Shown one piece after another: positions 1-64,000 of a stretch of 64,000 bases of DNA. The notes below the pieces were generated by a model. That model searched no databases. It was given only the letters and a program-made list of their open reading frames with translations, and was not told the DNA's origin. The stretch lies in UHGV virus genome UHGV-1374671; one strand, given 5' to 3'. How positions within the stretch are numbered: position 1 is the first letter of the stretch; the number at the start of each line of letters is the position of its first letter. A program made the translations under genes and the position numbers. This DNA is from a virus.

Positions 1-299
1 AGCAGCACTTCCTCGTATTCCTCTGAGCCGCGCACCGGGCGCTTGACCCGGCACAGATACCGGCCGAAGTGAGGAGTGGTCGAGTCCTTGCCGGGAATGG
101 ACAGCTCGTGCAGCCGACCCAGCTTGAGCTTGTCAGACCAGTTGCCGCCCTTGCGCACCGGAATGCTGTACAGCTCGTGCTCCGTGAACAGCAGCCAGTA
201 TTCCGGGTCTCCGCTTTCGCACTCCACTTTCAACGCGTAGTATTCGGCAGCCGAACCGAACACGGGCTGCTGGTTCTTCACCGGCAGCACTACGCCCAT
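1..299 (-). CDS. hypothetical protein, 5'-partial in window (start codon at 297-299, runs off the left edge)
   Basis: Reverse-complement of 1-299 translates without stops as MGVVLPVKNQQPVFGSAAEYYALKVECESGDPEYWLLFTEHELYSIPVRKGGNWSDKLKLGRLHELSIPGKDST... This looks protein-like. The overlapping plus-strand ORF 69-512 is Arg/Leu-rich and antisense-like. Not in the ORF track because it is incomplete. Confidence 0.45.
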   Translation of the reverse strand, partial: MGVVLPVKNQQPVFGSAAEYYALKVECESGDPEYWLLFTEHELYSIPVRKGGNWSDKLKLGRLHELSIPGKDSTTPHFGRYLCRVKRPVRGSEEYEEVL

Positions 300-300
300 C

Positions 301-906
301 TCAATCTTCCGGTTGTTCAGGTGTTCCGCCATCGGCTTCGACTCCTTTCTTCTTGTCGTCCACAATCAGCCCAAGAATTGGAACCACAGTATTCTGATCC
401 ACAGCTTCAGTGCTTCCCACCTTTGCTTCAGTCCTCGTGGCTTCTTCATTGGTCGTCTCCTTGTCAGCCCCGCCTTTGTTGCCGGACGAGGTCTCCATGC
501 CGGTGGCCTTGATCGAGATCTCCTGGGCTCTTGCAGCCTGGATCATCCGTTCTCCGTCACTGGAGTCATGGTTCTTGTGCAGAGAGAAGTACCCGCGATC
601 GTTCTTGCCGATGCCGGCGTCAACGTGCGGGGTCGGGTTGTCAACGTTGCCCCAGGACACGGACAGGTACGCCTTGAACGAGTTGTCCCAGACGACCACC
701 GACTTGTCCTTGGTGGCGTTCATCACGGAAGCGACGATGCTCTCGGTGCTGGCGTCGGTGACCGTGGTCTTGACGACCTTGCCTTCGCTGTCGAATTCCG
801 TGATGGTGGTCTTGGTCTCAGTCGTGCCGGTAAGGCAGCCGGTCACCAGGAAGCAGATCCCGATGGCGGCCGCCGCGATAAGACACAGCCGAATCGATTT
901 CTCCAT
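301..906 (-). CDS. putative lipoprotein (signal peptide + lipobox LVTGC), Thr/Lys-rich
   Basis: ORF 301-942 on the minus strand. The internal Met MEKSIRLCLIAAAAIGICFLVTGC is preceded by AAGGAGGA, so start is set at 906. Signal peptide with lipobox. Confidence 0.6.
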   Translation of the reverse strand: MEKSIRLCLIAAAAIGICFLVTGCLTGTTETKTTITEFDSEGKVVKTTVTDASTESIVASVMNATKDKSVVVWDNSFKAYLSVSWGNVDNPTPHVDAGIGKNDRGYFSLHKNHDSSDGERMIQAARAQEISIKATGMETSSGNKGGADKETTNEEATRTEAKVGSTEAVDQNTVVPILGLIVDDKKKGVEADGGTPEQPED

Positions 907-916
907 GAGGTCCTCC

Positions 917-1858
917 TTATTCAACGCCTTCCCCCAGTCCAACCGTGGTGCCGGGTTTCAGCTTGTTGATGTCCATGCCGGGATTGGCAGCCTGGAACGC
1001 CTGCAGCCATTTGTTGTAGGGCATGTGCTGGTTGCCGCCAAGCTCTTTCCAGTATTTCCAGCCGGTGTCGCCGGGCTGTACGACACGGGTGCCGCCGAGA
1101 TCCGGTTCCTGCTGCAGCGCGGGAGCAGCCGGTTTGGGTGCCGGAGATGCACTCGCTGCAGTCTGCTGCGGGGTGGCAGTCAGCCCGGTTCCGCCAGTGG
1201 GCTGAATGGCTTTGGGAAGCTGGACGCCTGCAGCGGCGTTCTTAGTCTGTGCGGTCTTGAGAATCATCGCCAGCTGACGCGCCGCACCCTTTCTCAGGGA
1301 GGCGGTCTTCACAACGTCTTCCTGCCTGCGGGCGTCCTCCATTTCTTCCTGGCGCTTTTTCGCAGCACTGGACAGAATGTAACCGAGCGAACCACCTCCG
1401 ATCGCACCGGCCAGCGCACCGGCAGCACTTCCCCAGGTGCCTGCGTCGTTCGGATTCCCGGGAAGCGCACGACCGGCTGCGAGCGCCTGTGAGGTTCCGC
1501 CCACCAGCCCGGCTCCGATTCCGGATCCCAGCATGGCGCCTCCAATCGCGCCAGTAGCCCGGTTTTTCGTGGTGACTCCGTGCAGCAATGCAGCCAGCGC
1601 CAGGGCTCTGCCTGCCGCACCTGTAGCGGCAATGGCACCGATACTGGGGTTAGATGCGTTCTTGGTCCATTCTTCGTAGTTCATTCCATTTTCTCCCATG
1701 TATGTTGCTTTCTTATCCTGATCCCCTTCTCTCCAGCCTGACGCGTAGATGGCGCGTTCCTGCCTGCGGGCGTCCTCCAGGTTTTTGTACTTCTTTCCTG
1801 TGCGGCCCCACTGGTATCCAACGCTGCCGTCCGGCATTCTGACTTTGTGAATAGGCAT
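917..1858 (-). CDS. membrane protein with glycine-zipper TM segments and a C-terminal LysM-like domain
   Basis: ORF 917-1891 on the minus strand. Start moved to the ATG of MPIHKV, which is preceded by AAAGGAGAG. Gly-zipper run IGAIAATGAAG...GSGIGAGLVGGTS. C-terminal VVQPGDTGWKYWKELGG...INKLKPGTTV resembles the LysM consensus. Internal duplicate DARRQE motif. Confidence 0.6.
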   Translation of the reverse strand: MPIHKVRMPDGSVGYQWGRTGKKYKNLEDARRQERAIYASGWREGDQDKKATYMGENGMNYEEWTKNASNPSIGAIAATGAAGRALALAALLHGVTTKNRATGAIGGAMLGSGIGAGLVGGTSQALAAGRALPGNPNDAGTWGSAAGALAGAIGGGSLGYILSSAAKKRQEEMEDARRQEDVVKTASLRKGAARQLAMILKTAQTKNAAAGVQLPKAIQPTGGTGLTATPQQTAASASPAPKPAAPALQQEPDLGGTRVVQPGDTGWKYWKELGGNQHMPYNKWLQAFQAANPGMDINKLKPGTTVGLGEGVE

Positions 1859-1968
1859 CTCGAACTCTCCTTTGAATCTATACTTGCTCAATGGTCAGAC
1901 TATGTGATGTAACGCCGACGATCTATTGAATAGCTGAATGATACGTCCTACCGCCAGAGAGGATCTCT

Positions 1969-3093
1969 ATGAAAGTATTTTTTGATGACGCAACTACGCT
2001 GACCGGGGCGAGAACCATTCCCAGGGCAATGGTGCTTGTGTACGGGACGCGATCCAACGTGGAGCTGGAGGCTGTTACCGCGCAGGACAATCTGCCCATC
2101 GACCTGGAAGCCCTGGGATGCAAGGAATGGAAGCTGGAAATCAAGCCTGCTTTCAGCAACGACAGCAAAGTGCTGCTGTCCTCTTCACTGGATTCCTCCG
2201 TCCTGCAGGGAAACAAGTTCTCGTTTTCTCTAGGTCTGTTTTCCATGTCGCTTTACAGGTACACGGAAGGGCGCTCGAAGTCTCCTGCGCTTTTATCGAT
2301 GAGCGGCTACGCGAAGACCAACGACCCGGAGTCCAAGCTGGTCGCATTCGAGTTCCTCATCAACGTACAGGGTAGAACCAACATCAATGTCGATACCTGC
2401 AGCACCAGTTCTCTGGAAGCGCTCGGAGAAGCGCTCTCCGAGGAGATCGAAGCGCGCAAGGCCGGTGACAACGACCTGCAGGATCAGATCGATCGACTGG
2501 TCATCACCGGAGGACAGGTTACGGTCAACGGCATTATGGCCGTCGACGGGGACATTACGTTGAACCTCGGTGACCTGAAGGATGTGAGTCAGGAGACTGC
2601 CAACCTGCTGAAAAGCATCAAGGAAGTGCAGTCCGGGTACAACGATTTGATCACTGTTCAGATTAACAACCTGCAGATGGTTACCAAGGAGATCCTGGAG
2701 CTGTCGCTGGCCAAGCTGGAAGAGGAGCTGGAGTTCCGCAACCAGCAGTTCGAGGTGAATGTACCGCTGACCGGATCGTTCCCGATGTCGCTGGAGGAGG
2801 CGATTGCAGCATCCACCAACGGGGAACTGGTGTACCGCACTGTCGTAAACGGGGTGGTTACGGTCTGGATAGGCACCATGTATCAGGACGCGGTCACCAA
2901 CCTTACCAGAATGAACATGGTCAAGAACCAGGTCAGCGAGGAAGTGGCACCCGATACCGAGACCCTGGTCGAAATCGCCAGTTCCGCTGGAACGGTTCAG
3001 ATACAGAAACTGACATTGGATTTCGGTCCCGGGTACAATTTCACGGGACGCACGTTGAACATTTTATTCACCAGTGCAAAAGCACGAGCATAA
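1969..3093 (+). CDS. fibre/structural protein; N-terminal ~180 aa domain paralogous to the 9290 protein, then coiled-coil
   Basis: SD GAGAGG. N-terminus MKVFFDDATTLTGARTIP...FEFLINVQGR aligns with MLLYFDDPVSLTGCTIVP...FQFWIQVQGR of ORF 9290. Shares the motif VNGIMAVDGDITLNLGDLKDVSQETANLLKSIK with ORF 3107. Confidence 0.7.
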   Translation: MKVFFDDATTLTGARTIPRAMVLVYGTRSNVELEAVTAQDNLPIDLEALGCKEWKLEIKPAFSNDSKVLLSSSLDSSVLQGNKFSFSLGLFSMSLYRYTEGRSKSPALLSMSGYAKTNDPESKLVAFEFLINVQGRTNINVDTCSTSSLEALGEALSEEIEARKAGDNDLQDQIDRLVITGGQVTVNGIMAVDGDITLNLGDLKDVSQETANLLKSIKEVQSGYNDLITVQINNLQMVTKEILELSLAKLEEELEFRNQQFEVNVPLTGSFPMSLEEAIAASTNGELVYRTVVNGVVTVWIGTMYQDAVTNLTRMNMVKNQVSEEVAPDTETLVEIASSAGTVQIQKLTLDFGPGYNFTGRTLNILFTSAKARA

Positions 3094-3106
3094 AGGAGAT
3101 ACCAAC

Positions 3107-5200
3107 ATGAAACACAATTCCTATGAGCTTCTCAATCCCAGACTGAAGGTCGTCGTTGCGGAAGACGGTGTGCTTCCGGCGCTGGATGGCAGTCGTCTTA
3201 CCAATCTTCCCGGCGGAGAACTCACCGCCGGCGTCAGCTCCATCGGGGGCAAGGCCGGGGACATTACGCTTTCCGCCGACCTTTCCATGTCGGCCTCCAG
3301 CCAGCTGCAGATCGCCAACACCATTACCCGCAACACTGCTGCGACCCAGAGCATCACCGCCTCCACCGGCGAGTTCGTATTGACCGCAGCGCAGGGCGAC
3401 ATGAAGCTCGACGTCATGGCCGGTGACCTGCTTATCAGCGTCTACGGCGAGGACAAGCAGATCAACATTGCGGGCAAGACCGTGTTCAACGCCCCGGTGT
3501 CGCTGACTGCCGGCATTTCCGGGTACAACGGAAACGCACCCAATACCGCGAACTCCATCCTGATCCTCAACGCTCAGGGCAAGGTCGATTCCAAGTTCCT
3601 GCCTGAGATTCCGGAAGAAGGCGTAGCTTCCATCGGTGGCCAGAAGGGCGCCATCACGGTTGACTCGACGCTGACCATCGGTGCCGACAAGGTGCTGAAG
3701 GTCACGGACGGCGTGTTCCTGAAGCCGGTCATGGCTTCCGCACCCACTGTGAACTGGACCAATGGAACATCCGGGTTCAAGGTCACCAATGCCGAGTTCG
3801 AGCTGAAGAACAGCAAGGGAGGCGTCCGTGCCGGTGCTGAGTCCCTGGATCTCTTTGCGGATTCGATCAAGGTGACTTCTCTGGATGGAGACACCACGTA
3901 TCTCACAATTGGCACTGAAGCCGAGTTCTCGGTGGCCGTGAATGCCACCGACTACAAACTCAACGGCGCTTCCGTGGACGCCGCCAACGGACTCCTGAAG
4001 CTCGACGCCAGCGGCAAGGTTCCGCTTGCCAAGCTGCCGGATTTGCCGGCGACTGGCGTGACCTCCATCGACAGCAAGACCGGGGCCTTTACCACGGACT
4101 CCACGCTGACCGTCAGTGAGTCCAATGCGATCGGTGTTACTGCCGGCACGTTCATGATGCTGACCAACTCTTCGGACGTGGTTGCAACCACCACCGGATC
4201 GTTCAGCTTCCAGGCCACCAGCGGGGCCATCCGGTTCTCGTCCACCGAGAACTCGTTTACCGGCGCCGTGACGATGTCCGACACGGTCACCATGAGCGGT
4301 GCTGTTTCGATTACCGGGCCGATGACCTATGCCGGCGCTGCAATGAACGCCGCCAACGGTATCCCGACCCTCGACGCCCAGGGCAAGATCAAGGTCGCGC
4401 AGCTGCCCCCGATTGCGATTACTGAAGTGCTGCCCGTGGAAGCGGACGGTACCAGTGATCTCACCACGCTGCTCCGCAAGGCGGCCACTGACAAGAGTCT
4501 GACCGAGGTACAGCCCGGAGAGATCATTGTGATCTCCCGTCCGGCGGAAGACCCGGATCCGGCTCCGGAAGAGAGCTACTGGAAGAGCGTCTGCGGCAAC
4601 TACCTGGTCAACACCACTACGGCTGCTTCCGAGTTGGAGCCGGCGGACTGCATCAAGACCTACATGCCGGATACGTCGATTACTGTCAACGGTGTTGCGG
4701 CCGTGGACGGCAACATCACGCTCAATCTTGCTGACATTGCCGACGTCACCGACGACCAGGCCACGCTGCTGAAATCGATCAAAGTCGAGAGCGGAGTCCC
4801 GTCCATCCAGAACGTCAAGCTGGCCACCGCAGATCAGGTCAAGCAGACCTATACCATCGACCGGGAAACCATCGCGCTCTCCAGCCTTACCACAACGGAC
4901 ACGACATGGCCGACCGCAGGAGAGTTCTATGCGTACCGTAATGATGGAACCGTGGTCGTCCGCATCAATCGCGCCAGCGCTGACGCCGCCACCGTGGCCC
5001 GTACCTTCCTGGAAGCCTGGCTCATCACCAGCAGCGGCAAGGAGTACATCATGCCCGACATCACTCAGGCGACTCAGGGCGAGGGCAATGCGGTCGACAC
5101 CACGTTCCTCGTACTCACACTGGAATTCGGAAGCGGATTCGGCTTCACCGGCGTCTCTCTGGAAATCGGGATGCTGAGCCCGGTGGTCGCTACCGCGTAA
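3107..5200 (+). CDS. tail fibre protein with classical phage tail-fibre repeats
   Basis: ATG at 3107 preceded by AAGGAG; the track start at 3074 lacks an RBS. Internal repeats VASIGGQKGAITVDSTLTIG / VTSIDSKTGAFTTDSTLTVS and AANGIPTLDAQGKIKVAQLP / AANGLLKLDASGKVPLAKLP, the LDxxGKxPxxxLP type of repeat I associate with phage side-tail-fibre proteins (recalled, not checked). Confidence 0.75.
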   Translation: MKHNSYELLNPRLKVVVAEDGVLPALDGSRLTNLPGGELTAGVSSIGGKAGDITLSADLSMSASSQLQIANTITRNTAATQSITASTGEFVLTAAQGDMKLDVMAGDLLISVYGEDKQINIAGKTVFNAPVSLTAGISGYNGNAPNTANSILILNAQGKVDSKFLPEIPEEGVASIGGQKGAITVDSTLTIGADKVLKVTDGVFLKPVMASAPTVNWTNGTSGFKVTNAEFELKNSKGGVRAGAESLDLFADSIKVTSLDGDTTYLTIGTEAEFSVAVNATDYKLNGASVDAANGLLKLDASGKVPLAKLPDLPATGVTSIDSKTGAFTTDSTLTVSESNAIGVTAGTFMMLTNSSDVVATTTGSFSFQATSGAIRFSSTENSFTGAVTMSDTVTMSGAVSITGPMTYAGAAMNAANGIPTLDAQGKIKVAQLPPIAITEVLPVEADGTSDLTTLLRKAATDKSLTEVQPGEIIVISRPAEDPDPAPEESYWKSVCGNYLVNTTTAASELEPADCIKTYMPDTSITVNGVAAVDGNITLNLADIADVTDDQATLLKSIKVESGVPSIQNVKLATADQVKQTYTIDRETIALSSLTTTDTTWPTAGEFYAYRNDGTVVVRINRASADAATVARTFLEAWLITSSGKEYIMPDITQATQGEGNAVDTTFLVLTLEFGSGFGFTGVSLEIGMLSPVVATA

Positions 5201-5212
5201 GGAGCGCAACGC

Positions 5213-8200
5213 ATGAAAGCAAGTAGTCTTAAACTCCTGGACAGCACCAGGGAAGTTGTGACAGCGAAGAACGGCGTGATTGACCCGGAGCTGGTCAAGC
5301 CCGCTGTTCTGGGAATGCTGTCTCACGATATTGAAACGGACGCCGCAGCAGAGGACAAGGCCACGACCCCCAAGGCAGTGAACGACTTCATGTCGGACAA
5401 GTTGCTGGGTCTCGCGGCACAGTACCTGACCAAGCAGGAAGTGGCTGACGTCGGCATCTATCCCGAATCTGCGTACGAAGCTACGCAGGCCAAGGATCTG
5501 AATACCGTTACGGATCAGTGCAGCGTGGTGTTTCAGGGAGGAACTGGCTACACGAACGCACCTTTCCCGGAAGGGGAGGAGGCTCCTGCGTTCCTGCTTC
5601 GTGTGTATGCTGCCACCGTGGACGGAACTTCGTACCGGACACAGTATCTTACCGAACTCACTACCGGCAAGACCTGGGTGCGCGGCTACGTCAACCAGGG
5701 CTGGGGAGTGTGGGTTGCCGGAGACGCCTCCGCCGGGGCTCCCCGCATGTCGTTCGACAAGGATGACGTGCAGGTGGAATCCACTGGTAACGACCAGAAC
5801 GCGGCCTTTGTCACAGTGACCTCCGCGTACACTGTGATTGGCGTCCTGGACAACGAAGGCAACCAGTGGTCCTTGCCTAACGGGGCCATTACGACCAACG
5901 GCGCCTACACCAGGATCGACGTGTCCAGCATTCTGGCCAGCAAGAACATCACTCAGGCCGATATGACCGGTATCTGGTATGTGTTGTTTGCAGCCGGCGG
6001 AGAGGGCGAGGTTACACCTCCGGTGGACGAGTCCAGGCTGCTTCCCACCGGTGGCAAGGATGGAGACGTGCTGAGCTACCAGGAAGGCGTTGACCAGGGC
6101 AACGGCGAGGATGTGTTCCTGCTGCTGCAGAACGAGCTCACCGATTCCGCTCATGGTAACGCGTCACCTGTTGCAGTCACGACACAGGGAGTCACATTAA
6201 CTGGTGACAGCAATCTGCAGTTCGACGGCAACGGTTCCTACCTGACTGCAGTTCTCCCAGTGGCCAGCATCTTCGCAGCCGACAAGGAATGGACGATCGA
6301 CGCCTGGATCAAACCTGTGGCCAACTCATCCGGGTGGAACTATATCCTCACCGAGAACAACGGGGACTGGGGCAGTCATAGCATTGGGCTTACCTGGAAC
6401 GCCGACGATCAGACCCTGGAACAGGATACCGGCGGGTATGTGGCTTCTGTGATCAAGGCCTCGAACTGGCCCAACGCTTCAACGCCGTGTGCTGCCAACC
6501 AATGGCACTTCATCGCGGTCGAGAAACAGAAGACGTCCTCGGGGTGGAGCTTGAACTATTACCTGAATGGTTCCCCATGGCTCCAGGTCCCGTTTACGGG
6601 GGACTTTGTGCCGTTCGACTCCAATACACCGTTCTGGTTCGGGGGCAACACCAGCGACGGCGGACGGTACTACAAAGGGGAGGCCAACAAGATCCGTGTT
6701 ACAGCGGGCGCTCGTTATGGTGGCAAAGCATTTGCAGTTCCTGATAGGGAGGCTGCATACGAGCCACCTGCCGGTATGCCTGTATGGACAGCACCGTCCG
6801 GCGGTGACATTGATGAAACCATTGATGCAAAAATTTCCGCACACAATGCAGATTCGTCCGCGCATCCGGGAAAGCTATCTTTAACAGGTGGTCAGATGAC
6901 CGGCGAACTGAAGCTGGGCTCGTCGAATGGTATTCGCTTTAATAATGCAGATGGATATGGTGTCATACTTAGAAAAGATGCAAGTAATTTTTTTATAATG
7001 ATCACCGCCCAAGATGATGAAAACGGTTCTTGGACGGCTTCAAGACCACTTCAGTTAAACTTTGCTACAAGCGAGTGCAATATAAATGGCGGAGCGACTA
7101 AGGATGGTAAGGGTAATGTAATAACAACAACATACGCGCCGCTTTACCATCCGACATTCAGCAGCGGTATCGAAATAACAAGCTCAACTCCGTTCATAGA
7201 CTTTCATTACAACGATTCAGAGTCTGACTACACATTCCGCATTGTGCAGAATACGGCGGATACACTCACGCTTGGTGGAAAGGTTTCGGTGTCCAATACG
7301 TTGTCCGTCACGTCCGGGGGGCTGACAGTAGCTGGTAGTATAACATCGACTGGGGAAATACTGTCCAATACAACCAACTCGTTCCGGCTGATTTACGGCG
7401 ACTATGGTGCATTCTGGAGAAACGACGGTAATGATTTATACTTGATGCTTACGGACGCCGGAAATCAGACCGGTTCATATAATTCTCTCAGGCCGCTCAC
7501 CGTCGACTTTGCCACCGGTGTTTGCGACATATCAGGGTCCGCACTGGAAACAGAAACGAACCTTGCGAACACCGGTATTTATCCCAACGTATCCATGTAT
7601 ACAACGCAAACCAGCGACTTTAATACGTTTCTTACACAGGGCGTGTACTGGTTTCCTAACGGTGCGCATCCGAATGGCCCGTTGGGCGATGACGCCAACT
7701 GTACAGGTGTACTTTGCGTGTACAATGTGCGAAACACGCACTATGTGCAGATATTTTACATGCGCAGCGGAACTAGCGAAGGTAATCACATTATGTACTA
7801 TCGCTGGCGGTATTCCGAAACCTGGACGAATTGGATGACGATATCCGGCAACAACGAGCTTGCAACCGGTACATCCGACTATAATAATGTAACCAGCCCG
7901 GGTTCATATTATTTTTCCTACGGCGACAACACGTCAAACGTGAACGCGCCGGCCAACGGTCCGTTCCATCTTATCGTGCACCGTTACTACAACGCGGCCG
8001 GTACCGTGAACCGTGTTCTTCAAATGGCGATACCGCAAATCGTCAGTACAGGACAGACCGCGACTGTTTACATACGCACCGCATCCTGGGACAATGGCGC
8101 GTATACGTGGCAGCCGTGGACAAAACTTATTACAGAAGACATATTGGAAGCTGTCGGCGTCTATCCGACAAGCAGCGTGGAGCCAAATCTCAATTTCAAT

Positions 8201-8644
8201 ACAGCTTTAACACAGGGTTTCTATTTTGCGAACGGTGCAAATTGCACAAACGGACCGTTTACAGGAGCAAGCAATAATCAAGGCTGGGTTACGGTAAGAG
8301 CAATCCCGGCCGGAAATCATGCCCTGCAATTTTTTTACGGATTTAACACCGATGATTTCTTTGTCCGACGCTACACCAACAACGCGTGGGCATCCTGGAA
8401 ACGGATTACGACGAACGCGGCGTGCACGCCGAAAGTCGGAAGCGCCGTAGACTGCACAAGCGCACTGAAATCATCGGCCGGATACACGTGTCCGTCGAAC
8501 GGGTGGATATATGCGGATGGTATACAGCTCAATATCAACGGCGGCAATTTCTACACCAGCAGACTGTCGATGGTTCCGGTAATGTCCGGTGACGTTGTAA
8601 AATGTTCCGACGCTACGATCGGCGAGTTTTACGTGGCGCGATAA
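5213..8644 (+). CDS. large tail fibre / receptor-binding protein: N-terminal domain shared with ORF 32325, one LamG-like domain, C-terminal lower-GC module with three tandem knob-like domains
   Basis: SD AAGGAG. AFVTVTSAYTVIGVLDNEGNQWSLPNG...IWYVLFAAGGEG is paralogous to a segment of ORF 32325. DESRLLP linker, then LamG signature (EWTIDAWIKP...WHFIAVEK...YYLNGSPW). LSLTGGQMTGEL tail-fibre motif. Three ~110-aa aromatic-rich repeats (e.g. TQGVYWFPNG...WRYSETWTNWMT) resemble pyocin/tail-fibre knob domains. Confidence 0.8.
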   Translation: MKASSLKLLDSTREVVTAKNGVIDPELVKPAVLGMLSHDIETDAAAEDKATTPKAVNDFMSDKLLGLAAQYLTKQEVADVGIYPESAYEATQAKDLNTVTDQCSVVFQGGTGYTNAPFPEGEEAPAFLLRVYAATVDGTSYRTQYLTELTTGKTWVRGYVNQGWGVWVAGDASAGAPRMSFDKDDVQVESTGNDQNAAFVTVTSAYTVIGVLDNEGNQWSLPNGAITTNGAYTRIDVSSILASKNITQADMTGIWYVLFAAGGEGEVTPPVDESRLLPTGGKDGDVLSYQEGVDQGNGEDVFLLLQNELTDSAHGNASPVAVTTQGVTLTGDSNLQFDGNGSYLTAVLPVASIFAADKEWTIDAWIKPVANSSGWNYILTENNGDWGSHSIGLTWNADDQTLEQDTGGYVASVIKASNWPNASTPCAANQWHFIAVEKQKTSSGWSLNYYLNGSPWLQVPFTGDFVPFDSNTPFWFGGNTSDGGRYYKGEANKIRVTAGARYGGKAFAVPDREAAYEPPAGMPVWTAPSGGDIDETIDAKISAHNADSSAHPGKLSLTGGQMTGELKLGSSNGIRFNNADGYGVILRKDASNFFIMITAQDDENGSWTASRPLQLNFATSECNINGGATKDGKGNVITTTYAPLYHPTFSSGIEITSSTPFIDFHYNDSESDYTFRIVQNTADTLTLGGKVSVSNTLSVTSGGLTVAGSITSTGEILSNTTNSFRLIYGDYGAFWRNDGNDLYLMLTDAGNQTGSYNSLRPLTVDFATGVCDISGSALETETNLANTGIYPNVSMYTTQTSDFNTFLTQGVYWFPNGAHPNGPLGDDANCTGVLCVYNVRNTHYVQIFYMRSGTSEGNHIMYYRWRYSETWTNWMTISGNNELATGTSDYNNVTSPGSYYFSYGDNTSNVNAPANGPFHLIVHRYYNAAGTVNRVLQMAIPQIVSTGQTATVYIRTASWDNGAYTWQPWTKLITEDILEAVGVYPTSSVEPNLNFNTALTQGFYFANGANCTNGPFTGASNNQGWVTVRAIPAGNHALQFFYGFNTDDFFVRRYTNNAWASWKRITTNAACTPKVGSAVDCTSALKSSAGYTCPSNGWIYADGIQLNINGGNFYTSRLSMVPVMSGDVVKCSDATIGEFYVAR

Positions 8645-8666
8645 ACACTTTAACGGGGATTTACAT

Positions 8667-9272
8667 ATGCTTAAATATGCACAGATAGTCGATGAAACCA
8701 CAGGTGCTGTGAATGTCGGGCTCGGAGATGATGTGGAGTTCTATGAATCCATCGGCATGTCGCTGATGGACGTGGAACAGGCAGCGGATGGCGGATGGTA
8801 TCTTGCCGGGAAAGTGCCAGCACCCAGCGCCGAGTATCAGGCACGTCAGCTCTATGCCGCCTTGAAACAGGAACAGGAGATGCGTGCCGTTTCCACGTCC
8901 ATCCCGCTGGAAGACGAGGCCACGGCGTTCACCCTGTCCCCGGTGTGTCCGGCCTGGAAAGCGAATCATCACTATCAGCAGGGTGAAATCGTGAATCACG
9001 AGGGACTCCCTTATCGTGTCGTTCAGGACGTGGACTCGTTGGAGCACCAGGCCCCGGGCACGGAAGGCATGCTGGCAATTTACCGGCCCATCGACCCGGC
9101 TCCTGGAACGCTTGAAGAACCTAAAAGGTTCTATTTCGGAATGGATGTGACCAAGGACCTGTACTACACCCACAACGGGAAGGTGTATCTGGCGAAGTCC
9201 GATATGCCGGCCTGCGTTTATGAACCTGGTTCTGAAGGGCTCTGGCAGTGGGAAGAAGTTGAAACGCTGTAA
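8667..9272 (+). CDS. hypothetical protein; by position a candidate tail-fibre assembly or chaperone protein
   Basis: Complete ORF immediately 3' of the receptor-binding module. No recognisable motif. The functional guess is positional only. Confidence 0.45.
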   Translation: MLKYAQIVDETTGAVNVGLGDDVEFYESIGMSLMDVEQAADGGWYLAGKVPAPSAEYQARQLYAALKQEQEMRAVSTSIPLEDEATAFTLSPVCPAWKANHHYQQGEIVNHEGLPYRVVQDVDSLEHQAPGTEGMLAIYRPIDPAPGTLEEPKRFYFGMDVTKDLYYTHNGKVYLAKSDMPACVYEPGSEGLWQWEEVETL

Positions 9273-9289
9273 CGGATTGGAGGCTTCCA

Positions 9290-11530
9290 GTGCTTTTGTA
9301 TTTTGATGATCCGGTGTCTCTGACAGGGTGCACGATCGTGCCCTGTTCTCTGGTGCTGAGTTACGCCACCAGCTATGAACTGGTGTTCGAGTGTGTGACC
9401 CGTAATGGGGAACAGCCCATCGATATGGAAGCGCTGGGGCTGTCCTGGTCCGCAGTTGTTACGCCGAGTTTCAGCACGACCGACAAGCCGCTGGCCAAAG
9501 CGTCCATCGCGGCTGACAGCGTGGTCGGCAACAAGATTACTGTGCCGATTGACACTTTCAGCTCGAACTTCTACAAGTACGTGGCCGGTAGGCATGCGGC
9601 TCCGGCCGTGTTCAGTCTGCGCGGATACAAGATCAAGGACGTCGAGTCCACTTGCTCCGCTTCGTTTCAGTTCTGGATACAGGTGCAGGGTCGCCCCAAT
9701 CAGGACTGCATCCCGGACGAGCTGGACATGCTCAGCACTGCGTTGGAGAAGGAGATCAGTGACCGCATGGAAGCCGACGACCTGCTCCAGCAGGAGATCG
9801 ACCAGCTCAAGGACTCCGTCACAGCTGGCGGAGACATGACCAAGGCCGTCTATGACAAGAACGGCAACGGTATAGTTGACAGCGCCGAGAGTATCGGAAC
9901 CGCAACGGCAGTCCAGGTGGAGGACGCTGTCAGCAAGGCCCATGAGCACACCAACAAAGAGACGTTGGACAAGCTCGGCGAGTCCGAGGGCAATCTGGTG
10001 TTCGACGGCAAGGAACTTGTTACGGACACTTCCGCACTGGAACAAGCTATTGCAACCGAGACCCAGGAACGAAAGGACGCGGACGCTGCGCTGACTTCCA
10101 ACGTCACTTCGATCAGCGAGTCCCTGTCTCAGGAATCGACGACGCGTGCCGAGGCGGATGCCAAGCTGACCTCCGATCTGGAGCAATCCGTGTCCGCACT
10201 TCAGACCGCCGATACGGAAACCAATCAGCTTCTGAAGGAAGTGAGGGACGGACTGGAACGGAAGATCGACACTGAGATCAGTGACCGCCAATCTGCGGAC
10301 AGGCAGCTTATCTCCAGTGTGGAAGAGCTCAACAGCACGGTGTCCGAACTGGACACGGCCGTGGGCACTGTACAGGAATCGTTGACCCGGGAAACTGCTG
10401 ACCGTATCGCAGCGGACAATAAATTGACTGAGGACCTGGAACAGGCTGTGACCGGGCTCCAGGCAGCGGATGCCCAGATCACTCAGAAACTTACGGAAAC
10501 GAAGGAAGCGCTGGAACAGAAGATCGCTACCGAGAGCAGCGAACGGAAAGCGGCCGACGAGCAGTTCACAAGCAGCATAAGCGAGATCAACGGTTCAGTG
10601 GCTGAACTGGATGCCTCGGTGGGTACGCTCAATGAGTCACTTGCCCAGGAGACCCAGAACCGAATTGCAGAGGACAGCAAGCTGACAGAGGCCTTGGCTG
10701 CTAAGCTGCCGGTACCGACTGCTGAAGGTGCCGCAGGGCAGCTGTTACGCAAGACTGCGGACGGTACGGAATGGGCTGATATGCCGTTTGTGAAGAGACT
10801 TTCTGTCGGTACAGATTTCGATACTCTGGTTACTCCAGGGGAATACTATATCGATGACAGTGCGACCATACACGGACCGGCTACCACTATAAAAGGTTGG
10901 GTGCGTGTGGATACCGAAGGAGACCTCATCCGACAGACAGTTTACAACCTGTATACTGAGTATACAGAAACCCGTCAGAAGCAAAGCAATACGCAACCCT
11001 GGTCGTCGTGGAAAAAGCAACTGAATTCACTGGACCTCGCTGCGATCAATACGAGCATCAACGACAAGGCTCCGTTGGAGCACACGCATGAGATCACGGA
11101 TGTGATCGGCCTTGAGAATACCCTTCAAGAGCTACAGGACAATACCGCCATTCTCACAGAAGCAGACCCCGCTGTCGACTTGCAGTTCGAGGACTCCGTA
11201 CTGGGGACCGGTTGGGAGCTGAACGGAACAGTCAACATGTTGACTTTTTTCGACCAGGTTTACCAGCTGCAGAAGCTCAAGCTCCGTGTTGTCAGCAAGG
11301 ATCAGACGACCACTGGGAACGTCGTACTGGTTCCAAGTATCAATGATGTGGAACAGGAAGCTGTTGTAGTGCCCGTTTCCGCAGCGCTGACGGTGGTGGA
11401 AGTCCCGGTCAATGGATCAGGGCGGCTTACACTTTCCAGGGCCTCAGAAGACGCGCGTGATACCCTGAAAGGGGAATTCGGTACGGTAGGTATGTTCATC
11501 ACCAACATCTGGAAGGTTTCTGAACTGTGA
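9290..11530 (+). CDS. fibre-like protein: paralogous N-terminal domain, long coiled-coil built from ~65-aa tandem repeats, globular C-terminus
   Basis: GTG start with GGAGG six nt upstream. N-terminal paralogy with ORF 1969. Repeats ...LTEDLEQAVTGLQAADAQITQKLTETKEALEQKIATESSERKAADEQF... are heptad-like. Confidence 0.7.
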   Translation: MLLYFDDPVSLTGCTIVPCSLVLSYATSYELVFECVTRNGEQPIDMEALGLSWSAVVTPSFSTTDKPLAKASIAADSVVGNKITVPIDTFSSNFYKYVAGRHAAPAVFSLRGYKIKDVESTCSASFQFWIQVQGRPNQDCIPDELDMLSTALEKEISDRMEADDLLQQEIDQLKDSVTAGGDMTKAVYDKNGNGIVDSAESIGTATAVQVEDAVSKAHEHTNKETLDKLGESEGNLVFDGKELVTDTSALEQAIATETQERKDADAALTSNVTSISESLSQESTTRAEADAKLTSDLEQSVSALQTADTETNQLLKEVRDGLERKIDTEISDRQSADRQLISSVEELNSTVSELDTAVGTVQESLTRETADRIAADNKLTEDLEQAVTGLQAADAQITQKLTETKEALEQKIATESSERKAADEQFTSSISEINGSVAELDASVGTLNESLAQETQNRIAEDSKLTEALAAKLPVPTAEGAAGQLLRKTADGTEWADMPFVKRLSVGTDFDTLVTPGEYYIDDSATIHGPATTIKGWVRVDTEGDLIRQTVYNLYTEYTETRQKQSNTQPWSSWKKQLNSLDLAAINTSINDKAPLEHTHEITDVIGLENTLQELQDNTAILTEADPAVDLQFEDSVLGTGWELNGTVNMLTFFDQVYQLQKLKLRVVSKDQTTTGNVVLVPSINDVEQEAVVVPVSAALTVVEVPVNGSGRLTLSRASEDARDTLKGEFGTVGMFITNIWKVSEL
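10095..10710 (+). repeat. about three imperfect tandem copies of a ~200-nt unit encoding coiled-coil repeats inside ORF 9290
   Basis: Protein-level repeats: TSNVTSISESLSQESTTRAEADAKLTSDLEQSVSALQTAD / ISSVEELNSTVSELDTAVGTVQESLTRETADRIAADNKLTEDLEQAVTGLQAAD / TSSISEINGSVAELDASVGTLNESLAQETQNRIAEDSKLTEAL. Confidence 0.6.
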
Positions 11531-14250
11531 ACAGCTTTCTGAAATTGGCCAGGGATTCCTCCTGTATACTTGCTGTGCATCCGGCGTTCGGCGGCAGCTG
11601 GTGGAGTCAGCTGCACCCTTCCGACCTGAGATCCTATGACGGGGACCCGATGACCTGGGACGGGTTCACGGACAAGCTGACTGAAATCGGATCCGGGGAT
11701 TGGATTTTTGAAATAAGATTGTATATTAAAGATGGCCTCACCGGCCAGGTGTTTAATAACCAGTCCCAGACTCCACTGAAGCTATTAGATGACCTGGTAT
11801 CGTCGGGTGAGGCCTCTTTTTATATCCGCAACTATGTCACTTTGTCAGAGTGGACTGGCTGGCATGTGATCCGTTTGGAAGTGACAGGCGGGACCGCTTC
11901 GCTGTACCTGGACAACGAGTTCAAGGCGTCCAAGACCACGGGGCTGTCCATTCCTTTCCCGCAGGACAGCGTCACCGCTGCCGATATCGGGATCGACTAC
12001 GCCGTCCTGTTGAAGCCAGACGCCGATGTTCCGGTATGGTATGCGGAGTACAAGGACACTCATGCCAACTACGCCGACAGGGACTTCTCGATCTCGTACC
12101 AGTGGTCTGCTGTTCAGACTGCACTGCGGGGGCTGCCCTGGGAGAACGACTACCATTTCAGGTTCGATTTCACGGTGCCGGAAGATTTTGCGGATGGCAG
12201 TTACTGGCTCATGCTGCAGAGCAACGGACGCGTTGTGGCTACGCTGGACAAGGACACCAGAGGCTCCAGGTTCAGTTTGGGCACCTTTTCGTTTACGAAC
12301 GGCTTGACTGTGTACACACCGTTCCAGCCTTCTTTAGCAGGACGGCACGAGGTGACGCTGGCCGTGGTTGGTACCACGCTGAAGATCACGGTGGACGGCA
12401 CGGAGTATGAACAGACTGGAGAACGTGTTGCTTCTTCGGAATACGACAGGGTAATCACTACTCAGGCTCCAGTTACGTTCCATGCGATAGAACTGGTGGA
12501 CGATACTGCGGGTACCGAGCTGTGGCATGCGACTCATGCAGATCTGTATGTCAAGTACCCGGCGCTGCCCTATCCTGCCGGTATCCAACGTGCACTTCCT
12601 TTCCGTAACTTCGCGGCAGACCCGATGACGTTTACCGATTCGTATACCGCTCAGGACGGAATCGGAACAGATGATTTTACATTGTCTGTCGATTTTACAC
12701 TGCTTAGGGAAAACGCTAGTGGCTACATCAACATTGGCTGTCTGCGCTGCTCTTATTATGCCACTACTAAAGCCTACCAGCCAAGCGTACAGATTTTGAA
12801 AACGGACGGCACAAAAGATGCGTTGTATCCTGTGGGAACTATGCACATAACGGGAGATATCGTCGGCATTAAAGTTATCAAGGTCGGTCAAAATGTGCGT
12901 ATGGTTGTTTATGCCCGTGACGGCAGCACAGTAAAAGACCAGACCAAGCCTCTGCCTGATGGAGCAACAGTGACTTATACGTCAGGAGCTACAACTTATC
13001 CGGGAAACATTTTCGCCGCTTCCATCCGCAACGATACCACCGGGGAAACCGTCTGGCAGGCGGCATACTCCGATCTGTACGACACGTCGAATCCGTGGCC
13101 GTCGCCTGTTCCTGAAAACTTTGCCGAGAAAGCCAAGGCTTTCTATGACTGTCAGGCGGTGGTGCAGGAAGCACTCGATCCGACGCATGATTATAAGTTT
13201 TTACTCGATTTTGAGATTACTAAAGAGAGCGGCGAAGCATCTGTGTTTTATGCCGGAGCTGCTAACTTTCCGTTCGGTGTGTATTGTTACAGCGACAACA
13301 CCATAAGAGTTTTCAGCAACTTGCTAAGGGCAGCTAGCAATCCTACCGCAGAGCACACAGGAAGCATTGCCTACTCCGGTGATACTCGCCTGCAAGGGCG
13401 GCATATCATCGAATTAAACATTGAAGGCGATGCGATGCGCACCTTTTTGAATGGCAGCGAAGTTGCATATACGAGCAATACTGTCAGAACCGGAACCACC
13501 ACTGTTGGGCTTCCAAATTGCAACAGCGGCTACGTGTATAAAATTCAAATCATGGATTTAACCATCGGTTGCACCGTCTGGTCTTACCCGTCCGAGGCGG
13601 AGCGGGTGCGGCTCATCACGAAAACGAACGTCCGCACTGACCGGGGGGCGTTCGAGGCGGCGGACGCCAGCAAGGTGTCCGGCATAACCACAGCACTGGA
13701 CCTGCGAGGAACGCCCGTAGCGCATACGTTCATTGCCAGCGGCTATTTCCCTCTGCCGAACAACGACGGGCTGCTGCACTATTTCCCGTTGCTCACACAG
13801 GGAGCAGCACTGGACGGGACCGGAGATCGGGTTACTGCCGGGTTGTTTGTCAGCGTAGATTACAGAAACCAGCAGACGAGCTGCAATATTAAGGTGGTCT
13901 GGGCAGACTCCTCGTATGCCCTGCACTCAGTTACTGCCTCCGTGGACAGCGAGTTCTTCAACAAGCGACATCTGATTGCAGCCACTATGCGGACAGACAG
14001 GAAAACATCCAAGTGGACGACCGAGCTCTATGTAGATGGCGTTCTTCTTACCAGCGACACCGGAGATGTGACTCGTTTCGTATTCGGCAGCGCCGGCTCA
14101 ACTACGCTGGGCGTTGACTGCATCCAGATACAGGGACGAATTTACACCGGGTTCCTGTCGGAAAGCAATAAGATCGATTACGCGCTTGTGATAGGCCGCG
14201 TACTGTCCGCAGCGGAGATCAAGGTCCTCACACCGGGTACGCAATCATAG
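11527..14250 (+). CDS. large structural protein with several LamG/concanavalin-like jelly-roll domains
   Basis: GTG start overlapping the preceding stop; start is uncertain. LamG-like signatures GWHVIRLEVTGGTASLYLDNEF, GRHEVTLAVVGTTLKITVDGTEY, KWTTELYVDGVLLTSDTGDV. Internal repeat HADLYVKYPALPYP / YSDLYDTSNPWPSP. Confidence 0.6.
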   Translation: MNSFLKLARDSSCILAVHPAFGGSWWSQLHPSDLRSYDGDPMTWDGFTDKLTEIGSGDWIFEIRLYIKDGLTGQVFNNQSQTPLKLLDDLVSSGEASFYIRNYVTLSEWTGWHVIRLEVTGGTASLYLDNEFKASKTTGLSIPFPQDSVTAADIGIDYAVLLKPDADVPVWYAEYKDTHANYADRDFSISYQWSAVQTALRGLPWENDYHFRFDFTVPEDFADGSYWLMLQSNGRVVATLDKDTRGSRFSLGTFSFTNGLTVYTPFQPSLAGRHEVTLAVVGTTLKITVDGTEYEQTGERVASSEYDRVITTQAPVTFHAIELVDDTAGTELWHATHADLYVKYPALPYPAGIQRALPFRNFAADPMTFTDSYTAQDGIGTDDFTLSVDFTLLRENASGYINIGCLRCSYYATTKAYQPSVQILKTDGTKDALYPVGTMHITGDIVGIKVIKVGQNVRMVVYARDGSTVKDQTKPLPDGATVTYTSGATTYPGNIFAASIRNDTTGETVWQAAYSDLYDTSNPWPSPVPENFAEKAKAFYDCQAVVQEALDPTHDYKFLLDFEITKESGEASVFYAGAANFPFGVYCYSDNTIRVFSNLLRAASNPTAEHTGSIAYSGDTRLQGRHIIELNIEGDAMRTFLNGSEVAYTSNTVRTGTTTVGLPNCNSGYVYKIQIMDLTIGCTVWSYPSEAERVRLITKTNVRTDRGAFEAADASKVSGITTALDLRGTPVAHTFIASGYFPLPNNDGLLHYFPLLTQGAALDGTGDRVTAGLFVSVDYRNQQTSCNIKVVWADSSYALHSVTASVDSEFFNKRHLIAATMRTDRKTSKWTTELYVDGVLLTSDTGDVTRFVFGSAGSTTLGVDCIQIQGRIYTGFLSESNKIDYALVIGRVLSAAEIKVLTPGTQS

Positions 14251-14269
14251 GTCGAGGTGACAGCATATC

Positions 14270-15949
14270 ATGATCAAGTACTCTGAAATTCTGACGCCGT
14301 TGCAGCAACACCAGGAAAGAGCCCGGAAACGGGCCCTGGTGCGCGATCTTATCCTGGCTCACTCAACAGGGTCCGGAAAGACTCTCACAGCCATAGCGGC
14401 TGCGGACGCCCTCGGAAAACCCACTACAGTGTTCACGCCGGCGTCCCTGGTTGAGAACTTCCGTAAGGAGCTGGCCAAGCATAAGAAGGGAGGACCTTCG
14501 GTGGAGGTTTGGTCGCTCCCTACCGCAGTGTCCCGCAAGTACAAGGTTCCGGCAGGAAACACGGTCATCATCGACGAGGCCCACGCCTTGCGCAACGAAG
14601 GCACCGCCAGGCAGAAGTACATCAAGGAGCAGCTACAGAACGCCGGCCGCGTGATCGGGCTTACTGGCACTCCGGCATACAACGACATTGCGGATTGGTC
14701 CCAGTTGGTGAATCTGGTTGCACGTAAGCGCGTCGTACCCAGTGACCGCAGCGAGTTCCGCAATCGTTACATCAACGAGCGGGAAGTGCGCCCCGGGCTG
14801 TGGGCCAGGCTTGTTCACGGTGTGAAACCCGGCGTCGTGGACGAGTTGAAGAACGCTGACGAGCTCCGGGAAAAGATGGCGCCCTATGTGGACATCTTCG
14901 ACGCCGACGTCGAGAAGCCGGAGCGGAAGGATGAGGTTATCGAGGTTCCCATGAACCAGCAGCAGATCGGCACCTACAAGTACGTGACGCAGGCCATGCC
15001 TACGGCGCTGTTCTGGAAGCTGACCCACAACCTGCCTCCCAGCAAGGCGGAGGCGAAGTCCCTGAACGCGTTCTATTCCGGCGTCCGACAGGTGGCCAAC
15101 ACACCGGAGGCGTTCTCTGCTGAGCCTGTGGAGCCTGGAGAGAAGATCAAGAGAGCGGTGCAGGAGCTGAAGAAGCGCATGAAGGACAACAAGGGGTTCC
15201 GTGCGCTGGTGTACAGCAATTATCTCGGCTCCGGCATCGATTCCTACGGCAGGTTGCTGGACAAGGAAGGGATACCGTACCGCAAGTTTACCGGTCAGCT
15301 CAGCACTGCTGAAAAGAAGTCCATCGTGGACGCCTACAACAAGGGAGAGGTCCCGGTGATTTTGGGATCCGGCTCGGCGTCGGAAGGGTTGGACTTGAAG
15401 GGCACCAGATTGATTCAGATTCTGGAGCCGCACTTCAACAACGCCAAGACCGACCAGGTGATCGGGCGCGGCATCCGGTACAAGTCTCACGACCATCTTC
15501 CGCCTGATCAGCGCAATGTGACAGTGCAGAAGTACATCAGCACGTTTCCGACCACCAGGAACTGGCTTGGGTTCAAGCGGGAGCCTCAGTCTTCCATTGA
15601 CCAGTACCTGACCAGCAGGGCGGAGGAGAAGGACCAGCTCATAGATCAGGTCAAGAACACACTGATCGACAACACCAAGACAGCAGCATGCAAGTGCAGA
15701 ACAGCGAGGTACGGCTTGAGCAAGATCATTTCATTCTTTGATGTGAAGAACCGCAAAGTGGTACGAGTTCCTATTGAGCAGTGCTACAAGTGCATGTACA
15801 CGCCCCGCAACCACAGCCAGGCCGTTGTGTACGCAGTGCGCGCTGTTACGGAGGACGGCACCAGGCTGACTCGTTTTGTTCCGGCCAAAGAGTACAGAAT
15901 TTTGAAATGCAGGGAATGTGACGAGCATGGCGGACACACCAACATTTGA
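14270..15949 (+). CDS. SNF2/Rad54-family DEAH-box helicase with C-terminal Cys-rich zinc-ribbon-like tail
   Basis: Motif I ILAHSTGSGKTLTA, motif II IIDEAHALRN, motif III LTGTPAYN, motif VI QVIGRGIRY. C-terminus CKCRTARYG...CYKCMY...CRECDEHGGH. Confidence 0.85.
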   Translation: MIKYSEILTPLQQHQERARKRALVRDLILAHSTGSGKTLTAIAAADALGKPTTVFTPASLVENFRKELAKHKKGGPSVEVWSLPTAVSRKYKVPAGNTVIIDEAHALRNEGTARQKYIKEQLQNAGRVIGLTGTPAYNDIADWSQLVNLVARKRVVPSDRSEFRNRYINEREVRPGLWARLVHGVKPGVVDELKNADELREKMAPYVDIFDADVEKPERKDEVIEVPMNQQQIGTYKYVTQAMPTALFWKLTHNLPPSKAEAKSLNAFYSGVRQVANTPEAFSAEPVEPGEKIKRAVQELKKRMKDNKGFRALVYSNYLGSGIDSYGRLLDKEGIPYRKFTGQLSTAEKKSIVDAYNKGEVPVILGSGSASEGLDLKGTRLIQILEPHFNNAKTDQVIGRGIRYKSHDHLPPDQRNVTVQKYISTFPTTRNWLGFKREPQSSIDQYLTSRAEEKDQLIDQVKNTLIDNTKTAACKCRTARYGLSKIISFFDVKNRKVVRVPIEQCYKCMYTPRNHSQAVVYAVRAVTEDGTRLTRFVPAKEYRILKCRECDEHGGHTNI

Positions 15950-16160
15950 ACAGGCCAGGGACAGCTATAACAGAGCCCTTCAGATGGGCGCCCGTTTCCG
16001 TCCGCGTTCGGTAATACAGGACCGTGCGGCACGTCAGGAGCGCATGCGGCAGTTCTTTCAGAGGCGTATGGTCAGGTCGCCGCAGATCGGGTTCAAGGAG
16101 GAAAACCAGAGCAAGGTTCCGTTCGGCAAACTGCTGTCGATTCCCAGCCGGTTTGGTTGA
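15927..16160 (+). CDS. small Arg-rich hypothetical protein (doubtful)
   Basis: Complete ORF overlapping the helicase 3' end. Weak RBS. Confidence 0.25.
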   Translation: MADTPTFEQARDSYNRALQMGARFRPRSVIQDRAARQERMRQFFQRRMVRSPQIGFKEENQSKVPFGKLLSIPSRFG

Positions 16161-16206
16161 ACAGACAATGACGGCCCGTTATTGATAAAGGTGAGGAAAC
16201 TGGAAA

Positions 16207-16470
16207 ATGGCGACAGAAGAACATATCCATGCGTTACCCAGGCGGCTGGCCGACATCCGCATGATCTATCCGGAAGGCGTAATGGTCTTCGATGTGAACG
16301 AGAAGCGTATCTACATCGGTGACGGACATACTGCCGGCGGCCTGCCTCTGCCTGATACAGCTGAGCTTCTGTCCATCCTGAGCCAGTTCGAGGAGTTCAG
16401 GGCGGAAATGAAGGACCTGGAGGCGCGCATGGTGGCCATAGCCAGGCAGCAGGCAATTATTTTCGGATAG
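16207..16470 (+). CDS. small protein that is a free-standing copy of the N-terminal module of the giant fibre ORF 32325
   Basis: SD GGTGAGGAA. HIHALPRRLADIRMIYPEGVMVFDVNEKRIYIGDGHTAGGLPLP aligns with HYHQLPLITGTDIVYEEALPLWDMNAKRIIVGDGVTPGGVRIP. Confidence 0.55.
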   Translation: MATEEHIHALPRRLADIRMIYPEGVMVFDVNEKRIYIGDGHTAGGLPLPDTAELLSILSQFEEFRAEMKDLEARMVAIARQQAIIFG

Positions 16471-16481
16471 AGGATCAGAGC

Positions 16482-17267
16482 ATGGCATACAAGAACTACA
16501 CGGCGATAACGGAAGGCGCACCTGAAACCGAAGTCACCGGTTTCGACACGGAGCAGGACGAGTTCAACGGGGTGTACAGCCTGGTCAACAAGCAGGCCAG
16601 CGCCAAGAACCGTCGCTGGATCAAGGACACCAGCATCATCGCCTTCAACTTCGACCAGTCCATCCAGCGCTGGGAGATCTACAAGCAGAGATCTCCTGCC
16701 AAGATCGCGGCGAACAGCGTTTCCTACACCAGGAATACCGCCAACGATACGGAGACCTCAGTCGGATGGGCCAACGGCAGCACCTGGCGGTATACGGCGA
16801 AAGCCAACCCGTCCACCAGCGACTACGCCTATACGGATCCGGAACTGTCCAACACCGAAACCAGGGAACGCATTACCCAGTACGTGCAGGAATCCCGGGA
16901 CGTGGCTGCTTATTCCACTGAGGAAACGGCGGTGGACGATCCGATCAACTGCGCCTGGACTGTCGGTACCGTGGTGCTGGTCGCCGTGGCGGTCTCTCAG
17001 CAGATCATCCCGGCTGTGCCAGGCAAGGAAGTGGCGATCATCACCGTGGAGGCATACAATCAGTCCGACGCAGACGGTAATCTGACGTTCATACGAAAGA
17101 ATCCGGATGGTGACATCGTGTTTCAGTTCTCCATCGGGCTGGTCTCATTGGAGACCGTTGCCATGAACCACAAAATGCTGATTCCGGAGGGGTACACTAT
17201 GGAGGTGTCCGCGACTGTGCGCGGCATCCGGGTGTGTCTGAACTGCAGCGAGACCGAGGTGGTGTAG
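16482..17267 (+). CDS. hypothetical protein
   Basis: SD GAGGA. Complete ORF, no recognised domain. Confidence 0.55.
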   Translation: MAYKNYTAITEGAPETEVTGFDTEQDEFNGVYSLVNKQASAKNRRWIKDTSIIAFNFDQSIQRWEIYKQRSPAKIAANSVSYTRNTANDTETSVGWANGSTWRYTAKANPSTSDYAYTDPELSNTETRERITQYVQESRDVAAYSTEETAVDDPINCAWTVGTVVLVAVAVSQQIIPAVPGKEVAIITVEAYNQSDADGNLTFIRKNPDGDIVFQFSIGLVSLETVAMNHKMLIPEGYTMEVSATVRGIRVCLNCSETEVV

Positions 17268-17830
17268 TGTTTATCAGCCTGTCCAGGACCAGCTTCGAGG
17301 AAGTGGAGTCGACGGACCTGGCCGGAATAAAGCCCTGGCCGGTGCGCCGGGGCCTGCTGTATCAGGACGCTGTTGCTCAGCAGGAATTCTACTCCTACGA
17401 CAGGGCTGCGCTTCTGTGGGAACAGGTGCTGACTGTGGAAGGCAAGCCCAGCATCGTGATCAAGACCCAGAAGCTGAACATGGGGGAAGGCACGCCTACC
17501 CAGGTGCAGATGGCGCTCTATTACTTCTGGGTCAGGATGCGCGGCTACTTCATTTCAGATCGACCGCAGGAGATCCAGTTCGGGGCATCGTTTCAGGCCA
17601 TGCAGCTGGCGCTGAAAGTGGGAAACTACGAAGGCTTCCTGGAAGTGCAGTCGGAGTCCAGGGACAGCAGGTTCTTCACTGCTGAGCTCGGGGTCGGGCG
17701 TTACCCGTTCGAGTTTTACGGGAGATACGGACGTGACACCCGCAGACAGGCCGCCTATCAGCTTCGGTACAGGAACAGCGGTGACGATGATTGGCAGGAC
17801 GTCCATGTGAATCAGTTCTCCCCTGAGTAG
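17267..17830 (+). CDS. MFxxSR-family small protein 1 of 4, PA14-like segment
   Basis: GTG at 17267 overlaps the upstream TAG and gives MFISLSRTSF, matching the N-terminus of the next three paralogues. The track start at 17234 lies inside the upstream gene. YYFWVRMRGYFISDRPQEIQFG resembles PA14. Confidence 0.5.
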   Translation: MFISLSRTSFEEVESTDLAGIKPWPVRRGLLYQDAVAQQEFYSYDRAALLWEQVLTVEGKPSIVIKTQKLNMGEGTPTQVQMALYYFWVRMRGYFISDRPQEIQFGASFQAMQLALKVGNYEGFLEVQSESRDSRFFTAELGVGRYPFEFYGRYGRDTRRQAAYQLRYRNSGDDDWQDVHVNQFSPE

Positions 17831-17838
17831 GAGGACGC

Positions 17839-18528
17839 ATGTTCGTAGTTACAAGACCGAAAGCAACCCCTCCCGACGTCAGGCTGGTGCGCATTCCGCA
17901 GGCAGACATCTTCAGGAACTCCCCCAGGACCAAGCTGGTGGAAACCTCGCGTAATGGTTACACCCAGACCCAGGAACGGTTTGGTGTTCGCAACACTGAC
18001 AATATCGGCAGCGTTCCTTCCTATGATGCCGATATGATGGACGGTCTCAGCAGAGCTCCTGTTTCATTGCTGGTGTGCCCCGTCAACATGACCGGGTATA
18101 CACAGGACAACTGGGTTGTCAGCGCATCTTCCGAGAAATACGGAGATACGCTGGCCTGGATGGCGTTCAACCCCGAGGACGGCTGGCGTACCAGCGAGTG
18201 GGGCTGCAATTCAAGCATACCATGCTGGCTGCAGTGGACCAACACGAGCAGGTCGGTACGGGTGCGGGAGTACGTCATACAGGGCTCCGCCAGCTATGGA
18301 GGCCCTCTGGCATGGCGACTGGAAGGGAAGAACGCGGAAGACGACGGGTGGACCATACTGGATTCCAGGACAGAGAGCTCCTGGCCCAACAAGACGACCA
18401 GGACATATCAGATCCCGGACAACAAGGCCAGGTTTACAAGTCACAGACTATACTTCACCAGGGCCACCGACGGTGACAATCCGATTGCCTGCGTCTGGGC
18501 GTATTCTGAAGTAAGGGAGGACTCGTAA
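17839..18528 (+). CDS. MFxxTR-family small protein 2 of 4, discoidin (F5/8 type C)-like
   Basis: SD AGGAGGA. N-terminus MFVVTRPK. GCNSSIPCWLQWTNTSRSVRVREYVIQG...GWTILDSR resembles the F5/8 type C core. Confidence 0.6.
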   Translation: MFVVTRPKATPPDVRLVRIPQADIFRNSPRTKLVETSRNGYTQTQERFGVRNTDNIGSVPSYDADMMDGLSRAPVSLLVCPVNMTGYTQDNWVVSASSEKYGDTLAWMAFNPEDGWRTSEWGCNSSIPCWLQWTNTSRSVRVREYVIQGSASYGGPLAWRLEGKNAEDDGWTILDSRTESSWPNKTTRTYQIPDNKARFTSHRLYFTRATDGDNPIACVWAYSEVREDS

Positions 18529-18529
18529 T

Positions 18530-19204
18530 ATGTTTCTGGTTACCAGAGAACGATTGGAGCCCCCGGCGCAGAACCTGATTCGCAACACGGTCGTACCATT
18601 CAAGGGCGACAACCGGATACTGGGAGGACAGGAGGAACGCTTCCAGACCCAGACTGCTCAGCGCTTCCTGTTCAGGTCGTCTTACAGCGGCGGCATCAGG
18701 GCCACGTCCGATCCGGATATGGTGAAGGGCGTGTGGCAGGCCTCCCTGCCGAAAGGCAGCGGCACATGGGTCGATCCGTTTACCTGGGATATGAACTGCG
18801 AGTCCGGCAGGATGTCCAGCTACGTGGTCACCACCTTCGATACGTCTGTACGCCGTGCCCAGGTGTTCTTTGCCGTGAAGTTCCTGGCCAATGTCAAGTA
18901 CAGGATCGGCACGCACTATGTTTCCGGTGACCAGAGCGACATGTACATGTACCTGTGGGAGCCGGATGCGGAAGGCTGGAAGAGTGGTGGCAGCAATGGA
19001 AGACTGGCATATGATGACGACTCCAATTGGACTGTCAACGGCAAGCCATGCAATGCTGCCTTTGAGTACACGAGCGCAACTGACAGGATGTTGATTGTAG
19101 GGCCGGGTTGCTACAGGGATTACGCGGGTACGCAGCTGACACTGGAGTTCGATCCCGCGCCTGGCATCCTCCAGTACCATGACTTGACTGAAAGGGAAAT
19201 CTGA
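18530..19204 (+). CDS. MFxxTR-family small protein 3 of 4
   Basis: SD AGGGAGGA. N-terminus MFLVTRER. Confidence 0.55.
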   Translation: MFLVTRERLEPPAQNLIRNTVVPFKGDNRILGGQEERFQTQTAQRFLFRSSYSGGIRATSDPDMVKGVWQASLPKGSGTWVDPFTWDMNCESGRMSSYVVTTFDTSVRRAQVFFAVKFLANVKYRIGTHYVSGDQSDMYMYLWEPDAEGWKSGGSNGRLAYDDDSNWTVNGKPCNAAFEYTSATDRMLIVGPGCYRDYAGTQLTLEFDPAPGILQYHDLTEREI

Positions 19205-19806
19205 TGTTCATAACAGTGAGCAGAATCAACAGCAGACACCAGCAGGACTTCATGCAGACCGGTCAGGCGGAGCTTCGTCCCGTGTACCAGATGGAGAGGT
19301 CGGCAATCATTGTCGGCAAGATGGTGTATCAGGATCTGAACCAGGCTCCGGGCTTCAACAACTTCGAGCAGGCAGTACAGAACTGGAACCGCAACGGTGG
19401 AGCAAATCAGCCGAAGATTCTCACGTCATTGCTGACCTTGACCGATGGACAGCCTACGCAGGTGGGAAGATACACAAACTATTTCATGGTGCGCATGCAG
19501 GGATACATCAGGTTGAACAAGGCGGGCACCTGGATCATGTACGCGAATCAGGACGACTATCTGGCAGTGAGATTCGGGACCGCCACCGGACAGCATATAG
19601 GACCTTCCGGCAGTCAGAATGAGATCTGCACTTATCAGGCATCAAGCGGAGGCTGGGTGGAATTCGACATGGTGTTTCAGGAAAACGGGGGCAACCAATA
19701 TTACGGATTCTGGTTGCAGGGACCTGATTCCGGTGGTATGACAGAATTACAGCCAGCAGAAGTGGGATACTCCCAGAATCTGCTGGCTAAGGACTTCACT
19801 TACTGA
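19204..19806 (+). CDS. MFxxSR-family small protein 4 of 4, PA14-like
   Basis: N-terminus MFITVSRIN. YFMVRMQGYIRLNKAGTWIMYANQDDYLAVRFG resembles PA14. Confidence 0.55.
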   Translation: MFITVSRINSRHQQDFMQTGQAELRPVYQMERSAIIVGKMVYQDLNQAPGFNNFEQAVQNWNRNGGANQPKILTSLLTLTDGQPTQVGRYTNYFMVRMQGYIRLNKAGTWIMYANQDDYLAVRFGTATGQHIGPSGSQNEICTYQASSGGWVEFDMVFQENGGNQYYGFWLQGPDSGGMTELQPAEVGYSQNLLAKDFTY

Positions 19807-20287
19807 GCTTTTTCAGATTGCCCAGTTCTGCGCGGGTTTTCAGATACCTGGATCTGTACATGCGGATCGTCTTTTTCAGTTCCGCTTTCTCCGCTTCCAT
19901 GTTCTGTATTTTTTCCAGAAGCTGCTGCCGGTTGTTGAACAACTTCATCATGTTGGACGGCAGTAGTTGAAGCCCATGTTCGTACAGCGCCCGGCACGCG
20001 TTCTGCTCTTCCTCCGACAACACCAAAAACAACTGGGTTGCGAGCAGGTTTCTTTCCGCTACCAGGCGGACCGCATAATCCGATACACGCCCTTTGGTGA
20101 ATTTCAATACCTTCTCGGTAACGCTTATGGCATCCAGTTTAAGAATGTCGTAACCGGCATTGATCAGATCATCAATTGTATCCGATACGAGGGCATCAAT
20201 GTCGTAGTCTGCGTTTGCTCTGGGCACATAGGACGGATCCTGCAAGGCTTTGCTCCGTTCGATGTCATATTCCTTAAGCTCTTTCAC
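19796..20287 (-). CDS. hypothetical coiled-coil protein (leftward operon, third gene)
   Basis: GTG start with AAAGGGA. 3' end overlaps the convergent gene 19204-19806 by 11 bp. Confidence 0.5.
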   Translation of the reverse strand: MKELKEYDIERSKALQDPSYVPRANADYDIDALVSDTIDDLINAGYDILKLDAISVTEKVLKFTKGRVSDYAVRLVAERNLLATQLFLVLSEEEQNACRALYEHGLQLLPSNMMKLFNNRQQLLEKIQNMEAEKAELKKTIRMYRSRYLKTRAELGNLKKLSK

Positions 20288-20567
20288 TGTGTTTCCCTTT
20301 CTGTATGCGTCTGATGTCGTTCACGGTATAGAACGGCAGCTTTCTGGACTCCATACGGGGAACCACCCCGTACTTCTTGCAGAGCCTTCTCAGTGTGGGC
20401 TGATTGATGCCGCCTAGAATCTCCCTGGCCGTCTTGGCGCTGAAACAATAATCCCCGTCCACGACCTCCACTTTCATGGCGTCCTTGATGTATGCGATCT
20501 GGATGGCCGACAGGCTGCTGTCCAGCAGCATCAGCCTTTCAATGGATTCACGGATGTTGTCCAGCAT
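20274..20567 (-). CDS. small HTH DNA-binding protein (excisionase/AlpA-like helix-turn-helix)
   Basis: SD AAAGAGGAGA. FSAKTAREILGGINQPTLRRLCKKYGVVP is a typical HTH. Confidence 0.55.
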   Translation of the reverse strand: MLDNIRESIERLMLLDSSLSAIQIAYIKDAMKVEVVDGDYCFSAKTAREILGGINQPTLRRLCKKYGVVPRMESRKLPFYTVNDIRRIQKGKHSERA

Positions 20568-21064
20568 TATCTGGTCTCCTCTTTGGCGCGCTTCTGCGCG
20601 ACGCGAAGCAGGATCAGGTAACCGAGCAGGTCCAGGATCACGTCTTCGTCATCGTCGGACTGCTGGTTGCGCAGCCTGGAGATCTTATCGTCCAGGCGTA
20701 CTTTGATCTGTTCCACCGGGTCCGCTTTGGAGAACACCCGTACCGGATTCAACGCCGAGTCCCCGTATTTTCGATTCTTCTCCAGGAGCAGACTCTTGAT
20801 CTCGTCACAGGCGGAGACAATGTCCTGCTGAGACCGAGTCAGCTTGGGTTCCGTGGTTTCCTTGTCCTTCTTCGGCTGATCGTAGTGGCGCCCAATGTGG
20901 ACCCAGTCCTCTCTGTACGACGTCTGGTGGCATTGCGGACACTCGAACAGCACCCTGGCCGGCCTTTCAGCTGATTCGATGTTAGTGGACACGCCCAGAG
21001 AAGCCTCAGAGCACAGTCTCCCGCACATGGGACACTGCAGCGACACCGTATAAATTGACTCCAT
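20567..21064 (-). CDS. Zn-ribbon protein with MazG/DUF1599-like helical C-terminus (tentative)
   Basis: SD AAAGGAGGT. CPMCGRLC...CPQCHQ, then KYGDSALNPVRVFSKAD...DEDVILDLLGYLILL, which resembles MazG-type NTP pyrophosphohydrolase helices. Confidence 0.5.
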   Translation of the reverse strand: MESIYTVSLQCPMCGRLCSEASLGVSTNIESAERPARVLFECPQCHQTSYREDWVHIGRHYDQPKKDKETTEPKLTRSQQDIVSACDEIKSLLLEKNRKYGDSALNPVRVFSKADPVEQIKVRLDDKISRLRNQQSDDDEDVILDLLGYLILLRVAQKRAKEETR

Positions 21065-21215
21065 GTCAACTGACCTCCTTTTGGTTGGTTTGCGATCCTA
21101 ATATAACGCTCTGCCCTGAGCAGGAATGTTCGCAATATGACGCTTAAACTCAGGGCCTTTCGCCACGTGCGTTTACGCAGAAACTACCCTCAAAGGACAA
21201 GTTTCTTTTTTACAC

Positions 21216-21247
21216 TTGACTTGGTATGGTAAGTGGAAACCATACCA
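21216..21247 (+). promoter_or_regulatory. promoter-like TTGACT followed by a perfect 9-bp inverted repeat TGGTATGGT-N8-ACCATACCA (operator-like)
   Basis: Read directly from the sequence in the divergent intergenic region 21065-21267. Confidence 0.45.
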
Positions 21248-21267
21248 AGTACATAAGGCAGACCTCT

Positions 21268-21852
21268 ATGACCAAAGACGAATTCCGGGAGTTCATTCTT
21301 CAAGAAAGCGGTATCATCCAGTCCGACCCCACTGGCTTCAGTGTGTGTCACAGCTGTGGAGCCACAGGGGACTCCTTTGAGGAATCTGTCCGGCACCTGC
21401 CAAGCTGCAAGCTGATGCAGGCCCTCCAGATGATCACGCACGACATGCCGGACACTTTTATACTCGGAGTAGAAAATCAACTGACTGTGACCACGCTGCT
21501 GGACTTCATCCAGGCATTGGAACCGGAGGATGTCGCGTTCATAGATCAGCTCACCAGCAAAGTGCTGGAGGCGAAGGACGTCGAGACGCGGGAGTCGTAC
21601 TGGAGACCGCTGATTGGCTGGGCACCCAGCGCGAACCCGTCGCTGGTGCTGGCCATTGTACGGAAGGGCCTGAAGAACGATACGCAGCGCATCAGCTTCC
21701 GTAATTACATGATCTTCGAGAAGGCCACCAGCCAGTCGCTGGAGACGATACAGAAGCAGCTGCAGGACGTGCTGGACACCAGGGAAAAGGCCGGGAAGGT
21801 GTTTGACAATCTGTTCCGTAAGAAATATAATGTGCCTCTGGATGGCGCATAA
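21268..21852 (+). CDS. hypothetical protein
   Basis: The track start at 21226 lies inside the inverted repeat. The ATG at 21268 has AAGG 10 nt upstream. No domain recognised. Confidence 0.5.
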   Translation: MTKDEFREFILQESGIIQSDPTGFSVCHSCGATGDSFEESVRHLPSCKLMQALQMITHDMPDTFILGVENQLTVTTLLDFIQALEPEDVAFIDQLTSKVLEAKDVETRESYWRPLIGWAPSANPSLVLAIVRKGLKNDTQRISFRNYMIFEKATSQSLETIQKQLQDVLDTREKAGKVFDNLFRKKYNVPLDGA

Positions 21853-21896
21853 CGCTGCCCATATCATAAAGGCTCTGTAATGACAAGGAGAACGGC

Positions 21897-23789
21897 ATGG
21901 CAGTTTTAGATAATCCGGTGGGGGGTCGCGGCGGGTTGCACAACCCGTTTCGCACATACTCCAACTTCGTATATCCCCGCACCATCGACGAGGTGTTCAT
22001 CTGGGCCCTGTGGTTCTGGGACCGCAACCCGAAGTACAGGAACGCGCTTCAGAAGGTGGTTTCGTACTTCGTGGCCGGACTCAACGTGCAGCAGGACAAC
22101 ACGGCGGACGACGTGGACGAGGACATCGTCCGCCAGTTCGAGGAACTGCTGACTGAGAACTACAACGCGCTGCCTTTGATTGTGGCTTTCGGCGTGGAGC
22201 TGGCCGCCATGGGCAATGTGTTCGTGTCTGCCGAGCGGATCTTCACCCGTCAGCTGCTGTGTCCGACGAAGGGCTGTGGATGGCAGATGCCGGTGAAGCA
22301 GCTGCACAAGGGGATTGACTACAACTGGAACGGGCGCAACTTCACAGGACGCTGTCCTCAGTGCCACAAGGACGTCACATACAAGTTCAAGGATGTGAAG
22401 AGCGAGGACGCGTACGGGAGAAAGATCCGGTTCGTGTTCCGCGACGCCGTGGATATGCTGATCCAGTACAACCGACTCACCGGGACCTACAAGTATTACT
22501 ACAAAATGCCGGGGCAGATCAAGAATGCGATCAAGCGCGGGGACGCGGTCTATCTGGAGGATGCACCCAAGGTGTTCCTGGACGCCGCTGTCAACGACTC
22601 GCTGATCGAGTTCTATCAGGACAAGTTCTTCTCCATGCGGACCACCACCCTGACCGAGCTTGACAGGCTCTACAAGGGATGGGGAGTGCCGCTTTTCATG
22701 AACGGGTTCGACAACTTCATCCGGCTCCAGCATCTGGACAAGTTCAATGAAGCTGTGACCATGGACTACATTGCACCTGTTCGTATGCTTTCTCCCCAGC
22801 CCGCCAACCTGAAGTCAGGCGTGGATGACCCGAATCGCAATCAGCCCATCAGCGGACACATTTTCCGGAACATGATGCAGCAGTCCCTGAAGCAGGTAAA
22901 GGAGAATCCGACCACCTGGATCATCTCTCCGATCCCGGTTCAGTATCAGATGCTCGGAGGAGAGGCCAAACAGCTGGCTCCCGTGGAACTGATGGAGTGG
23001 TACACCAGCCAGATCCTGGCCGACATGGGCATTCCGCAGGAGTTCCGTCAGACCACGTTCCAGGTGGTCGCCCCCACCATGGGTCTTCGTATGTTTGAGC
23101 GACAGTGGGTGCACTTCGCCAAAGGGCTGAACACATTCACGCGCTGGATGGCGGAACAGATAGCCGAGGCTCACAACTTCGAGCAGATGTCCTGTTCTCT
23201 GGACATGACCTCCTTTGTGGAGGATGATATGAACAAGCAGATGACGTTCCAGCTGATGACCGGTGGGGTCATCTCCAAGACCAATACCTTGAAACGCATT
23301 GGTATCGACTACGAGGAAGACACCAAGCAGCGGATCAAGGAGCAGAAGCGCGAGATGGAACTCGGCAATGAGATGCAGGAGGAGCAGGAGAACTCCGAGA
23401 TGGTGAAATCCGTCATCCCGCCCGCAGCGGCTCCAGGCATCGGGCAGGCTACGGCCAACATCCAGGCAATGGAAGCAGCCGCCCAGGGACAGGCACCGGG
23501 TATGCCTGCGGCCCCGGCGGGCGCAATGCCGCCTGCGGCACCGGCCGGAGGAGGCCTGCCCTTCAATCAGGGAGCTTCGGAGGCCGCCAGCATCGACCAG
23601 ATGTTCCAGCAGGCCCAGCAGATTGCCGGAGAGCTGTACACGCTGCCTGAAGCGCAGCGCAGGTCTCAGTTGGTGCAGCTGAAGAACACGAATCCGCCGC
23701 TGCACGCAGCGGTCAAGCAGATGCTGACCGACATGAAGCAGGACGTGGCTTCGCAAGCCGTGCAGCAGAGTCAGCAACCGCAGGGATAA
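21897..23789 (+). CDS. portal-like / head-tail connector-like protein (tentative) with Pro/Ala-rich low-complexity C-terminal third
   Basis: SD AAGGAGAA. Size and position at the head of a virion-type block. Assignment is by gestalt only. Confidence 0.4.
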   Translation: MAVLDNPVGGRGGLHNPFRTYSNFVYPRTIDEVFIWALWFWDRNPKYRNALQKVVSYFVAGLNVQQDNTADDVDEDIVRQFEELLTENYNALPLIVAFGVELAAMGNVFVSAERIFTRQLLCPTKGCGWQMPVKQLHKGIDYNWNGRNFTGRCPQCHKDVTYKFKDVKSEDAYGRKIRFVFRDAVDMLIQYNRLTGTYKYYYKMPGQIKNAIKRGDAVYLEDAPKVFLDAAVNDSLIEFYQDKFFSMRTTTLTELDRLYKGWGVPLFMNGFDNFIRLQHLDKFNEAVTMDYIAPVRMLSPQPANLKSGVDDPNRNQPISGHIFRNMMQQSLKQVKENPTTWIISPIPVQYQMLGGEAKQLAPVELMEWYTSQILADMGIPQEFRQTTFQVVAPTMGLRMFERQWVHFAKGLNTFTRWMAEQIAEAHNFEQMSCSLDMTSFVEDDMNKQMTFQLMTGGVISKTNTLKRIGIDYEEDTKQRIKEQKREMELGNEMQEEQENSEMVKSVIPPAAAPGIGQATANIQAMEAAAQGQAPGMPAAPAGAMPPAAPAGGGLPFNQGASEAASIDQMFQQAQQIAGELYTLPEAQRRSQLVQLKNTNPPLHAAVKQMLTDMKQDVASQAVQQSQQPQG

Positions 23790-23801
23790 GGAGCGGCTAA
23801 C

Positions 23802-26294
23802 ATGAATTACAGACACCTGTACAAGACGGCGGCTCCCACCCAGCCGGCGCAGAAACAAACCTCAGCACAGCCGCAAAAACCCCAGCAGCCGGCTGGCAAC
23901 AGCGCGGCTCTGAAACTTAACATGAACAAGATGCCGGGCCTGGGTGATTCCAAGGAATACCGGGAGATGTGGTGGAACACCCGTCGCACCCAGGAACGCG
24001 ACAACGCGCTGAACGAATATCAGAAGGCGTCCCCTGACATCAAGTCCAAGTACAAGACCGCCGACGAGTATGTGGAATGGAAGATGAACCAGAACAGGTG
24101 GCGCTGGGATCCCAATGCTGCCCGCAGATACATCGGAGAGGGCTACACAGCCGGGCGCAAGGATGTGGAGGCCAATACCAGTCGCGACTGGTATACGCTG
24201 TGGATGACCAAGAACATCGACGAAGACTGGTTGATGCAGAACGCCAGTCAGAAGGCGCCCACGGATCCAGTCGAGTTTGCTCGTTGGAAGAACTACCAGA
24301 ACGCAGTCAGCGGTGCTGCCAACGCCACGGAAGCGGAGACGTCCGCCAATGCCAACGCCGGCATGTACGTAGCCGGAAAGGCATTGGACGGAGTTACCGC
24401 CGGTGTCGGAAATGTCGGAGGGCGGTTCACTGAGGCCGTCACTGGACAGACCCAGGATGAGCTGGCAACCGAGTTCGGTGAATTTGCGGGTCAGGGCGCG
24501 GAACAGATGCTGAGAGGCGCCGGCACTGTTGCCGAGGTCGGTGCGTCTCTTCCAACATATGCGTTGGCAGGCAGTGCCGCCAGTGCGCTGAAGGCGGCCA
24601 ACCCGGTTGTTACGTTTGGTGGCAAGTTTGCACCCGCGCTGCAGCGCCTGGCCACATATGGAACCAATGTGGCTGGAAATACGCTGAACACCTACCGGAC
24701 GTTGAAACCGGTAGGGCGCACGCTTACCAACCTTGGCGACACGATAGACAACGGCGGCAAGACGGAAAGCGGGACTGCCAGTTTTATAGGCAATACCGGG
24801 CGCATTATGGGAGGCGTCGCTGAATCCATTGCAGACACTGCTCCATATTACACAGCAGTGGGAAGTTTAGGAACTTTCGGAAAGATCCCGGGTATAATCG
24901 GCAAATCCGTAATCCCAGCTGAACTTGCGTTGGATGCTCCTGAATTGGCGAACGAGGCTCTTTTGTTGACCAATGAAACATACCGATTACGCAACTCCAC
25001 TATCGAGACACAGAAGTACAACCAGCAGCAGTTGGATGAGATCAGCAAACAGTACAAAGTGGATGCTGTTCAGGCCAAGCAGATCTGGAGTGACTTTACA
25101 TACTATGACTGGGATAACAACATCCTGACCAAGTATCCGGAAGCAGCCAACAATCCTGACATGATGAATGCTCTCCGCATTCAAACTGCGATCGGCGCTG
25201 CCAAAGCCGGCAGCATGCTTCCGAACGGTGTGTTCGACCTGCCTGGTATGACCCAGGAGCAGCGTACCCAGATCTTCGAGACATGGGCCGCCAACATGGG
25301 GGCTGCCGATACATCCGCGTGGGACGCCACCAAGAGTCTGTTCAATGGGAAGTTTGTGCTTGGTGATCAATACAAGCACGAGAAATTCCAGGAGATGCTG
25401 AAGAACAACCCGCAGTTCAGGGAAACGGCGGATCAGTTCATGTCCACCAGCGTTGCGCACTATGTGCAGAACCCGACTAAGGAGGCAATGGATCCTGACA
25501 GCCTGATGTACTTCAACGAGTATTGCGAGACGATTGGACAGGCAGGTGTAGACAAGGTCATGGCAGGTCCGTTCTCACAGCTGAGCCCCGAACAGTGGTC
25601 GAATTTGATAAACCAGCAAGGTAACGCCGGGGCCAATCCCATGGTGCAGCGTGCAGCCACCAAACAGCTGCTCAATGAAGTGAATGCCGATCCTGCCAAG
25701 GGCGGAGCGCTGCTCCCTGTGCTGATCGACCAGATGAAACAGGGCAAGGGCGGCTATGCGACGGACCAGGAGCTGAAGCCGAAAATCAATGCCATGCTCA
25801 AGAGCTGGGACCAGGAGAAATTTGACAAGTTCGCTGAGGCCGGCATCGACGCGTTCGAGGACGACGAGCAGTTCTACACTTTTGCCAAGTCCATGGTGTC
25901 AGGCAGCAGCGATGCGCTGGATGGCGTTCCGGACGAAGCGAAGGCGAAGCTGGAAGCCGGGTTCACTAAGGCAGTGAAGTCCCGTGTGTTCGATTCCGTG
26001 TTGAAGAATCCTGGAAACATGCACAAGGCCGTCGGGCTGTGGTTGCGCACCAAAGGCCAGGGTGGCATGGCAGACTCCATCGAGAACAACCCGTGGGTGT
26101 TCTACGGCGGACTGGCATTGCTGGTAGGCGGTGTCGGTGCCCTGACGCTGGGAGCGTTCTCCGGTAACGATGACGAGGAAGAGGAGGATGACGATGCCGC
26201 ATATAAAAAGAGAGTGCGTGGCCGTTATATGAACTCATACGGGACGCCGTACACAACTGCTGACATTATGAGGTCGTTAGAATATGGCGAATGA
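23802..26294 (+). CDS. large hypothetical virion-type protein with C-terminal TM helix and acidic tail
   Basis: SD AAGGAG. C-terminus GGLALLVGGVGALTLGAF, then DDEEEEDDD. Confidence 0.55.
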   Translation: MNYRHLYKTAAPTQPAQKQTSAQPQKPQQPAGNSAALKLNMNKMPGLGDSKEYREMWWNTRRTQERDNALNEYQKASPDIKSKYKTADEYVEWKMNQNRWRWDPNAARRYIGEGYTAGRKDVEANTSRDWYTLWMTKNIDEDWLMQNASQKAPTDPVEFARWKNYQNAVSGAANATEAETSANANAGMYVAGKALDGVTAGVGNVGGRFTEAVTGQTQDELATEFGEFAGQGAEQMLRGAGTVAEVGASLPTYALAGSAASALKAANPVVTFGGKFAPALQRLATYGTNVAGNTLNTYRTLKPVGRTLTNLGDTIDNGGKTESGTASFIGNTGRIMGGVAESIADTAPYYTAVGSLGTFGKIPGIIGKSVIPAELALDAPELANEALLLTNETYRLRNSTIETQKYNQQQLDEISKQYKVDAVQAKQIWSDFTYYDWDNNILTKYPEAANNPDMMNALRIQTAIGAAKAGSMLPNGVFDLPGMTQEQRTQIFETWAANMGAADTSAWDATKSLFNGKFVLGDQYKHEKFQEMLKNNPQFRETADQFMSTSVAHYVQNPTKEAMDPDSLMYFNEYCETIGQAGVDKVMAGPFSQLSPEQWSNLINQQGNAGANPMVQRAATKQLLNEVNADPAKGGALLPVLIDQMKQGKGGYATDQELKPKINAMLKSWDQEKFDKFAEAGIDAFEDDEQFYTFAKSMVSGSSDALDGVPDEAKAKLEAGFTKAVKSRVFDSVLKNPGNMHKAVGLWLRTKGQGGMADSIENNPWVFYGGLALLVGGVGALTLGAFSGNDDEEEEDDDAAYKKRVRGRYMNSYGTPYTTADIMRSLEYGE

Positions 26295-27201
26295 TCCTGC
26301 TGTTACGAACACCCCGTTTCTGCCAAAGAAACAGGATAACATCGTGTCCAGGGCGATTCAGGCCTATCAGAAGGTCGTGCCCAGTCCGCTGCTGCACGCC
26401 GCTCTGCTGGGAGCAGGCGCTTATGGTTTGACCCGGCTGGGTTGGAAACCCATTGTGGAGACCACCAGGTCGCTTGCCCGTGTTCCGGGCCGCGCCCTGG
26501 CCGGCATGTCGGACCAGGACTGGGACGCCGCGATGGACGAGCTGGGATCGGATCCTTCTTTCAGTCGCTGGATTCCGGCCGCAGTCGGCGCACTGGCTGC
26601 AGGCGGTGCGCTGGCCGCGCACTATCGTCCCAACAAACAGTACGGCGGATTGTTGAGCTGGAACGCGGACACGAAGTATTACCAGAACCCAGCCGAGCGT
26701 TTCCTGGCACCGGACACCAGCAATCAGTTCACGCCTCGCAGTGCGCAGGAGGATCGCTGGGTGAACCTCCTGCGCAAGACCGGTTCGCTGGACAAGACGG
26801 CGGACTCTCCTTACCTGTACGGAAATTATGTTCCGACCACGGACTTCTCCAAAGCACTCAATGCAGTCAGTGCGGTGGATCTGTTTGTGAACGACCCCTA
26901 TCTGCAGAACCAGGACTATGTGAGAAACCTGGGAACCTCCATCATCACCAATGCCGCCCAGCGGGAAGGCACCAGCCGACCCACGCTCGGCAGTGTGTTT
27001 GACAGCGCTGTGGACAAGATCGACAAGAAACTGTCGTTTGAAGGTCTCGCATCTGTAGGAGTGAAGTCACTGGTCGCCAACAGCGCAGCCAGGTTGTTCA
27101 CCAGTGCGCTGGGCGCAATGACGGATCTGGATCCGAGAGCCAGACAGAACATCATTGATGCAGGTACGTGGGCTGGAGCCATTACTGCTATTTTGGAATA
27201 A
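26284..27201 (+). CDS. membrane protein, glycine-zipper-like helices
   Basis: LLHAALLGAGAYGL, WIPAAVGALAAGGALAAHY. Confidence 0.5.
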   Translation: MANDPAVTNTPFLPKKQDNIVSRAIQAYQKVVPSPLLHAALLGAGAYGLTRLGWKPIVETTRSLARVPGRALAGMSDQDWDAAMDELGSDPSFSRWIPAAVGALAAGGALAAHYRPNKQYGGLLSWNADTKYYQNPAERFLAPDTSNQFTPRSAQEDRWVNLLRKTGSLDKTADSPYLYGNYVPTTDFSKALNAVSAVDLFVNDPYLQNQDYVRNLGTSIITNAAQREGTSRPTLGSVFDSAVDKIDKKLSFEGLASVGVKSLVANSAARLFTSALGAMTDLDPRARQNIIDAGTWAGAITAILE

Positions 27202-27212
27202 AGGAGACTTTC

Positions 27213-27548
27213 ATGGATATTCGCAAAAATGTGTACGGGCTTCAGAAAGAAGCGCTCGGATTGTCAGATATCACTGGAGCCGTAGGTGATCTCATTCATC
27301 TGGGCGGACAGGTTATCACGGAGGGCGGTGTTTATGTGCTGGCCGCTGCTGGCGCTGCTGGTATGGGTCTCGGTTACGCAGCTGCACAGATGACCGCTCA
27401 CGGTCCCCAGGACGAGGAAACCGCCAAGAAGGAGTACGTGAACGAGCGGCTCAAGGCGGATCTGGGATACCTGAGCGGCAAGACGAAGCTGGAGTACAAG
27501 GACTTCATCAATAAAGAAAAGCCGAAACCGGCCCGGGTGATCGCATGA
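27213..27548 (+). CDS. small glycine-zipper membrane protein
   Basis: SD AGGAG. AAAGAAGMGLGYAAAQM. Confidence 0.5.
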   Translation: MDIRKNVYGLQKEALGLSDITGAVGDLIHLGGQVITEGGVYVLAAAGAAGMGLGYAAAQMTAHGPQDEETAKKEYVNERLKADLGYLSGKTKLEYKDFINKEKPKPARVIA

Positions 27549-28018
27549 TCAAAGTGCAGAAAAAGGAAGCCGAGCTTGATCCAGGAGAGCTGGTAAGCTC
27601 CCATGACGCTGGGCTTGTTTTAGACAGCATGCTTCCTCAGGACGGCACGCAGCAGCCTCACGAACTGGACCCGCTGGGCAATGCCCTGTACAGTTACAAA
27701 TTCGAGGACCGGATCAACGGCATCGTTGTGGCGGAACAGGACAGAAAGCTGCCGATCGATCGCGAGGATCTTCTGTCCGTGGCGTTCAGGCTAAAGAGTA
27801 CGGAGCGCTCCTGGGTGTTCTGGATGTCTCCGGAACACGAGGAGAACTGCAAGAAATACGCGGAGTTGTTGAACCGGGCCAACGAGGGTCGGGTTCGCAT
27901 AGTGGAAGAGACCAAGCAGTACGACACTGCAAAGAGTGCGTTTATGGTTTGGATTCGGTATTACGAATGCGAGTTTGAGCTGCATCCTCGCTTTGAATAC
28001 TTACGCAAGGAACAGTAA
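27545..28018 (+). CDS. hypothetical protein
   Basis: ATGA overlap with the upstream gene. Confidence 0.5.
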   Translation: MIKVQKKEAELDPGELVSSHDAGLVLDSMLPQDGTQQPHELDPLGNALYSYKFEDRINGIVVAEQDRKLPIDREDLLSVAFRLKSTERSWVFWMSPEHEENCKKYAELLNRANEGRVRIVEETKQYDTAKSAFMVWIRYYECEFELHPRFEYLRKEQ

Positions 28019-28021
28019 AAT

Positions 28022-29125
28022 ATGAACAAAGAAGCAGAAAAACCTTTGAGCTACGCTGGTACTGGTCCTGCCTACTCGTACCTGTCCACGCTGAATCCCA
28101 TTTCCGGAGTCACCGGAGGCGGTGACCGTTTTCCGGAATGGATTGCCAGAATGTTTCCCGGCAATCCTCAGGCCGCGCATATGACGTTTAAGCTGGGCGC
28201 TCTCGGGTTGCTGACCGCAGGTGTTGTCGGTAGCGCGCGAATGATCAAGCACTTCAACAATATGGCCGACCTGGCGGAAAAGGACAATCCGGCAGGCAAG
28301 CTGCACTCGCAGCTGTCCACCACGTTTGAGGTTCCCATGAGCCCTGGCGATGCACATAAGGGGTCGGAAAAAGACAAGACTGTCAACAAGGCAAAGCAGT
28401 GGATCCGGCAGCGTGTCGGCCAGGTGGTCGACACTGCGAAGAGCGACGTTAGCGCAGTCACCGGACTCTTTACAGGCAAGACTGCTGCCATCAATGTGAT
28501 CGAAGACCCGAATCGCGGCATCGAGTATACTCCCAAGAGCCTGTCCATGGGCAATGCTATCAGCATGGCGGCGCCTCTGGGCGTTATGCTGCTGGCTGCT
28601 GGAGCTGGTTACAAACTCGCCGACAACATTGCCGGTGCGCGGCGCAACCGGCTGCTGGACGAGGCCATCAAGCGCAAGGCGGACGCCACCAAAGCTCTGA
28701 TGAAAACCCGTGCCAGGATTCCAAAGGGACTTGCAACGGAAAAGGACATCAAAAACACGCACGATATCATCAGCTCCGACGACATCTTCCTGAAGCAGGG
28801 ATCCACGCCGCTTACGCAGAAGGTGGTTTCGGCTGCAGGCCTGCTTGGCATCGCCATGATGTCGGCAACCGCGCTCGGCTCCTACAAGTACTTCTCCGCC
28901 AGTAATCCGAACAACATCAAGTACAAGGCGCTCAAGAAGGGCTTGTCCGAGTACGCCAAGCAGCGCACCAACCTTGCTCCGATCTCGGTGATCCCGACGG
29001 ACTCCGATGCGTTCTTCAAGGAGATCGACGGACCGGCTGCAACGGCTGCACCCAAGGCGACTCCGAGGTCGCTGCCCCAGTTCGATCCCAGTACGCTCAA
29101 CAACCCAATCTCGGTGTCGCTGTAA
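28022..29125 (+). CDS. multi-pass membrane protein with GxGY glycine-zipper helices
   Basis: GALGLLTAGVVGSA, MAAPLGVMLLAAGAGYKLA, AAGLLGIAMMSATALGSYKYF. Confidence 0.55.
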   Translation: MNKEAEKPLSYAGTGPAYSYLSTLNPISGVTGGGDRFPEWIARMFPGNPQAAHMTFKLGALGLLTAGVVGSARMIKHFNNMADLAEKDNPAGKLHSQLSTTFEVPMSPGDAHKGSEKDKTVNKAKQWIRQRVGQVVDTAKSDVSAVTGLFTGKTAAINVIEDPNRGIEYTPKSLSMGNAISMAAPLGVMLLAAGAGYKLADNIAGARRNRLLDEAIKRKADATKALMKTRARIPKGLATEKDIKNTHDIISSDDIFLKQGSTPLTQKVVSAAGLLGIAMMSATALGSYKYFSASNPNNIKYKALKKGLSEYAKQRTNLAPISVIPTDSDAFFKEIDGPAATAAPKATPRSLPQFDPSTLNNPISVSL

Positions 29126-29128
29126 CAA

Positions 29129-29992
29129 ATGGACGGTCAGATCACAGACATGCCGGTAAACGCGGTTCCTGGCCCTGTACAGCAGGGTTCAGGCTCCACC
29201 GTGTCAACACCCGTGTCGCCGGCTATCTCTCCTGTAAACGCCCCTGCTGTGCCCGCAAAACCGGATCCGCAGAAGGCATTTGCCGGAGCGACTTCCAACA
29301 TGCTCCGTGCCCAGCAGAAGTTCATCGCGGACGTGCTGACGGAGAAGCCGGTCACCATGTACCGGATGGACGACTATCCGACGATCCGGCGCACGTTGTT
29401 CGAGAATGTCAAGGAGGCCGTGTCCAAGCGTTTCCCGCTGTACAACGACAGGTATACGTTGGAGTTGGAGAACGTGGATTACGACGATCCGGAGGAACTG
29501 GACCTGCCGGAGCAGAAACAGGCGATTCTGGAAGGACGCTCCTGTTCCAGACGGCTGCGTGGCACCTGGGTGCTGCGCGACGCCGCCACCAACAAGGTGG
29601 TGGACAGATCCAAGCGCATGACCCTGATGAAAGTTCCGTACATGACGGATCGCGGTACTTTCATCCGCAATGGACACGAGTACACTTTCACCAACATCAT
29701 GCGCATGGAGCCAGGAGTCTACACCAAGCAGAAGGATGATGAGATCTCGGCCCAGTTCAACATCAAGAAGGGAACCGGGGCCGGCTTCAATATGCGTTTG
29801 ATCCCCAGTACCGGCATCTTTCAGATCAGTCGTGGCACCACGAATTGTCCGGCGTATGCTGTGCTGCATGATCTGGGCGTTTCTGACGAGCAGATGCAGA
29901 AGGCCTGGGGAGAGGAACTGTTCAAGAAGAACAAGGAAGCGGGTACGGGCGAGAAAGCGCGTATCGCAGCCAACAAGATATACAACATGTGA
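29129..29992 (+). CDS. hypothetical protein
   Basis: Complete ORF, weak RBS. No domain recognised. Confidence 0.45.
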   Translation: MDGQITDMPVNAVPGPVQQGSGSTVSTPVSPAISPVNAPAVPAKPDPQKAFAGATSNMLRAQQKFIADVLTEKPVTMYRMDDYPTIRRTLFENVKEAVSKRFPLYNDRYTLELENVDYDDPEELDLPEQKQAILEGRSCSRRLRGTWVLRDAATNKVVDRSKRMTLMKVPYMTDRGTFIRNGHEYTFTNIMRMEPGVYTKQKDDEISAQFNIKKGTGAGFNMRLIPSTGIFQISRGTTNCPAYAVLHDLGVSDEQMQKAWGEELFKKNKEAGTGEKARIAANKIYNM

Positions 29993-30022
29993 TCATAACC
30001 TATGAGCAAGGAAGGGTGTGGA

Positions 30023-31198
30023 ATGGAATACAACGAAGAACTTTGGGACGGTTCTGAGCTGAGCAAGGAGGCGGGCATCGGCCAGTGGCTCAAGAATACC
30101 ATGAGAGGGATTCGAGTTCGTGGCAAGCAGACTTGGCGCGGAACCAAGAAGCTCCCTGGCAAGGCTTGGCAGGGAACCAAAGCGATACCCGGCAAACTTA
30201 AAAATGAGTACAAGGATATGAGCACCGGCAAGAAGGTGCTTCTCGGTGGTTCAGTCGCCGGGTCGGCAGCTGTTGGCGGTGCCGGTATCATCGGCGCCAA
30301 TTCTTACTACAACAGTCAAATTGAGCACGAGAAGGAAAAGCAGAAACTTTTGGACGACCTGCGGCAGACCCAGAACAAGCCCATTGTGCAGCAAGCTACC
30401 AGTCGTAAAGTCGATAATGGAGCTGGATCTGGATCGAATCTTGTCGGAACCGGCATCGGAGCCGGTGTTGGTGGGTTGGCCGGATACGGTATCGGATCTG
30501 CGCTGTCCAAAGACAAGGCTGCCAGAATCCTGTCGGCACTTGTTGGAATGGGTGCCGGCGCGTACATCGGCAATCAGTACGGCAAGAAAGCCAGCGCCGG
30601 GCTTTCCACTCCGGAACGTATTATGTGCAAGATTGCAACGCGTGACGGAGCGGGACTTGGCACTTTGTCTACCCTGGTGCTGATGAGCAAGGCCGCTGCC
30701 GGGGAGCAGAACGCGGCTCCCAACATCTGGGATGCAATCCGTGAATGGGCCACGGCGGACAACTACAAGAATCTGAAACAGGTCGGTACCGGGTTGGGCA
30801 TCGGTCTCGGTACGTACGCACTGTCCGGACTGATTCCTGGCGCATCCAAGTCCCGTGGAGCACGGGCCTTGCTGGCAGGTGCCGCCGGTATTGGCGCCGG
30901 TATGTACGGGAACAAATTGGTGGATACGATTTCCGGATATCTGAATCAGAGACGCGCTGCCGGGACGCAAGGACAGCAGACACAGCAGACACAGCAGCCT
31001 CAGGCGCAGAAGCAGACACCTGCGAAACAAGTGCCTGCGAAACAAACTCCGGTGAAACAAACGCCTGCGAAACAGGTACAACAGCAGCCCGGGACGGGAT
31101 TGCCACAGCTCCAGTTCGATCCGATCCTTCAGGATTATCAGCAGCGTCTTGCGCCCGATATCTTCGGAGCGAGCGGTCCAAGTACGGTCCACGTGTGA
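30023..31198 (+). CDS. glycine-zipper membrane protein with Gln/Pro-rich tandem repeats
   Basis: The ATG at 30023 has GGAAGGG upstream. GIGAGVGGLAGYGIGSAL, GTGLGIGLGTYAL. Repeat TPAKQVPAKQTPVKQTPAKQ. Confidence 0.55.
   Translation: MEYNEELWDGSELSKEAGIGQWLKNTMRGIRVRGKQTWRGTKKLPGKAWQGTKAIPGKLKNEYKDMSTGKKVLLGGSVAGSAAVGGAGIIGANSYYNSQIEHEKEKQKLLDDLRQTQNKPIVQQATSRKVDNGAGSGSNLVGTGIGAGVGGLAGYGIGSALSKDKAARILSALVGMGAGAYIGNQYGKKASAGLSTPERIMCKIATRDGAGLGTLSTLVLMSKAAAGEQNAAPNIWDAIREWATADNYKNLKQVGTGLGIGLGTYALSGLIPGASKSRGARALLAGAAGIGAGMYGNKLVDTISGYLNQRRAAGTQGQQTQQTQQPQAQKQTPAKQVPAKQTPVKQTPAKQVQQQPGTGLPQLQFDPILQDYQQRLAPDIFGASGPSTVHV
30973..31077 (+). repeat. short tandem repeats (cagcagaca x3, then a 15-nt unit cctgcgaaacaa... 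x4)
   Basis: Read directly from the sequence. Confidence 0.6.
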
Positions 31199-31228
31199 AA
31201 TAACTCAAAACAAATAGGAGATGCCAAT

Positions 31229-32230
31229 ATGAAGTACACTGACATTTTGAATATGCAGCACGTGGACACCATGTCCAAGTTTGCAGGCCTTTTCGGCAAG
31301 GCTGTTAAAGGCGGTATTAAAGGGGCCCGTAAGGGTAAGGTCAAACCCAAAGCAATTGGACACATCACGCCCGGAGGACTTCTTTTGGTCGGGGGCGGTG
31401 CGGCATCGGTACCGGCTGCAAAGTGGGTGGCAGACAAGATGAACGAGGCCGGGCAGGTGATCGGTGACGCCTACTATGCCGAAGACAGGCAGAAAGCTGA
31501 GCAGAGCATCGCGCAGGCGGACAGACGGCTGCAGGCACATCAGCGCATTCTCGAACAGCAGCATAAACTGCGGGATATGGAAGCCAGCAGCGACGCCACC
31601 GCCGAGCAGATCGCCGCGCAGCGCGCGGAACTGCAGCGCATGCAGGATGAAGCTGCAAAAGCTACGGAGACTGCCAAGCTGATGCAGGAACAGGCTGCGA
31701 GAGATACGCAGATTGCCAACGAGCGTGCTGCGGGTTTTGATAAGGCACTGGAAGCCGAACGTAACAAGGCTGAGATGGAATCGGCTGAGCTGCTCGGTCG
31801 TATAGCCGATAAAGACAAGACGAATCGGATGCTCGCAACCGGCCTCGGGGCAGGCGCCGGTGGGCTGGTTGGTTATGGGATCGGTTCCGCTCTTACGAAT
31901 AAGCTGCCGTACCGTCTGCTCGCCGCCCTTGCGGGCGGCGCTGCCGGCGGCTTTGGTACCAACTATCTGTATAAGAAGTGGAACAACAACAAACAGGCCA
32001 GCGTTGCCCCGGCGGCGGCTGCGGTTCCGGCAGTGCCCGGCAAGTCGGCCTTCGGCAGTGCGAAGAACTGGCTGAAGAATCGGCGTGCCCTCAAGGAACC
32101 GGTTGCGGCTCCCAAGATCGTTCCCACCCAGCCGGACACCAACCAGGTGAAGTCGGCGTCTGCAGAGATGCCGCTGGCGCACCGCATTCTGCTCGGGCTT
32201 GCCATTAACGGTATGCCGAAGCCGGAATAA
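31229..32230 (+). CDS. coiled-coil plus glycine-zipper membrane protein
   Basis: SD AGGAGA. LATGLGAGAGGLVGYGIGSALT, ALAGGAAGGFGTNYLY. Confidence 0.55.
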   Translation: MKYTDILNMQHVDTMSKFAGLFGKAVKGGIKGARKGKVKPKAIGHITPGGLLLVGGGAASVPAAKWVADKMNEAGQVIGDAYYAEDRQKAEQSIAQADRRLQAHQRILEQQHKLRDMEASSDATAEQIAAQRAELQRMQDEAAKATETAKLMQEQAARDTQIANERAAGFDKALEAERNKAEMESAELLGRIADKDKTNRMLATGLGAGAGGLVGYGIGSALTNKLPYRLLAALAGGAAGGFGTNYLYKKWNNNKQASVAPAAAAVPAVPGKSAFGSAKNWLKNRRALKEPVAAPKIVPTQPDTNQVKSASAEMPLAHRILLGLAINGMPKPE

Positions 32231-32253
32231 ATTATACTCCAAGTATAAAATCG

Positions 32254-32284
32254 AAAGGAGCTCTTCGGGGCTCCTTTTTGTTTC
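32254..32284 (+). terminator. rho-independent terminator
   Basis: 8-bp stem AAAGGAGC / GCTCCTTT, 8-nt loop, then TTGTTT. Confidence 0.75.
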
Positions 32285-32324
32285 CACGCTGCGCCTATTT
32301 TAAAAAGAAACGACAGGGCTGACT

Positions 32325-35300
32325 ATGGAATCCGTAATCCCCGTTCATTATCATCAATTACCGCTCATCACCGGGACGGATATTGTCTACGAAGAGGCAC
32401 TCCCGCTCTGGGACATGAATGCCAAGCGTATCATAGTCGGAGACGGTGTAACGCCAGGAGGCGTACGCATCCCGAACTTCAATGACGACCTGTCCTATGT
32501 GCGCAAGTTCGTACTGGCCGATACTACGGCAGTGACCAAGGACTGGCTGATCTGCACCACTCAGCTTACCGTGAATCTTCCGGAGGATGCCACCGCCATG
32601 TCAGTGGTGCGTATCTCCACGCTGGCGGATGTGGAACCGGTTACGGTCAAGACAGGTGATACGGTGGTGCTGACACTTGGTTCCAGCACCACCGTGGAGC
32701 TGGTGTACGGAGACACCGGATGGGTTGTCACTGAGAACACCAGTGCGGCGGCGGACATGGGAGAATATCTTAAGCGCGAAGCTCTGATGCTGAACGGAGC
32801 AGCGGCCCAGCTGGTGTCCTTCAAGTCCATGACACAGTCCGCATATGACCTCATTACTCCTGTCATCGACGCAGTATATTTCATCAGAGACACCGGTAAA
32901 CTGATCTTCAACGGCGTCGTCTACGGCTCAGGAGGTGGTGGCGGTGGAGAGAGTGGCGTTTCCACGTATCTGTATGTGGCGTATGCGGCAGATGATACCG
33001 GAGCCGGGTTCTCGTTGATACCCACGGACGACCTTCCTTATCGTGCCGAGATTCATGTGCATGTCGAAATTCAGAACCCAACGCTGTCCGATTTCGCCGA
33101 TGCCGTGTGGATCAAGTACATCGCCACCGGTGGAGGCGGTGGAGAGGGAGGCGCGCCGCGCCAGGCCTTCACCAAGGACGACGTCACAGTGGAAGCCACC
33201 GGCGACGACCAGAACGCCGCTTATCTGACACTGTCTTCGATGTTCACGGTTGTCGGCATTCTGGACAACGAGGGAGTACAATGGAATCTGCCATCCCAGT
33301 CGGTCAAAAAGTTGGACAACTCCACTCGCGTGGACATATCTAGTGTGTTGGCTGACAAGGGGATAACTGCTGACAAAATTGTGGACATCTGGTATGTCCT
33401 TTTTGCTGCGTCAGAGAGTGGTGGGGGTACCGGAGGATCTGTTGCCTGGAGCGACGTTACAGGGAAGCCTTCCACATATCCTCCTGCTGCGCACACCCAC
33501 ACCATTTCCCAGGTGGATGGTTTGCAGACCGCGCTGGACAACGCCGGCAAGGTGAAGACAGTCAATGGCATTTCTCCGGATGACACCGGTAACATTACCA
33601 TTGAGACTGGCGGCACGGTGAAGACGGTCAACGGAATCTCTCCTGACGAGTCCGGCAATGTCATTATCGACACCGGATCCGATGTGGATGAGAATCGGCT
33701 GCTGCCCACTTCCGCCAATCACGAGGACATGCTGATTTTCGACGCCACCAGTACGGTCGGCGGAGGCAATGACGAAAGCACCAAGTTTCTGATTCAGATA
33801 CCGGCGGGTGGCAGTCTCATCACGGATACGGCAGCAGGCAATCAGGCTGCCGTGCCCATAGAGGACAACGGCGTTCAGGTCAACGCAGAAGGCGAGATGG
33901 TATTCAGCGGTTCCAATTACTTGAAGATCGCGGCTAATACGCTGCCTGCTGATCTGATGGGAACCGACATGGAGTTCACCATTGACATCCTGTACACTGC
34001 CGAGAGCAAGAGTATACAGTGCCTGTTTGGACGCGGGGACAGCCCCCGTATGGATTTCCTGTTGCGCAGCAGCGGTGTCATGGAGATCGGCGGCGGCCCC
34101 AATCTTGGAAGCGGCTGGCCTTTCAATACCCAGACGCTGCTTACCTTTGATTTGTGGAAGCTGGACAATACCTGGAATTATGCTGTGTACCGCAACGGTT
34201 CTGTTGTTACGACAGGCACCTGGGGGACGGCCAATTTCCGTGGATCTGACCTGTGGATCGGATGGGAAGGCAATACCAGTGGCCGAGAGATGACCGGTAA
34301 GATCAAGGCTTTCAGGCTTACCAACAAGGCGCTGTACAAAGGTGTATCGTTCTCTCCGAATTATCCGTGGAGTGTTCCTGTAAATGTCGGAGAATGGGGT
34401 ACTGTCAACAAGTCCGAGTTTGTGACCAAGGACAGCAACCGCCTGTTACCGGCAACAGATACGGTTCCGTCCGCCAACGTGAACAATCCAGTGATCTTCA
34501 AAGCAATCAGTCGGATTGACAAAACGTACTGGCTGTGTCTGCCTCTCAATGAGGATACGCTGGACAGGTCGAACTACGAGGTGCTTACGACTGTGGAGGG
34601 CACTGCTCCCATTGTAAGCAACGCACCCAGCACTCCCGGTGGTTCGATATACTTCAACGGAAGCTCCTGTTTGCATGGAGAGCTGCCGGCTGCGTTTGGT
34701 GTAGGCGATTTCACAGTCCGCATGTGGATGATGGCTCCTTCCATGACCAGTAGCACGTACCCCCGAACGCTTTTCTCCACGCGCAATGGCAATGCTACCA
34801 GCGGCTCCACCTTCGCGCTGCACTGTCAGCCGGACGGGAACCTGTTCATCTACTCCAACACTGACATCACTCCTCGGGACACTGCTCCGCTCAAGTTGCA
34901 AGCCGGTGTCTGGTACCACCTGGCTGTGGTACGTAAGAACGGTGTCATAACGATCTACGTCGACGGCCAGACATATGCGTCCGGCAATATGACCAACGGC
35001 CTGACCCGCCAGGTGTTCAGCATTGGCGCTTCCTGGGGTTACAGCAGTTACAACGAGGCAGGCACTGTGTACATCTCGTCGCTGGACGTGCTGAACTACG
35101 CAGCGTATGACGGTGAGTTTACAACTCCGACTTACCAGCCCGGAATTCTGGCCGGTGCTGGTTACGAAGTAGCGACGGACGACGAAGTCAAAAGCATGCT
35201 CAGCGTGGCAGGAATTGACGAATCGCGACTGCTGCCCGACCCGGCGGCGGTTTCGGCCAGTCTTGCCGGACACCCGGTGGTGTTCGACGTTCAGGAACTG

Positions 35301-37721
35301 GGAGGAACGGGGGATGCGAATACTCTCCTGCTGATGCATTTTGACGATGACACTGTTGATTATTCTCCGAATGCGCACAGCGCAACGAAAACCGGTGATG
35401 TGTCATTCCAGACCGGTAAGTTCGGAAAATGCTTGAAGTTTGCCTCCGCCTCCGGCGGTTCGTATTTGCAGATTCCAAGCTCAACAGCGTTCAATCTGGC
35501 CAACCGGTCTGCTTGGACATTTGATGTTTGGGTATACATCTCGCAGACGCCGGGGTACACTGCAATACTTGCACAACGACAGGCCAGCAGTCCGTGTTCC
35601 TATCAATTCTGTTTCAGCAGCGGTACTCGGAAACCGCAGTTGTACACGGGAAGTGCGTATGTAGCGACAGGAGAAGTGCCGTTGAATACATGGACGCATG
35701 TTGCCTTCACCTATCTGAACGGAACGTTGAAAATCTGGATCGGCGGTCAGCTGGATTCCACCTTTACAAATGTGTCGCTCACTGATTACGACCTGCCGAT
35801 TGAGATCGGATATCACTATTCCAGCACTGACGAGCAGTTCATCGGACTTCTGGACGAACTTCGTCTGAGTTCCTGCGACCGCACCGCCGACCCGACTGAT
35901 CCGATGTACTCCGCGGACGGAACCTCGTTCACGCCGCCCGCCAAGCCGTATGGGGTCACCTCAAACCGGTTCAAAGTTTCAGACGATGTATTGGTGAGCA
36001 GCGTCAATGACGTGAAGCCTGATGCAAAAGGAAACATCACGTTAGATGCGACAGACATTGTGGAAGAATCCAGACTGCTGCCCACATTGGATTCCGTGCC
36101 GGTCGACCGAAGTGGTAATCCGGTCGTGTTTGATTATCAGTCCGGCATTGACGCGGACACGCTTTGTCTGCTGCACCTGGACGACGCCTCCTGGACGGAC
36201 GCCACGGGAAAGAACACGGTGACGCAGAACGGAAGCGTTGCCAAGGTGTCCGCTAATGGGTACTTTGACAATGCCCTTGATCTCAGTGCCAACCTTAACT
36301 CCGGCAGCCTGAGCTGGTTGACGATCCCGTGGCTGGCAGAGTATGAGAACAGCACCTGGACAATGGAGTTTTTCGCCAAGCCCACCAAGGCTGTGGTGAA
36401 CTTCATGTTTTTCAGTTTCGGCAATTCTCAAGGTTCGTACTTGTCGCTGGGATCTCAGAGTCTTACGAACCTTTGGCTCGGCAACGGGTCTGGTACTTAT
36501 ACCGGTTCGATCAATATGCAGCTCAATACCTGGTACTGGTTTGTTGTGCAGTACGACGGCGCTGCTGTTAAGGTCTATGTGGATGGTACTCTGATTGTGC
36601 AGGGTAACTTCGAGCCGAATTACATTGGCCAGGATCTGCAGTTCGGTAATCTGAATCTGGTCAACAACCAAGACAATACCTTCATCGGGTACCTGGATGA
36701 GTTCCGCTGGTCGAAGGGGCTGCGATACCCCACTGGTGTGATGACCAGACCTGAGGAACCGTTTGGCACCCCTACTAAGAGCTACAAGGTGTCGGAAGCG
36801 GATCTGGTGTTTTCAGACAGCACCCGCCTACTGCCGGAGACTCCCGATAATGGTGCAATTCCGTGCTTCAACAGCACTCCGCCAGAGGGTGTCAATTATA
36901 ATGACTCTCATACTGTGATGCTTGTTCAGGGATCCACTACCAATATGGCACTGGGTACGAAGCTGCCGTTTATGGTGACTGGCACAGTCTCTGCGCAAGA
37001 GGACGGTTCTTTGCTATTTCCGTCAGGCAGTGATAAGCTGGTTACTACGAGTGCAGCGGAAGTAAAGAGGGTGTTCGGAGGCGAGTTCACAGTAGACGTC
37101 TATATGAAACCGACACAGTTTAATAACACAAGTAGACAGGACACTAACTTTTTCTACTTAACCGGGCCGTCTACGTATTACATCTATGGCAGTAACTATA
37201 ACGACTCCGGGAGCGCTGTACAGGATAGGTGGGGTGTTTGGGCCTACGCTGGGCAACGGGTTATTACGTTGCCCAATGCCGAGTATCATCATGCAGCGCT
37301 TGATGTGTACCTAGTGAGCGGTAGCAGGAAATACACCATCTACTATGACGGTGTTCCTGTGCTGACCGGTGACTGGTACACAGATGGGTTGGCAACGGCA
37401 GAAGAAACTACAGATGCGGTGATCACGTTCTTCGGGACTTCAGGTGAGGCCAGCCTTACCAATGCCTACGTGAAAGCGCTGCGTGTTTCAGATATCGCCA
37501 GGTACAAGGGAGTACAGTTTACACCGCCTGCTCATGGTACGTATGGCAACCCTCCTGCAGGCTATTGGGATACGATCAACAAATCCGAGTTTAAGGCGAC
37601 AAGGGTGCGCATTCTTTCTCGTGATCCCAGTACCAGACTGGCCGTAGTTCAGCCGCTGAGACTCCGCAATGGTGTATGGGAAACAGATCCGGATGCCCCT
37701 GAGAAAACTGTGAAATATTGA
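32325..37721 (+). CDS. giant fibre protein (1798 aa): N-terminal IGDGxTxGG module, domain shared with ORF 5213, Gly-rich linkers, five tandem LamG-like domains
   Basis: Five (D/E)xxRLLP linkers, each followed by a ~220-aa jelly-roll with the W.H.A...l.(I/V)(Y/W)(V/I)DG signature (e.g. WYHLAVVRKNGVITIYVDGQ). Full alignment evidence in the finding. Confidence 0.8.
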   Translation: MESVIPVHYHQLPLITGTDIVYEEALPLWDMNAKRIIVGDGVTPGGVRIPNFNDDLSYVRKFVLADTTAVTKDWLICTTQLTVNLPEDATAMSVVRISTLADVEPVTVKTGDTVVLTLGSSTTVELVYGDTGWVVTENTSAAADMGEYLKREALMLNGAAAQLVSFKSMTQSAYDLITPVIDAVYFIRDTGKLIFNGVVYGSGGGGGGESGVSTYLYVAYAADDTGAGFSLIPTDDLPYRAEIHVHVEIQNPTLSDFADAVWIKYIATGGGGGEGGAPRQAFTKDDVTVEATGDDQNAAYLTLSSMFTVVGILDNEGVQWNLPSQSVKKLDNSTRVDISSVLADKGITADKIVDIWYVLFAASESGGGTGGSVAWSDVTGKPSTYPPAAHTHTISQVDGLQTALDNAGKVKTVNGISPDDTGNITIETGGTVKTVNGISPDESGNVIIDTGSDVDENRLLPTSANHEDMLIFDATSTVGGGNDESTKFLIQIPAGGSLITDTAAGNQAAVPIEDNGVQVNAEGEMVFSGSNYLKIAANTLPADLMGTDMEFTIDILYTAESKSIQCLFGRGDSPRMDFLLRSSGVMEIGGGPNLGSGWPFNTQTLLTFDLWKLDNTWNYAVYRNGSVVTTGTWGTANFRGSDLWIGWEGNTSGREMTGKIKAFRLTNKALYKGVSFSPNYPWSVPVNVGEWGTVNKSEFVTKDSNRLLPATDTVPSANVNNPVIFKAISRIDKTYWLCLPLNEDTLDRSNYEVLTTVEGTAPIVSNAPSTPGGSIYFNGSSCLHGELPAAFGVGDFTVRMWMMAPSMTSSTYPRTLFSTRNGNATSGSTFALHCQPDGNLFIYSNTDITPRDTAPLKLQAGVWYHLAVVRKNGVITIYVDGQTYASGNMTNGLTRQVFSIGASWGYSSYNEAGTVYISSLDVLNYAAYDGEFTTPTYQPGILAGAGYEVATDDEVKSMLSVAGIDESRLLPDPAAVSASLAGHPVVFDVQELGGTGDANTLLLMHFDDDTVDYSPNAHSATKTGDVSFQTGKFGKCLKFASASGGSYLQIPSSTAFNLANRSAWTFDVWVYISQTPGYTAILAQRQASSPCSYQFCFSSGTRKPQLYTGSAYVATGEVPLNTWTHVAFTYLNGTLKIWIGGQLDSTFTNVSLTDYDLPIEIGYHYSSTDEQFIGLLDELRLSSCDRTADPTDPMYSADGTSFTPPAKPYGVTSNRFKVSDDVLVSSVNDVKPDAKGNITLDATDIVEESRLLPTLDSVPVDRSGNPVVFDYQSGIDADTLCLLHLDDASWTDATGKNTVTQNGSVAKVSANGYFDNALDLSANLNSGSLSWLTIPWLAEYENSTWTMEFFAKPTKAVVNFMFFSFGNSQGSYLSLGSQSLTNLWLGNGSGTYTGSINMQLNTWYWFVVQYDGAAVKVYVDGTLIVQGNFEPNYIGQDLQFGNLNLVNNQDNTFIGYLDEFRWSKGLRYPTGVMTRPEEPFGTPTKSYKVSEADLVFSDSTRLLPETPDNGAIPCFNSTPPEGVNYNDSHTVMLVQGSTTNMALGTKLPFMVTGTVSAQEDGSLLFPSGSDKLVTTSAAEVKRVFGGEFTVDVYMKPTQFNNTSRQDTNFFYLTGPSTYYIYGSNYNDSGSAVQDRWGVWAYAGQRVITLPNAEYHHAALDVYLVSGSRKYTIYYDGVPVLTGDWYTDGLATAEETTDAVITFFGTSGEASLTNAYVKALRVSDIARYKGVQFTPPAHGTYGNPPAGYWDTINKSEFKATRVRILSRDPSTRLAVVQPLRLRNGVWETDPDAPEKTVKY

Positions 37722-37731
37722 GGTACATACA

Positions 37732-39078
37732 ATGAGTTTGATAGGAAGAACGAGTACAGACGGTACCTCCAGTGCGGTTGTTCTGGATGACGGTACGCTT
37801 TGGGTTGTCGGTAATAATGGCTACGGACAGCTCGGCCTTGGCGACAAGACAACCCGCTCTGATTGGACCCAGGTAGGTACCGACACTGACTGGGCCAAGG
37901 TATACATGGGCGGAAGTAACCTCTTTGCGATTAAAACCGACGGTACCTTGTACGGGGCCGGGCGCAATGCGGCCGGTACACTTGGACTTGGAAGCGCGGA
38001 TGTAGAAGTCCTTACGTTAACCAAGATCACCAGTGCACCGAAGACACTGGATATCGCTGCATCCACTTTTCAGACTTTATTGTGCGGAATGGGTGGAGGG
38101 TCTGTACATGCTGCCGGAGACGCGAGTATGTATCTTGGATACAGCGATGTTACGGAAGGCAATGTTACCACTTTTGCGAAGACCCTGAGTGGCGCGTATA
38201 AGAACGTATTCATAGTCTTAAACAACAAGTTTGGATTGGAGTACCCGGGATCGCTGGAGGTTTGGGGTAACGGCAACAACGGGCAGCTCGGGAACGGTAG
38301 TACAACACCCATAGCGACACCGACAGCTTTCTTCAGTGACCTTACGTTTTCTGATATCAGTGCACAGACCGCCAGTATCAGTACGTTTTTGATCTTTGGT
38401 GTTACCACTGGTGGTGATCTGTATTACTGGGGTAAACAGAACACAGGTACCATTGCGTCTCCTACTTTCCTGATGAGCGGGGTGAAGGCTGCTGCCAATA
38501 GACATATCATCAAGACAGATGGCTCTTTGTGGGCTCAGGATGGCTCCGATAGCACAACGTTCAAACAAGTAGACCCGGGTCCCTGGACTGCCGTGCATGA
38601 CGGAGGTACCGCTGTCATACTGGAGAAAGAAGACGGCACTTTATGGGGGTACGGCTCCTCCAATACGGCATTAGGCCTCACAGAAGAAACTACGGTGCCG
38701 ACCCTGCTGCCTATCTCAACAGTACCTTCCGAGTATGGGATCATTGTCGGGGATTTGTTGGTATACACTGAAGGGGAAGATGACACAGAAAACAAGGACA
38801 ATGCTGTTTGGCATGTACTGAGCGATAGTCCGGCGATCGCATTGGACCGTGCCAACGGGGAGCTTCAGAAGGTCATACTGACGCAGGATTGCACTTTGAC
38901 TGCGCCAATCTTGACTAAAGACAGGTCCACGCTGCTGTTACAGGTAACCACATCATCGAACAGTACGCAAGTCATTGTCGGAGGCACCATTGTTGTGCAG
39001 GAGCTCGGTATTCACCAAATCGGCTGGTTCTTTGATGGTTCTACTACCCGTAGATATCCAACTGTGAAGGTGGTGTAA
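37732..39078 (+). CDS. RCC1-like beta-propeller repeat protein
   Basis: Repeats NGYGQLGLGD, AAGTLGLGS, NGQLGNGS. Confidence 0.65.
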   Translation: MSLIGRTSTDGTSSAVVLDDGTLWVVGNNGYGQLGLGDKTTRSDWTQVGTDTDWAKVYMGGSNLFAIKTDGTLYGAGRNAAGTLGLGSADVEVLTLTKITSAPKTLDIAASTFQTLLCGMGGGSVHAAGDASMYLGYSDVTEGNVTTFAKTLSGAYKNVFIVLNNKFGLEYPGSLEVWGNGNNGQLGNGSTTPIATPTAFFSDLTFSDISAQTASISTFLIFGVTTGGDLYYWGKQNTGTIASPTFLMSGVKAAANRHIIKTDGSLWAQDGSDSTTFKQVDPGPWTAVHDGGTAVILEKEDGTLWGYGSSNTALGLTEETTVPTLLPISTVPSEYGIIVGDLLVYTEGEDDTENKDNAVWHVLSDSPAIALDRANGELQKVILTQDCTLTAPILTKDRSTLLLQVTTSSNSTQVIVGGTIVVQELGIHQIGWFFDGSTTRRYPTVKVV

Positions 39079-39515
39079 TGGTCAGTAAGGTGTTTGAGCT
39101 GTATAGACGCGCTGCAATGGGGGATGGGAATTTAGGTACTCCTGTACCCCGTCCTGCTATCCAGATACTGTCTGTTACGGCGGCAGACAGCATGCACGGA
39201 GAGGTGATCATTACAATCACAGCCAAAAACACAGGTATGGCTAACGGTCAGTTTTTTGTGACCGCACATGGTACATATCAAGTAGGAGATGACTCCACCT
39301 ACACAGGAGACATTGTATTCAAAAGCAGTGGTAGTACATTGCGCTTGACTCCGCAAGAGGAGCAGACAATATCCTTGCAATCTGACAGGTTCGCAAGCGC
39401 TGGACTAAAAGGAACAGGCAACGTAACTGTTGTTTTTGTGGGGGATATTGTTGGGCCTGTTGAGAGGTCTCTTGCTTTCAGTTGGAATTATCCGGGTATG
39501 GGAACTGGAGATTGA
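39078..39515 (+). CDS. hypothetical protein
   Basis: ATG overlapping the upstream stop. SD GAAGGTGGTG. Confidence 0.5.
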   Translation: MVSKVFELYRRAAMGDGNLGTPVPRPAIQILSVTAADSMHGEVIITITAKNTGMANGQFFVTAHGTYQVGDDSTYTGDIVFKSSGSTLRLTPQEEQTISLQSDRFASAGLKGTGNVTVVFVGDIVGPVERSLAFSWNYPGMGTGD

Positions 39516-39596
39516 GTGTATGCACCGCTGCGCAATAGTAGAGAGTCCCGGCACTGCTTTGGGTATTTATATGTCATATCATGACTGGAGGACATA

Positions 39597-40157
39597 ATGA
39601 TTTGGTCTCAACTTAAGACAGCGGCCCAGATGGCTTCTGCACTTGTCCGCAAAGGATATCTGGCCACCTGGTATGAAAAGGACACAAACGGCAGCATCCT
39701 GCACAAGTACAAGGATGAGACTGGGGCAATCGGACTTATCTCCGGAGGTGGAAGCAGCCCAGCTCCAGCTGCATCTGCAGGTCGTTTCTACGTCCCGATA
39801 CCGACCGGCGATGGTAGCACCATCACTGAGCTCTATGTGGAGATGCTGTTCTCGGAGTCAGGAAATTTTGCCACGGACGGCATCAGTGTCAACATGCAGA
39901 ACGCTGCGTCTGCTATGAAGGGCGTGACTACGGTTATCGAAGATGACGGCTCCAGCAAGCCGGAACTGGTGTCCATGACGTCAGCTGGTGTACCCGTCGA
40001 GTTCTTCAGTACATCGCTGATTGTGGACATGGAAGATCTCGGCTCCGGAGGTTTGAACCTGCTGGATACCAGCAAGACCTACTACGGAGCTTACCGATGG
40101 AGGTCCACAATGGAGAACGACACCACCAACACCCCGTGGCGGGCTATCACATTCTAA
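39597..40157 (+). CDS. hypothetical protein
   Basis: SD GGAGGA. Confidence 0.5.
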   Translation: MIWSQLKTAAQMASALVRKGYLATWYEKDTNGSILHKYKDETGAIGLISGGGSSPAPAASAGRFYVPIPTGDGSTITELYVEMLFSESGNFATDGISVNMQNAASAMKGVTTVIEDDGSSKPELVSMTSAGVPVEFFSTSLIVDMEDLGSGGLNLLDTSKTYYGAYRWRSTMENDTTNTPWRAITF

Positions 40158-40170
40158 ACAGGAGGCCAAT

Positions 40171-40776
40171 ATGAAAAGATTTCTGATCAGTGCCTTGCTG
40201 CTGGCAAATACGGCGTTGTTCGCTTGCTGGGGCACGGCCGAGGACTACGACAAGGCGTTTATCTACGCGGTCAACAACTTTGTCCGCACCCAGCTGGTGA
40301 GCCTCACGTATCCGCCCACGTTTCAGAACGGAGGTAACGTATCCTTCCCGGCGACGATCAACGTGCGCATCAGCCCCAACGAAACCGGCAACCCTGTTAC
40401 GAAAGCCGTGCTTCAGTACCGCGTCGGAGAATCCGGGGAATGGACCACGGCTGTTACACTGGACAATCCGAAGTGGGAACTTGACATCATGACTCCCAGG
40501 CCGGTGTTCGGTATTGACGTGATCAAGATCAACCCGATCCCAGCACAGGGGACCAGGGTGTACATCCGTATGTATCTCACAGACGGTGTGTACGAGACCT
40601 TTGATCTGGAGAGCAACGAGACACCGCTGGGTGCCTTCTCCTGCTACGTGACCAGCACAGGCCGTGCGGTTCCGCAACTGGCCCCTGTGAACGCCTTGAT
40701 CGAGAACGCTGACGGGCAGATACAGCCTGTTCAGCTCGCCTCATTGATGTTTACGAACGAACAGGAGTCGAAATGA
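40171..40776 (+). CDS. secreted protein / probable lipoprotein
   Basis: SD AGGAGG. Signal peptide MKRFLISALLLANTALFAC. Confidence 0.55.
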   Translation: MKRFLISALLLANTALFACWGTAEDYDKAFIYAVNNFVRTQLVSLTYPPTFQNGGNVSFPATINVRISPNETGNPVTKAVLQYRVGESGEWTTAVTLDNPKWELDIMTPRPVFGIDVIKINPIPAQGTRVYIRMYLTDGVYETFDLESNETPLGAFSCYVTSTGRAVPQLAPVNALIENADGQIQPVQLASLMFTNEQESK

Positions 40777-42122
40777 ACGCAATCGGTAAAATCTCAGCGG
40801 CAGTGACTGCCGCTGCAGCCGCCACGGTAGGTACTGTCCTGTATGTCAACGACGATACCACCAACACGGCAGTCGACCAAGAAGTCAACACCAGGAACGC
40901 CATTGTTGAGGTTTGGGAGCCGCAGCTGGTTGATCTCGGCATCGTTGATATTGAAGCCAGTCTGGTGGATGTGACGGAAGGGCAGATCACGACGTACCAG
41001 CCTCCGGCGCTTACGGATCTCAATAGCTACACGCCAACTGTGCTGAAAAGCGGTGAAGGAGACGTGCTGGACATTGCAGTTGTGAGAGTGTCCGGCGACG
41101 TACTGGACCTGTCCAGAAATGCGGAAGCCGTGCGCAAGGTGGCCAATATGTTCATGGATACGCGCAACGCCACGTTTGATCCCACCATGATGAACGACGC
41201 ACACATTCTTGAAGCCTGGTACGAGGTCTACCATCAGGAAGCGCAGCCAATCAACAAGATCGCGCTTCCCAATGATATCCGGATGGTGGCGGAAGTGAGG
41301 GTACCCGACAATGGGGAACAGTATGCGACGCTGGTGGAGAACCTGGAGCACTACAAGGATCTCGGATACAACTCGGTGCTGCTGGTGTTCCATACCCAGG
41401 AATCCCTGGACTCGTTGAAGAGTACCATCAAGCTGATCAGAGATCATGACATGGGTGTCTGGTTCGCATTTGCAGGGGCCACTTCCAAAGTGGATGGCAT
41501 GACGTACCTGGAAGATACCAAGTCCGTGTTCCCGCATCCGGAGCTGCTGAAGAAGTACCTGGTGGATCTGGCGCCGCTGTGCGACGGTTTCATCGGCATG
41601 TGGAAGCGCACCAGCGCTCACTTCTTCGTACAGGATCAGCCTTATATGGACTACCTGGCACGGTGTGTCAGGGAAGGGAACCCGAACATCCCGGTGCTGG
41701 GTGAGATCTACTTCGGCCCCACTGCGGACGTCCCGGAAGTGGACGGCATCAAGAAGCTGAACTCCGGCACCAACCAGTTCAATTATCTGATTCCCCGCAA
41801 GGCCAACAATGCGTCAGGATACCTGGTCGTGAATCTCGGGTATTCCAACGTGAATGTGAAGGGTGTGTTGAATGGCCTTCTGTCAGGACAGAAAGAGGAT
41901 GATAAGTTGGTGCTGATCTCAGGACCGAACCCGGTGTTCATTTCCACCGGCAGGCCCGTGCTTACTTACAAGCAGCTCCGCAGCGTATACACAGGGCTTG
42001 AGCAGCGTTGGCTGACCGCTGGAGCCAGAGGAGTTGTCCTGTTGCACGGTGAGATGTCGGATGGCAGTGCTACGGATAAGATCAGCAACAATTTGTCTGT
42101 TTCCAAATATTTTAACAAGTAA
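40773..42122 (+). CDS. N-terminally membrane-anchored protein with TIM-barrel glycoside-hydrolase-like core (tentative)
   Basis: N-terminal TM ISAAVTAAAAATVGTVLYV. Alternating hydrophobic beta-strand / helix pattern (YNSVLLVFHTQE, MGVWFAFAG, FIGMWKRT, VLGEIYFGP). Confidence 0.4.
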   Translation: MNAIGKISAAVTAAAAATVGTVLYVNDDTTNTAVDQEVNTRNAIVEVWEPQLVDLGIVDIEASLVDVTEGQITTYQPPALTDLNSYTPTVLKSGEGDVLDIAVVRVSGDVLDLSRNAEAVRKVANMFMDTRNATFDPTMMNDAHILEAWYEVYHQEAQPINKIALPNDIRMVAEVRVPDNGEQYATLVENLEHYKDLGYNSVLLVFHTQESLDSLKSTIKLIRDHDMGVWFAFAGATSKVDGMTYLEDTKSVFPHPELLKKYLVDLAPLCDGFIGMWKRTSAHFFVQDQPYMDYLARCVREGNPNIPVLGEIYFGPTADVPEVDGIKKLNSGTNQFNYLIPRKANNASGYLVVNLGYSNVNVKGVLNGLLSGQKEDDKLVLISGPNPVFISTGRPVLTYKQLRSVYTGLEQRWLTAGARGVVLLHGEMSDGSATDKISNNLSVSKYFNK

Positions 42123-42142
42123 CCCAATAAAGGAGATCTACA

Positions 42143-42922
42143 ATGAAGAAATTGTTGATTGGGCTGTGTGCCCTGTGTGCTCTGGCAGTGAGTGCAGCTG
42201 AGAATCCGATGAACACCGTACGGACGACCAAGAACGTGGAAGAGCTTCCTGCCGTTCTGCAGGCTGCCTCTGCTGAGATTACGCTTCAGTCGCCTGAGAA
42301 CCGTCGCGTTGATCTGTGTGTTGCCTACGGGCTCGCTTACCTGCGCAGCACAGATGTCCCGACCTTCGACGCCTACATCAAGGTCGTACAGGACAAGGCG
42401 ATCGAGCTGAAGTGCTGGGATGCCTGCAAGATCACGGGTAACGTGTTTGAAGTGCTGCGCCCTTGGTGGATCGGCGAAAAGTTTACCAAAGCGCTTACGG
42501 ATCCGGCCATTGAATGGATTGCCGCCAACCCGCACGTGAATCTGTACAGCAAAGCTGCTATCCTGAGTTACGATCACGAGGACTATGCACAGGCAGTCAG
42601 CTGGTGGGAGAAACGCAAGGGCGGCTCGGCGTATGCGATTATTGCGTACGCCAAGCTGGGGCAGCTCGATGCCGGCATCGACTATTTCTACTCCAAGCTG
42701 GGTACGAAAGAGTGGTCTCCCGAGTCCGGTGTAAACGCCTTTAAGAAGGCCTGGGAACTGGTGCTGGAAAAGAGCAAGTCGGACCCGGCGGTGCTGGACA
42801 AATACAAGAAGCTCAACGCCACGTACGCCAGCATGTACACCAACTACCTGTATGACGCATCAGATCCTGCGAAGTCCCCGTGGCGGCCGCTGGTTACCCT
42901 GCTGACCGCCCAGTCCAAGTAA
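42143..42922 (+). CDS. secreted helical-repeat protein (paralogue A)
   Basis: SD AAGGAG. Signal peptide MKKLLIGLCALCALAVSAAE. C-terminus ...SPWRPLVTLLTAQSK. Confidence 0.55.
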   Translation: MKKLLIGLCALCALAVSAAENPMNTVRTTKNVEELPAVLQAASAEITLQSPENRRVDLCVAYGLAYLRSTDVPTFDAYIKVVQDKAIELKCWDACKITGNVFEVLRPWWIGEKFTKALTDPAIEWIAANPHVNLYSKAAILSYDHEDYAQAVSWWEKRKGGSAYAIIAYAKLGQLDAGIDYFYSKLGTKEWSPESGVNAFKKAWELVLEKSKSDPAVLDKYKKLNATYASMYTNYLYDASDPAKSPWRPLVTLLTAQSK

Positions 42923-42938
42923 CAGAAGGAACCCTATA

Positions 42939-43730
42939 ATGAAAACTCTTAAGCTGATCACTTGTCTCCTGTTCACGTTTATCGGATGTGTGGGCTTTGC
43001 GGGCTACACTGAAGATTTCCGGATGGCAGACAGCCCGGAAAATATGCAGGCCGTGCTTACCAGATGGGAAGCAGAGTTGCCGAACATGACGAAGGAGGAA
43101 AAGGTCAAGTTCTCCGGTATGAAGATGCTGTACTACTTCCGCACCACTGAGAACCCGACCTATGCTGCCGGACGCCAGATCTACATGGAGCAGATCAAGA
43201 AGCTCGGTGTGGAAAAAGAGGGCATGGAGAGCTCTTTCCTGCTCGGTCCGGTGCATCCGTGGTGGTGCGCCAAGAAGAACGTTGCGCTGATGGAGGAGGC
43301 TCTTGCGTATGTTGAGACGTTGGACAAGGTCACCGCAACGCAGTGGGCGGAGGCCGGACGCATCCTGGCCTTTGCGCTGGACCGCAGGACGGAGGCCATC
43401 GAATATTTCGAGAGCGCCGGACCGAATGGGTATAAGGAGCTGATCCGCGTGTACAAGGAACTCGGCAATGCGGACAAGGCTGTTGAGACTTATTACAAGG
43501 CCGTTGAATCCGAAGGAATGTCCGCGAAGGATGCCGCAGCACAGTTCCAGGTTATCTGGCCGTTGCAGGTTAAGAGCTTCAAGAACGCGGAAGATCGAGC
43601 TGCTGCCAAGTTCCGGCTGCAGACGCTGGTCGACCAGTACACCAACAAGCTGTACACTGATACCAGTGTGAAACCGGAGAACTCTCCGTGGCGCGCGGCG
43701 CTTACGCTGTGGACGGCCAACGCGAAGTAA
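42939..43730 (+). CDS. lipoprotein, helical-repeat (paralogue B of 42143)
   Basis: Signal peptide + lipobox LFTFIGC. C-terminus ...SPWRAALTLWTANAK matches the neighbour. Confidence 0.55.
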   Translation: MKTLKLITCLLFTFIGCVGFAGYTEDFRMADSPENMQAVLTRWEAELPNMTKEEKVKFSGMKMLYYFRTTENPTYAAGRQIYMEQIKKLGVEKEGMESSFLLGPVHPWWCAKKNVALMEEALAYVETLDKVTATQWAEAGRILAFALDRRTEAIEYFESAGPNGYKELIRVYKELGNADKAVETYYKAVESEGMSAKDAAAQFQVIWPLQVKSFKNAEDRAAAKFRLQTLVDQYTNKLYTDTSVKPENSPWRAALTLWTANAK

Positions 43731-43750
43731 ATCGGTACACAGCTTCTCAT

Positions 43751-43800
43751 AACGGGCTTATTGGTCGGATCACGGTCAGTAAGCCCGTTGTATTGTTGTG
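43751..43800 (+). terminator. terminator-like hairpin
   Basis: 10-bp stem AACGGGCTTA / TAAGCCCGTT with a long loop, then GTATTGTTGTG. Confidence 0.45.
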
Positions 43801-43856
43801 GTAAGCACTTCAAATTGATGTAACGCGGAGCCTGAAATAAAGAGGACACACACAAC

Positions 43857-44486
43857 ATGACATACGCGGAATTCGAGAAACAGGCTGCCTTGTTGGACGT
43901 CGGGATCGATACGGATCCGGATAAGCCGATGAAAGTTGAGGTTGACAAAGAGATCCCGGTAGGTATCGAAAAGGAAATCAATGTCAGGCTACGGCAGCCT
44001 ATCGACATCAATCTGATACCCTCACAGATTACCCCGGAGAACGCCGCTCTTATTGGCGCACTTGGCGGTGGTACTCTTGGATACCTGTTCGGACCTGAAA
44101 AGAAACTGCCCAAGCTGATTGCCACATTGGCGACCGCAGGAGCCGGCGGACTTGGTGGTTACTACGGTGCGAAGCTGCTGCGGAAAAGCGCTTCTATTGG
44201 ATTCCTGAACAAGCTGGCCGCCGTCAGACCGTTCCAGGTGGACAAGGTGCTGGACCGGCAGGAGAAGAAGGAACGTAAGCGCACTGTAAAAGCCAGCCCC
44301 ACGTTGATTCAAATGATCCGCCAATTCAGTGCCCCGGATGTCAACCCTGGTATTCGATATACGAGATCCGGCCTTGAGGGACTGACCCAGGAAGAGCTGG
44401 AAGACCTCTATATGCGGGACATGGCTGTAGCCGCACTTCAGGAGCGGGCTGTCAGCGCAGGTACCAACGATAGCACATCGAACTAA
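43857..44486 (+). CDS. glycine-zipper membrane protein
   Basis: SD AAAGAGGA. ALIGALGGGTLGYLFG...ATAGAGGLGGYYGAKLL. Confidence 0.55.
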   Translation: MTYAEFEKQAALLDVGIDTDPDKPMKVEVDKEIPVGIEKEINVRLRQPIDINLIPSQITPENAALIGALGGGTLGYLFGPEKKLPKLIATLATAGAGGLGGYYGAKLLRKSASIGFLNKLAAVRPFQVDKVLDRQEKKERKRTVKASPTLIQMIRQFSAPDVNPGIRYTRSGLEGLTQEELEDLYMRDMAVAALQERAVSAGTNDSTSN

Positions 44487-44504
44487 TGATAGGAAGTGTT
44501 GATT

Positions 44505-45122
44505 ATGTTGTTCAACGATTTTGTCAAGATGGCGGAAGAAGAAAACACCGACAATAAGAAGCCCGATATCGAGGGCGCGGTTCCAGTTTCTCAGAAAGAT
44601 CTTAACGTCACCTCTCCCAGTAACGTGGAGAAGGGACGCCACGGAATGGAACACGGGAAAGAGGACAACCCCGACAACGACCATGCCCTCGTCATGAACC
44701 TGCTGTACAAGGCGCTGGCTGATGAGCTGCTCGCCTGGTATCAATACTGGGTGTGCCGTAACCTGTCCCGTGGTCCTGGCAAGTTCGACGTGGATCCCGA
44801 GTTCGAGGAGCACATGAAAGAGGAATGGGAACATGTCGACTGGGTGATGGAGCGCATCAAGGAGCTCGGCGGCGCTCCCTACACCAATCCGAACCAGTGG
44901 TTGCCGAATGCGAACCCGTGGCCGGAAGTCACTGAAACCTCCGTACCCGCTCAGCTGGACAAGACCATCGAAGCCGAGAATACCGCGATCAAGTTCTACA
45001 AAGAAGCCTGCGAGGCGGTCCGGCATGTCGATCTCACCACGTACACGCTGTTCAAAAAGATTCTTGGTGAGGAAGAAAAGCATGCCTACGATCTGCACAT
45101 GCTGAAGGAAGCCGTGCAGTAA
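44505..45122 (+). CDS. ferritin-like four-helix-bundle protein (bacterioferritin/Dps-like)
   Basis: The ATG at 44505 has AGGAAGTG upstream. Iron-site-like spacing LADELLAWYQYW...EEWEHVDWVMERIKELGG...AENTAIKFYKEA...LGEEEKHAYDL. Confidence 0.55.
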   Translation: MLFNDFVKMAEEENTDNKKPDIEGAVPVSQKDLNVTSPSNVEKGRHGMEHGKEDNPDNDHALVMNLLYKALADELLAWYQYWVCRNLSRGPGKFDVDPEFEEHMKEEWEHVDWVMERIKELGGAPYTNPNQWLPNANPWPEVTETSVPAQLDKTIEAENTAIKFYKEACEAVRHVDLTTYTLFKKILGEEEKHAYDLHMLKEAVQ

Positions 45123-45168
45123 GCTACGGCAATACAGTAGACTCGAACGATATAGGAAGCAAGCCCTT

Positions 45169-48100
45169 ATGGATGATATCAACGTGACGCCTGTTTTGGC
45201 GGACAGCTCCACAGTGGAGAACATTCAGGTTCGCCCGCAGCGTCCTCCCAAAACGGCAGCTGACTGGGTGCGCGACATGCGCATGTCTCCTGAAGTGAAC
45301 AAGACCACTGTCGGTGTGGAGACGGACCGGATAACTCCTGAGTTGCTGATGGCCACGTCGTCCAAGCTGCTTGGTATCTCCAGACGGGAGCAGGATCCGG
45401 ATCCCAAGGATTCCCTGCTCTTCCAGCGCTTCTACGGGCCGGCCGAATACTTTGCAGAACACATTCTGCGGGACGGCAACAAGGTGGCCCGTAACCTGCT
45501 GTGGAAAGCAACCAACAAGGGCAAGATTGACTTCGTACCGTCAGGAGCATTGGATCAGCACGTCAGCGATGTGTTCTACAGCAGCAAGCTGGCCCAGATG
45601 ATCGACGGGTCGTCTCCTTTGGAAACGGTGGACGCTTCCTTCAAGACCACCCGTATCGGCGAGGGCGGCGTCGCAGATGTGCAGTCGGCTCCTGATGAGA
45701 TGCGTACAGTGCAGCCTTCCTACTTCGGATACCTAGACTCCGTGCGCTGCTATTCGGACGATACCGAACTCATGACCAAAAATGGCTGGAAATTCGTTAC
45801 CGATATTACGGAAGACGATGAGCTTGCATGTTATATGGACGGCAGGTTGGAGTACCACAAACCAACCGCATTGAATGTATACGACTACAAGGGCAAGATG
45901 TACGGATACAAAGGTACGCATATCTCGTACCTGGTGACACCGAATCACCGGATGCATTCCAGATGTTATGGAGAACTCAGAGATGGGCGTCCTTGTGGTT
46001 ATAACATTCGTACAGCTGAGAGCATTCACGGTAAGAACAGGGTTGTAGATTCTGCCTGCCATTTGCCGTTACTGTGCAATGAGGATCAGAAATACTTTGA
46101 GCTCCCTGTGGTAGGTCCTAATCTGAAGAAAGAGCAGGTTCATGGCAATCCGCCAATGGGCGCCAGCTTGAAGAACGTGGACAAAGTGGACATCGTGAAG
46201 TTTGCCGAGTTCCTCGGATGGTACCTGGCTGAGGGTTCCTATGTGATCAATGAAACCAAAGGATACTACCGCGTTGATATTGCACAGTCCCCGGAAGTCA
46301 GTGCGGAAAACTACGAGCATATCAGACAGCTGATAGAATCTCTTCCCTTCAACGCAACCAATCCAGGTGCCGAGGAAAAAGCAAAAAGGGGCGGGCATGC
46401 CTTGTCCATCGCCAGAAAACAGCTGACCATATACGTCAGTCAGTTTGGAAAGTGCGAAGACAAGTACATACCTGAGTGGATTTTCTCAGCTCCGTTACAG
46501 GCCCGCAAAGCGTTTTGTTGGGCCCTTCTGCAAGGAGATGGACGGGAACAGAGACATCTCTGCACAAAGTCAAAGCGACTGGCTACTGACTTTGCCCGCC
46601 TGCTTTTTGAATTGGGTGAATCTGCCAAAGTATACCACGAAAAAGAAACCAGATATGAAAACCATCCTGGTATCTGGAATGTTTACTGGCACACCCGCAA
46701 AGAACGTCTTTTGGCTGGAAAAACACATAAGCACAAGGAAGGTGAATATTTCACTGAAGACTATACCGGCAAAGTGTACTGCCCGACCATACCTGGCGGT
46801 CTGGTGTACTGCCGCAGAGGCGAAAAGAGCGTTGGTTTCTGGTGCGGTAATAGTCCGGAGAGGTTACGCGTCGGATTGGATATGTATATGACCAAGAATG
46901 TGGTCAAGGGATCCGATGGAAAGCTGTACCAGAGATTCATCAACGCGCGTACCGGCAAGGAGGAGCTGGTTGACTCCGTAACAGCTTCCAGATCCATTGT
47001 GGCAGCGCCTGAGATGATGGACGCCGATACCAAGTCCATCTTCGCTCTTGGTGGTCGTACTGGCGTACGTATCGTACCCAAGGATAAGGTTGATTATTAT
47101 TTACCCAGAGCCGACGATGCGTACAGCATGTCGTCCAATATGGTGCCCATGTTCAATGGTGTGAAGGAAATGCGCCTGCTGATGGGATGCCTGCATCCGG
47201 GTACTCCGTTGATCACCATATCGGCGAAGAACGAGATCAACATCAAGCCGGCGAAATCCATTGGCAAGAATGCTTATGGAGTGCCTGGCTGCGATGCCAA
47301 AGGCAAGTCGCTGGGGTATCTGATCCGTAACAGCATTGCCAAGTTTCCCCAGAAGCGCAAGTGGTTCAAGAAGGTCGTGCTGATGTCGGGGCGGTCCCTG
47401 ATCACCAGCTACGATCACAGATGGCCAGTGCTGCGGGACGACAAGCTGGAGCTGGTGAACGCATCCGATCTTCAGCCCGGGGACAAGGTGCTCAGATCCA
47501 CGTTCAAGGATCTGCCCAATCGACGCACCTTTTTGCGCGGCGTACTGGTGAACAAGGATGTTGCCACGCTGCTGGGCTGCATCGTAAGGTCGGTCACCAA
47601 ACCTGACCCGGACAAGCTCCGGGTGGTGTACCAGCCTTCTCAGAAGAAGTTCATCGAGGCAGCCATCGAACGGCTCAAACTGGAGAACTCCCGCTTCTAC
47701 GCCAATGCCGGCGAGAAGTGCCTTGCCATTCATGACAGCAACTTCATCCAGTGGGTGGAGAAGGAGATCTGTCTGGAGCCGGAAGAGCGCAAGGTCCCCA
47801 CTGTGATTCTCAGTGCGTGCCTGGACATTGCGTCTCACTTCATCGACGCTTACACGGCCGACACCACCAAGGTCGGCATCGACAGCAACGAGGACATGTG
47901 GATCCTGGATATCCCCAGCATGATCTGCCGTGACGGTCTTGCGTTGCTGCTTGCCAGAATGCAGACGGATACCCTGTACCGGGATGCTGTGCGGGCAGAC
48001 GGAGTCAATCTGGCGTTGAAGCTGGTGGAACAGACCCCCACCTTCGGGGATTCCATTGTGGACGAGGTGAAAATTATACTCGAAGTAGAAAAGGTCCCGC

Positions 48101-51100
48101 TCATGATTGACATCGATATCGATGACAACATGTATGCGACCGCCAATGGAATCATCACACACAACTCCAAGTACCCGTTGCAGGCCATCTCCCTGCTGGA
48201 GCGGGAAGCTCCTTTGGTGAGAGGGCTGGATGAGGCGTCCGGCAGGGACATCCCGTCGTTGGCAGGCAAGTATCTCGGCGCCAGATTCGCCAACCAGGGC
48301 GGCACCGTCACCGCTGTGCGCAAGGACCGCATCGACGTCGTCTACGACGACGGCACCAAGGGCAGCGTTTCCCTGTACCAGAATTTCCCGATGAACGCCA
48401 AGGGGTACATCACCAACACGCCTGTGGTGAAAGCGGGACAGTCCTTCAAGAAGGGAGATGTATTAGCGGCGTCGAACTATACAGACGACAAAGGCGTGGC
48501 GGCCATCGGCAAGAATCTGAGATCCGGCTGGCTGTCCTGGAAGGGCGGCACCTATGAAGACGCTGTTGTAATCTCCGAATCAGCCGCCAAGAAGTTGACC
48601 AGCCGTACCATGTACAAATCGGCAGTCGACCTCGACAAGACAGTCAGTTTGGGAAAGAAGAACTACGTCTCCTGGAAGCCGTCCGAGTACACCAAGGACC
48701 AGCTGTCGGCGCTGGATGACAACGGAATCATTAAGCCGGGTTCCGTGCTTCGCAAAGGAGACCCGATGATTCTGGCGGTGCAGACATCCGAACCCTCTCC
48801 CGGGACGCTTGGCAAGCGCGTGCTGACGGATATCTCCGAGACCTGGGAACACGACCATCCGGGTGTGGTCACTGACGTGGTCAAGACCAGGAAGGGTGTG
48901 AAGGTGTTTGCCATTGTGGAAGCACCTGCGGAAGTGGGGGACAAGGTAAGCGGGAACTTCGGCAACAAGGGAGTAGTCTCGCAGCTTGGTAGAGAGTCCC
49001 AGGAAGAACAGGACGACGAGAACCAGGACTTCCAGATCCAGAAGATCGTACCGGACGCCATGATGCCCATTGGAGAGGACGGCAAGCCTCTGGATCTGCT
49101 GTTCAGTCCTCTTGGGCTTATCTCCCGTACGAACGCTTCCCAGATCCACGAGGCTCTTCTGGGCAAGATCGCCCGTAAGACTGGAAAACCGTTCGTCATG
49201 CCGGCCTTCTACAAGGGCGACCTTACGGAGTTCGTGGAGAACCAGCTGAAACAGAACAAGGTCAGCGACACGGAAGACCTGACGGATCCTTATACCGGCA
49301 GGAAGATCCCCAAAGTGCTGACCGGTGTGTCGTACATCTACAAGCTCAAGCACCAGGCCGAGTCCAAGCTGTCCGCACGCGGTACTGCCGAGTACACTGC
49401 CGAGGGCACGCCGGGTGGTTCTGGACTCACTGGGAGCAAAAGGTACGGAACTTTGGAGCAGTCCGCGATGGTCGGCCACGGTGCGTTTGACAACCTGCTT
49501 GATGCGAAACTCCTGCGTGGCCAGTCGAACTCGGATTTCTGGCGCAGCATCCGTACTGGAGAGATCCCGACGATTCCTGGAGAGCCCCTGGTGCACAAGA
49601 AGTTCTTCGCCCACCTTACAGGCTCCGGTGTGAACGTGCGCAAAACCCCGAAGGGCATCAGCGTGTTCTCGTTGTCCAACGACGATGTGAAAGAACTTGC
49701 CGGCCCCCGTGAGCTGAAATCCAAGGACACCTACGAAGCCAAGACATTCCGTCCCATCGATGGAGGACTCTTTGGTCAGGACCTGTTCGGCCCCAATGGA
49801 GACCGCTGGGCATACATCCAGCTGGACGAACCTCTGCCGAACCCTGTAATGGAGGAGCCTCTGGCGCGTCTTCTCAGAATGTCCACCAAGGACTTCATGG
49901 CAGTGGCCGCCGGCAAGGCTGAAGTGAATGGAATGAAATCCTCCGCCGACATCAAGGAACGCCTGTCCAGGATCAACTTGAAGGCCGAGGAACAGCAGGC
50001 CAAGCAGGAGTTCAAGGACGCCCCGATGTCTAAGAAGGACGCGGCGCTGAAGCGTTATCGGGACATCGCCCGCATGGCTGCGAATGAAGTGTCCCCTGAC
50101 CAGTACATGCTGGATAGGATTCCGGTGCTGCCTCCTGTCTTCCGTCCTGTCAGTACGCACAACGGACTGACCATGGTGGCCGACAGCAACTACCTGTATG
50201 CGCAGATGCTGGACGCCAGAGACGACGCCCGGGAAGCCCGCAACCTGCCCAAGGAATACCAGCAGCAGGCCAGGGAAAACCTGTACCGAAGCTGGAAGGA
50301 GCTGACCGGCATGTACGAGCCCGAGAACGTGAAGCTGAAGAACAAGCACGTGCGGGGGCTTCTGAAGTGGGCGCTTGGTGACAGTCCAAAATGGTCCGCG
50401 TTTCAGAGAAAGGTATTGGGCTCCACGGTGGACACGGTAGGCCGTGGTGTTATCACTCCGGATCCGCGCCTGAAGCTGAACCAGCTCGGCGTTCCTCTGC
50501 CGATGGCGTTGGGCATCTATGAGCCGTTCGTTGCTCGATCCATGGTCAAGCAGGGGTACTCTCCTGTGGAAGCCATGAAGATGATCAAGGTCCAGGACAA
50601 GCGCGTGATACCAGTGCTGCTTAACGTGATGAAGAACAGCCCTGTGCAGCTGAATCGGGCACCTTCGCTCCACAAGCTGAACATCATGGGATTCGAGCCT
50701 GTGCTCACTGCCGGGCACGCTGTCCGGGTAAACCCGTCCATTGTGGTGCCCTTTGCGGCGGACTTCGACGGCAACTGCTGCGATTTTGATAGTGTAATTT
50801 TCCTAAAATTATCAAAATCTGCGCTTGAAAAAACTGCTTTTATGTGCTATGTTGATCATAGTAACAAACCCGAACAAAACAAGGAGGTTTCTATGATCAC
50901 GGAAGACACAAGAGTCGTGGTGTTCAACCCGGATGAGACTGACCCGGATACTGTGTACTGCTCTATGAAGATCGGGGAGTTCCCGCGTAAGGGGGTGCCG
51001 GTGAAAGACCGGAACGGTGCTTTGGTGTACCCGGTTCCAGAAGGGGTAAGCGTACTGTCCTGCGACCCAGTTACAGGTGCTCCGAAGTTCTGCCCTGTGT

Positions 51101-52542
51101 CGGCTGTAACAGTGGAGGAGAACTGCCATACGGTAGAGTTGACTCTCGGCAGCAGAAAGATCATCGTGTCGGATAACGAATCCCTGGCCGCGTTCGACAG
51201 CAAGGCAGGTACGTTGATCAAAGTGTCCCCGGCAGAGATCGGAGATCGGATGATTCCTGTTCTGAAAAAGCAGCAGCTGCCATATGGCCCGTTCGGCACC
51301 AGGGACCTCGGCTGGATGTTCGGTGCGTTCATCTCCGATGGCTGGGTCACGCACAATATGGTGGGATACGCCAAAGTGGAAGCCAACAAGCGTGCTGAGT
51401 TCGTCAGGATCATGCGTGCGTATCACGAGAACTTTACTTGCAACGAATACACTGATCGTCCGCAGGCTGGAAAGAACAAGTTGGGCGCCTCCGTTAAGTT
51501 GCACCTGTGCAGCAAATCCCTGGCAGACTGGATGCGCAACTGGCAGCTCATAAACGAGGACTGTCCTGCGGCAGAGCGTGCTGCGCTGCGGAAGCAGATA
51601 AACAGCAAGATGATTCAGTACGGCTCCGAGGACTTCCTGTGGGGGCTGTTCTCCGGTCTCCTGGACGGTGACGGGTCCATCAGCAAAAACACGACGATGG
51701 AGAAGCCGCGCTTTACAGCCAGATTCAGCACCTCCAGCAAACAGCTGGCGGACGACATCTGCGCACTGTGTTATCGACTGGGTCTGCGTTACTCCATGAC
51801 CGTGGTACCTCCCAGAGGATTCTCCAATACGGCATACATCATCATCCCGTCCACTATTGACTTGCATGCCAAGCTGGACAAGCTCACCTGTATTGGTGAG
51901 CGGGAGATTCAGCTTATCTCGGAATGGAAGCAGCAGCCGTCGTACAAAGACACCAAAGACATGATCCCGCTGTCTGTTAAAGAAGCGGAAGTGCTGATTA
52001 AGCTGGCGAACGCCAGGAAAGACGTAGGAGTGTCCTCCGGGATCTACAAGACTAGAAAGAAGTCCTGTATCTACGGTGGTCGTGTTGGGCTGATGCGTTA
52101 CTGCGAGGAAATCAAGGAGATGTTCCCTGAGTTATACGCCCGTATTAAAAACGAGGACACCATTTGGCAGACTGTCACTTCCGTGGAGGACGCCGGCAAT
52201 CGCCAGGTGTTCGACTTGATGGTTGAGGGTACGAAAGTGTTTGCCATCAACAACGGCGTGATTATCTGGGACACCGCCAACGTGCACGTACCGGTATCCG
52301 ACAACGCCAGACGGGAGACCTATGAGAAGATGTTCCCGGAACGCAATCTGATCTCCATGCGTGAGCGCAAGGTGCTGTACAAGCCCGAAAAGGAGTACAT
52401 GCAGGGGATCTACGTGGCGACCCGCATGAAGAAGGGCAAGGATGTCCGACCGAAGATCTTCGGATCTGTGGAAGAAGCGCGTCAAGCGTTACGCAAGGGC
52501 ATTATTGATATTGATGATCCTATTGAAATACGCAAGCAATAA
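45169..52542 (+). CDS. bacterial-type RNA polymerase: beta C-terminal half fused in frame to beta' N-terminal half, interrupted by two inteins
   Basis: Aligns by eye to E. coli beta: TRIGEGGVADVQS...PSYFGY vs RISALGPGGL...PTHYGR; GDKVSGNFGNKGVVSQ vs GDKMAGRHGNKGVISK; PLGLISRTNASQI vs PLGVPSRMNIGQI. Then directly to beta': TFRPIDGGLFGQDLFGP vs TFKPERDGLFCARIFGP; PVLPPVFRP; PVLLNRAPSLHKLNIMGFEP; FAADFDGN...TANVHVP vs NADFDGDQMAVHVP. Confidence 0.85.
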   Translation: MDDINVTPVLADSSTVENIQVRPQRPPKTAADWVRDMRMSPEVNKTTVGVETDRITPELLMATSSKLLGISRREQDPDPKDSLLFQRFYGPAEYFAEHILRDGNKVARNLLWKATNKGKIDFVPSGALDQHVSDVFYSSKLAQMIDGSSPLETVDASFKTTRIGEGGVADVQSAPDEMRTVQPSYFGYLDSVRCYSDDTELMTKNGWKFVTDITEDDELACYMDGRLEYHKPTALNVYDYKGKMYGYKGTHISYLVTPNHRMHSRCYGELRDGRPCGYNIRTAESIHGKNRVVDSACHLPLLCNEDQKYFELPVVGPNLKKEQVHGNPPMGASLKNVDKVDIVKFAEFLGWYLAEGSYVINETKGYYRVDIAQSPEVSAENYEHIRQLIESLPFNATNPGAEEKAKRGGHALSIARKQLTIYVSQFGKCEDKYIPEWIFSAPLQARKAFCWALLQGDGREQRHLCTKSKRLATDFARLLFELGESAKVYHEKETRYENHPGIWNVYWHTRKERLLAGKTHKHKEGEYFTEDYTGKVYCPTIPGGLVYCRRGEKSVGFWCGNSPERLRVGLDMYMTKNVVKGSDGKLYQRFINARTGKEELVDSVTASRSIVAAPEMMDADTKSIFALGGRTGVRIVPKDKVDYYLPRADDAYSMSSNMVPMFNGVKEMRLLMGCLHPGTPLITISAKNEINIKPAKSIGKNAYGVPGCDAKGKSLGYLIRNSIAKFPQKRKWFKKVVLMSGRSLITSYDHRWPVLRDDKLELVNASDLQPGDKVLRSTFKDLPNRRTFLRGVLVNKDVATLLGCIVRSVTKPDPDKLRVVYQPSQKKFIEAAIERLKLENSRFYANAGEKCLAIHDSNFIQWVEKEICLEPEERKVPTVILSACLDIASHFIDAYTADTTKVGIDSNEDMWILDIPSMICRDGLALLLARMQTDTLYRDAVRADGVNLALKLVEQTPTFGDSIVDEVKIILEVEKVPLMIDIDIDDNMYATANGIITHNSKYPLQAISLLEREAPLVRGLDEASGRDIPSLAGKYLGARFANQGGTVTAVRKDRIDVVYDDGTKGSVSLYQNFPMNAKGYITNTPVVKAGQSFKKGDVLAASNYTDDKGVAAIGKNLRSGWLSWKGGTYEDAVVISESAAKKLTSRTMYKSAVDLDKTVSLGKKNYVSWKPSEYTKDQLSALDDNGIIKPGSVLRKGDPMILAVQTSEPSPGTLGKRVLTDISETWEHDHPGVVTDVVKTRKGVKVFAIVEAPAEVGDKVSGNFGNKGVVSQLGRESQEEQDDENQDFQIQKIVPDAMMPIGEDGKPLDLLFSPLGLISRTNASQIHEALLGKIARKTGKPFVMPAFYKGDLTEFVENQLKQNKVSDTEDLTDPYTGRKIPKVLTGVSYIYKLKHQAESKLSARGTAEYTAEGTPGGSGLTGSKRYGTLEQSAMVGHGAFDNLLDAKLLRGQSNSDFWRSIRTGEIPTIPGEPLVHKKFFAHLTGSGVNVRKTPKGISVFSLSNDDVKELAGPRELKSKDTYEAKTFRPIDGGLFGQDLFGPNGDRWAYIQLDEPLPNPVMEEPLARLLRMSTKDFMAVAAGKAEVNGMKSSADIKERLSRINLKAEEQQAKQEFKDAPMSKKDAALKRYRDIARMAANEVSPDQYMLDRIPVLPPVFRPVSTHNGLTMVADSNYLYAQMLDARDDAREARNLPKEYQQQARENLYRSWKELTGMYEPENVKLKNKHVRGLLKWALGDSPKWSAFQRKVLGSTVDTVGRGVITPDPRLKLNQLGVPLPMALGIYEPFVARSMVKQGYSPVEAMKMIKVQDKRVIPVLLNVMKNSPVQLNRAPSLHKLNIMGFEPVLTAGHAVRVNPSIVVPFAADFDGNCCDFDSVIFLKLSKSALEKTAFMCYVDHSNKPEQNKEVSMITEDTRVVVFNPDETDPDTVYCSMKIGEFPRKGVPVKDRNGALVYPVPEGVSVLSCDPVTGAPKFCPVSAVTVEENCHTVELTLGSRKIIVSDNESLAAFDSKAGTLIKVSPAEIGDRMIPVLKKQQLPYGPFGTRDLGWMFGAFISDGWVTHNMVGYAKVEANKRAEFVRIMRAYHENFTCNEYTDRPQAGKNKLGASVKLHLCSKSLADWMRNWQLINEDCPAAERAALRKQINSKMIQYGSEDFLWGLFSGLLDGDGSISKNTTMEKPRFTARFSTSSKQLADDICALCYRLGLRYSMTVVPPRGFSNTAYIIIPSTIDLHAKLDKLTCIGEREIQLISEWKQQPSYKDTKDMIPLSVKEAEVLIKLANARKDVGVSSGIYKTRKKSCIYGGRVGLMRYCEEIKEMFPELYARIKNEDTIWQTVTSVEDAGNRQVFDLMVEGTKVFAINNGVIIWDTANVHVPVSDNARRETYEKMFPERNLISMRERKVLYKPEKEYMQGIYVATRMKKGKDVRPKIFGSVEEARQALRKGIIDIDDPIEIRKQ
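45748..48165 (+). mobile_element. intein 1 (806 aa) with LAGLIDADG homing endonuclease, in the beta segment
   Basis: Begins with Cys (CYSDDTELMTKNGWKFV), block B VTPNHRM, LAGLIDADG motifs LGWYLAEGSY and ALLQGDG, ends ...GIITHN followed by Ser. Confidence 0.7.
50776..52272 (+). mobile_element. intein 2 (499 aa) with LAGLIDADG endonuclease, inserted inside the NADFDGD catalytic loop of beta'; atypical C-terminus ...IIWD
   Basis: Starts CCDFDSVIF right after DFDGN. LAGLIDADG motifs MFGAFISDGW and LFSGLLDGDGSI. C-terminal block VFDLMVEGTKVFAINNGVIIWD followed by T(ANVHVP); the canonical ending would be VVHN. Confidence 0.6.
50780..50895 (+). promoter_or_regulatory. AT-rich island inside intein 2 with TTGAAA-N17-TATGTT, SD AAGGAGG and an in-frame ATG
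   Basis: tgtaattttcctaaaattatcaaaatctgcgcTTGAAAaaactgcttttatgtgcTATGTTgatcatagtaac...AAGGAGGtttctATG at 50893, same frame as the host ORF. Local GC is far below the surrounding ~58%. Confidence 0.45.
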
Positions 52543-52562
52543 CCCGAAGTGAGGCACAGCAT

Positions 52563-52751
52563 ATGCAGAGTATGAGACATCTCTACGGACTCGACAAACA
52601 GGCGGCTCAGAAGAAACAGGCCTTCGCCAAGAAGCTCGCCGACTTCATGCGTCACCAGCGCATGGAGGCGCAGCAGAAAGCCGCTGCTGCCGTCGAACGC
52701 GGTAAGAACAACGTCCTGGCCATGATCCGTCAGGCCTGCAACAGCAAATAA
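52563..52751 (+). CDS. small protein with RHLYGLxK N-terminus
   Basis: SD GAGG. MQSMRHLYGLDKQAA parallels the start of the next gene. Confidence 0.4.
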   Translation: MQSMRHLYGLDKQAAQKKQAFAKKLADFMRHQRMEAQQKAAAAVERGKNNVLAMIRQACNSK

Positions 52752-52762
52752 GGAGCGCGGCA

Positions 52763-53746
52763 ATGAGTGAGAAATACAGACATCTCTACGGACTGGGTAA
52801 AGCGGCTGTGGCTGTACTTACTCCGGAAGCAGAGCAAGCGGCTGTTCAGCCTCCGATGGACCCTGCCATGGCTGGCGGCGCTCCTCCGATGGATCCGATG
52901 GCGGCCGGAGGAATGCCTCCGCAGGGCGGCGCTGGAGCTCCTCCGATGGGTGGCGCTCCGATGCCGCCGCCGGCAGGCGGACAGATCCCGCCGGAAATCC
53001 TCCAGGACCAGATGTTCATCCAGTTTCTGCAGGAGGCGCTGGGGGTGTCCCTTGATCCGGCGTCGGGCATGTTCATGGGCCCGAATGGCGAACAGATCCC
53101 GCCCCAGCTTATCATTGAGGCCTACCAGGAGTTCCAGACGATGCAGGCCCAGGGCGGCATGCCGCCTGCAGGAGCTGGGGCTCCGCCTGCGGCAGGCATG
53201 GATCCGGCTATGGCAGCAGGTGGTGCTCCGATGCCGGCAGGAGCCCCGCCGATGGATCCCATGGCTGCGGGAATGCCTCCGGAAGCGGCTGGTGGAGTTC
53301 CTCCGGAAATGGGAGGAACCCCTGAAGAAGTGCCTCCGGAAATGGGCGCTGCACCTGAAGCAGGTGCTCCTGCGCCGGCTGCTGGACCGGAAGCGATGAT
53401 GCAGGAACTGCTGTCTGGAGTAGAGGCCGTGCTGCAGTCCTTCTCCGGAAAGCTGGACAAGCAGCTCAGTGCCATCCAGGACAAGATCGAGGCTCTGAAG
53501 ATGGATGTCGAATCACTGCGGGACACCACGGACCAGCGCACCAAGATGGAAGAGGACGAGGCTGCCCGTATCCGGGAAGAGCTGGAAGCAGAGCTTGTGC
53601 CCACCGCCGTTGCCCAGAAGGAGGCCAGCATTTCCATTCCGGCTCCGCAGCCGATCAAGATGCCGACCGTTGAGAACAAGCCGAGCACCAGGAAGCGTAC
53701 CGGCACTCCGAACCTGTTCTCCGTGATCCAGGGAGGAAAACGATGA
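52763..53746 (+). CDS. Pro/Ala/Met/Gly-rich low-complexity protein with RHLYGLxK N-terminus and coiled-coil C-terminus
   Basis: SD AAGGAG. MSEKYRHLYGLGKAAV. Repeats GGAPPMDPMAAGGMPP. Confidence 0.5.
   Translation: MSEKYRHLYGLGKAAVAVLTPEAEQAAVQPPMDPAMAGGAPPMDPMAAGGMPPQGGAGAPPMGGAPMPPPAGGQIPPEILQDQMFIQFLQEALGVSLDPASGMFMGPNGEQIPPQLIIEAYQEFQTMQAQGGMPPAGAGAPPAAGMDPAMAAGGAPMPAGAPPMDPMAAGMPPEAAGGVPPEMGGTPEEVPPEMGAAPEAGAPAPAAGPEAMMQELLSGVEAVLQSFSGKLDKQLSAIQDKIEALKMDVESLRDTTDQRTKMEEDEAARIREELEAELVPTAVAQKEASISIPAPQPIKMPTVENKPSTRKRTGTPNLFSVIQGGKR
52850..53350 (+). repeat. low-complexity Pro/Ala/Met-coding repeats
   Basis: Seen in the translation. Confidence 0.5.
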
Positions 53747-54585
53747 ACTATATCGAAGTACAGAAGATGCGGAAAGAAGCCGCATCGGAATCCAGTCTTG
53801 ACAAGTTCTTGATGAATCACGAGACTCTCGGCAAGCCCTACATGGAAAAAATGTCACCGCAGGAAATGCTGTATCACGGCGTAGGGGCCGTGGGCGGTGG
53901 AGCCCTCGGTTACATGCTGTCTCGTATGATCCATCGTAAGCCCAGCGGCATGCTGCGCGCCCTGTATACGCTGGGAGGCGCGGCTGCCGGTGGTGTTGCC
54001 CCGTACTATCTGCTGCGGGCCAAGAAGGATGAACAGGGGCTGACGGAAGCGGATCGCATGCGCCTCCAGGACGCTTGGGCGCATGCGCCCAAGGCACTGC
54101 AGGAAGCGCGCAATCAGGCAGAGGGACTGAAGCCCAATGGTGAGGAGCTGCCCAACGAGAAACCTATTCAGACCCGTATCGCGGATGCTATTCCCGGCAA
54201 TATATGGTGGTACGGCGGTGCTGGTGCGGCCATCGATGCCGGCAGATTCGCAAAAGAGCGTCTTAACATTTTTGAGCAGAACCGGAAGCTCCAGCCGAAC
54301 GAAGTGAAAGTAACGGTTAAGCCTCCCAAAGGCAAACCTACGACCACCACTACAACCGAGACTGCTGCCGAGAAACCGTATCCGCGTTTCTTCCCCACAA
54401 AGGAAGAGTTCAAGAAGACACCTGTGGCCGCTACCAACTACACGTTGTTTAAGCGCCTCAGAGGTACACTTGGCGGCGTCACGTTAGGTACGGTACTGGC
54501 GCTTCTCCGCAGCAAGGCAGGAGACAATCAAGTTCTTGACCCGCTGTCCAAGGAGAACTTGGACCAAGCGCTGCAGAACAAGTAA
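53743..54585 (+). CDS. glycine-zipper 2TM membrane protein
   Basis: VGAVGGGALGYMLS...LYTLGGAAAGGVAPYYLL. Confidence 0.5.
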   Translation: MNYIEVQKMRKEAASESSLDKFLMNHETLGKPYMEKMSPQEMLYHGVGAVGGGALGYMLSRMIHRKPSGMLRALYTLGGAAAGGVAPYYLLRAKKDEQGLTEADRMRLQDAWAHAPKALQEARNQAEGLKPNGEELPNEKPIQTRIADAIPGNIWWYGGAGAAIDAGRFAKERLNIFEQNRKLQPNEVKVTVKPPKGKPTTTTTTETAAEKPYPRFFPTKEEFKKTPVAATNYTLFKRLRGTLGGVTLGTVLALLRSKAGDNQVLDPLSKENLDQALQNK

Positions 54586-54600
54586 GCAGAAACAGGGATT

Positions 54601-56907
54601 GTGACCATGTTGACGACACTGGGCAGAGAACTGATTCGGGCAAAGCTCCCCGAGAAGTACAAGGGGTACGCGGATCAGGTTCTGGACAAGAAAACACTGA
54701 CCAATCTGATGACCGAGATCGCCAGAGAGGATCCGGAAGGGTACATCGACGTTCTGCAGGATCTCAACAACATTGGACAGGAAGTCGTGTCCACATACGG
54801 ACGGGACACCTCGCTCTCGTATGCAGACCTGAAAGTCGACAATGAGATCAAAGCCCTGAACAAGCGCCTGCGGCAGGTCATCAAGGGAGTCCTCAATGAC
54901 GATTCCCTTACCAGCGAGCAGAAGGAAGAGAAGATCAAGGAACTGGGATACAAGTACACGCAGAAGGTGCAGGACGCGGTATTCCAGGACAACGACAAGC
55001 GAGGAACGTCGCTGGCCTCCCAGATCAACTCAGGCTCTCGTGGAAATAAAACCCAGTTGATGCAGCTCCAGTTCGGCAACATGCTGATGAAAGATGCACT
55101 CAACCGGGACATTCCTTATCTGATGATAGACCCGTTCGTCCATGGTGCGTCACCGATGTCGTACTGGGTGTCCGCGTCCAGTGGGCGCAAGGGGTTCTTC
55201 GATGTGCAGGCCGCCACCGGACAGGCCGGATATCTGGGCAAGCAGGTGACAGCCGCCACACACAGAACCACCATTGAGAAAGAGGACTGCGGCACCACCG
55301 ACACCGGAGTGCCGTTTCCTGCCAACAGCACGAAGAACGTGGGCGCGGTTCTGCTGCGCCCCTTCCACAAATACCCGGCAGGCACGGTTGTCACTGAGAA
55401 GATGGTTGCCGAGGCCGATGACGACGAGGAGATGATTCTGCGCAGTCCAACCACCTGCAAGTGCAAGGACGGCATCTGCGCCAAGTGCAATGGGCTGGGA
55501 GAGAATGGGAAGTTTCCGGCAGTGGGCGAGTATGTGCCGCTGAATGCTGCGCGTTCTTTTGTTGAGCCGGTTACGCAAGGAGGGATCTCGTGTCTGCATC
55601 CTGGAACACAGGTACGTATGGCAGACTGGTCTATCAAAGCACTGCGTGATATCAGGGTAGGCGATCGCGTTATGGGCGTTCACACCGATGGTTCTTATGA
55701 ACCCGCCCTCGTCACCCGGACGTTCGATAATGGCATTGTTCCGATGTACTTGACAAAGTTCCGTAAGGGCACTGATAAGATTGCCGTGCTGATGTCCACC
55801 ACATGTCACAAAATGCTCTTATCTGTCGACGGGGATGCTCCTGCCATTCTTCCTGTAGGTACAGATGGCCAGCTCAGCGCGTGTCAGACTATCGGACCTG
55901 CAGGGTATACTGATAAGCAGATTAAGATGTCACACTTCAAACGCATCTCTCAGGAATATATCGGAGACATGCAATCGCTGGATATTGAGATCGACAACGA
56001 CTCCCATCTGTTTCTGTTGGCCAATGGCCTGGTGGTTTCCAATTCCAAACATGGCGCGGGTATTGGAGGCAAGCGATGGGTCGATCCCGAGGGGCCTGAC
56101 CAGCCGCACGGGTTCCGTGCCCTTGAGCGTCTGTTCATGGCTCCCAGCAACTTCCCGGGCGGAGCCGTACTTGCCCCGCAGGACGGCACGGTAAGCAACA
56201 TTCAGAAGGCCTCCCAGGGCGGCCATTACATCACGGTGGGCAACAAGACGCTGTACTGCTCTCCAGATCGCACTATGAAAGTCAAAGTCGGGGACAAGGT
56301 GTCCGCCGGCGACGTACTTACCAATGGTGTGCCCAATCCTGCCGAGGTGATGGATCTCAAAGGACTGGGAGAGGGCCGGCATTACTTCGTCAACAAATTG
56401 AACGAAACCTTGAAGGCACAGGGCTGGGCAACAGACCGCAGAAATATCGAGGCGTTTACACGCAGCATGATTAGTAAGGTCAAAATCACCGACCCTGACG
56501 GATACAAGTCGTATCTGCCTGGTGATATTGCCGATTACAACGAGATCATGGCTGACTGGGAGCCCAGGGAAGGATCCGTCACAGTGAAAGCGGATCAGGC
56601 GCTGAACAAGTACCTGGAGAAACCGACCCTGTACTTCAGCGTCGGCACCAGGATCACCCCGTCAGTTGTGCAGCAGTTGAAGAAATACAAGTTTGATACT
56701 GTGACGGTGTCGGATAAGGAGCCTCCTTTCAAAGCTCAGTTCCTGCGTCCTGCTGTTGTGCTGCAGAACGACAAGAACTGGTTGCCCAGGCTGGCGGGAG
56801 AGCGGCTGCAGCCAGCACTGTTTGATGCAGCGCAGAAGGGCATCACCGACGAGTACGACTCGCCGAGTTACGTTGACAAAATCGTGGCGGCGCCATTTAA
56901 ACCATAA
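54601..56907 (+). CDS. RNA polymerase beta' C-terminal half, with mini-intein
   Basis: [20 protein letters not shown] vs [28 protein letters not shown] vs VTEDDCGT; Zn/Cys cluster; EPVTQGGIS...SKHGAGIGG vs GEPGTQLTMRTFHIGG. Confidence 0.85.
   Translation: [768 protein letters not shown]
55591..56043 (+). mobile_element. mini-intein (151 aa, no endonuclease) in the beta' trigger-loop region
   Basis: [13 protein letters not shown]..., block B [9 protein letters not shown], ends LANGLVVSN followed by Ser. Confidence 0.75.
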
Positions 56908-56921
56908 GAGGTAGACAAGTT

Positions 56922-59120
56922 ATGCACAAATTGATCGTAAGACAAGGTATCATGAAACACGCTGCCGAGGAGGATGGTCCGTCTTTCGAGCAGCAGTTCG
57001 GCATTCTGGCCAATGCTATGGTGACTGACAAGTTCCCGCAGCTGGACAACATGAAACTCGCATTTCAGTTGATCGAGAAGTCCGACGACAATCAGGATGC
57101 CTGTGGTGCTTCTGTCTATCTGGTCGGCCGCACTGTCATTTTCATTCCGGCGTTCTTCCGCAACAACAAGCTGAAGACCGGTGATATGATGTTCTCCGCG
57201 CAGTCCCAGTCTTTCCTCCCTCTGTCCGATCCGTGGCTGGCATGGATCAAGAACAAGGACCTGGACGATGGCGGCAAGGAAGTTCCGTCCTCGGTTGCGG
57301 ACAACCGCAGCAACCCGAAGGGCGTCACCATTCGCGAGATCTCGGATCCGATCATGAAGACCGCGTCCGTGTTCCTCAAGGGACTGCTGCATGTGGAACC
57401 GTCACTGGAGGCCAAGCTCAATGACGTCAGCATCCTGGACACCGCGATCCGCATGGGCAAGCAGGCCTCCGAGAACCTGCTCGACAAGCTGCTCCAGGAT
57501 CAGGACTATCTCAATGCGACGCTGACCTTTTATACCGGCAATGACCTGGACAAATTCGCCAAGCAGGCAGCCGCACTGGCCGAGCCTGTGGTGAAGGCTG
57601 AGCTGATTCTGCCGCTGGACAAGAAGGCGCATACGCTGAACGAGGTCGAACTCAAGGCGCTGTACAAGGACGGGTTCTTCATCCGCAAGACTGCCGCCTC
57701 CAAGAACAATCCCAATGTGATCCGCTACAAGCAGATCTCCGGCATGTTCAGTGCGCTGTCCGACATCGGGCGGGTTCAGCTGCTGGTTGCCGGCGGTGAT
57801 TTGAAGGACTGTCTGGTTCTCCGCAAAGCCAACTGGAAGGACATCGGCACCGACACCTACGACGATTGCTGTTGTTCCCCATACGACAATCGCGGTACGA
57901 AAACCGACCCTGCCATGACTGCATCCGGATATATGGGCGGTGCAAAAGACGCCGGGTTTGTTGTTTTGGACGAGAAAGGCAAGCCGCTTAATCTGCCGGC
58001 TGGAGTGATGGTGCTGGCCAACAGCAAGGAGAAGTTCGACAAGGACATGATCAAGGACATCGGACATGCCCTTACGCCTGACAGCATCAAGAGCATTCCG
58101 TGGGGTGCGTCCATCATTCTGCCCACCGGAGAAGTCCGCAGAGCGCTTGGACACATGCAGAAGGCCGTCAACGGCAAGGGCTGGGTCAACGAGGACAGGT
58201 CCATCAGCATCTCCGACAATCCGGATCTGAAACGTCCCATCGGCAGCGGCAACGCAGTCATCCTTCCGCAGGGCTGTCGCATCGTGTTCTGTCCTGTTGA
58301 GTACAACGAGGACGGTACGGAGCGCAGCTACGAGGAGCGGGACAAGATGCACAGTGAGGCCCAGAAGGCTCCCAGTGCTTCCCCGGCGTTTGTCACCATG
58401 GGAACGCTGGATGCGTTCATCACCGACTTCTGCAACAAGCGGTACGACGTTACCAAGATTTACAGCAACGGGCAGGAGTTCGTCATCAGCGACAAGCTGG
58501 ATATGAGCAACCCGCCCATGAGCATCAAGGAAGCCGCGTTCACACTGGTTGACCGCTATGAGATCGATCCGGCCATCGCCAAGGTCATGCTCAAGGAAGC
58601 CAACAACGGCGCCACTTACGACCACCCGCGCTCGACCCAGTATTTCCTGGAGAAGCGGGCCGACGAGATGTGGGACGACGCCAACATCCCGATGACCAAG
58701 ATGCCGAACAAGCCGCCGCGCACCGAGTTCCAGGATATGCCGACCACGTTGGAAGATCCGGCTCAGCTGCAGAAGGCCATCACCACGGCCGCGCAGAACG
58801 GCATCAAGGAAGTGTTCGACGTCACCACGCTCAAGCTGCTGGTGCGCCAGAACCGTTTCTTCGACGAGATCAGTGACGACATCCCGCTGTTCATGCGCAC
58901 GCTGGACAGCCTGTGTCGCAAACTGTTCCAGTTCTACTGGCATACGGACAAAATGGAAGAAAAGTACGGTATGGTGAAAATGAAAGCGCTGGAAGAGAGC
59001 CTCAAGTGCACGATTGACAGTCTTTCAGAACTCACCGTGTTCTTCAAGCTGCGTACTGTCGATGGCTCCGGTACTGTTGGAGACAGTAACGGTGACCTGA
59101 TGACAGGCAATATGCTGTAA
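56922..59120 (+). CDS. hypothetical 732-aa protein adjacent to the RNAP genes (candidate additional or divergent RNAP subunit)
   Basis: SD AAGAGGTAG. Only faint resemblance to beta N-terminal blocks (GRTVIFIPAFF vs ERVIVSQLHRSPGVFF). Confidence 0.5.
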   Translation: MHKLIVRQGIMKHAAEEDGPSFEQQFGILANAMVTDKFPQLDNMKLAFQLIEKSDDNQDACGASVYLVGRTVIFIPAFFRNNKLKTGDMMFSAQSQSFLPLSDPWLAWIKNKDLDDGGKEVPSSVADNRSNPKGVTIREISDPIMKTASVFLKGLLHVEPSLEAKLNDVSILDTAIRMGKQASENLLDKLLQDQDYLNATLTFYTGNDLDKFAKQAAALAEPVVKAELILPLDKKAHTLNEVELKALYKDGFFIRKTAASKNNPNVIRYKQISGMFSALSDIGRVQLLVAGGDLKDCLVLRKANWKDIGTDTYDDCCCSPYDNRGTKTDPAMTASGYMGGAKDAGFVVLDEKGKPLNLPAGVMVLANSKEKFDKDMIKDIGHALTPDSIKSIPWGASIILPTGEVRRALGHMQKAVNGKGWVNEDRSISISDNPDLKRPIGSGNAVILPQGCRIVFCPVEYNEDGTERSYEERDKMHSEAQKAPSASPAFVTMGTLDAFITDFCNKRYDVTKIYSNGQEFVISDKLDMSNPPMSIKEAAFTLVDRYEIDPAIAKVMLKEANNGATYDHPRSTQYFLEKRADEMWDDANIPMTKMPNKPPRTEFQDMPTTLEDPAQLQKAITTAAQNGIKEVFDVTTLKLLVRQNRFFDEISDDIPLFMRTLDSLCRKLFQFYWHTDKMEEKYGMVKMKALEESLKCTIDSLSELTVFFKLRTVDGSGTVGDSNGDLMTGNML

Positions 59121-59128
59121 GGAACCGT

Positions 59129-60043
59129 ATGGACGAAACTGCCACCATAGTGGACGCGGAGCTGCTCGATGTTCAGGCACCTCCGCCGTCCGAAAAAACT
59201 CCCTCCAACACAAGGGAGTTTTTTCTTAGACCGCCGGACTGGCGTTACCAGGAAGCCAGCAAGTATTTGAACGAGGAGCGGGACGGTTTTGTCCCGTCCA
59301 TCCCCTCTGATGTGTTTGTCCAGTTTGCCGTGCGCGGCATTCGGGCTATGAGAAGTCCGCGAACCAGGGACGTGCTGCTCGCCAAGAACTACAACCTGGC
59401 GGCGGCTCTGTACTGCGGGGTGACCGCCAGACACAGCTCCCTGGTGGCCGAAATGGAAGCACTCATCATAGGTGGCTACACCAGGGACACGCTGTCGAAG
59501 GCAACCACCAGAATCAACAAGGACATATTCGAGCTGTACAGGAGAATCTTCTTCGACCTGACAGGCATCACTGCGATGCACTCCTGGATTAACCATTTTC
59601 TATTTGAGCCTGAGAGATATGCAGAGAGTCCGATTCTGTTGCGTTCCAGACTCCTGGCTTATTACAGCTCGGTGCAGGACGGTGTGGATGCCGCGAACAT
59701 GCAGCCATTGAGCAAGGAAGCGCGTGACTGCATGCAGTCCATCATGGAGAATGAGCGGCATAAGAAGATCTTTGATTATGTCGTAAAGGTTGCGCACCTG
59801 GAGCCTGAGAAGTATGCCGAAATCATGGAGGCGGCCATCAAGTCCGCTTCCGACCGCGCGTTTGTGGAACGCATGAAGGAACGGGAAGAGAGCGGGTCGG
59901 CTTCCTTGGAAGAACTGGCCACCGGACTGGAAGAAGGCATCCGGGCATTCAGCCTCGACGAGCTGGAAGCCTCGAAGCAGGATAAAATTGGTCTTGATTT
60001 CGACAACAAGTATATAAGTGCAATCCTGAGAAAGGATCAATAA
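59129..60043 (+). CDS. hypothetical protein
   Basis: SD AAGGAA. Confidence 0.5.
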   Translation: MDETATIVDAELLDVQAPPPSEKTPSNTREFFLRPPDWRYQEASKYLNEERDGFVPSIPSDVFVQFAVRGIRAMRSPRTRDVLLAKNYNLAAALYCGVTARHSSLVAEMEALIIGGYTRDTLSKATTRINKDIFELYRRIFFDLTGITAMHSWINHFLFEPERYAESPILLRSRLLAYYSSVQDGVDAANMQPLSKEARDCMQSIMENERHKKIFDYVVKVAHLEPEKYAEIMEAAIKSASDRAFVERMKEREESGSASLEELATGLEEGIRAFSLDELEASKQDKIGLDFDNKYISAILRKDQ

Positions 60044-60044
60044 G

Positions 60045-61898
60045 ATGGAACAGGTTATCTCCGCAATCGAATCCGCCCGGCTTACCGGAGCGATCGAAAA
60101 AGCCGCTACGCTGGCTACGCTGCACGAAGAGCAGGACCGCAGCGAGCTGCTGGCCAATCAGCTGAAGGAGGCGAACGTCGACGCCAAGTTTGCCAAAGTC
60201 GCGTCGCAGGCCTTCAACAAGCGACTCACCGTGCTGACCTTCCGCAAGACGGCGGACGAACACAGAGCCGAGCCTTTTCCGCTCTCCGACTCCGATCGTG
60301 TGCATGCTCTGATGACCGGCGAAGCGGAGGCCCAGGAAAAGAAAGCCTCGCTGAGTGACGCGAATTTTAAATTCAACTTTGAAATTGCGCGGCCCCCGAT
60401 GCAGAAAGCCGCTTCCGTGTCCGGTTATCAGCGCCCGCTGTACGAGGACACTGTGGACTACAAGACATTCAGTCAGCACATCGACAGCATGCTGGAGAAG
60501 CATGCCGCTCGTGTCAGTGTGCTGTCCGGGATGATCGAGTCGCTGGATTCCAAGGTCCAGGACGAGACCAGGGAGCTGGCCGACTACTTCAGCAAGTCCG
60601 CGTATTCCTCCTACGAGTTCACCACGCTGAACAACTACTATGGAGAGCTGTTCCGGGATGCGCTCAAGGATTCAATGCCGTCCCATGTGGAATTCAAGAA
60701 AACCGCGTCGGCGGCCATTCTCCCGGACAAGGAAGTGTACCGCAAAACCGCTGCCCTTATCCGGGACCGCCAGGCGCTGCAGGACATGAAGGACTTCATG
60801 GCTGACTATGGCAAAGGACTCAACGAATTTGCCAAGACTGCGGCCGCGTTCGGGGATTTCGTTCAGCAGTGCGAATACGACGGCATCCACAAGAAAGCAG
60901 CCCAGAGCTACGTCGGGCAGACAATGCGCGGACTGGGACTGGCTGGGCTTACCACAGTTCAGGCATTGGAAGCTGTACGGCGTTCCGGTCAGGAAGCCAC
61001 GAACACCGGCTTCGGCAATGCTCGCAGACTGTATAACGCCGGCACTGACAACTCCGCTTCGCCGTCTTCGGCGCTGGATGCTGACTTCCTGGTGAAGGAC
61101 CGGTTCCGCGACCGCATGATGGGATGGTCGGACATGTCCGCCGATCCGCAGTTCTCCATGTATCCGGCTGAGCAGGTGTTCCAGGCCACCAACAAGGCCA
61201 TGGATCTTGACACTTCGCTGGAGCGGCCTGATCGTCGTGAACTTCTCCGCGCTCAGGTGGGTCAGTTGCTCGCGCAGAACAACCGTGCAAGCACTGCTGA
61301 CCTCGCCGCGCTGGCCACCACGTTGAAAGGACTGTCCAGTGCGGGCGGTTCGGCTGCCTCCATTGCAGCCGCCCCGGTCGCCGCCATGGACAAGGTCGTC
61401 GCTCCGGAACCGGCGCAGCTCGATCACATCACTGATGCGATTCCGGCCAATAGCCCGTTCCTTGCCAAGGACTTCATTACGCAGTATAGCAACCAGATGG
61501 AAGCTGCGCGACTGCAGGATCAGAAAGAGGACGAGGCCGAGCTGGCGGAACTCAAGAAGCAGCGTGACGCTGCGATCGACCGCAAACTCAAGGAACAGGA
61601 CAAGGAAGAAGAGCGCAAGTACAGAGAGCTGCAGGCCGCCAGTGCCGAACAGCGGAACAAGGCTATACAGAACAGGTCACAGTACGAGAGGGCTCGACAA
61701 GCCGCAATCGGGCATGTGCTTAAGGCTTATGACCTGCATTACAACACGTCTGACAAGGTCTTTGAAGACAGACACGGGGCCCGGTACACACCGGATACCG
61801 TGGCCCAGATGGCTACTGCATACATGACTGGTATGGATGATCTCAATACCCAGATCGACAGCAAGCTGCCGTCTCCTCCGCCGGCGCCTGTGAACTGA
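60045..61898 (+). CDS. hypothetical protein (coiled-coil / Ala-rich)
   Basis: Complete ORF. No domain recognised. Confidence 0.5.
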   Translation: MEQVISAIESARLTGAIEKAATLATLHEEQDRSELLANQLKEANVDAKFAKVASQAFNKRLTVLTFRKTADEHRAEPFPLSDSDRVHALMTGEAEAQEKKASLSDANFKFNFEIARPPMQKAASVSGYQRPLYEDTVDYKTFSQHIDSMLEKHAARVSVLSGMIESLDSKVQDETRELADYFSKSAYSSYEFTTLNNYYGELFRDALKDSMPSHVEFKKTASAAILPDKEVYRKTAALIRDRQALQDMKDFMADYGKGLNEFAKTAAAFGDFVQQCEYDGIHKKAAQSYVGQTMRGLGLAGLTTVQALEAVRRSGQEATNTGFGNARRLYNAGTDNSASPSSALDADFLVKDRFRDRMMGWSDMSADPQFSMYPAEQVFQATNKAMDLDTSLERPDRRELLRAQVGQLLAQNNRASTADLAALATTLKGLSSAGGSAASIAAAPVAAMDKVVAPEPAQLDHITDAIPANSPFLAKDFITQYSNQMEAARLQDQKEDEAELAELKKQRDAAIDRKLKEQDKEEERKYRELQAASAEQRNKAIQNRSQYERARQAAIGHVLKAYDLHYNTSDKVFEDRHGARYTPDTVAQMATAYMTGMDDLNTQIDSKLPSPPPAPVN

Positions 61899-61916
61899 TG
61901 AAACGGGGAATGCAAG

Positions 61917-63797
61917 ATGAAGAAACACTTTCTTCCTGAGAGCTTCGATTTTGGGATGCCGTCCGTTGAGCTGATCGGAGTCGGTACCAAAGGACTGGAC
62001 AAGACTGCCATGGTGAAGCGGGCCAGCGCGTTCGACGATGTGATCGGGGATCTGAAAAAGAAACCCAATCGCGAGTACCTGCATGTGATCACCACCGGCG
62101 CGTTTGAGAAGTACGGCGCCAACGCCAACTGTTTCATTGGTGAAACCCCTGTCCTGACCACACTGACTGGGAAACGCAAAAAGATCAAGGACATCAAAGA
62201 GGGCGATCTGGTGCTGACCGGCAAAGGTCGTTTGCGTCCTGTTACCAAGGTCTATGTCAGGAAGTATGCCGGAGAGATCATTGAGGTATGGGGTACGGAA
62301 TGGAAAAGCAAAGTATCCATGACAGCAGAGCACCCGGTGCAGGTGGTCAACCCCGGTAACCGGGAAACGCTGGACGGCAAGTTCGTGAAAGCGTGTACGC
62401 TTACGATCAATGACGAACTGGTGGTGCCGGCCATGGACCATGTTAAGAGCGGTAATAAGGAGTTTCACGACAAAGTCGCTCTTGTCAGATCTCGAAATGC
62501 CAAATGTTCCACGGTGTTCAATCTTGAGGTGGAGGAAGACCACACGTACTGCATTCCGTTCGTGGTGCACAACTGCGACGGCTGGAATGGTGAGTCGTTT
62601 GATCTGGAATTCCCGCATCCAGAAGACCAGAAAAAGAAAAAGATCACGTTGGACGGCGGGTTGTCCAAGTACCATGACGATACCTACATGAAGAACGGTG
62701 CCGTGTACCAGGAACACAAGACCAAGCGTGCCGGCGTCGATCCCAGCGGGGAAGTCGTAGCTGCACGGTACAACCCGATCATGAAGCGCGGTGAGTTAAT
62801 TATCAGCGTGGACACTGGCAAATGGGCTTCCCGCCTGCAGAAGAAAGCGCAGGGCAAGGATATCTATCTCAGCATCGGGGCCGACGTGCCGCATGACATT
62901 TGTAACATCTGTGGACGCATCGCCAAGACCGCAAGCCAGCACTGCGATCACTTCAAGAAGCACCGTGGCCAGGTGTACGACTCCGGTGTGCGTGCCTGTG
63001 TGATGAACGACTCCCCGAGTTTCTACGACATCAGCGGAGTCGACGTTCCGGCTGATCAAATCGCTTTTGTTCTCAGCAAGGTGGCCAGCGGCTCTACGGC
63101 CAAGGAGGCCGCGCTGGAAGTGCTGAGCGTCTGCACTCCCCGTCGCCCGATGCTGTACACCAAAGCGGCTGCCATTTTGGACAAGCTCTCCAAGATGGAG
63201 AAACAGCTGGTCGGCATGGTGGAGGGAGACAAACAGGAGCCCGCTTTCCATGACGATGACGAAGTCGCCAAAGATTTTATACTCAAAGTAGAAAACTTCC
63301 CCAGCGACGAAATCATCGACAGCTGTAATCGGAAAGGCATCCTGTTGTCCCCCGGCATGCTGTTCAAGATCATGGGCAAGGACTGCACGGAGGACTCCGA
63401 CAAGGAGATGCTGTGCGGACTGGATGACGACTGCTGCGGGGATTGCTCCACGATGTTCGAGGACATGGAAGAGGATGAGTGCTGCAACGAGGAACTGCTG
63501 GACGGCAGCTTTGACGAGCACCTCCCGGCTGACCTGTCGTTGGACGCCATCCTTGAGAAGTTCGTACCGGAGTTCGGTGTCACCCAGCCGGCTATGCAAG
63601 GCAAGATCATCACCGTCACCATCACCGGGCGCAAGGGGAAAGAGCCCAAGCAGGAGTCCAAAGAGGCTTCTCTTAATAAGCAGGCACAGGAAGCTCTCCG
63701 GCGCACGTATGCCAGGTACGTCATCAGTTTCGCCGAACGAAATGACGACGCAACCTGTTACAATGCGCTGAGAAAAATAGCAGTTTACGGCAAATAA
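61917..63797 (+). CDS. Cys-rich hypothetical protein interrupted by a mini-intein
   Basis: SD GGGGAA. Extein junction ...TTGAFEKYGANAN / CDGWNGESFDL. CNICGR...HCDHF and CCGDC clusters. Confidence 0.6.
   Translation: MKKHFLPESFDFGMPSVELIGVGTKGLDKTAMVKRASAFDDVIGDLKKKPNREYLHVITTGAFEKYGANANCFIGETPVLTTLTGKRKKIKDIKEGDLVLTGKGRLRPVTKVYVRKYAGEIIEVWGTEWKSKVSMTAEHPVQVVNPGNRETLDGKFVKACTLTINDELVVPAMDHVKSGNKEFHDKVALVRSRNAKCSTVFNLEVEEDHTYCIPFVVHNCDGWNGESFDLEFPHPEDQKKKKITLDGGLSKYHDDTYMKNGAVYQEHKTKRAGVDPSGEVVAARYNPIMKRGELIISVDTGKWASRLQKKAQGKDIYLSIGADVPHDICNICGRIAKTASQHCDHFKKHRGQVYDSGVRACVMNDSPSFYDISGVDVPADQIAFVLSKVASGSTAKEAALEVLSVCTPRRPMLYTKAAAILDKLSKMEKQLVGMVEGDKQEPAFHDDDEVAKDFILKVENFPSDEIIDSCNRKGILLSPGMLFKIMGKDCTEDSDKEMLCGLDDDCCGDCSTMFEDMEEDECCNEELLDGSFDEHLPADLSLDAILEKFVPEFGVTQPAMQGKIITVTITGRKGKEPKQESKEASLNKQAQEALRRTYARYVISFAERNDDATCYNALRKIAVYGK
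62130..62573 (+). mobile_element. mini-intein (148 aa)
   Basis: CFIGETPVLT, block B TAEHPVQVV, ends YCIPFVVHN followed by Cys. Confidence 0.7.
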
Positions 63798-63874
63798 GCC
63801 GTTTTCTTGAACGTGGCGGCCTCTGTGTAAGGCCGCAAAACAGTGAATCCACAAAGATAAGGACACGCACAACA

Positions 63875-64000
63875 TGAGCAACCAACTTCAGACGAAGGCC
63901 GCGTCTCTGGCGCAGATTCTGGCAGCCAACAAGCTGACCAAGTCCGCTGAACAGGAAATTACGCATACCGAGCCGACTGCCCAGACCGATCTCGGCAAGG
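63875..64000 (+). CDS. 3'-partial hypothetical protein (MSNQLQTKAASLAQILAANKL...)
   Basis: ATG preceded by a leader nearly identical to that of gene 43857 (AGGACACxCACAACATGA). Confidence 0.35.

Follow-up and report, generated by a model that had tools for sequence, protein, structure and literature searches.

Paralogous families of ejection proteins are known from giant phages that carry virion RNA polymerases; one such ejection protein, gp47 of SPN3US, has a mature part with a predicted transmembrane (TM) helix, and its contact with the host membrane has been inferred (PMC5694885). The capsid-targeting sequence (CTS) of T4 directs varied cargo into the core of the prohead and is removed by cleavage, and this cargo enters the host together with the injected DNA (PMC3012670, PMC5694885). 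The ejection proteins of N4 release the virion RNA polymerase (vRNAP gp50) and form channels in bilayers (PMC13434306). Glycine zippers in externally delivered effectors mediate membrane insertion, pore formation or translocation of attached cargo, and toxins of this kind, including Tde1 of the T6SS, permeabilise membranes from outside; the T6SS, for its part, is a contractile injector resembling a phage tail (PMC12955049). In virions of Salmonella phage Arash, mass spectrometry assigned the most spectra to gp206, with gp216, gp217 and gp218 also abundant, and detected the glycine-zipper proteins gp213 and gp224 by 7 and 8 unique peptides; the published list comprises 116 "virion" proteins (PMC10585845). 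The annotated portal, gp204, is likewise found in virions. Because this list is probably contaminated, detection in Arash virions is weak evidence.

We analyzed a window of 64,000 nucleotides from a 176-kb uncultured gut phage, of which Arash is a distant relative. The portal-to-terminator block of this window is a closely spaced operon, with RNA polymerase pieces interleaved. The relevant features are the following (the slash marks the putative cleavage site at the end of a leader):

917-1891, minus strand: marginal hairpin member, 324 aa, Gly-zipper helices with the best match at nt 1349-1429 (decapeptide, profile comparison, HMMs)
21803-21831, plus strand: sigma-70-type promoter-like site upstream of the portal gene, TTGACA-17-TATAAT, 12/12 (consensus scan only)
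21897-23789, plus strand: homologue of the portal protein, 630 aa (phmmer match to Arash gp204, E 6e-49)
23802-26294, plus strand: 830-aa protein, leader MNYRHLYKTA/A, not a hairpin member (dG +1.4 for its helix)
26284-27201, plus strand: conserved all-helical protein, 305 aa, not a hairpin member (34 clusters in public data)
27213-27548, plus strand: 111-aa protein, leader MDIRKNVYGLQKEA/L, one Gly/Ala-rich hydrophobic helix, not a hairpin member
27545-28018, plus strand: conserved soluble cassette protein, 157 aa, without a Gly-rich helix
28022-29125, plus strand: 367-aa protein, leader MNKEA/E, not a hairpin member (helix dG +1.9 to +4.6)
29129-29992, plus strand: beta subunit of the multisubunit RNA polymerase, detached N-terminal piece (phmmer match to residues 26-218 of Arash gp206, E 1e-24; phrog_24349)
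30023-31198, plus strand: hairpin member F, 391 aa, leader ...LSKEA/G, two hairpins at nt 30437-30589 and 30776-30928 (Pfam, decapeptide, HMMs)
31229-32230, plus strand: hairpin member G, 333 aa, leader ...TMSKFA/G, hairpin at nt 31823-31978 (Pfam, decapeptide, HMMs)
32253-32283, plus strand: intrinsic terminator ending the operon, 11-bp stem, UUCG loop, U-run (hairpin 32253-32278, dG -18.7 kcal/mol, z -3.6)
43857-44486, plus strand: hairpin member, 209 aa, leader MTYAEFEKQA/A, hairpin at nt 44034-44186 (decapeptide, HMMs)
45169-52542, plus strand: RNA polymerase fusion joining the C-part of beta to the N-part of beta', interrupted by a LAGLIDADG intein
52763-53746, plus strand: Pro/Ala/Gly/Met-rich protein, leader MSEKYRHLYGLGKAA/V, coiled-coil C-terminus, not a hairpin member
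53743-54585, plus strand: hairpin member, 280 aa, leader MNYIEVQKMRKEA/A, hairpin at nt 53863-54021 (Pfam search, decapeptide, HMMs)
54601-56907, plus strand: RNA polymerase beta' C-terminal part

The open reading frames named in the preliminary description are present, and gene calling on the source contig has them too; the portal-like gene upstream and the strong terminator at the end of the block were both borne out. The portal homologue has no Pfam or PHROG match, and the promoter-like site ahead of it is possibly the start of an operon running to 32230. The gene order of the cassette is kept in 6 related contigs. Lying between the portal gene and the detached polymerase piece (287 aa as called in relatives), the block is not an uninterrupted series of membrane-protein genes, as had been proposed: the product of 29129-29992, within it, is part of the polymerase and not a membrane protein.

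The glycine-zipper family turned out to be smaller than the eight paralogues originally suggested. A glycine-zipper hairpin of ~50 residues is common to five proteins (30023-31198, 31229-32230, 43857-44486, 53743-54585 and, on the minus strand, 917-1891), and exactly these five contain the decapeptide G-A-x-x-G-G-x-x-G-Y, with six fixed positions. Over the hairpin, profile-profile comparison links F to G with a probability of 98%, G to 43857 with 87%, 43857 to 53743 with 90%, and G to 53743 with 77%; 917-1891 is marginal (34-49%). Leave-one-out HMMs re-found all five members among 839 six-frame ORFs (E 1e-10 to 3e-4), with no further match at E<=10 in that set, and an exhaustive search matched the hairpin profile to 30 of 1.84 billion representatives. 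In contrast, the products of 26284, 27213 and 28022 show hhalign probabilities below 7% to every other protein and no HMM match; because they carry only Gly/Ala-rich hydrophobic helices unrelated to the hairpin, the family count is five, not eight. The "glycine zipper 2TM-like" label holds for the five, and the hairpin scores around the Pfam cut-off. For PF05433, member F (scored as 30002-31198) reaches 23.0 bits against a cut-off of 24.2, and P0042, a near-identical cluster representative of 30002-31198, reaches 29.4 bits; for PF13488, the isolated hairpin of 31229 scores 25.2 bits against a cut-off of 25. The view that such a family is unusual for a phage was overstated, considering the paralogous ejection-protein families of giant phages with virion RNA polymerases (PMC5694885).

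The remaining proteins of the block have features of their own. The 830-aa protein has a single hydrophobic Gly-rich C-terminal helix (aa 765-783) followed by an acidic and then a basic tail; the product of 26284-27201 combines two Gly/Ala-rich helices in its N-domain with a disordered linker containing a conserved L-D-K-T-A site; and that of 28022-29125 has three Gly/Ala-rich hydrophobic helices (aa 54-72, 179-197 and 268-286). The protein encoded at 27545-28018 is weakly similar (E 0.02) to a small post-portal ORF of Vibrio phage D69.

Among orthologues, the hairpin is the most conserved part of the proteins, with 63-69% invariant columns compared to 26-32% elsewhere, so that the five are not unrelated low-complexity runs. 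The helices contain no charged residues over 17-23 residues and have a low hydrophobic moment, and the net charge of the loop is positive in every hairpin examined. Their Eisenberg mean hydrophobicity is 0.36-0.69. With an additive Hessa dG of +4.8 to +6.4 kcal/mol, which is a poor membrane-insertion score, they are too weakly hydrophobic for classical Sec-inserted TM helices. AlphaFold gave no confident model of the hairpin (pLDDT about 30). No signal peptide or lipobox was found in any of the five members, which have a single cysteine in 30023-31198 and none in the other four. Outside phages, the nearest matches in the exhaustive search come from the Glycine-zipper 2TM family, as membrane lipoproteins of bacteria (E 5e-5 to 9e-4). 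The closest solved structure to the decapeptide signature is the hydrophobic core of the prion protein, a case of coincidence or convergence.

Four of the five hairpin members (all except 917-1891), along with most other proteins of the block, start with a short leader that ends in [LMIVFY]-x-K-x-A. This motif occurs 71 times in the window, compared to 32 expected and a maximum of 52 in 1000 shuffles, and lies within the first 40 residues in 16 of 42 window proteins (P 1.6e-9), including the four hairpin members; across loci, 46 of 120 proteins carry it N-terminally. Three divergent phages (this one, Arash and Vibrio phage D69) all have it in their major capsid protein, at residues 25-29. The same leader is present in 14 of the 27 hairpin-profile matches from 1.84 billion proteins. 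Head-module proteins contain clusters of 6-10 sites each, with 9-10 apiece in the head proteins 56922, 60045 and 61917; in Arash, the density per 1000 aa is 3.2 in virion-module genes versus 1.1 in early genes; and the motif is kept inside linkers that otherwise vary. Additional sites follow the hairpins: Y-G-K-K-A/S after the first hairpin of member F, conserved KQAS and VKSAS downstream of that of member G, and L-R-K-S-A/S in 43857-44486. Leader-like motifs on some tail-fibre-region proteins (5213, 8667 and 11527) are in line with chance (expectation about 2.6 of 42), yet weaken the specificity of the leader. We looked for a prohead protease gene and identified none.

The members differ in architecture and gene neighborhood. 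The coiled coil ascribed to some members was recovered in member G, where it spans aa ~62-203 (AF2 helices 62-119 and 125-203, pLDDT 70-83). The LysM domain was not: the LysM-like C-terminus of 917-1891 (nt 920-1111) scores 17.9 bits, under the cut-off of 20.9. The main RNA polymerase gene lies two genes downstream of 43857-44486, and in a divergent relative the 43857 orthologue is immediately upstream of it; 53743-54585 directly precedes the beta' C-terminal gene, and 52763-53746 belongs to the leader-tagged set adjoining the polymerase genes.

Since most hairpin members share the N-terminal tag of the capsid protein, they are most likely packed in the head and injected. We infer, with a probability of about one half, that the proteins encoded at 30023, 31229, 43857 and 53743 are ejection proteins which are packaged in the head, processed by a protease and, once ejected, inserted into the membrane of the host. 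Of the three functions proposed earlier, a membrane-associated virion or ejection apparatus best fits the head-module position, the capsid-protein leader and the analogous Gly-zipper proteins of Arash virions. In an Arash-like phage with its own multisubunit RNA polymerase packaged in the virion, these would be internal proteins, of the kind called "ejection" or "pilot" proteins, expressed late from the head-module operon beginning at the portal gene. The leader would target them into the prohead, where the prohead protease would cut it off, and the sites after the hairpin would permit further trimming. As both helices of the hairpin lack charge yet are only weakly hydrophobic, the proteins could remain soluble, first in the cell that makes them and then inside the capsid. 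During infection, they would leave through the tail together with the DNA and the polymerase and oligomerise through their GxxxG faces, and their hairpins would insert from the periplasm into the cytoplasmic membrane of the host, with the membrane potential pulling the Lys/Arg-rich loop inward; the resulting pore or membrane anchor might pass or hold the DNA and polymerase. Against this reading stand the poor insertion dG, the lack of a confident AlphaFold hairpin, and the absence of the leader from 917-1891, a protein that is encoded on the other strand and may act differently from the others. Furthermore, Arash gp213 and gp224 are analogues rather than demonstrable homologues of the hairpin proteins (hhalign 33% at best, no HMM match).

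The head-module position and the leader would apply equally to internal head proteins that are packaged and processed but have no membrane role, the zippers serving only for tight helix-helix packing, be it in a structure that is inner-body, scaffold-like or DNA-organising, or in an assembly holding the virion RNA polymerase. The weak hydrophobicity of the helices, the 9-10 motif sites in 56922, 60045 and 61917, as expected for diced scaffold or inner-body proteins, and the paralogous inner-body and ejection-protein families of phiKZ-like phages (PMC5694885) all agree with such a role. Nevertheless, we consider it unlikely: the helices are fully uncharged with a low hydrophobic moment, the loops are uniformly basic, like those of membrane hairpins, and the nearest non-phage relatives are membrane lipoproteins. 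Rather improbable, too, is that the proteins act outside the virion in the membrane of the infected cell, as prohead-initiation anchors at the portal, holin- or pinholin-like lysis factors, or agents of superinfection exclusion. T4 proheads assemble on the inner membrane, and the genes here adjoin the portal gene; glycine-zipper helices are well known from pinholins and many channel proteins (Kim et al. 2005, as cited in PMC12955049); 43857 weakly matches Phage_holin_5_1 (15.3 bits, cut-off 22.4); the consensus sigma-70 promoter could mean transcription by the host polymerase; and 917-1891 lacks the leader and ends in a LysM-like segment. However, the members have neither a signal peptide nor a strongly hydrophobic TM helix, and basic loops under the positive-inside rule would require export of N- and C-terminal domains of up to about 200 aa without a signal sequence. 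Moreover, sizes of 209-391 aa are un-holin-like, there is no endolysin gene among the family matches in the block, and the leader is common to the capsid protein.

Two other readings deserve far less credence. A secreted, SlyB/Pcp-like set of outer-membrane lipoproteins, remodelling or stabilising the envelope of the host, is suggested by the similarity to PF05433 and PF13488 and by the bacterial lipoproteins among the exhaustive-search matches. This is very improbable and is contradicted by the fact that all five members lack a signal peptide and a lipobox, which define such proteins; cysteine is nearly absent as well, and the lipoprotein-like genes elsewhere in the window (40171, 42143 and 42939) look very different from the hairpin members. 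The other reading takes the motifs for chance Gly/Ala-rich, low-complexity segments of no common origin or function. In its favor, 26284, 27213 and 28022, which make up three of the eight originally suggested members, show no relationship to the others, and their families conserve their Gly-rich helices no better than the remainder of each protein. For the other five this explanation is barely credible, being refuted by the profile comparisons, the fixed-position motif, the preferential conservation of the hairpin, the rarity of the profile, and the leave-one-out HMMs with 0 false positives in 839 ORFs.

As far as comparison with known systems is concerned, no sequence homology was detected to the ejection proteins of phiKZ, 201phi2-1 and SPN3US (e.g. 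gp47, gp53/gp54). Like the proteins here, these form paralogous, fast-evolving families whose genes belong to the head module of a large phage of myovirus type with a packaged multisubunit RNA polymerase; their N-terminal propeptides end in a short protease motif, putative in the present case, that is also present in the capsid protein, and the propeptide regions have multiple sites. The present lineage differs in being Arash-like, with a fused beta-beta' polymerase, in leaders of 5-20 aa rather than >100 aa, in the candidate motif ([LMIVFY]-x-K-x-A instead of S/A/G-x-E), and in the putative membrane element, a two-helix glycine-zipper hairpin instead of a single TM helix. The CTS of T4 is MKTYQEFIAE. 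The ~10-residue leader here, e.g. M-K-Y-x-D-V-L-x-K-x-A, resembles the CTS found on T4's internal proteins (IPI-III, Alt) in length, position and protease-site ending, with Ala at the putative P1 position in place of Glu; the T4 proteins, however, are small, soluble and anti-restriction, not membrane-active. PF05433 (Glycine zipper 2TM, Rick_17kDa_Anti; SlyB/Pcp/YfgH) and PF13488 (Gly-zipper_Omp) share with the hairpin two uncharged ~20-residue GxxxGxxxG helices and a short loop, but here the hairpin forms one part of larger proteins, which add a coiled coil and a phage leader and lack a signal peptide and lipobox. The T6SS effectors Tse4/Tde1, the T7SS proteins TelE/LXG-T2 and Caulobacter CdzC/D are comparable in being soluble proteins delivered to a target envelope; unlike these, the locus has no immunity gene, and the purpose would be productive entry, not killing. 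Finally, gp14-16 of T7, gp7/16/20 of P22 and gp51/gp52 of N4 are head-internal, ejected, and build membrane-spanning conduits (PMC8954989, PMC13434306), but these are unrelated families from short-tailed phages that need a periplasm-spanning tube, whereas, the contractile tail of Arash being 140 nm long, only passage of the inner membrane would be needed here.

The decapeptide pattern G-A-x-x-G-G-x-x-G-Y is present in exactly five proteins of the window (genes are denoted here by their first coordinate):

30023-31198, plus strand, glycine-zipper protein with two hairpins (the same member as 30002-31198)
31229-32230, plus strand, glycine-zipper hairpin protein
43857-44486, glycine-zipper hairpin protein
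53743-54585, glycine-zipper hairpin protein
917-1891, minus strand, glycine-zipper hairpin protein

All-against-all comparison with BLASTP and phmmer linked 30002 to 31229, with weaker links to 53743, 43857 and 917 and to nothing else. Profile comparison with hhalign connected 30023 with 31229 (probability 98%), 31229 with 43857 (87%), 43857 with 53743 (90%) and 31229 with 53743 (77%), and aligned 917 with the other members at 34-49%; 23802, 26284, 27213 and 28022 stayed below 7% against any protein, and every significant alignment covers a two-helix hairpin of approximately 50 residues. Searched against 839 six-frame ORFs, a hairpin HMM matched the five proteins alone, and leave-one-out HMMs re-found all five members (E 1.4e-10 to 2.9e-4) with 0/839 ORFs as false positives at E<=10. 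This recovery indicates that the family is real and has five members, not the eight paralogues counted in the preliminary description: in the pairwise HMM comparison proposed there, five proteins are linked and 26284, 27213 and 28022 are not. The latter three, judged by sequence, carry Gly/Ala-rich hydrophobic helices that belong to unrelated families.

A search of 1.84 billion representatives with the hairpin profile yielded 30 matches, about half of which are phage-like proteins with an N-terminal leader; a few come from AT-rich sources and have several hairpins, and the weakest are bacterial lipoproteins of the Glycine zipper 2TM family. The homologue search for 53743 returned two near-identical clusters and nothing more, the 31229 family alignment retrieved no relative from IMG/VR, and neither blastn of positions 26000-33000 nor tblastn of 30002-31198 produced a match in a phage collection of 50,697 records. 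For the phage as a whole, the phage, IMG/VR and plasmid-type collections contain no close relative. Pig-gut relatives possess an extra 222-aa Gly-zipper gene (L002:7536-8204) and a 30023 orthologue with an N-terminal extension of about 200 aa that holds a further hairpin (L002:8205-9968), so the family expands and contracts among close relatives. A 274-aa protein of the related contig SRR9184938_122032 (L010:17197-18021) combines an N-terminal Gly-zipper hairpin with a HELGH zinc-protease-like motif, and its gene lies directly 5' of the helicase and polymerase genes.

Two helices with GxxxG(xxxG) patterns joined by a short loop are found in 30023 (twice), 31229, 43857 and 53743 and partly in 917, and the original characterization of the proteins as glycine-zipper 2TM-like holds to the same extent. 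Under the Pfam standard, which asks of a member an HMM score no lower than the curated gathering threshold, 30002-31198 stays short of the PF05433 (Glycine zipper 2TM) cut-off of 24.2 with 23.0 bits and its near-identical cluster representative P0042 passes with 29.4 bits, whereas 31229-32230 scores 19.4 against PF13488 (cut-off 25) at full length and 25.2 as an isolated hairpin, and 53743 scores 14.8 in the PF05433/PF13488 test. At E<0.01, 5/13 hairpins from the window, its relatives and Salmonella phage Arash match PF13488 and 4/13 match PF05433. By sequence, the hairpin lies on the margin of the Pfam glycine-zipper families; the lipoprotein definition does not fit it.

As computed from orthologues that are 49-78% identical overall, 63-69% of the hairpin columns are invariant compared to 26-32% elsewhere (P 5e-5, 1e-14). 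On the additive Hessa, Kyte-Doolittle and Eisenberg scales, which are cruder than a dedicated TM predictor, the hairpin helices are apolar throughout (0-2 charged residues in each; Eisenberg mean of 0.36-0.69, with a moment of 0.06-0.22) and only weakly hydrophobic, with an additive Hessa dG of +4.8 to +6.4 kcal/mol compared to +0.2 to +3.5 kcal/mol for lipoprotein-like signal peptides of the same window; the loops are basic in every case. Lipoprotein-type signal peptides occur in 40171-40776, 42143-42922 and 42939-43730 (e.g., MKRFLISALLLANTALFAC), and 42143 and 42939 are mutual paralogues (E 1e-13). A profile search of the PDB with the hairpin matched the hydrophobic core of the prion protein alone (E 0.0016), and the helix at aa 47-60 of 53743-54585, GAVGGGALGYMLS, is near-identical to that core in the human protein; the likeness presumably reflects convergence on a classic glycine zipper and not homology. 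The family alignments are shallow and the hairpin itself has no confident structure model: in the AlphaFold2 model of 31229 (five sequences), the coiled coil alone is confident and the hairpin has a pLDDT of about 30, so that the model is uninformative on the hairpin.

The minus-strand member differs from the rest. It is the sole clear minus-strand gene at the start of the window, and it lacks the leader described below. A LysM domain had been reported in one member; against PF01476, the cut-off of which is 20.9, the C-terminal fragment of 917-1891(-) reaches no more than 17.5-17.9 bits (E 0.003), and the full-length protein has no Pfam match to LysM at E<=0.1. Given the Gly-zipper helices, the LysM-like end and the absence of the leader, this protein may have a separate, envelope-directed function.

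The region 21897-32230, which begins with the portal homologue, consists of ten plus-strand genes, closely packed or overlapping, that are also annotated on the contig of origin, a human-gut metagenomic scaffold of 176 kb. The following signals flank it:

21803-21831, plus strand, predicted promoter-like site, 12/12 sigma-70 consensus (TTGACA-17-TATAAT) just 5' of the portal gene
32253-32283, plus strand, intrinsic terminator with an 11-bp stem, UUCG loop and U-run (dG -18.7 kcal/mol, z -3.6) that ends the block

The strong terminator noticed at the end of the block is confirmed by these values. A perfect sigma-70 promoter is odd for a late structural operon in a phage with its own polymerase; Arash carries sigma-like factors besides its polymerase. 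Within the block, the most TM-like segment is the C-terminal helix of 23802-26294, in the region of aa 765-783 (WVFYGGLALLVGGVGALTL, dG +1.4), located in a tail (aa 765-830) that continues with the acidic run DDEEEEDDD and a basic conserved KKRVRGRYM...YGE; the counterparts of this protein in relatives range from 829 to 1333 aa. The AlphaFold2 model of 26284 (25 sequences) shows two helical domains (pLDDT 70-87), for which Foldseek found no significant match in the PDB (best E 1.6).

The hairpin genes are located in a head-morphogenesis module, with the portal homologue on the 5' side, a capsid homologue about 12 kb 3' of 53743 and virion-type RNA polymerase genes interleaved. The large polymerase gene is about 30% identical to those of Vibrio phages D69/D181/D148 and Salmonella phage Arash, and the counterparts in Arash are as follows:

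14270-15949, Arash gp217, helicase
21897-23789, plus strand, Arash gp204, portal (E 6e-49)
29129-29992, plus strand, Arash gp206 residues 26-218, polymerase N-terminus
45169-52542, remainder of Arash gp206, fused beta/beta' with a LAGLIDADG intein (Pfam)
54601-56907, Arash gp216, beta'
56922-59120, Arash gp218
61917-63797, Arash gp222

In mass spectrometry of Arash virions, gp206 is top in spectra and gp216, gp217 and gp218 are abundant (PMC10585845), which makes the polymerase very probably a virion enzyme. With its 116 proteins, the Arash virion proteome probably includes contaminants, and it informs on the window locus only by analogy. Whereas Arash and Vibrio phage D69 encode beta/beta' in one ORF, the gene is split in the window phage and all gut-clade relatives, with the N-terminal piece 29129-29992 (about 250-290 aa in the clade) lying 15 kb 5' of the rest; tail-fibre-like, RCC1-like, lipoprotein and Gly-zipper genes occupy the interval. 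Compared to the Arash homologues, there are three intein-like insertions, at aa ~1874-2368 of 45169-52542 (the LAGLIDADG intein; Pfam Intein_splicing, LAGLIDADG_3), aa ~334-504 of 54601-56907 and aa ~72-261 of 61917-63797; those in the beta' C-terminal gene and the gp222-like structural protein are Hint-type with weak Pfam matches. Two more inserts, at aa 194-560 and aa 673-995 (each about 320-370 aa long), are present in the polymerase. Tail-fibre-like paralogous sets span 1969-3093, 3074-5200 and 9290-11530, and 5213-8644 and 32325-37721: 1969 and 9290 have a common N-terminal domain (E 1e-32), and 5213 has domains in common with a 1798-aa LamG-repeat protein (E 1e-32 to 1e-35). The protein 8667-9272 contains a CBM5/12 carbohydrate-binding module.

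The order portal, large protein, 26284-like, 27213-like, 27545-like, 28022-like and polymerase N-piece is retained in six related contigs, among which identity in the 26284 family drops to 36%; the genes 3' of this cassette vary, with Gly-zipper proteins present in every case. Searches of the complete Arash genome with the block-family HMMs and the hairpin HMM gave no match, and in 47 kb of Vibrio phage D69 the sole match was that of the 157-aa product of 27545 to a 97-aa ORF (E 0.02). By this result the cassette is confined to the gut clade, and what was seen in Arash virions bears on it by analogy only. Arash has Gly-zipper proteins of its own in the corresponding region, gp224 and gp213 (the latter encoded between the polymerase genes), for which homology to the hairpin family is not demonstrable (gp213 against the 31229 hairpin: 33% probability in hhalign); both were found in virions (PMC10585845).

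Many proteins of the module have a short N-terminal leader that ends in [LMIVFY]-x-K-x-A. This motif occurs at 71 sites in the window against 32 expected, with a peak of 52 in 1000 shuffles, and lies within the first 40 residues of 16/42 window proteins (expected 6%, P 1.6e-9), including four hairpin members, 23802, 27213 and 28022; control motifs with K replaced by R, E, Q or D are at expectation. When relatives and Arash are added, 46/120 proteins have it at the N-terminus. The common leader forms are a 5-residue M-x-K-x-A and an 11-residue M-[KR]-Y-x-x-hydrophobic-x-x-K-x-A. The leader RHLYGL-x-K-x-A of 52763-53746 and of 52563-52751, a 62-aa ORF directly 5' of it, is common with 23802 (MNYRHLYKTA); 52763-53746 (327 aa) has an N-terminal half of Pro/Ala/Gly/Met low complexity with PPMDPMAAGG-like repeats ahead of a coiled coil. 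The motif is also kept within variable linkers, such as the disordered stretch at residues 133-184 in the 26284 family, and is conserved directly after the hairpin in 30023, 31229 and 43857.

The capsid homologue just past the end of the window (phrog_2522; E 4e-20 against Arash gp226) has the motif at the same residues as its counterparts in two further, divergent phages:

Major capsid protein, residues 25-29 (slash, candidate cleavage point)
Window phage, L013:14272-15234, L-Q-K-T-A/G
Arash, locus L008, L-V-K-E-A/G
Vibrio phage D69, locus L014, L-T-K-E-A/G

The head-module proteins 56922, 60045 and 61917, Arash gp220/222/223/225/242 and the D69 counterparts contain 6-10 copies each, and motif density in the window is greatest in 56922-59120, 60045-61898 and 61917-63797. 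In Arash, the density per 1000 aa is 3.2 in virion-module genes versus 1.1 in early genes. At the level of sequence pattern, the leader ends in a motif that capsid and scaffold-like proteins carry as well, and it resembles in this the CTS of T4 and the propeptides of phiKZ/SPN3US (PMC3012670, PMC5694885). It looks like a candidate prohead-protease site and capsid-targeting propeptide of the Arash-like lineage that has not been described before. No prohead protease gene was detected in the head module with Pfam and PHROGs.

We consider it about an even chance (roughly 0.5) that the hairpin proteins are ejection proteins that are packaged in the head and insert into the host membrane. Family membership, conservation, gene position and motif statistics are computed results; the course of packaging, cleavage, ejection and insertion given next is what we infer. 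The proteins would be expressed from the head operon, targeted to the prohead by the leader and trimmed there; because the hairpins are only marginally hydrophobic, they would stay soluble until they exit through the contractile tail together with the DNA and the polymerase. The GxxxG faces would then oligomerise, and the hairpins would insert from the periplasmic side into the cytoplasmic membrane, with the basic loop drawn inward, yielding a pore or an anchor for entry of the genome and polymerase.

Other readings have to be weighed against these ejection proteins. The hairpin proteins could be internal head proteins in which the zippers solely pack helices, which is compatible with the head-module location and the leader but appears unlikely to us. 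Somewhat less likely again is that they are membrane proteins acting in the infected cell, as anchors of prohead initiation or in lysis or exclusion; insertion from the cytoplasm would, by the positive-inside argument, need signal-less export of large flanking domains. The leaderless 917-1891(-) may have such an in-cell role even if the other members differ. Holins and pinholins are small (usually <150 aa), with at least one strongly hydrophobic TM helix and an adjacent endolysin gene. A holin/pinholin identity was rejected for the hairpin proteins, with their 209-391 aa, hairpin dG of +4.8 to +6.4 and, for 43857, a Phage_holin_5_1 score of 15.3 bits against a cut-off of 22.4; no endolysin match was found in the block or its flanks. 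SlyB/Pcp-type outer-membrane lipoproteins, suggested by the Pfam affinity, are contradicted and very improbable: the five members have no signal peptide and no lipobox cysteine in the first 45 residues, with 0-1 cysteines per protein and polar N-termini. Least probable of all is chance low complexity, and the unrelated low-complexity runs that were initially put forward as the outcome that would undo the family are refuted for its five members.

It is poorly understood how the genome and large proteins such as a virion RNA polymerase get across the cytoplasmic membrane once a contractile tail has fired, and which virion proteins provide this passage; a hairpin family with a recognisable N-terminal tag supplies specific candidates. 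The finding gains value from the occurrence of the leader motif throughout the lineage; since two phages of this lineage, Salmonella phage Arash and Vibrio phage D69, are in culture, the prediction can be put to a direct test. Should the tag truly direct capsid targeting or cleavage, sequence alone could reveal which proteins of many uncultured gut phages lie inside the head or are injected, and a handle for packaging foreign proteins, like the T4 CTS, could be at hand; should the hairpins be mere packing elements, the finding shrinks to a refinement of annotation.

Functionally, the nearest known system is the set of ejection and inner-head proteins of giant phages that package a multisubunit polymerase, which comprises paralogous, fast-evolving families with propeptides ending in a protease motif and, in SPN3US gp47, a TM helix. 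The window family differs in lineage, in its short T4-like leader, in K-x-A instead of x-x-E and in the Glycine zipper 2TM-type hairpin. We also infer parallels to glycine-zipper effectors that are delivered from outside, including the T6SS effector Tde1 (PMC12955049), and to the N4 ejectosome (PMC13434306). A more speculative and rather doubtful extension is that [LMIVFY]-x-K-x-A represents an undescribed capsid-targeting and maturation code that tags about one third of the virion-module proteins, including the SlyB-like hairpin family, and that the injected hairpins build a pore or platform at the cytoplasmic membrane that receives the co-injected polymerase and genome for early transcription. 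Such a pore or platform would play a part like that of the vesicle seen early in infection with phiKZ-like phages.

What the first reader, a model, noticed from the sequence alone, without database searches (positions are those of the whole stretch)
45169..52542. Beta (C-half) and beta' (N-half) of a bacterial-type RNA polymerase fused in one ORF, with split-subunit architecture
The ORF aligns colinearly with E. coli beta from the RISALGPGGL region to its C-terminus. Without a stop it then continues into the beta' N-terminus (TFKPERDGLF-like, PVLPPxLRP, PVLLNRAPSLH, NADFDG). The beta' C-terminal half is a separate gene (54601-56907), and the beta N-terminal half is absent or unrecognisably divergent. 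Split beta/beta' genes are what I associate with jumbo-phage multisubunit RNAPs, but a betaC::beta'N fusion combined with split termini is not something I recall (established knowledge, not checked). Here it sits in a GC-rich genome.
Basis: partly seen in the sequence, partly recalled or inferred. Interest (0 to 1): 0.8.

Follow-up and report, generated by a model that had tools for sequence, protein, structure and literature searches.

The report
Phage RNA polymerase with fused β–β′ subunit
A large phage encodes a bacterial-type RNA polymerase cut into three unusual pieces, one of which joins the rear two-thirds of β to the front of β′ and must shed three inteins; the layout is real and common in uncultured phages but no paper I could find describes it.

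Summary
The 2457-codon ORF (45169-52542) is real. With three inteins removed, the 1264-aa product aligns without a break to bacterial β (about 478-1157) and then β′ (about 33-563). Four independent assemblies carry the same syntenic ORF, and dN/dS is about 0.05, so it is neither an artefact nor a dead gene.

It was wrong that the β N-terminus is missing: that part is ORF 29129-29992.

The fusion is not unique. A junction-spanning query finds 1022 cluster representatives, and all of the best 150 span the junction. Cultured relatives (Salmonella phage Arash gp206/gp216, Vibrio phages D69/D181) carry a complete β::β′N fusion. Published Arash proteomics finds these proteins abundant in virions, but labels gp206 only "β".

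The polymerase is closer to bacterial and mReC-type enzymes than to phiKZ-type ones. I rate it a new variant of a known kind.

The oddest feature is the intein inside the catalytic DFDGD loop. Every carrier of this Cys1-type intein (31/31) has Asn in place of the third Mg-binding Asp; every other sequence (147/147) has Asp. Standard splicing would give DFDGN. This is unexplained and can be tested by mass spectrometry.

The parts
45169..52542 (+). Precursor ORF (2457 aa, 274.8 kDa). It encodes the fused beta(C two-thirds)::beta'(N-part) RNAP subunit interrupted by three inteins. The predicted mature product is 1264 aa, 140 kDa, and has no cysteine.
45169..49656 (+). Beta-homologous portion (ORF aa 1-1496, including inteins 1 and 2). 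Extein residues 131-797 align to bacterial beta about 478-1157. The beta active-site motif GDKVSGNFGNKG is present.
49657..52539 (+). Beta' N-terminal portion (ORF aa 1497-2457, including intein 3). It starts at ISVFSLSNDDV (matching beta' IKIALASP...). It contains the clamp helices, PVLPPVFRP, NRAPSLH and the DFDG(N/D) catalytic loop, and ends just after the double-psi beta-barrel. The N-terminal Zn ribbon is absent (no Cys).
45748..46851 (+). Intein 1 (aa C194-N561, +1 Ser) with a LAGLIDADG endonuclease. It is inserted in the beta motif YFGYLDSVR|SPE (matching HYGRxCPIETPEG). Block B TPNH is present; the intein ends in GN.
47188..48165 (+). Intein 2 (aa C674-N999, +1 Ser), canonical ...THN|S. 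It is inserted in beta LLMG|SKYPLQA (matching ANRALMGANMQRQAVP). It is present in most of the close clade.
50776..52272 (+). Intein 3 ('type A', aa C1870-D2368, +1 Thr), HINT + LAGLIDADG fold, inserted inside the Mg-binding loop: AADFDGN|C...VIIWD|TANVH. It is non-canonical: -1 is Asn instead of the third catalytic Asp, block B reads SDNE (no His), and block G reads WD instead of HN.
29129..29992 (+). Beta N-terminal module as a separate gene (287 aa, 32 kDa). It is colinear with residues 1-215 of fully fused homologs and with bacterial beta about 40-240. It carries a Pro/Ala/Val-rich N-terminal extension of about 60 aa.
54601..56907 (+). Beta' C-terminal subunit precursor (768 aa; mature 617 aa, 68 kDa). 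It contains the bridge helix, trigger loop and second Zn cluster, and is the homolog of Arash gp216.
55591..56043 (+). Intein 4, a mini-intein (aa C331-N481 of the beta'C ORF, +1 Ser) inserted in the trigger loop: EPVTQGGIS|SKHGAG.
14270..15949 (+). SNF2-family helicase, 40% identical to Arash gp217. In Arash, gp217 lies next to the beta'C gene and is a virion protein. Probable RNAP accessory factor (tentative).

Best explanation
The window comes from a large tailed phage that encodes its own bacterial-type multisubunit RNA polymerase, divided in an unusual way.

Gene layout (shown from sequence):
- betaN (29129-29992).
- betaC fused directly to beta'N (45169-52542).
- beta'C (54601-56907).

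Maturation (inferred from intein motifs and from intein-free alleles): four inteins sit in core catalytic elements, namely the beta fork motif, the beta NMQRQAVP-like motif, the beta' DFDGD loop and the trigger loop. They must splice out to give mature chains of about 32, 140 and 68 kDa.

Role of the fusion (inferred): in cellular RNAP the C-terminus of beta and the N-terminus of beta' lie together in the clamp. That is why natural (Helicobacter) and engineered beta-beta' fusions work. Here the tether most likely ensures 1:1 co-assembly of the two barrel-bearing modules. No alpha or omega homolog turned up among about 40 window ORFs scanned. The split after the beta' barrel lies close to the cyanobacterial and phiKZ split.

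Biological role (by homology to Salmonella phage Arash): there the orthologs gp206 and gp216 are among the most abundant virion proteins, together with a sigma factor and the SNF2 helicase gp217. By analogy, this enzyme is probably packaged and injected to transcribe phage genes independently of the host, probably directed by a sigma factor. The beta' clamp helices that bind sigma are retained.
For: - ORF continuity and domain order.
- Colinear alignment to solved beta, then beta'.
- beta'C mapping. betaN mapping.
- Intact catalytic motifs.
- Same fused ORF in four independent assemblies with the same synteny.
- 422 homologs, with both Rpb2_6 and Rpb1_2 in one chain in the 120 listed.
- Census: 1022, 885 and 229 representatives at E<=1e-3, 1e-10 and 1e-30, and all of the best 150 span the junction.
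- Cultured phages show a single-piece match of 96-97% coverage, with the partner beta'C gene nearby.
- Arash virion proteomics: gp206 has 100% coverage and 3516 spectra, and gp216, gp217 and sigma gp10 are also in virions (PMC10585845).
- Purifying selection: dN/dS 0.046 (beta) and 0.059 (beta'N).
- Intein-free alleles give the exact extein junctions.
- Helicobacter precedent for a beta-beta' tether: PMC9696931.
Against: - No protein-level data exist for this phage. Splicing, polypeptide size and activity are inferred.
- Canonical splicing of intein 3 would leave DFDGN, which lacks one carboxylate ligand of Mg2+A (PMC13198411). Activity of the mature enzyme is therefore not assured.
- No sigma factor was found in the 64-kb window.
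- Absence of alpha and omega was checked only with Pfam on about 40 window ORFs, not on a complete genome.
- Virion packaging rests on a relative that is only about 29% identical.
- A GAAGGG...GTG at the junction could in principle act as an internal start.
Confidence: 0.85

Rival explanations
1. The read-through is a sequencing or assembly artefact. In reality a stop codon separates a betaC gene from a beta'N gene.
For: None found. More distant phage relatives do have separate beta and beta' genes, for example Rhizobium RHph phages, where the beta' match starts at query residue 816.
Against: Four independent assemblies from different samples have the identical architecture. All of the best 150 cluster representatives match across the junction in one stretch. 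Isolate genomes (Arash, Vibrio D69) have the same continuous ORF. In Arash, gp206 is covered 100% by peptides.
Confidence: 0.01
2. The ORF is continuous, but the working enzyme uses separate betaC and beta'N chains. These would arise by internal translation initiation or by proteolysis at the junction, so the fusion would be only a genetic arrangement.
For: An SD-like GAAGGG lies 7 nt before a GTG codon at the junction. No protein data exist for this phage.
Against: The linker is only about 5 residues. The junction sequence is conserved across the family and aligns as one stretch. The tethered form is known to work in Helicobacter. There is no ATG near the junction.
Confidence: 0.07
3. The gene is a decaying or inactive copy, overloaded with selfish elements and catalytically dead because the third Asp of DFDGD is Asn.
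For: The extein reads DFDGN. The Asp triad coordinates Mg2+A. The Asp is 147/147 conserved in all other family members.
Against: dN/dS is about 0.05 across the beta and beta'N exteins between two carriers of this intein, the same as against an intein-free relative. All other catalytic motifs are intact. There is no paralogous copy in the window. The Asn state is found in 31/31 carriers spread over at least 15 clusters at 50% identity, so it is stably maintained.
Confidence: 0.05
4. It is a member of the phiKZ/AR9-type jumbo-phage split RNAPs (virion or non-virion RNAP).
For: beta' is split after the barrel domain and beta is split, as in those enzymes (PMC7598289). An SNF2 helicase co-occurs with the RNAP genes, as noted for group 1 jumbo phages (PMC7824862).
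Against: The best PHROGs are other, unannotated families, and the PHROGs annotated as RNA polymerase beta subunit score far worse. Similarity to bacterial beta/beta' is strong (E about 1e-47), whereas the jumbo-phage enzymes are described as fast-evolving and hard to place on a tree. Relatives encode and package sigma factors, which phiKZ-type phages lack. The betaC::beta'N fusion is not part of the phiKZ scheme.
Confidence: 0.05

Closest known systems
Salmonella phage Arash gp206 + gp216, and Vibrio phages D69/D181/D148 (orthologous genes in cultured phages)
   Same: beta fused to beta'N in one chain, with a separate beta'C gene a few kb downstream. The portal gene lies upstream, and an SNF2 helicase homolog (Arash gp217; 14270-15949 here, but about 40 kb upstream of beta'C rather than adjacent) is also present. 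Coverage is 96-97% at 29-30% identity. The Arash proteins are abundant in virions.
   Different: In these phages the beta N-terminal module is part of the same chain (1525-1527 aa), and there are no inteins. D181 and D148 instead carry a group I intron with a homing endonuclease. In the window lineage betaN is a separate gene, displaced by 15 kb of inserted genes. The published annotation calls gp206 simply 'beta' and does not mention a fusion.
Helicobacter/Wolinella RpoB-RpoC fusion (tethered beta-beta')
   Same: The C-terminus of beta is joined covalently to the N-terminus of beta' in one ORF (PMC9696931, citing Zakharova et al. 1998 and 1999).
   Different: The cellular fusion joins two complete subunits and works with alpha2 and omega. 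Here beta' is truncated after its barrel domain, beta lacks its N-terminal module, and no alpha or omega was seen.
mReC phages (Weinheimer & Aylward 2020, PMC7481178): Caudovirales with a deeply branching multisubunit RNAP
   Same: A phage-encoded RNAP close enough to cellular beta/beta' to align well, found in large phage genomes from metagenomes. The best PHROG matches here are full-length beta-like and beta'-like phage families.
   Different: mReC is described with separate beta and beta' genes, each of at least 800 aa. No fusion, split or intein is mentioned. Whether this family lies inside mReC was not tested.
phiKZ/AR9-type jumbo-phage split RNAPs
   Same: beta' split after the barrel domain, beta split in two, no alpha or omega, and an associated SNF2 helicase.
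   Different: Those enzymes have 4-5 separate chains and never a betaC::beta'N fusion. They are highly divergent, and their phages encode no sigma factors.
Cyanobacterial/chloroplast gamma (RpoC1) / beta' (RpoC2) split
   Same: beta' is divided shortly after the catalytic barrel. The fused protein aligns to gamma 193-559 of 626, and beta'C residue 71 aligns to RpoC2 residue 56.
   Different: The boundary is not identical: by alignment the phage beta'C starts about 15 residues before RpoC2. In cyanobacteria gamma is not fused to beta.

Membership tests
Bacterial-type multisubunit RNAP catalytic core (beta/beta') | beta barrel with the conserved Lys motif (GDKxxGRHGNKG) and Rpb2_6 domain | tested here: met
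   GDKVSGNFGNKG at extein 563; Rpb2_6 E 5e-43; aligns to beta 478-1157.
Bacterial-type multisubunit RNAP catalytic core (beta/beta') | beta' barrel with the invariant NADFDGD Asp triad | tested here: inconclusive
   The loop is present but reads AADFDGN after canonical intein removal. The third Asp is Asn, and the N458-equivalent is Ala. Intein-free relatives read AADFDGD.
Bacterial-type multisubunit RNAP catalytic core (beta/beta') | Bridge helix and trigger loop | tested here: met
   GASPMSYWVSASSGRKG and EPVTQGGIS|SKHGAG in the beta'C extein; aligns to beta' about 587-1167.
Bacterial-type multisubunit RNAP catalytic core (beta/beta') | alpha2 assembly platform and omega | tested here: not met
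   No RNAP alpha or omega Pfam hit in about 40 window ORFs. The complete genome was not available, so this is not a proof of absence.
Helicobacter-type tethered beta-beta' | beta C-terminus continuous with beta' N-terminus in one ORF | tested here: met
Helicobacter-type tethered beta-beta' | Both subunits complete within the fusion | tested here: not met
   beta' ends at about residue 563. betaN and beta'C are separate genes.
phiKZ/AR9-type split phage RNAP | beta' split after the barrel domain | tested here: met
   the review's description is.
phiKZ/AR9-type split phage RNAP | All beta and beta' fragments are separate chains; closest sequence relatives are the phiKZ-type subunits | tested here: not met
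   betaC and beta'N are fused. PHROGs annotated as RNA polymerase beta subunit score E 1e-9 to 1e-13, against 1e-37 to 1e-44 for phrog_24349 and phrog_25354.
phiKZ/AR9-type split phage RNAP | No sigma factor; promoter recognition by a phage-specific fifth subunit | not tested
   No sigma in the window, but relatives encode and package sigma. A gp68-like subunit was not searched for.
Arash-like beta::beta'N + beta'C phage RNAP family (defined here) | Continuous beta|beta' junction, separate beta'C gene, synteny with the portal gene, SNF2 helicase homolog present | tested here: met
Class 1 inteins (applied to intein 3) | Cys/Ser/Thr at position 1 and at +1, with a HINT fold | tested here: met
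   Cys1870 and Thr2369. Pfam Intein_splicing E 2e-11. The model matches TliVMA, PI-PfuI and PI-SceI inteins (E 1e-16 to 5e-10).
Class 1 inteins (applied to intein 3) | Block B TxxH histidine, penultimate His, terminal Asn | tested here: not met
   Block B is S-D-N-E, block G is W-D, and there is no block F His. These are conserved across diverged carriers: the five aligned, and terminal Asp in all 30-31 carriers. The homologous type B keeps D-H in block B.

The most novel reading that the evidence does not exclude
The Cys1-type intein in the Mg-binding loop always comes with Asn in place of the third catalytic Asp (31/31 carriers, against 147/147 Asp elsewhere). It also has a matching His-to-Glu change in intein block B and a terminal Asp. 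The polymerase is nevertheless under strong purifying selection. The most novel reading is that the Asp is regenerated. This could happen by Asn-to-Asp conversion coupled to or following splicing, or by a shifted splice register (G|N...W|D), which is also the most parsimonious insertion at DNA level: GGC[AAC...TGG]GAC. In that case the intein would mask a catalytic residue until it leaves. That would be a new outcome of protein splicing and a built-in switch for polymerase activation. The alternative, a multisubunit RNAP that works with DFDGN, would also be unprecedented.
Probability: 0.2. Interest if true: 0.85.

Novelty: new variant of a known kind. Interest (0 to 1): 0.6.

Why it matters
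- It defines a large family of phage multisubunit RNA polymerases (hundreds of 50%-identity clusters) whose subunit layout has not been described in the literature I could search: betaN | betaC::beta'N | beta'C, or beta::beta'N | beta'C.
- The family shows that the beta-beta' tether seen in Helicobacter and the beta' split seen in cyanobacteria and phiKZ phages can occur together. It offers a minimal, apparently alpha-less enzyme that is close enough to bacterial RNAP for structure-function comparison.
- Cultured members (Arash, Vibrio D69) make it experimentally accessible.
- The gene is also an extreme hotspot for selfish elements, with at least 8 intein sites and group I introns.
- It contains an intein that replaces a universally conserved catalytic Asp by Asn. 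This poses a sharp, testable question about splicing chemistry or about RNAP metal binding.

Tried and rejected
- Megablast of the ORF against GenBank phages: no match, so no close cultured relative.
- Pfam on the betaN ORF: no hit. It was recognised only through the fused homologs and a profile-versus-PDB search.
- Sigma factor: tblastn with the Arash gp196 and D69 sigma genes found nothing in the window.
- Rfam on the whole window: nothing, so no group I intron here. tRNA scan: none.
- Promoter and terminator scans around the genes: not above shuffled expectation.
- Split intein joining betaN to betaC: rejected. betaN ends without intein blocks, and betaC starts with Met followed by extein sequence.
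- Second RNAP copy in the window that could make this one dispensable: none.
- Compensating extein substitution tracking the Asp-to-Asn change: none within 150 aa upstream and 85 aa downstream. beta and beta'C were not tested.
- Literature: ten searches found no description of the fusion or of an intein in DFDGD. One further search was rejected for syntax. Sosunov et al. 2005 on Asp-triad mutants is not held in the library.
- I did not search with the intein alone, because RNAP-hosted copies would have filled the result list.
Full report
**1. Observation**

The window carries an uninterrupted 2457-codon ORF at 45169-52542 (+). It starts at an ATG preceded by an AGGAAG Shine-Dalgarno-like element.

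Pfam finds, in this order:
- RNA_pol_Rpb2_6 (E 5e-43).
- Rpb1_1 and Rpb1_2 (E 8e-19).
- LAGLIDADG_3 and Intein_splicing.

Three intein-sized insertions interrupt conserved RNAP motifs:
- C194-N561.
- C674-N999.
- C1870-D2368.

Their boundaries come from intein blocks and from intein-free alleles in relatives.

The extein-only chain is 1264 aa. Residues 131-797 align to bacterial beta 478-1157. About five residues later, residues 803-1262 align to beta' 33-80 and 191-563 (PDB 8i23 chains C and D, E 4e-47 and 2e-47). The junction is at ORF aa 1496|1497, nt 49656|49657. It reads ...FFAHLTGSGVNVRKTPKG|ISVFSLSNDDVKELAG..., that is, the last helix of beta followed directly by the first strand of beta'.

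**2. Not an artefact and not dead**

- Four contigs assembled independently from other samples (L003-L006) carry the same fused ORF in the same gene order.
- dN/dS between the window and another carrier is 0.046 for the beta exteins and 0.059 for the beta'N exteins.
- The beta Lys motif, NRAPSLH, PVLPPxxRP, the bridge helix and the trigger loop are all intact.

**3. The complete enzyme**

The downstream ORF 54601-56907 is the beta' C-half. It has Rpb1_5, and its extein aligns to beta' about 587-1167 (E 1e-36). A 151-aa mini-intein sits in its trigger loop.

ORF 29129-29992 (287 aa) is 40-45% identical to residues 1-215 of longer homologs in which this module is fused (tblastn E up to 7e-72; alignment). 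Its profile hits bacterial beta residues about 40-240, and the top 47 PDB hits are all beta (E 1.5e-10).

The enzyme is therefore betaN (32 kDa) + betaC::beta'N (140 kDa after splicing) + beta'C (68 kDa after splicing).

Other points:
- The mature fused chain contains no cysteine, and the N-terminal Zn ribbon of beta' is missing. The second Zn cluster in beta'C is kept.
- No alpha, omega or sigma was detected in the window. However, only 64 kb of a genome of probably 180-200 kb is available.

**4. Distribution**

The extein query retrieved 422 proteins. The 120 listed all combine Rpb2_6 and Rpb1_2 in one chain.

A 203-aa query centred on the junction found 1022 representatives of 50%-identity clusters, 885 at E<=1e-10 and 229 at E<=1e-30. 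Every one of the best 150 matched in a stretch that crosses the junction.

Two layouts exist:
- Closer clade (P0001-P0104, mostly >=50% identical): the proteins with an intact N-terminus start where the window ORF starts, so betaN is split off. The clade is crowded with inteins at eight or more sites (extein positions about 194, 309, 573, 627-631, 729-735, 764, 1047 and 1176).
- More distant group (45-49% identical): betaN is fused as well, giving a complete beta::beta'N of about 1450-1490 aa, mostly without inteins.

Cultured phages belong to the second type: Salmonella phage Arash gp206 (1525 aa) with gp216 (606 aa), and Vibrio phages D69, D181 and D148.

Synteny with Arash supports orthology:
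- Window 21897-23789 corresponds to the portal gp204.
- Window 29129-29992 corresponds to the N-terminus of gp206.
- Window 54601-56907 corresponds to gp216.
- The SNF2 helicase at 14270-15949 corresponds to gp217 (40% identity).

In the window, about 15 kb of other genes separates betaN from betaC. These include a 1798-aa lectin-domain protein, an RCC1-repeat protein and a Dps/ferritin homolog.

**5. Function and mechanism**

*Shown:* sequence homology, intact motifs, purifying selection, and conservation of the tether.

*From the literature:*
- In Arash virions gp206 is the most abundant protein (100% coverage, 3516 spectra). gp216, helicase gp217 and sigma factor gp10 are also present (PMC10585845).
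- A beta-beta' tether occurs naturally in Helicobacter and Wolinella (PMC9696931).
- The beta' split after the barrel domain is shared by cyanobacteria and phiKZ-type phages (PMC7598289).

*Inferred:*
- The tether secures stoichiometric assembly of the two barrel modules in an enzyme that seems to lack the alpha platform.
- The enzyme is made late, packaged, and injected for host-independent transcription.
- It probably uses a phage sigma factor. The beta' clamp helices upstream of PVLPPVFRP are retained.

**6. Comparison with known systems**

It works like a tethered bacterial RNAP, but it is not a Helicobacter-type fusion, because both partners are incomplete.

It resembles phiKZ/AR9 enzymes in being split, but it is not one of them:
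- Its best PHROGs are phrog_24349 and phrog_25354, which have no assigned function, rather than the PHROGs annotated as RNAP beta subunit.
- Relatives carry sigma factors.
- betaC and beta'N are fused.

It is nearest in spirit to the mReC phages. That paper describes separate beta and beta' genes and mentions no fusion, split or intein (PMC7481178).

The Arash paper calls gp206 'beta' and gp216 'beta'' without noting the architecture. None of my ten literature searches found a description of it.

**7. The intein in the catalytic loop**

Intein 3 has a genuine HINT + LAGLIDADG fold:
- Pfam hits.
- An AlphaFold model with pLDDT 68.5.
- The best PDB matches are the TliVMA, PI-PfuI and PI-SceI inteins.

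It sits exactly in DFDGD. The intein-free allele reads GGC GAC ACC (G-D-T). The window reads GGC [AAC TGC ... ATC TGG] GAC ACC.

With canonical boundaries (Cys1 ... Asp | Thr+1), the spliced product is DFDGN-T.

Across 178 family members:
- 107/107 sequences without an insertion at this site have Asp at the third position.
- 40/40 with other inteins at this site have Asp. These are type B (Ser/Thr1 ... VQD|T), type C (... LSN|T) and one canonical (... VHN|T).
- 31/31 with the Cys1 type have Asn. They fall in at least 15 clusters at 50% identity and include endonuclease-free mini versions.

Types A and B are homologous over their whole length (hhalign E 4e-44). They differ in a coordinated way:

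| Feature | Type B | Type A (the window's) |
|---|---|---|
| -1 residue | Asp | Asn |
| Residue 1 | Ser/Thr | Cys |
| Block B | D-H | N-E |
| Penultimate residue | Gln | Trp/Tyr |

Both types end in Asp rather than Asn.

No compensating extein change was found nearby. Mg2+A is bound by all three Asp residues, and Mg2+B only by the first two (PMC13198411).

Three possibilities remain:
- The enzyme works with DFDGN.
- The Asn is converted to Asp.
- The splice register is non-canonical.

I cannot decide between these in silico. One mass-spectrometry experiment would.

The lower dS of intein 3 (0.58) compared with its flanks (0.94-1.6) suggests it spread laterally more recently than the host genes diverged.

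**8. Verdict**

- Novelty: a new variant of a known kind. The sequences, including those of cultured phages, are already public, but the architecture appears undescribed.
- Interest: moderate to high (0.6). It is raised by the size of the family, by its experimental accessibility, and by the unexplained Asn-for-Asp intein.

Noticed in passing
window 50773-52272 (ORF aa 1869-2368): Intein 3 sits inside the catalytic DFDGD loop. Its -1 residue is Asn where all intein-free and other-intein relatives have the third Mg-binding Asp (31/31 against 147/147). The intein ends in Trp-Asp instead of His-Asn, and block B has Glu instead of His. Canonical splicing would give DFDGN.
   Followed up: partly
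homologs P0001-P0261 (extein positions ~194, 309, 573, 627-631, 729-735, 764, 1047, 1176): The fused RNAP gene is an extreme intein hotspot, with at least eight insertion sites and up to four inteins per protein (lengths up to 3089 aa). Three or four different intein types compete for the single DFDGD|T site.
   Followed up: partly
homologs P0007, P0028, P0069, P0076 and others (not in the window): 'Type B' insertions of 512-549 aa at the DFDGD site (Ser/Thr1 ... VVQD|T) have no precomputed Pfam intein hit. They are nevertheless clearly homologous to the window's intein 3 (hhalign E 4e-44), so they are a divergent intein family that ends in Asp.
   Followed up: partly
L007 (Vibrio phage D181) 1271-1551 and 1565-2182: In this cultured relative the orthologous beta::beta'N gene is interrupted by a group I intron (RF00028, 100.7 bits, E 1e-26) followed by a homing-endonuclease ORF. 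The record annotates the exons as separate hypothetical proteins.
   Followed up: yes
window 50752-50775 (FAADFDG): The residue equivalent to the universally conserved E. coli beta' N458 of NADFDGD is Ala here. Across the family it varies: N 60, G 56, A 52, C 5, T 5. By my recollection N458 contacts the NTP ribose, so sugar selectivity may differ.
   Followed up: no
window 49657-50100, and the whole extein: The mature 1264-aa fused chain has no cysteine at all. The N-terminal Zn ribbon of beta' is deleted: FGPNGDRWAYIQLDEP replaces the CxC...CxxC segment.
   Followed up: partly
window 29993-45168: About 15 kb of genes lies between betaN and betaC, which are contiguous in one ORF in Arash-type relatives. 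The inserted genes include two glycine-zipper proteins, a 1798-aa Laminin_G_3 (concanavalin-like lectin) protein, an RCC1-repeat protein, a TPR protein and a Dps/ferritin-like protein immediately upstream of the fused ORF.
   Followed up: partly
window 61917-63797: Another ORF (626 aa) has weak Hint-domain hits near its N-terminus. It is homologous to Vibrio D69 VPHD69_0270. In close relatives the corresponding gene is 911 aa with Hint and Intein_splicing hits. It is probably a further intein-bearing gene.
   Followed up: no
window 29129-29310: The betaN protein starts with a Pro/Ala/Val/Ser-rich, low-complexity extension of about 60 aa that is absent from the fused homologs.
   Followed up: no
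window 14270-15949: This SNF2-family helicase is 40% identical to Arash gp217, a virion protein encoded next to the beta'C gene. It may be a conserved RNAP partner (RapA-like).
   Followed up: partly
window 50776-52272 compared with its flanks: Synonymous divergence of intein 3 between the window and L006 (dS 0.58) is well below that of the surrounding exteins (0.94-1.6). This is consistent with lateral transfer (homing) of the intein after the host genes diverged.
   Followed up: partly

What the first reader, a model, noticed from the sequence alone, without database searches (positions are those of the whole stretch)
45748..48165. Very large (806 aa) LAGLIDADG intein in the beta moiety
Canonical termini (Cys1 ... 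HN/Ser), a TxxH block and two LAGLIDADG motifs. The length far exceeds typical ~450-550 aa endonuclease inteins, which suggests extra domains such as DNA-binding modules. Together with intein 2 it makes about 53% of this RNAP ORF intein sequence.
Basis: seen in the sequence. Interest (0 to 1): 0.55.

Follow-up and report, generated by a model that had tools for sequence, protein, structure and literature searches.

The report
Two ordinary inteins, not one giant
The supposed 806-residue giant intein in this gut-phage RNA polymerase gene is two separate, normal-sized self-splicing inteins (368 and 326 residues) with 112 residues of real polymerase between them, so it is ordinary, although the gene family is unusually crowded with inteins.

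Summary
The coordinates 45748-48165 are real boundaries, but of two different elements. The ORF 45169-52542 (2457 aa) is a fused RNA polymerase beta/beta'-N protein of an uncultured ~176-kb human-gut phage.

- **Intein A:** aa 194-561 (nt 45748-46851), Cys1...Gly-Asn|Ser. It has an intact double-motif LAGLIDADG endonuclease.
- **Extein between them:** aa 562-673 (nt 46852-47187). It aligns with E. coli beta 563-682 and is present in every full-length homologue.
- **Intein B:** aa 674-999 (nt 47188-48165), Cys1...His-Asn|Ser. It has a LAGLIDADG-fold domain that lacks at least one catalytic acid.

Among 116 full-length relatives all four presence/absence combinations of A and B occur. Each intein alone gives a confident AlphaFold model (pLDDT 90 and 94) that matches endonuclease-bearing inteins in the PDB.

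A looks newly acquired: GC3 is 0.53 against 0.73 for the exteins, and it is absent from all relatives with ~90% extein identity. B looks old and fixed: host-like composition and dN/dS 0.05, equal to the polymerase.

There is no giant intein and no extra domain. Inteins make up 48.6% of the ORF, not 53%.

More interesting, and outside the finding: the third intein (beta' DFDGD motif) belongs to a large family that always has Asn in place of the third catalytic Asp. A fourth, mini-intein sits in the beta'-C gene.

The parts
45169..45747 (+). N-extein: N-terminal part of the RNA polymerase beta-like moiety (ORF aa 1-193), ending ...GYLDSVR
   Evidence: 94% identical to P0001. Aligns to E. coli beta up to E562.
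45748..46851 (+). Intein A (368 aa): Cys1 ... Gly-Asn, followed by Ser+1. Hint fold plus a double-motif LAGLIDADG endonuclease. Inserted at the equivalent of E. coli beta E562|T563 (GRVCPIE|TPEG).
   Evidence: Absent (0/368 columns) from all 12 homologues first aligned, and the join is exact. Matches end to end the inteins in ThyX, epimerase, methylase and RpoB hosts. AF2 pLDDT 90.0, pTM 0.88. Foldseek hits: TliVMA, PhoVMA, PI-PkoII and PI-SceI inteins, E 3e-16 to 1e-7. GC 0.482 and GC3 0.533.
45931..45954 (+). Intein A block B, LVTPNHRM (T64, H67, M69 in intein numbering)
   Evidence: V63, T64 and H67 are invariant; P65 and M69 are nearly invariant in alignment A1. Near-identical motif (V-S/T-PNHRM) in the AceL NrdHF intein 6zgq.
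46201..46239 (+). Intein A LAGLIDADG motif 1 (FAEFLGWYLAEGS; G157, E162, G163)
   Evidence: G157 and G163 invariant, E162 nearly invariant. Lies at the end of model helix 149-162.
46513..46548 (+). Intein A LAGLIDADG motif 2 (FCWALLQGDGRE; G263, D264, G265)
   Evidence: Nearly invariant GDG. Lies at the end of model helix 250-264. Pfam LAGLIDADG_3 E 1.9e-4. PI-PkoII sequence match.
46768..46851 (+). Intein A blocks F and G: GKVYCPTIPGGLVYCRR ... GFWCGN. Cys345 is at block F position 4; the penultimate residue is Gly, not His.
   Evidence: V343, Y344, C345 and P349 nearly invariant. Coordinates.
46852..47187 (+). Extein segment between the two inteins (ORF aa 562-673): SPERLRVGLD...EMRLLMG. Equivalent to E. 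coli beta T563-G682.
   Evidence: Fully present (111-112 of 112 columns) in the 11 full-length homologues of the 12 aligned, and at least 80% covered in all 116 full-length homologues. 101/112 identical in P0001. Aligns contiguously with cellular RpoB across both junctions, E 8e-25. Residue map. dN/dS 0.046.
47188..48165 (+). Intein B (326 aa): Cys1 ... Thr-His-Asn, followed by Ser+1. Hint fold plus a LAGLIDADG-fold domain. Inserted at the equivalent of E. coli beta G682|A683 (RALMG|ANMQRQ).
   Evidence: Present in 92 of 116 full-length homologues and absent in 24. AF2 pLDDT 94.2, pTM 0.92. Foldseek TliVMA intein E 1e-18, TMq 0.79, plus PI-PfuI, PI-PkoII and I-DmoI. Pfam Intein_splicing E 3.9e-5. 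GC3 0.758. dN/dS 0.049.
47398..47430 (+). Intein B block B, LITSYDHRWPV (H77, W79)
   Evidence: H77 and W79 nearly invariant in alignment A2.
47494..48036 (+). Intein B endonuclease-like domain (about intein aa 103-283). Motif 1 VATLLGCIVRSV has Ser135 where the catalytic acid should be. Motif 2 is ASHFIDAYTADT.
   Evidence: This stretch is missing from the mini-inteins at the same site (P0097, P0102, P0110). Two alpha-beta-beta-alpha-beta-beta-alpha halves in the model. I-DmoI matches. 'R/K-S' is conserved in place of D/E-G. dN/dS 0.038.
48100..48165 (+). Intein B blocks F and G: LMIDIDIDDNMYATANGIITHN
   Evidence: D308, D310, D313, G321, H325 and N326 invariant. gp41-1 intein alignment. TIGR01443 intein_Cterm 15.5 bits against a cut-off of 15.6.
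48166..50775 (+). Extein: rest of beta, fused to the N-terminal half of beta' up to ...PFAADFDGN
   Evidence: Pfam RNA_pol_Rpb2_6 E 5e-43 and Rpb1_2 E 8e-19. Aligns to E. coli beta up to residue 1337 and to beta' 18-463.
50776..52272 (+).
   Evidence: Pfam LAGLIDADG_3 and Intein_splicing. Absent from P0001 and other relatives. Boundary by homology to the Ssp DnaB mini-intein.
55591..56043 (+). Fourth intein: a 151-aa mini-intein in the separate beta'-C gene (54601-56907), GGIS|CLHPGTQV...GLVVSN|SKHGAGIGG. From the flanking sequence (TQGGIS...SKHGAGIGG) I infer it lies in the trigger-loop region; this was not mapped by alignment.
   Evidence: Pfam Rpb1_5 plus a weak Hom_end_hint hit. Sequence, coordinates. 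NCBIfam intein-containing radical SAM model E 2e-7 and intein_Cterm 15.0 bits.

Best explanation
The region holds two independent inteins, A and B, inserted in two conserved active-centre motifs of the beta moiety of a phage RNA polymerase. They are separated by 112 residues of polymerase.

Shown here:
- A and B are precise in-frame insertions relative to intein-free homologues.
- Each occurs with or without the other among relatives.
- Each folds on its own as a Hint splicing domain interrupted by a LAGLIDADG-fold domain.
- Each has a Cys at position 1, a block-B His, a C-terminal Asn and a Ser at +1.

Inferred from established intein chemistry, not tested: after translation each intein excises itself in four steps. 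These are an N-S acyl shift at Cys1, trans-esterification to Ser+1, cyclisation of the terminal Asn, and an O-N shift. This restores ...DSVR-SPER... and ...LLMG-SKYP... so that the polymerase can fold.

Intein A keeps both LAGLIDADG acids (E162, D264). It has foreign base composition and is missing from the closest relatives. It is therefore most likely a recently arrived, still mobile homing element that cuts intein-free alleles during co-infection.

Intein B is fixed in most of the clade. It has host-like composition, has lost at least one endonuclease acid, and is under purifying selection as strong as on the polymerase. It is most likely an old resident that can no longer home and is retained because imprecise loss would be lethal.
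For: 1. **Alignment with homologues.** Removing aa 194-561 and 674-999 gives a protein colinear with intein-free relatives (P0118, P0105, P0106, P0116, P0095). The 112-aa middle piece is present in all of these and is 101/112 identical in P0001.
2. **Independence of A and B.** Among 116 full-length homologues: A-B+ 72, A+B+ 20, A-B- 19, A+B- 5.
3. **Fit to cellular RpoB.** The computationally spliced sequence aligns without a break across both junctions. M. tuberculosis beta 428-737 scores E 8e-25; E. coli beta 508-825 scores E 1e-18. Site A maps to E562|T563 and site B to G682|A683.
4. **DNA level.** After deleting 1104 nt the gene is colinear with the intein-A-free allele on contig L002 (81% nt identity).
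5. **Structure.** AF2 gives pLDDT 90.0 for A and 94.2 for B. The top PDB matches for both are endonuclease-bearing inteins (7qsu, 7qst, 2cw7, 1dq3, 1vde) and I-DmoI.
6. **Intein A is a portable module.** It matches with 100% coverage the inteins inside ThyX, NAD-epimerase, DNA methylase and RpoB proteins.
7. **Mini-inteins** lacking the endonuclease domain occupy both sites in other relatives.
8. **Age contrast.** GC3 is 0.533 for A, 0.758 for B and about 0.73 for the exteins. A is absent from all 24 relatives with ~90% extein identity. B is 90% identical in P0001, the same as the extein. dN/dS is 0.049 for B and 0.052 for the extein.
Against: - No experiment: neither splicing nor endonuclease activity was observed.
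- Pfam and NCBIfam support is below the curated cut-offs for both inteins.
- Intein A lacks the penultimate His (Gly367). It also carries a conserved Cys at block F position 4, so its route (class 1 or class 3-like) is uncertain.
- The closest known intein A relatives (P0050, P0052) are about 70% identical, the same as their exteins. Horizontal arrival is therefore supported by composition and distribution, not by a near-identical donor.
- dS between the compared alleles is 1.0-1.7, which is near saturation, so the dN/dS values are rough.
- The inference that intein B's endonuclease is inactive rests on motif alignment only.
Confidence: 0.93

Rival explanations
1. One reading: one 806-aa intein (Cys194...His998-Asn999|Ser1000) whose extra length comes from added domains such as DNA-binding modules.
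For: The outer termini look canonical, and there is one TxxH block and two clear LAGLIDADG motifs.
Against: aa 562-673 is fully present (111-112 of 112 columns) in the 11 full-length homologues of the 12 first aligned, including five that lack both inteins, and at least 80% covered in all 116 full-length homologues. It aligns to cellular RpoB 563-682. Homologues carry either half alone. An internal ...CGN|S junction and a second Cys1 (CLHPGT) are present. Each half folds as a complete intein.
Confidence: 0.01
2. One or both elements are dead or non-splicing Hint insertions, and the polymerase gene is a decaying pseudogene or works with the insertions in place.
For: Family-model scores are below threshold. 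Intein A lacks the penultimate His. Intein B's endonuclease motif 1 lacks its acid.
Against: The 2457-codon ORF is uninterrupted. Cys1, the block-B His, the terminal Asn and Ser+1 are conserved across diverged homologues. dN/dS is about 0.05 in both intein B and the exteins. The insertion points lie inside motifs (GRVCPIE|TPEG and RALMG|ANMQRQ) that line the active centre, so hundreds of extra residues there could hardly be tolerated; this last point is inference from RNA polymerase structures.
Confidence: 0.04
3. Mechanistic variant for intein A: it splices by the class 3 route. In that route the block-F Cys (C345 of the intein, Cys538 of the ORF) attacks the N-terminal junction and forms the first branched thioester. 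Cys1 would not initiate.
For: Intein A has Met at block B:12 (M69), Cys at F:4 (C345, nearly invariant) and no penultimate His. The experimentally proven class 3 AceL NrdHF intein has an unusual 'MCT' triplet and also lacks that His (PMC7891396). That intein is the closest solved mini-intein by sequence, with a near-identical V(S/T)PNHRM block B. Relatives at the shifted site A' have Thr at G:5 (FWTGN).
Against: Intein A has a Cys at position 1, which class 3 inteins are defined as lacking. Position G:5 is Cys, not Thr, in this copy. No experiment was done.
Confidence: 0.25

Closest known systems
Endonuclease-bearing class 1 inteins with solved structures (TliVMA/PhoVMA inteins 7qsu, 7qss, 7qst; PI-PfuI 1dq3; PI-PkoII 2cw7; PI-SceI 1vde)
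   Same: Hint splicing domain split by a two-lobed LAGLIDADG domain. Cys1, a block-B His, a terminal Asn and a Ser/Thr/Cys at +1. These are the best fold matches for both inteins. PI-PkoII also matches intein A's second LAGLIDADG region by sequence.
   Different: Sequence identity is only 10-17%. The host protein (phage RNA polymerase beta) and the insertion sites differ. Both inteins are smaller (368 and 326 aa against 361-537 aa for these chains). Intein A lacks the penultimate His and has Cys at F:4. Intein B's motif 1 lacks the catalytic acid.
Inteins in the second-largest subunit of eukaryotic and giant-virus RNA polymerases (RPB2, RPA2, RPC2, viral RPO; Goodwin et al. 2006, PMC1635734)
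   Same: Several non-allelic inteins in one RNA polymerase subunit family. [quoted passage not shown] They must be spliced before assembly.
   Different: Those hosts are nuclear or NCLDV genes; here the host is a tailed-phage fused beta/beta' gene. Whether any of those sites is allelic with E562|T563 or G682|A683 could not be checked, because the figure with the junctions is not held.
AceL NrdHF naturally split class 3 intein (6zgq; Hoffmann et al. 2020, PMC7891396)
   Same: Near-identical block B (V-S/T-PNHRM with Met at B:12), Cys at block F:4, and no penultimate His.
   Different: AceL NrdHF is split, has no endonuclease and starts with Ala. Intein A is contiguous, carries an endonuclease and starts with Cys.
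Multi-intein proteins such as M. smegmatis DnaB (two inteins; PMC6195587), and M. jannaschii RFC (three) and T. erythraeum ribonucleotide reductase (four), the latter two as cited in PMC1635734
   Same: Several independent inteins in one essential nucleic-acid enzyme, each at a conserved motif.
   Different: The host protein differs. Here there are three inteins in one ORF plus a fourth in the partner gene of the same enzyme.

Membership tests
Intein (Hint-fold protein-splicing element) | Precise in-frame insertion whose removal restores the sequence of intein-free homologues | tested here: met
   Met for both A (aa 194-561) and B (aa 674-999). The spliced sequence is colinear with cellular RpoB.
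Intein (Hint-fold protein-splicing element) | Hint (Hedgehog/intein) fold with N- and C-terminal splicing halves | tested here: met
   AF2 pLDDT 90.0 (A) and 94.2 (B). Foldseek matches to solved inteins at E 3e-16 and 1e-18, and to mini-inteins and the Hedgehog autoprocessing domain. The Pfam Intein_splicing model is below cut-off for B and gives no hit for A.
Intein (Hint-fold protein-splicing element) | Class 1 catalytic residues: Cys/Ser/Thr at position 1, block B Thr/Ser-x-x-His, C-terminal Asn, Cys/Ser/Thr at +1 | tested here: met
   A: C1, T64-P-N-H67, N368, S+1. B: C1, S-Y-D-H77, N326, S+1.
Intein (Hint-fold protein-splicing element) | Penultimate His (common but not universal) | tested here: inconclusive
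   B has His325. A has Gly367, and Gly is conserved in its family (WCGN, WIGN, WTGN).
Intein (Hint-fold protein-splicing element) | Actual self-excision with ligation of the exteins | not testable with these tools
   Needs expression and mass spectrometry.
Double-motif LAGLIDADG homing endonuclease | Two alpha-beta-beta-alpha-beta-beta-alpha lobes, each headed by a LAGLIDADG helix | tested here: met
   Secondary-structure order in both models. I-DmoI and intein-endonuclease fold matches. Pfam LAGLIDADG_3 scores 22.0 bits against a cut-off of 22.5 for A.
Double-motif LAGLIDADG homing endonuclease | An acidic residue (Asp/Glu) at the end of each LAGLIDADG helix | tested here: inconclusive
   A meets it: E162 and D264, both nearly invariant. 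B does not meet it in motif 1 (Ser135, conserved as R/K-S). Motif 2 is ambiguous: Asp225 lies three residues past the helix end.
Double-motif LAGLIDADG homing endonuclease | Site-specific cleavage of the intein-free allele | not testable with these tools
   Needs a cleavage assay on the P0001-type allele.
Class 3 intein | No nucleophile at position 1 | tested here: not met
   Intein A and its relatives start with Cys.
Class 3 intein | WCT triplet: Trp B:12, Cys F:4, Thr G:5 (as defined in PMC7891396) | tested here: inconclusive
   Intein A has Met69, Cys345 and Cys366. Only F:4 matches, although Met at B:12 equals the proven AceL 'MCT' variant. Intein B has Trp79, Asp at F:4 and Thr324, which gives class 1.
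   aa 562-673 is fully present (111-112 of 112 columns) in the 11 full-length homologues of the 12 first aligned, and at least 80% covered in all 116 full-length homologues.

The most novel reading that the evidence does not exclude
Intein B is no longer a mere parasite. It is fixed in most of this phage clade. Its endonuclease-like domain has lost at least one catalytic acid, yet it evolves under purifying selection as strong as on the polymerase itself (dN/dS 0.04 against 0.05). One reading not excluded by the evidence is that this domain, and the need to splice up to four inteins around the catalytic centre, has been co-opted. It could act as a post-translational timer or checkpoint for maturation of the phage RNA polymerase, for example a redox- or condition-dependent splicing step through the Cys nucleophiles. 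Similarly, intein A, with both Cys1 and a class-3-type block-F Cys, could be a mechanistic intermediate between class 1 and class 3 inteins.
Probability: 0.12. Interest if true: 0.6.

Novelty: new member of a known kind. Interest (0 to 1): 0.3.

Why it matters
For annotation: the gene should be described as a fused beta/beta'-N RNA polymerase with three inteins, plus a fourth in the beta'-C gene. It should not be described as carrying a giant intein. Automatic domain models miss inteins A and B, so such phage polymerases are easily mis-sized or mis-split.

For intein biology: this polymerase family is a dense natural collection. It has at least 7 insertion sites and up to 4 inteins per protein. 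Full-length and mini forms occur at the same site, and related inteins sit at sites three codons apart. A young mobile intein and an old fixed one sit 112 residues apart in the same gene. That makes it a convenient system for studying the homing cycle, and for finding new small inteins for protein engineering.

The finding itself changes no concept.

Tried and rejected
- **Pfam on the whole ORF and on segments.** It detects only the third intein convincingly. Intein A gives no Hint hit and intein B is below cut-off. I therefore did not rely on it.
- **Sequence search of the PDB with each intein.** Only weak partial hits (E 3e-4 to 0.07). Useful for motifs, not as proof.
- **The search for homologous proteins with intein A.** It did not return the polymerase-borne relatives already known (P0046, P0050, P0052), nor the window's own protein. 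The word index is incomplete, so the absence of a near-identical donor intein means little.
- **Search for a strain polymorphic for intein A in viral contigs.** The empty-site junction GACTCCGTGCGC|AGTCCGGAGAGG gave 0 hits. The occupied junction also gave 0 hits, so this phage is simply not in that collection and the test is uninformative. One search used wrongly guessed codons and is void.
- **DNA-pattern search for an intein-free DFDGN-T allele.**
  - 0 hits in viral contigs.
  - 2 hits in metagenome contigs, both out-of-frame chance matches.
The numbers are therefore small.
- **Literature.** No paper in the held library describes inteins of this phage polymerase family or the DFDGN junction. 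Leads on crAss-like Zeta phages, Jug phages and Staphylococcus jumbo phages concerned other genes.
- **Allelism with eukaryotic RPB2 inteins.** It could not be decided, because the junction sequences are in a figure that is not held.
- **Considered and rejected:** a nested intein (the middle piece is extein) and a frameshift or assembly artefact (the identical protein is found on 4 contigs from independent assemblies).

Full report
**1. The gene**

The finding lies in one uninterrupted ORF, 45169-52542 (+), 2457 aa. Pfam finds RNA_pol_Rpb2_6 (E 5e-43) and RNA_pol_Rpb1_2 (E 8e-19) in it. Local alignment of the intein-less sequence to E. coli shows beta residues 339-1337 followed by beta' residues 18-551. 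The protein is therefore a fused beta/beta'-N polypeptide. The rest of beta' (Rpb1_5) is encoded by a separate gene at 54601-56907.

The identical protein occurs on contigs of about 176 kb from human gut metagenomes. The window also encodes a gp34-like long tail fibre and large Laminin_G proteins, so this is an uncultured tailed phage. The nearest cultured relatives of the polymerase are only about 31% identical: Vibrio phages D69, D181 and D148, and Salmonella phage Arash. In Arash the homologous gene lies two genes downstream of the portal gene.

**2. Checking the observation**

- Residue 194 (nt 45748) is Cys in ...GYLDSVR|CYSDDTELMT.
- Residues 998-1000 are His-Asn|Ser in ...GIITHN|SKYPLQ (nt 48165/48166).

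There is an internal C-terminal junction...GFWCGN|SPERLRVGLD, at aa 561/562. There is also a second N-terminal junction...EMRLLMG|CLHPGTPLIT, at aa 673/674.

**3. The decisive test: homologues with and without the insertions**

A search with the computationally spliced protein returned 421 relatives at E <= 1e-5. The 120 listed are 1266 to 2210 aa long. In a MAFFT alignment with 12 of them:

| ORF segment | Result in the 12 homologues |
|---|---|
| aa 194-561 | Absent from all 12 (0/368 columns) |
| aa 562-673 | Fully present (111-112/112 columns) in the 11 that are full-length; 101-102/112 identical in the closest relatives; 48-59/112 identical in the five that lack both inteins |
| aa 674-999 | Complete in six; absent from P0118, P0105, P0106, P0116 and P0095; partly present in the truncated P0093 |

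The intein-free sequences read ...DPVR|S(A/P)E... and ...RLLMG|(S/A/G)K... exactly at the predicted joins.

Across the full-length proteins of the whole set (116, the window's own ORF included), all four combinations occur: A-B+ 72, A+B+ 20, A-B- 19, A+B- 5.

At DNA level, deleting the 1104 nt of element A makes the gene colinear with the allele on contig L002, at 81% nt identity.

The spliced protein aligns as one unbroken stretch with cellular RpoB: M. tuberculosis beta 428-737 at E 8e-25, and E. coli beta 508-825 at E 1e-18. The residue map is:

| Site | Position in E. coli | Motif |
|---|---|---|
| A | beta E562\|T563 | GRVCPIE\|TPEG |
| B | beta G682\|A683 | RALMG\|ANMQRQ |
| Middle piece | beta 563-682 | |

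The '806-aa intein' is therefore two inteins plus 112 residues of polymerase. Inteins account for 48.6% of the ORF, not 53%.

**4. Intein A (nt 45748-46851, 368 aa)**

*Fold and relatives.* The AF2 model built on an alignment of 29 sequences has pLDDT 90.0 and pTM 0.88. Its best PDB matches are endonuclease-bearing inteins: TliVMA at E 3e-16, then PhoVMA, PI-PkoII and PI-SceI. I-DmoI and mini-inteins follow. The 368-aa unit matches with 100% coverage the inteins inside ThyX, NAD-epimerase, DNA-methylase and RpoB proteins. It is thus a portable module.

*Conserved residues* (intein numbering):
- C1, T64 and H67 (block B, LVTPNHRM).
- G157, E162 and G163; G263, D264 and G265. Both LAGLIDADG motifs keep their acids.
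- V343, Y344 and C345 (block F).
- N368, followed by Ser+1.

*Two non-canonical points.* The penultimate residue is Gly, and block F position 4 is Cys rather than Asp. With Met at B:12, this resembles the 'MCT' variant of the class 3 triplet. That variant was proven experimentally in the AceL NrdHF intein, which also lacks the penultimate His (PMC7891396). AceL NrdHF is also the closest solved mini-intein by sequence. Intein A nevertheless starts with Cys, so the sequence alone does not tell whether it uses the class 1 or a class 3-like route.

*Age.* GC is 0.482 and GC3 is 0.533, against GC3 of about 0.73 for the exteins. By my arithmetic from the numbers, that is a difference of about 7 standard errors. 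Intein A is missing from all 24 relatives whose exteins are about 90% identical to the window's. Its nearest known relatives sit in polymerases only 70% identical and are themselves 70% identical. The vertically inherited intein B has diverged to about 44% over the same distance. All of this points to recent horizontal arrival by homing. No donor was identified.

**5. Intein B (nt 47188-48165, 326 aa)**

*Fold.* The AF2 model has pLDDT 94.2 and pTM 0.92. Foldseek gives the TliVMA intein at E 1e-18 with TMq 0.79, then PI-PfuI, PI-PkoII, PI-SceI and I-DmoI.

*Conserved residues.* C1, H77 and W79 (block B); D308, D310 and D313 (block F); T324-H325-N326, followed by Ser+1.

*Endonuclease-like domain.* Mini-inteins of 128-157 aa at the same site in other relatives lack residues ~103-283, which delimits this domain. 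Its first LAGLIDADG helix ends in Arg-Ser (conserved as R/K-S) where Asp/Glu-Gly is expected. The second motif has an Asp three residues beyond the helix end. The endonuclease is therefore probably inactive or at most a nickase. This is inference.

*Age.* Composition equals that of the host gene (GC3 0.758). Identity to P0001 equals that of the extein (90% and 90%). dN/dS against the L002 allele is 0.049 overall and 0.038 in the endonuclease-like domain, compared with 0.052 for the extein. dS is near saturation, so these ratios are rough. Intein B is an old, fixed, selectively maintained resident.

**6. How it most likely works**

*Shown here:*
- Two autonomous Hint plus LAGLIDADG-fold units.
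- Both inserted exactly at two active-centre motifs.
- Both with conserved splicing residues.

*Inferred:*
- Both must self-excise by the standard four-step pathway before beta can fold. The motifs they interrupt line the catalytic cleft; Goodwin et al. make the same argument for eukaryotic RPB2 inteins (PMC1635734).
- Intein A's endonuclease drives homing into intein-free alleles during co-infection.
- Intein B persists because only precise deletion is viable.

**7. Wider context found on the way**

The polymerase family is an intein hot spot. The alignment of 121 proteins shows insertions of 60 or more residues at seven or more positions. They lie after ORF aa 193, 673, ~1260-1270, 1320, 1422 and 1741 and within the DFDGD motif (after aa 1868-1869). 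Each protein carries 0 to 4 of them: 13 have none, 20 have one, 70 have two, 16 have three and 2 have four.

The window's phage has four in its polymerase. Three are in this ORF. The fourth is a 151-aa mini-intein in the beta'-C gene (nt 55591-56043), which I place in the trigger-loop region from the flanking sequence only, without an alignment.

Inteins homologous to A also occur three codons downstream (...SPE|C...FWTGN|S...) in other relatives.

**8. The unexplained item**

The third intein (nt 50776-52272) sits in the beta' Mg-binding motif.

- *Intein-free relatives* read DFDG-D-T/Q/A....
- *This intein* reads DFDG-N|C...(W/Y/F)-D|T. The same pattern holds in all 44 representatives whose N-terminal junction could be read, out of 148 inspected from 522 clusters at 50% identity. 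The C-terminal ...D|T/S junction holds in 127 of the 130 where it could be read.
- *By homology,* the Asp is the intein's last residue: it aligns with the terminal Asn of the Ssp DnaB mini-intein. Thr is +1.
- *Block B* has Glu where His is expected. S132, N134, S136, D480 and D499 are at least 95% conserved in 49 representatives.
- *Canonical splicing* would therefore leave Asn in place of the third catalytic Asp (E. coli beta' D464).
- *A second intein family* at the same site starts with Ser/Thr and keeps Asp at -1. One Ala1 intein also keeps Asp.
- *No intein-free DFDGN allele* was found, but the numbers searched are small.

Possible explanations, none tested:
- Asn is tolerated by the polymerase, and is selected because an Asp(-1) thioester with Cys1 would self-cleave.
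- Asn is deamidated after splicing.
- The chemistry is non-canonical.

This deserves its own investigation. It is more surprising than the finding I was asked to evaluate.

**9. Verdict**

The interpretation as one giant intein with extra domains is wrong. What is there is two new members of a well-known kind. The minor specialist interest lies in three points:
- a young and an old intein side by side in one gene;
- a Cys1 intein with class-3-like block residues;
- a very intein-dense phage polymerase family.

Noticed in passing
window 50755-52290 (ORF aa 1863-2374): The third intein, in the beta' Mg-binding motif, reads DFDG-N|CCDFDS...VIIWD|T, while intein-free relatives read DFDG-D-T. Asn stands where the third catalytic Asp (E. 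coli beta' D464) should be. The intein ends in Asp, not Asn. The penultimate residue is Trp or Tyr, and block B has Glu in place of His. The N-terminal pattern holds in all 44 readable junctions among 148 representatives inspected (522 clusters at 50% identity). Canonical splicing would give DFDGN-T. A second intein family at the same site (Ser/Thr1 ... VVQD|T) keeps Asp at -1. Unexplained.
   Followed up: partly
window 55591-56043, inside gene 54601-56907 (+): A 151-aa mini-intein (CLHPGTQV...GLVVSN|S) interrupts the separate beta'-C gene. From the flanking sequence (...TQGGIS|...|SKHGAGIGG) I infer this is the trigger-loop region; it was not mapped by alignment. It is the fourth intein in this phage's RNA polymerase.
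   Followed up: partly
homologues P0001-P0120 of ORF 45169-52542: The polymerase family is an intein hot spot. Insertions of 60 or more residues occur at 7 or more positions, after ORF aa 193, 673, ~1260-1270, 1320, 1422 and 1741 and within the DFDGD motif (after aa 1868-1869). Each protein has 0-4 of them, and full-length and mini forms occur at the same site. Only 13 of 121 proteins have none.
   Followed up: partly
site A region, window 45730-46870; homologues P0059-61, P0066, P0070, P0099-P0103: Inteins clearly related to intein A (VPGG.FY.R...FWTGN) sit three codons downstream in other relatives (...VRSPE|C...N|SLRVGLD), using the second Ser of S-P-E-S as +1. This looks like a short ectopic shift of an intein between neighbouring sites, an event usually considered very rare. 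P0045 and P0031 end in Gln instead of Asn.
   Followed up: partly
window 44496-45122 (+): The gene immediately upstream of the polymerase encodes a ferritin-like protein (Pfam PF00210 on the called product). It is conserved in the same position in related contigs. This is unusual cargo for a phage; its function was not examined.
   Followed up: no
window 5213-8644, 32325-37721 and the polymerase genes 45169-56907; locus L001: The polymerase genes lie among structural genes: a gp34-like long tail fibre and a 1798-aa Laminin_G protein. In Salmonella phage Arash the homologous polymerase gene lies two genes downstream of the portal gene. This hints that the enzyme might be a virion-associated polymerase.
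   Followed up: no
homologues P0105-P0120, after ORF aa 27: Fourteen more distant, mostly intein-free relatives carry a 154-177-aa insertion near the N-terminus, after the equivalent of aa 27. It does not have intein-like termini in the alignment and is probably a lineage-specific domain.
   Followed up: no
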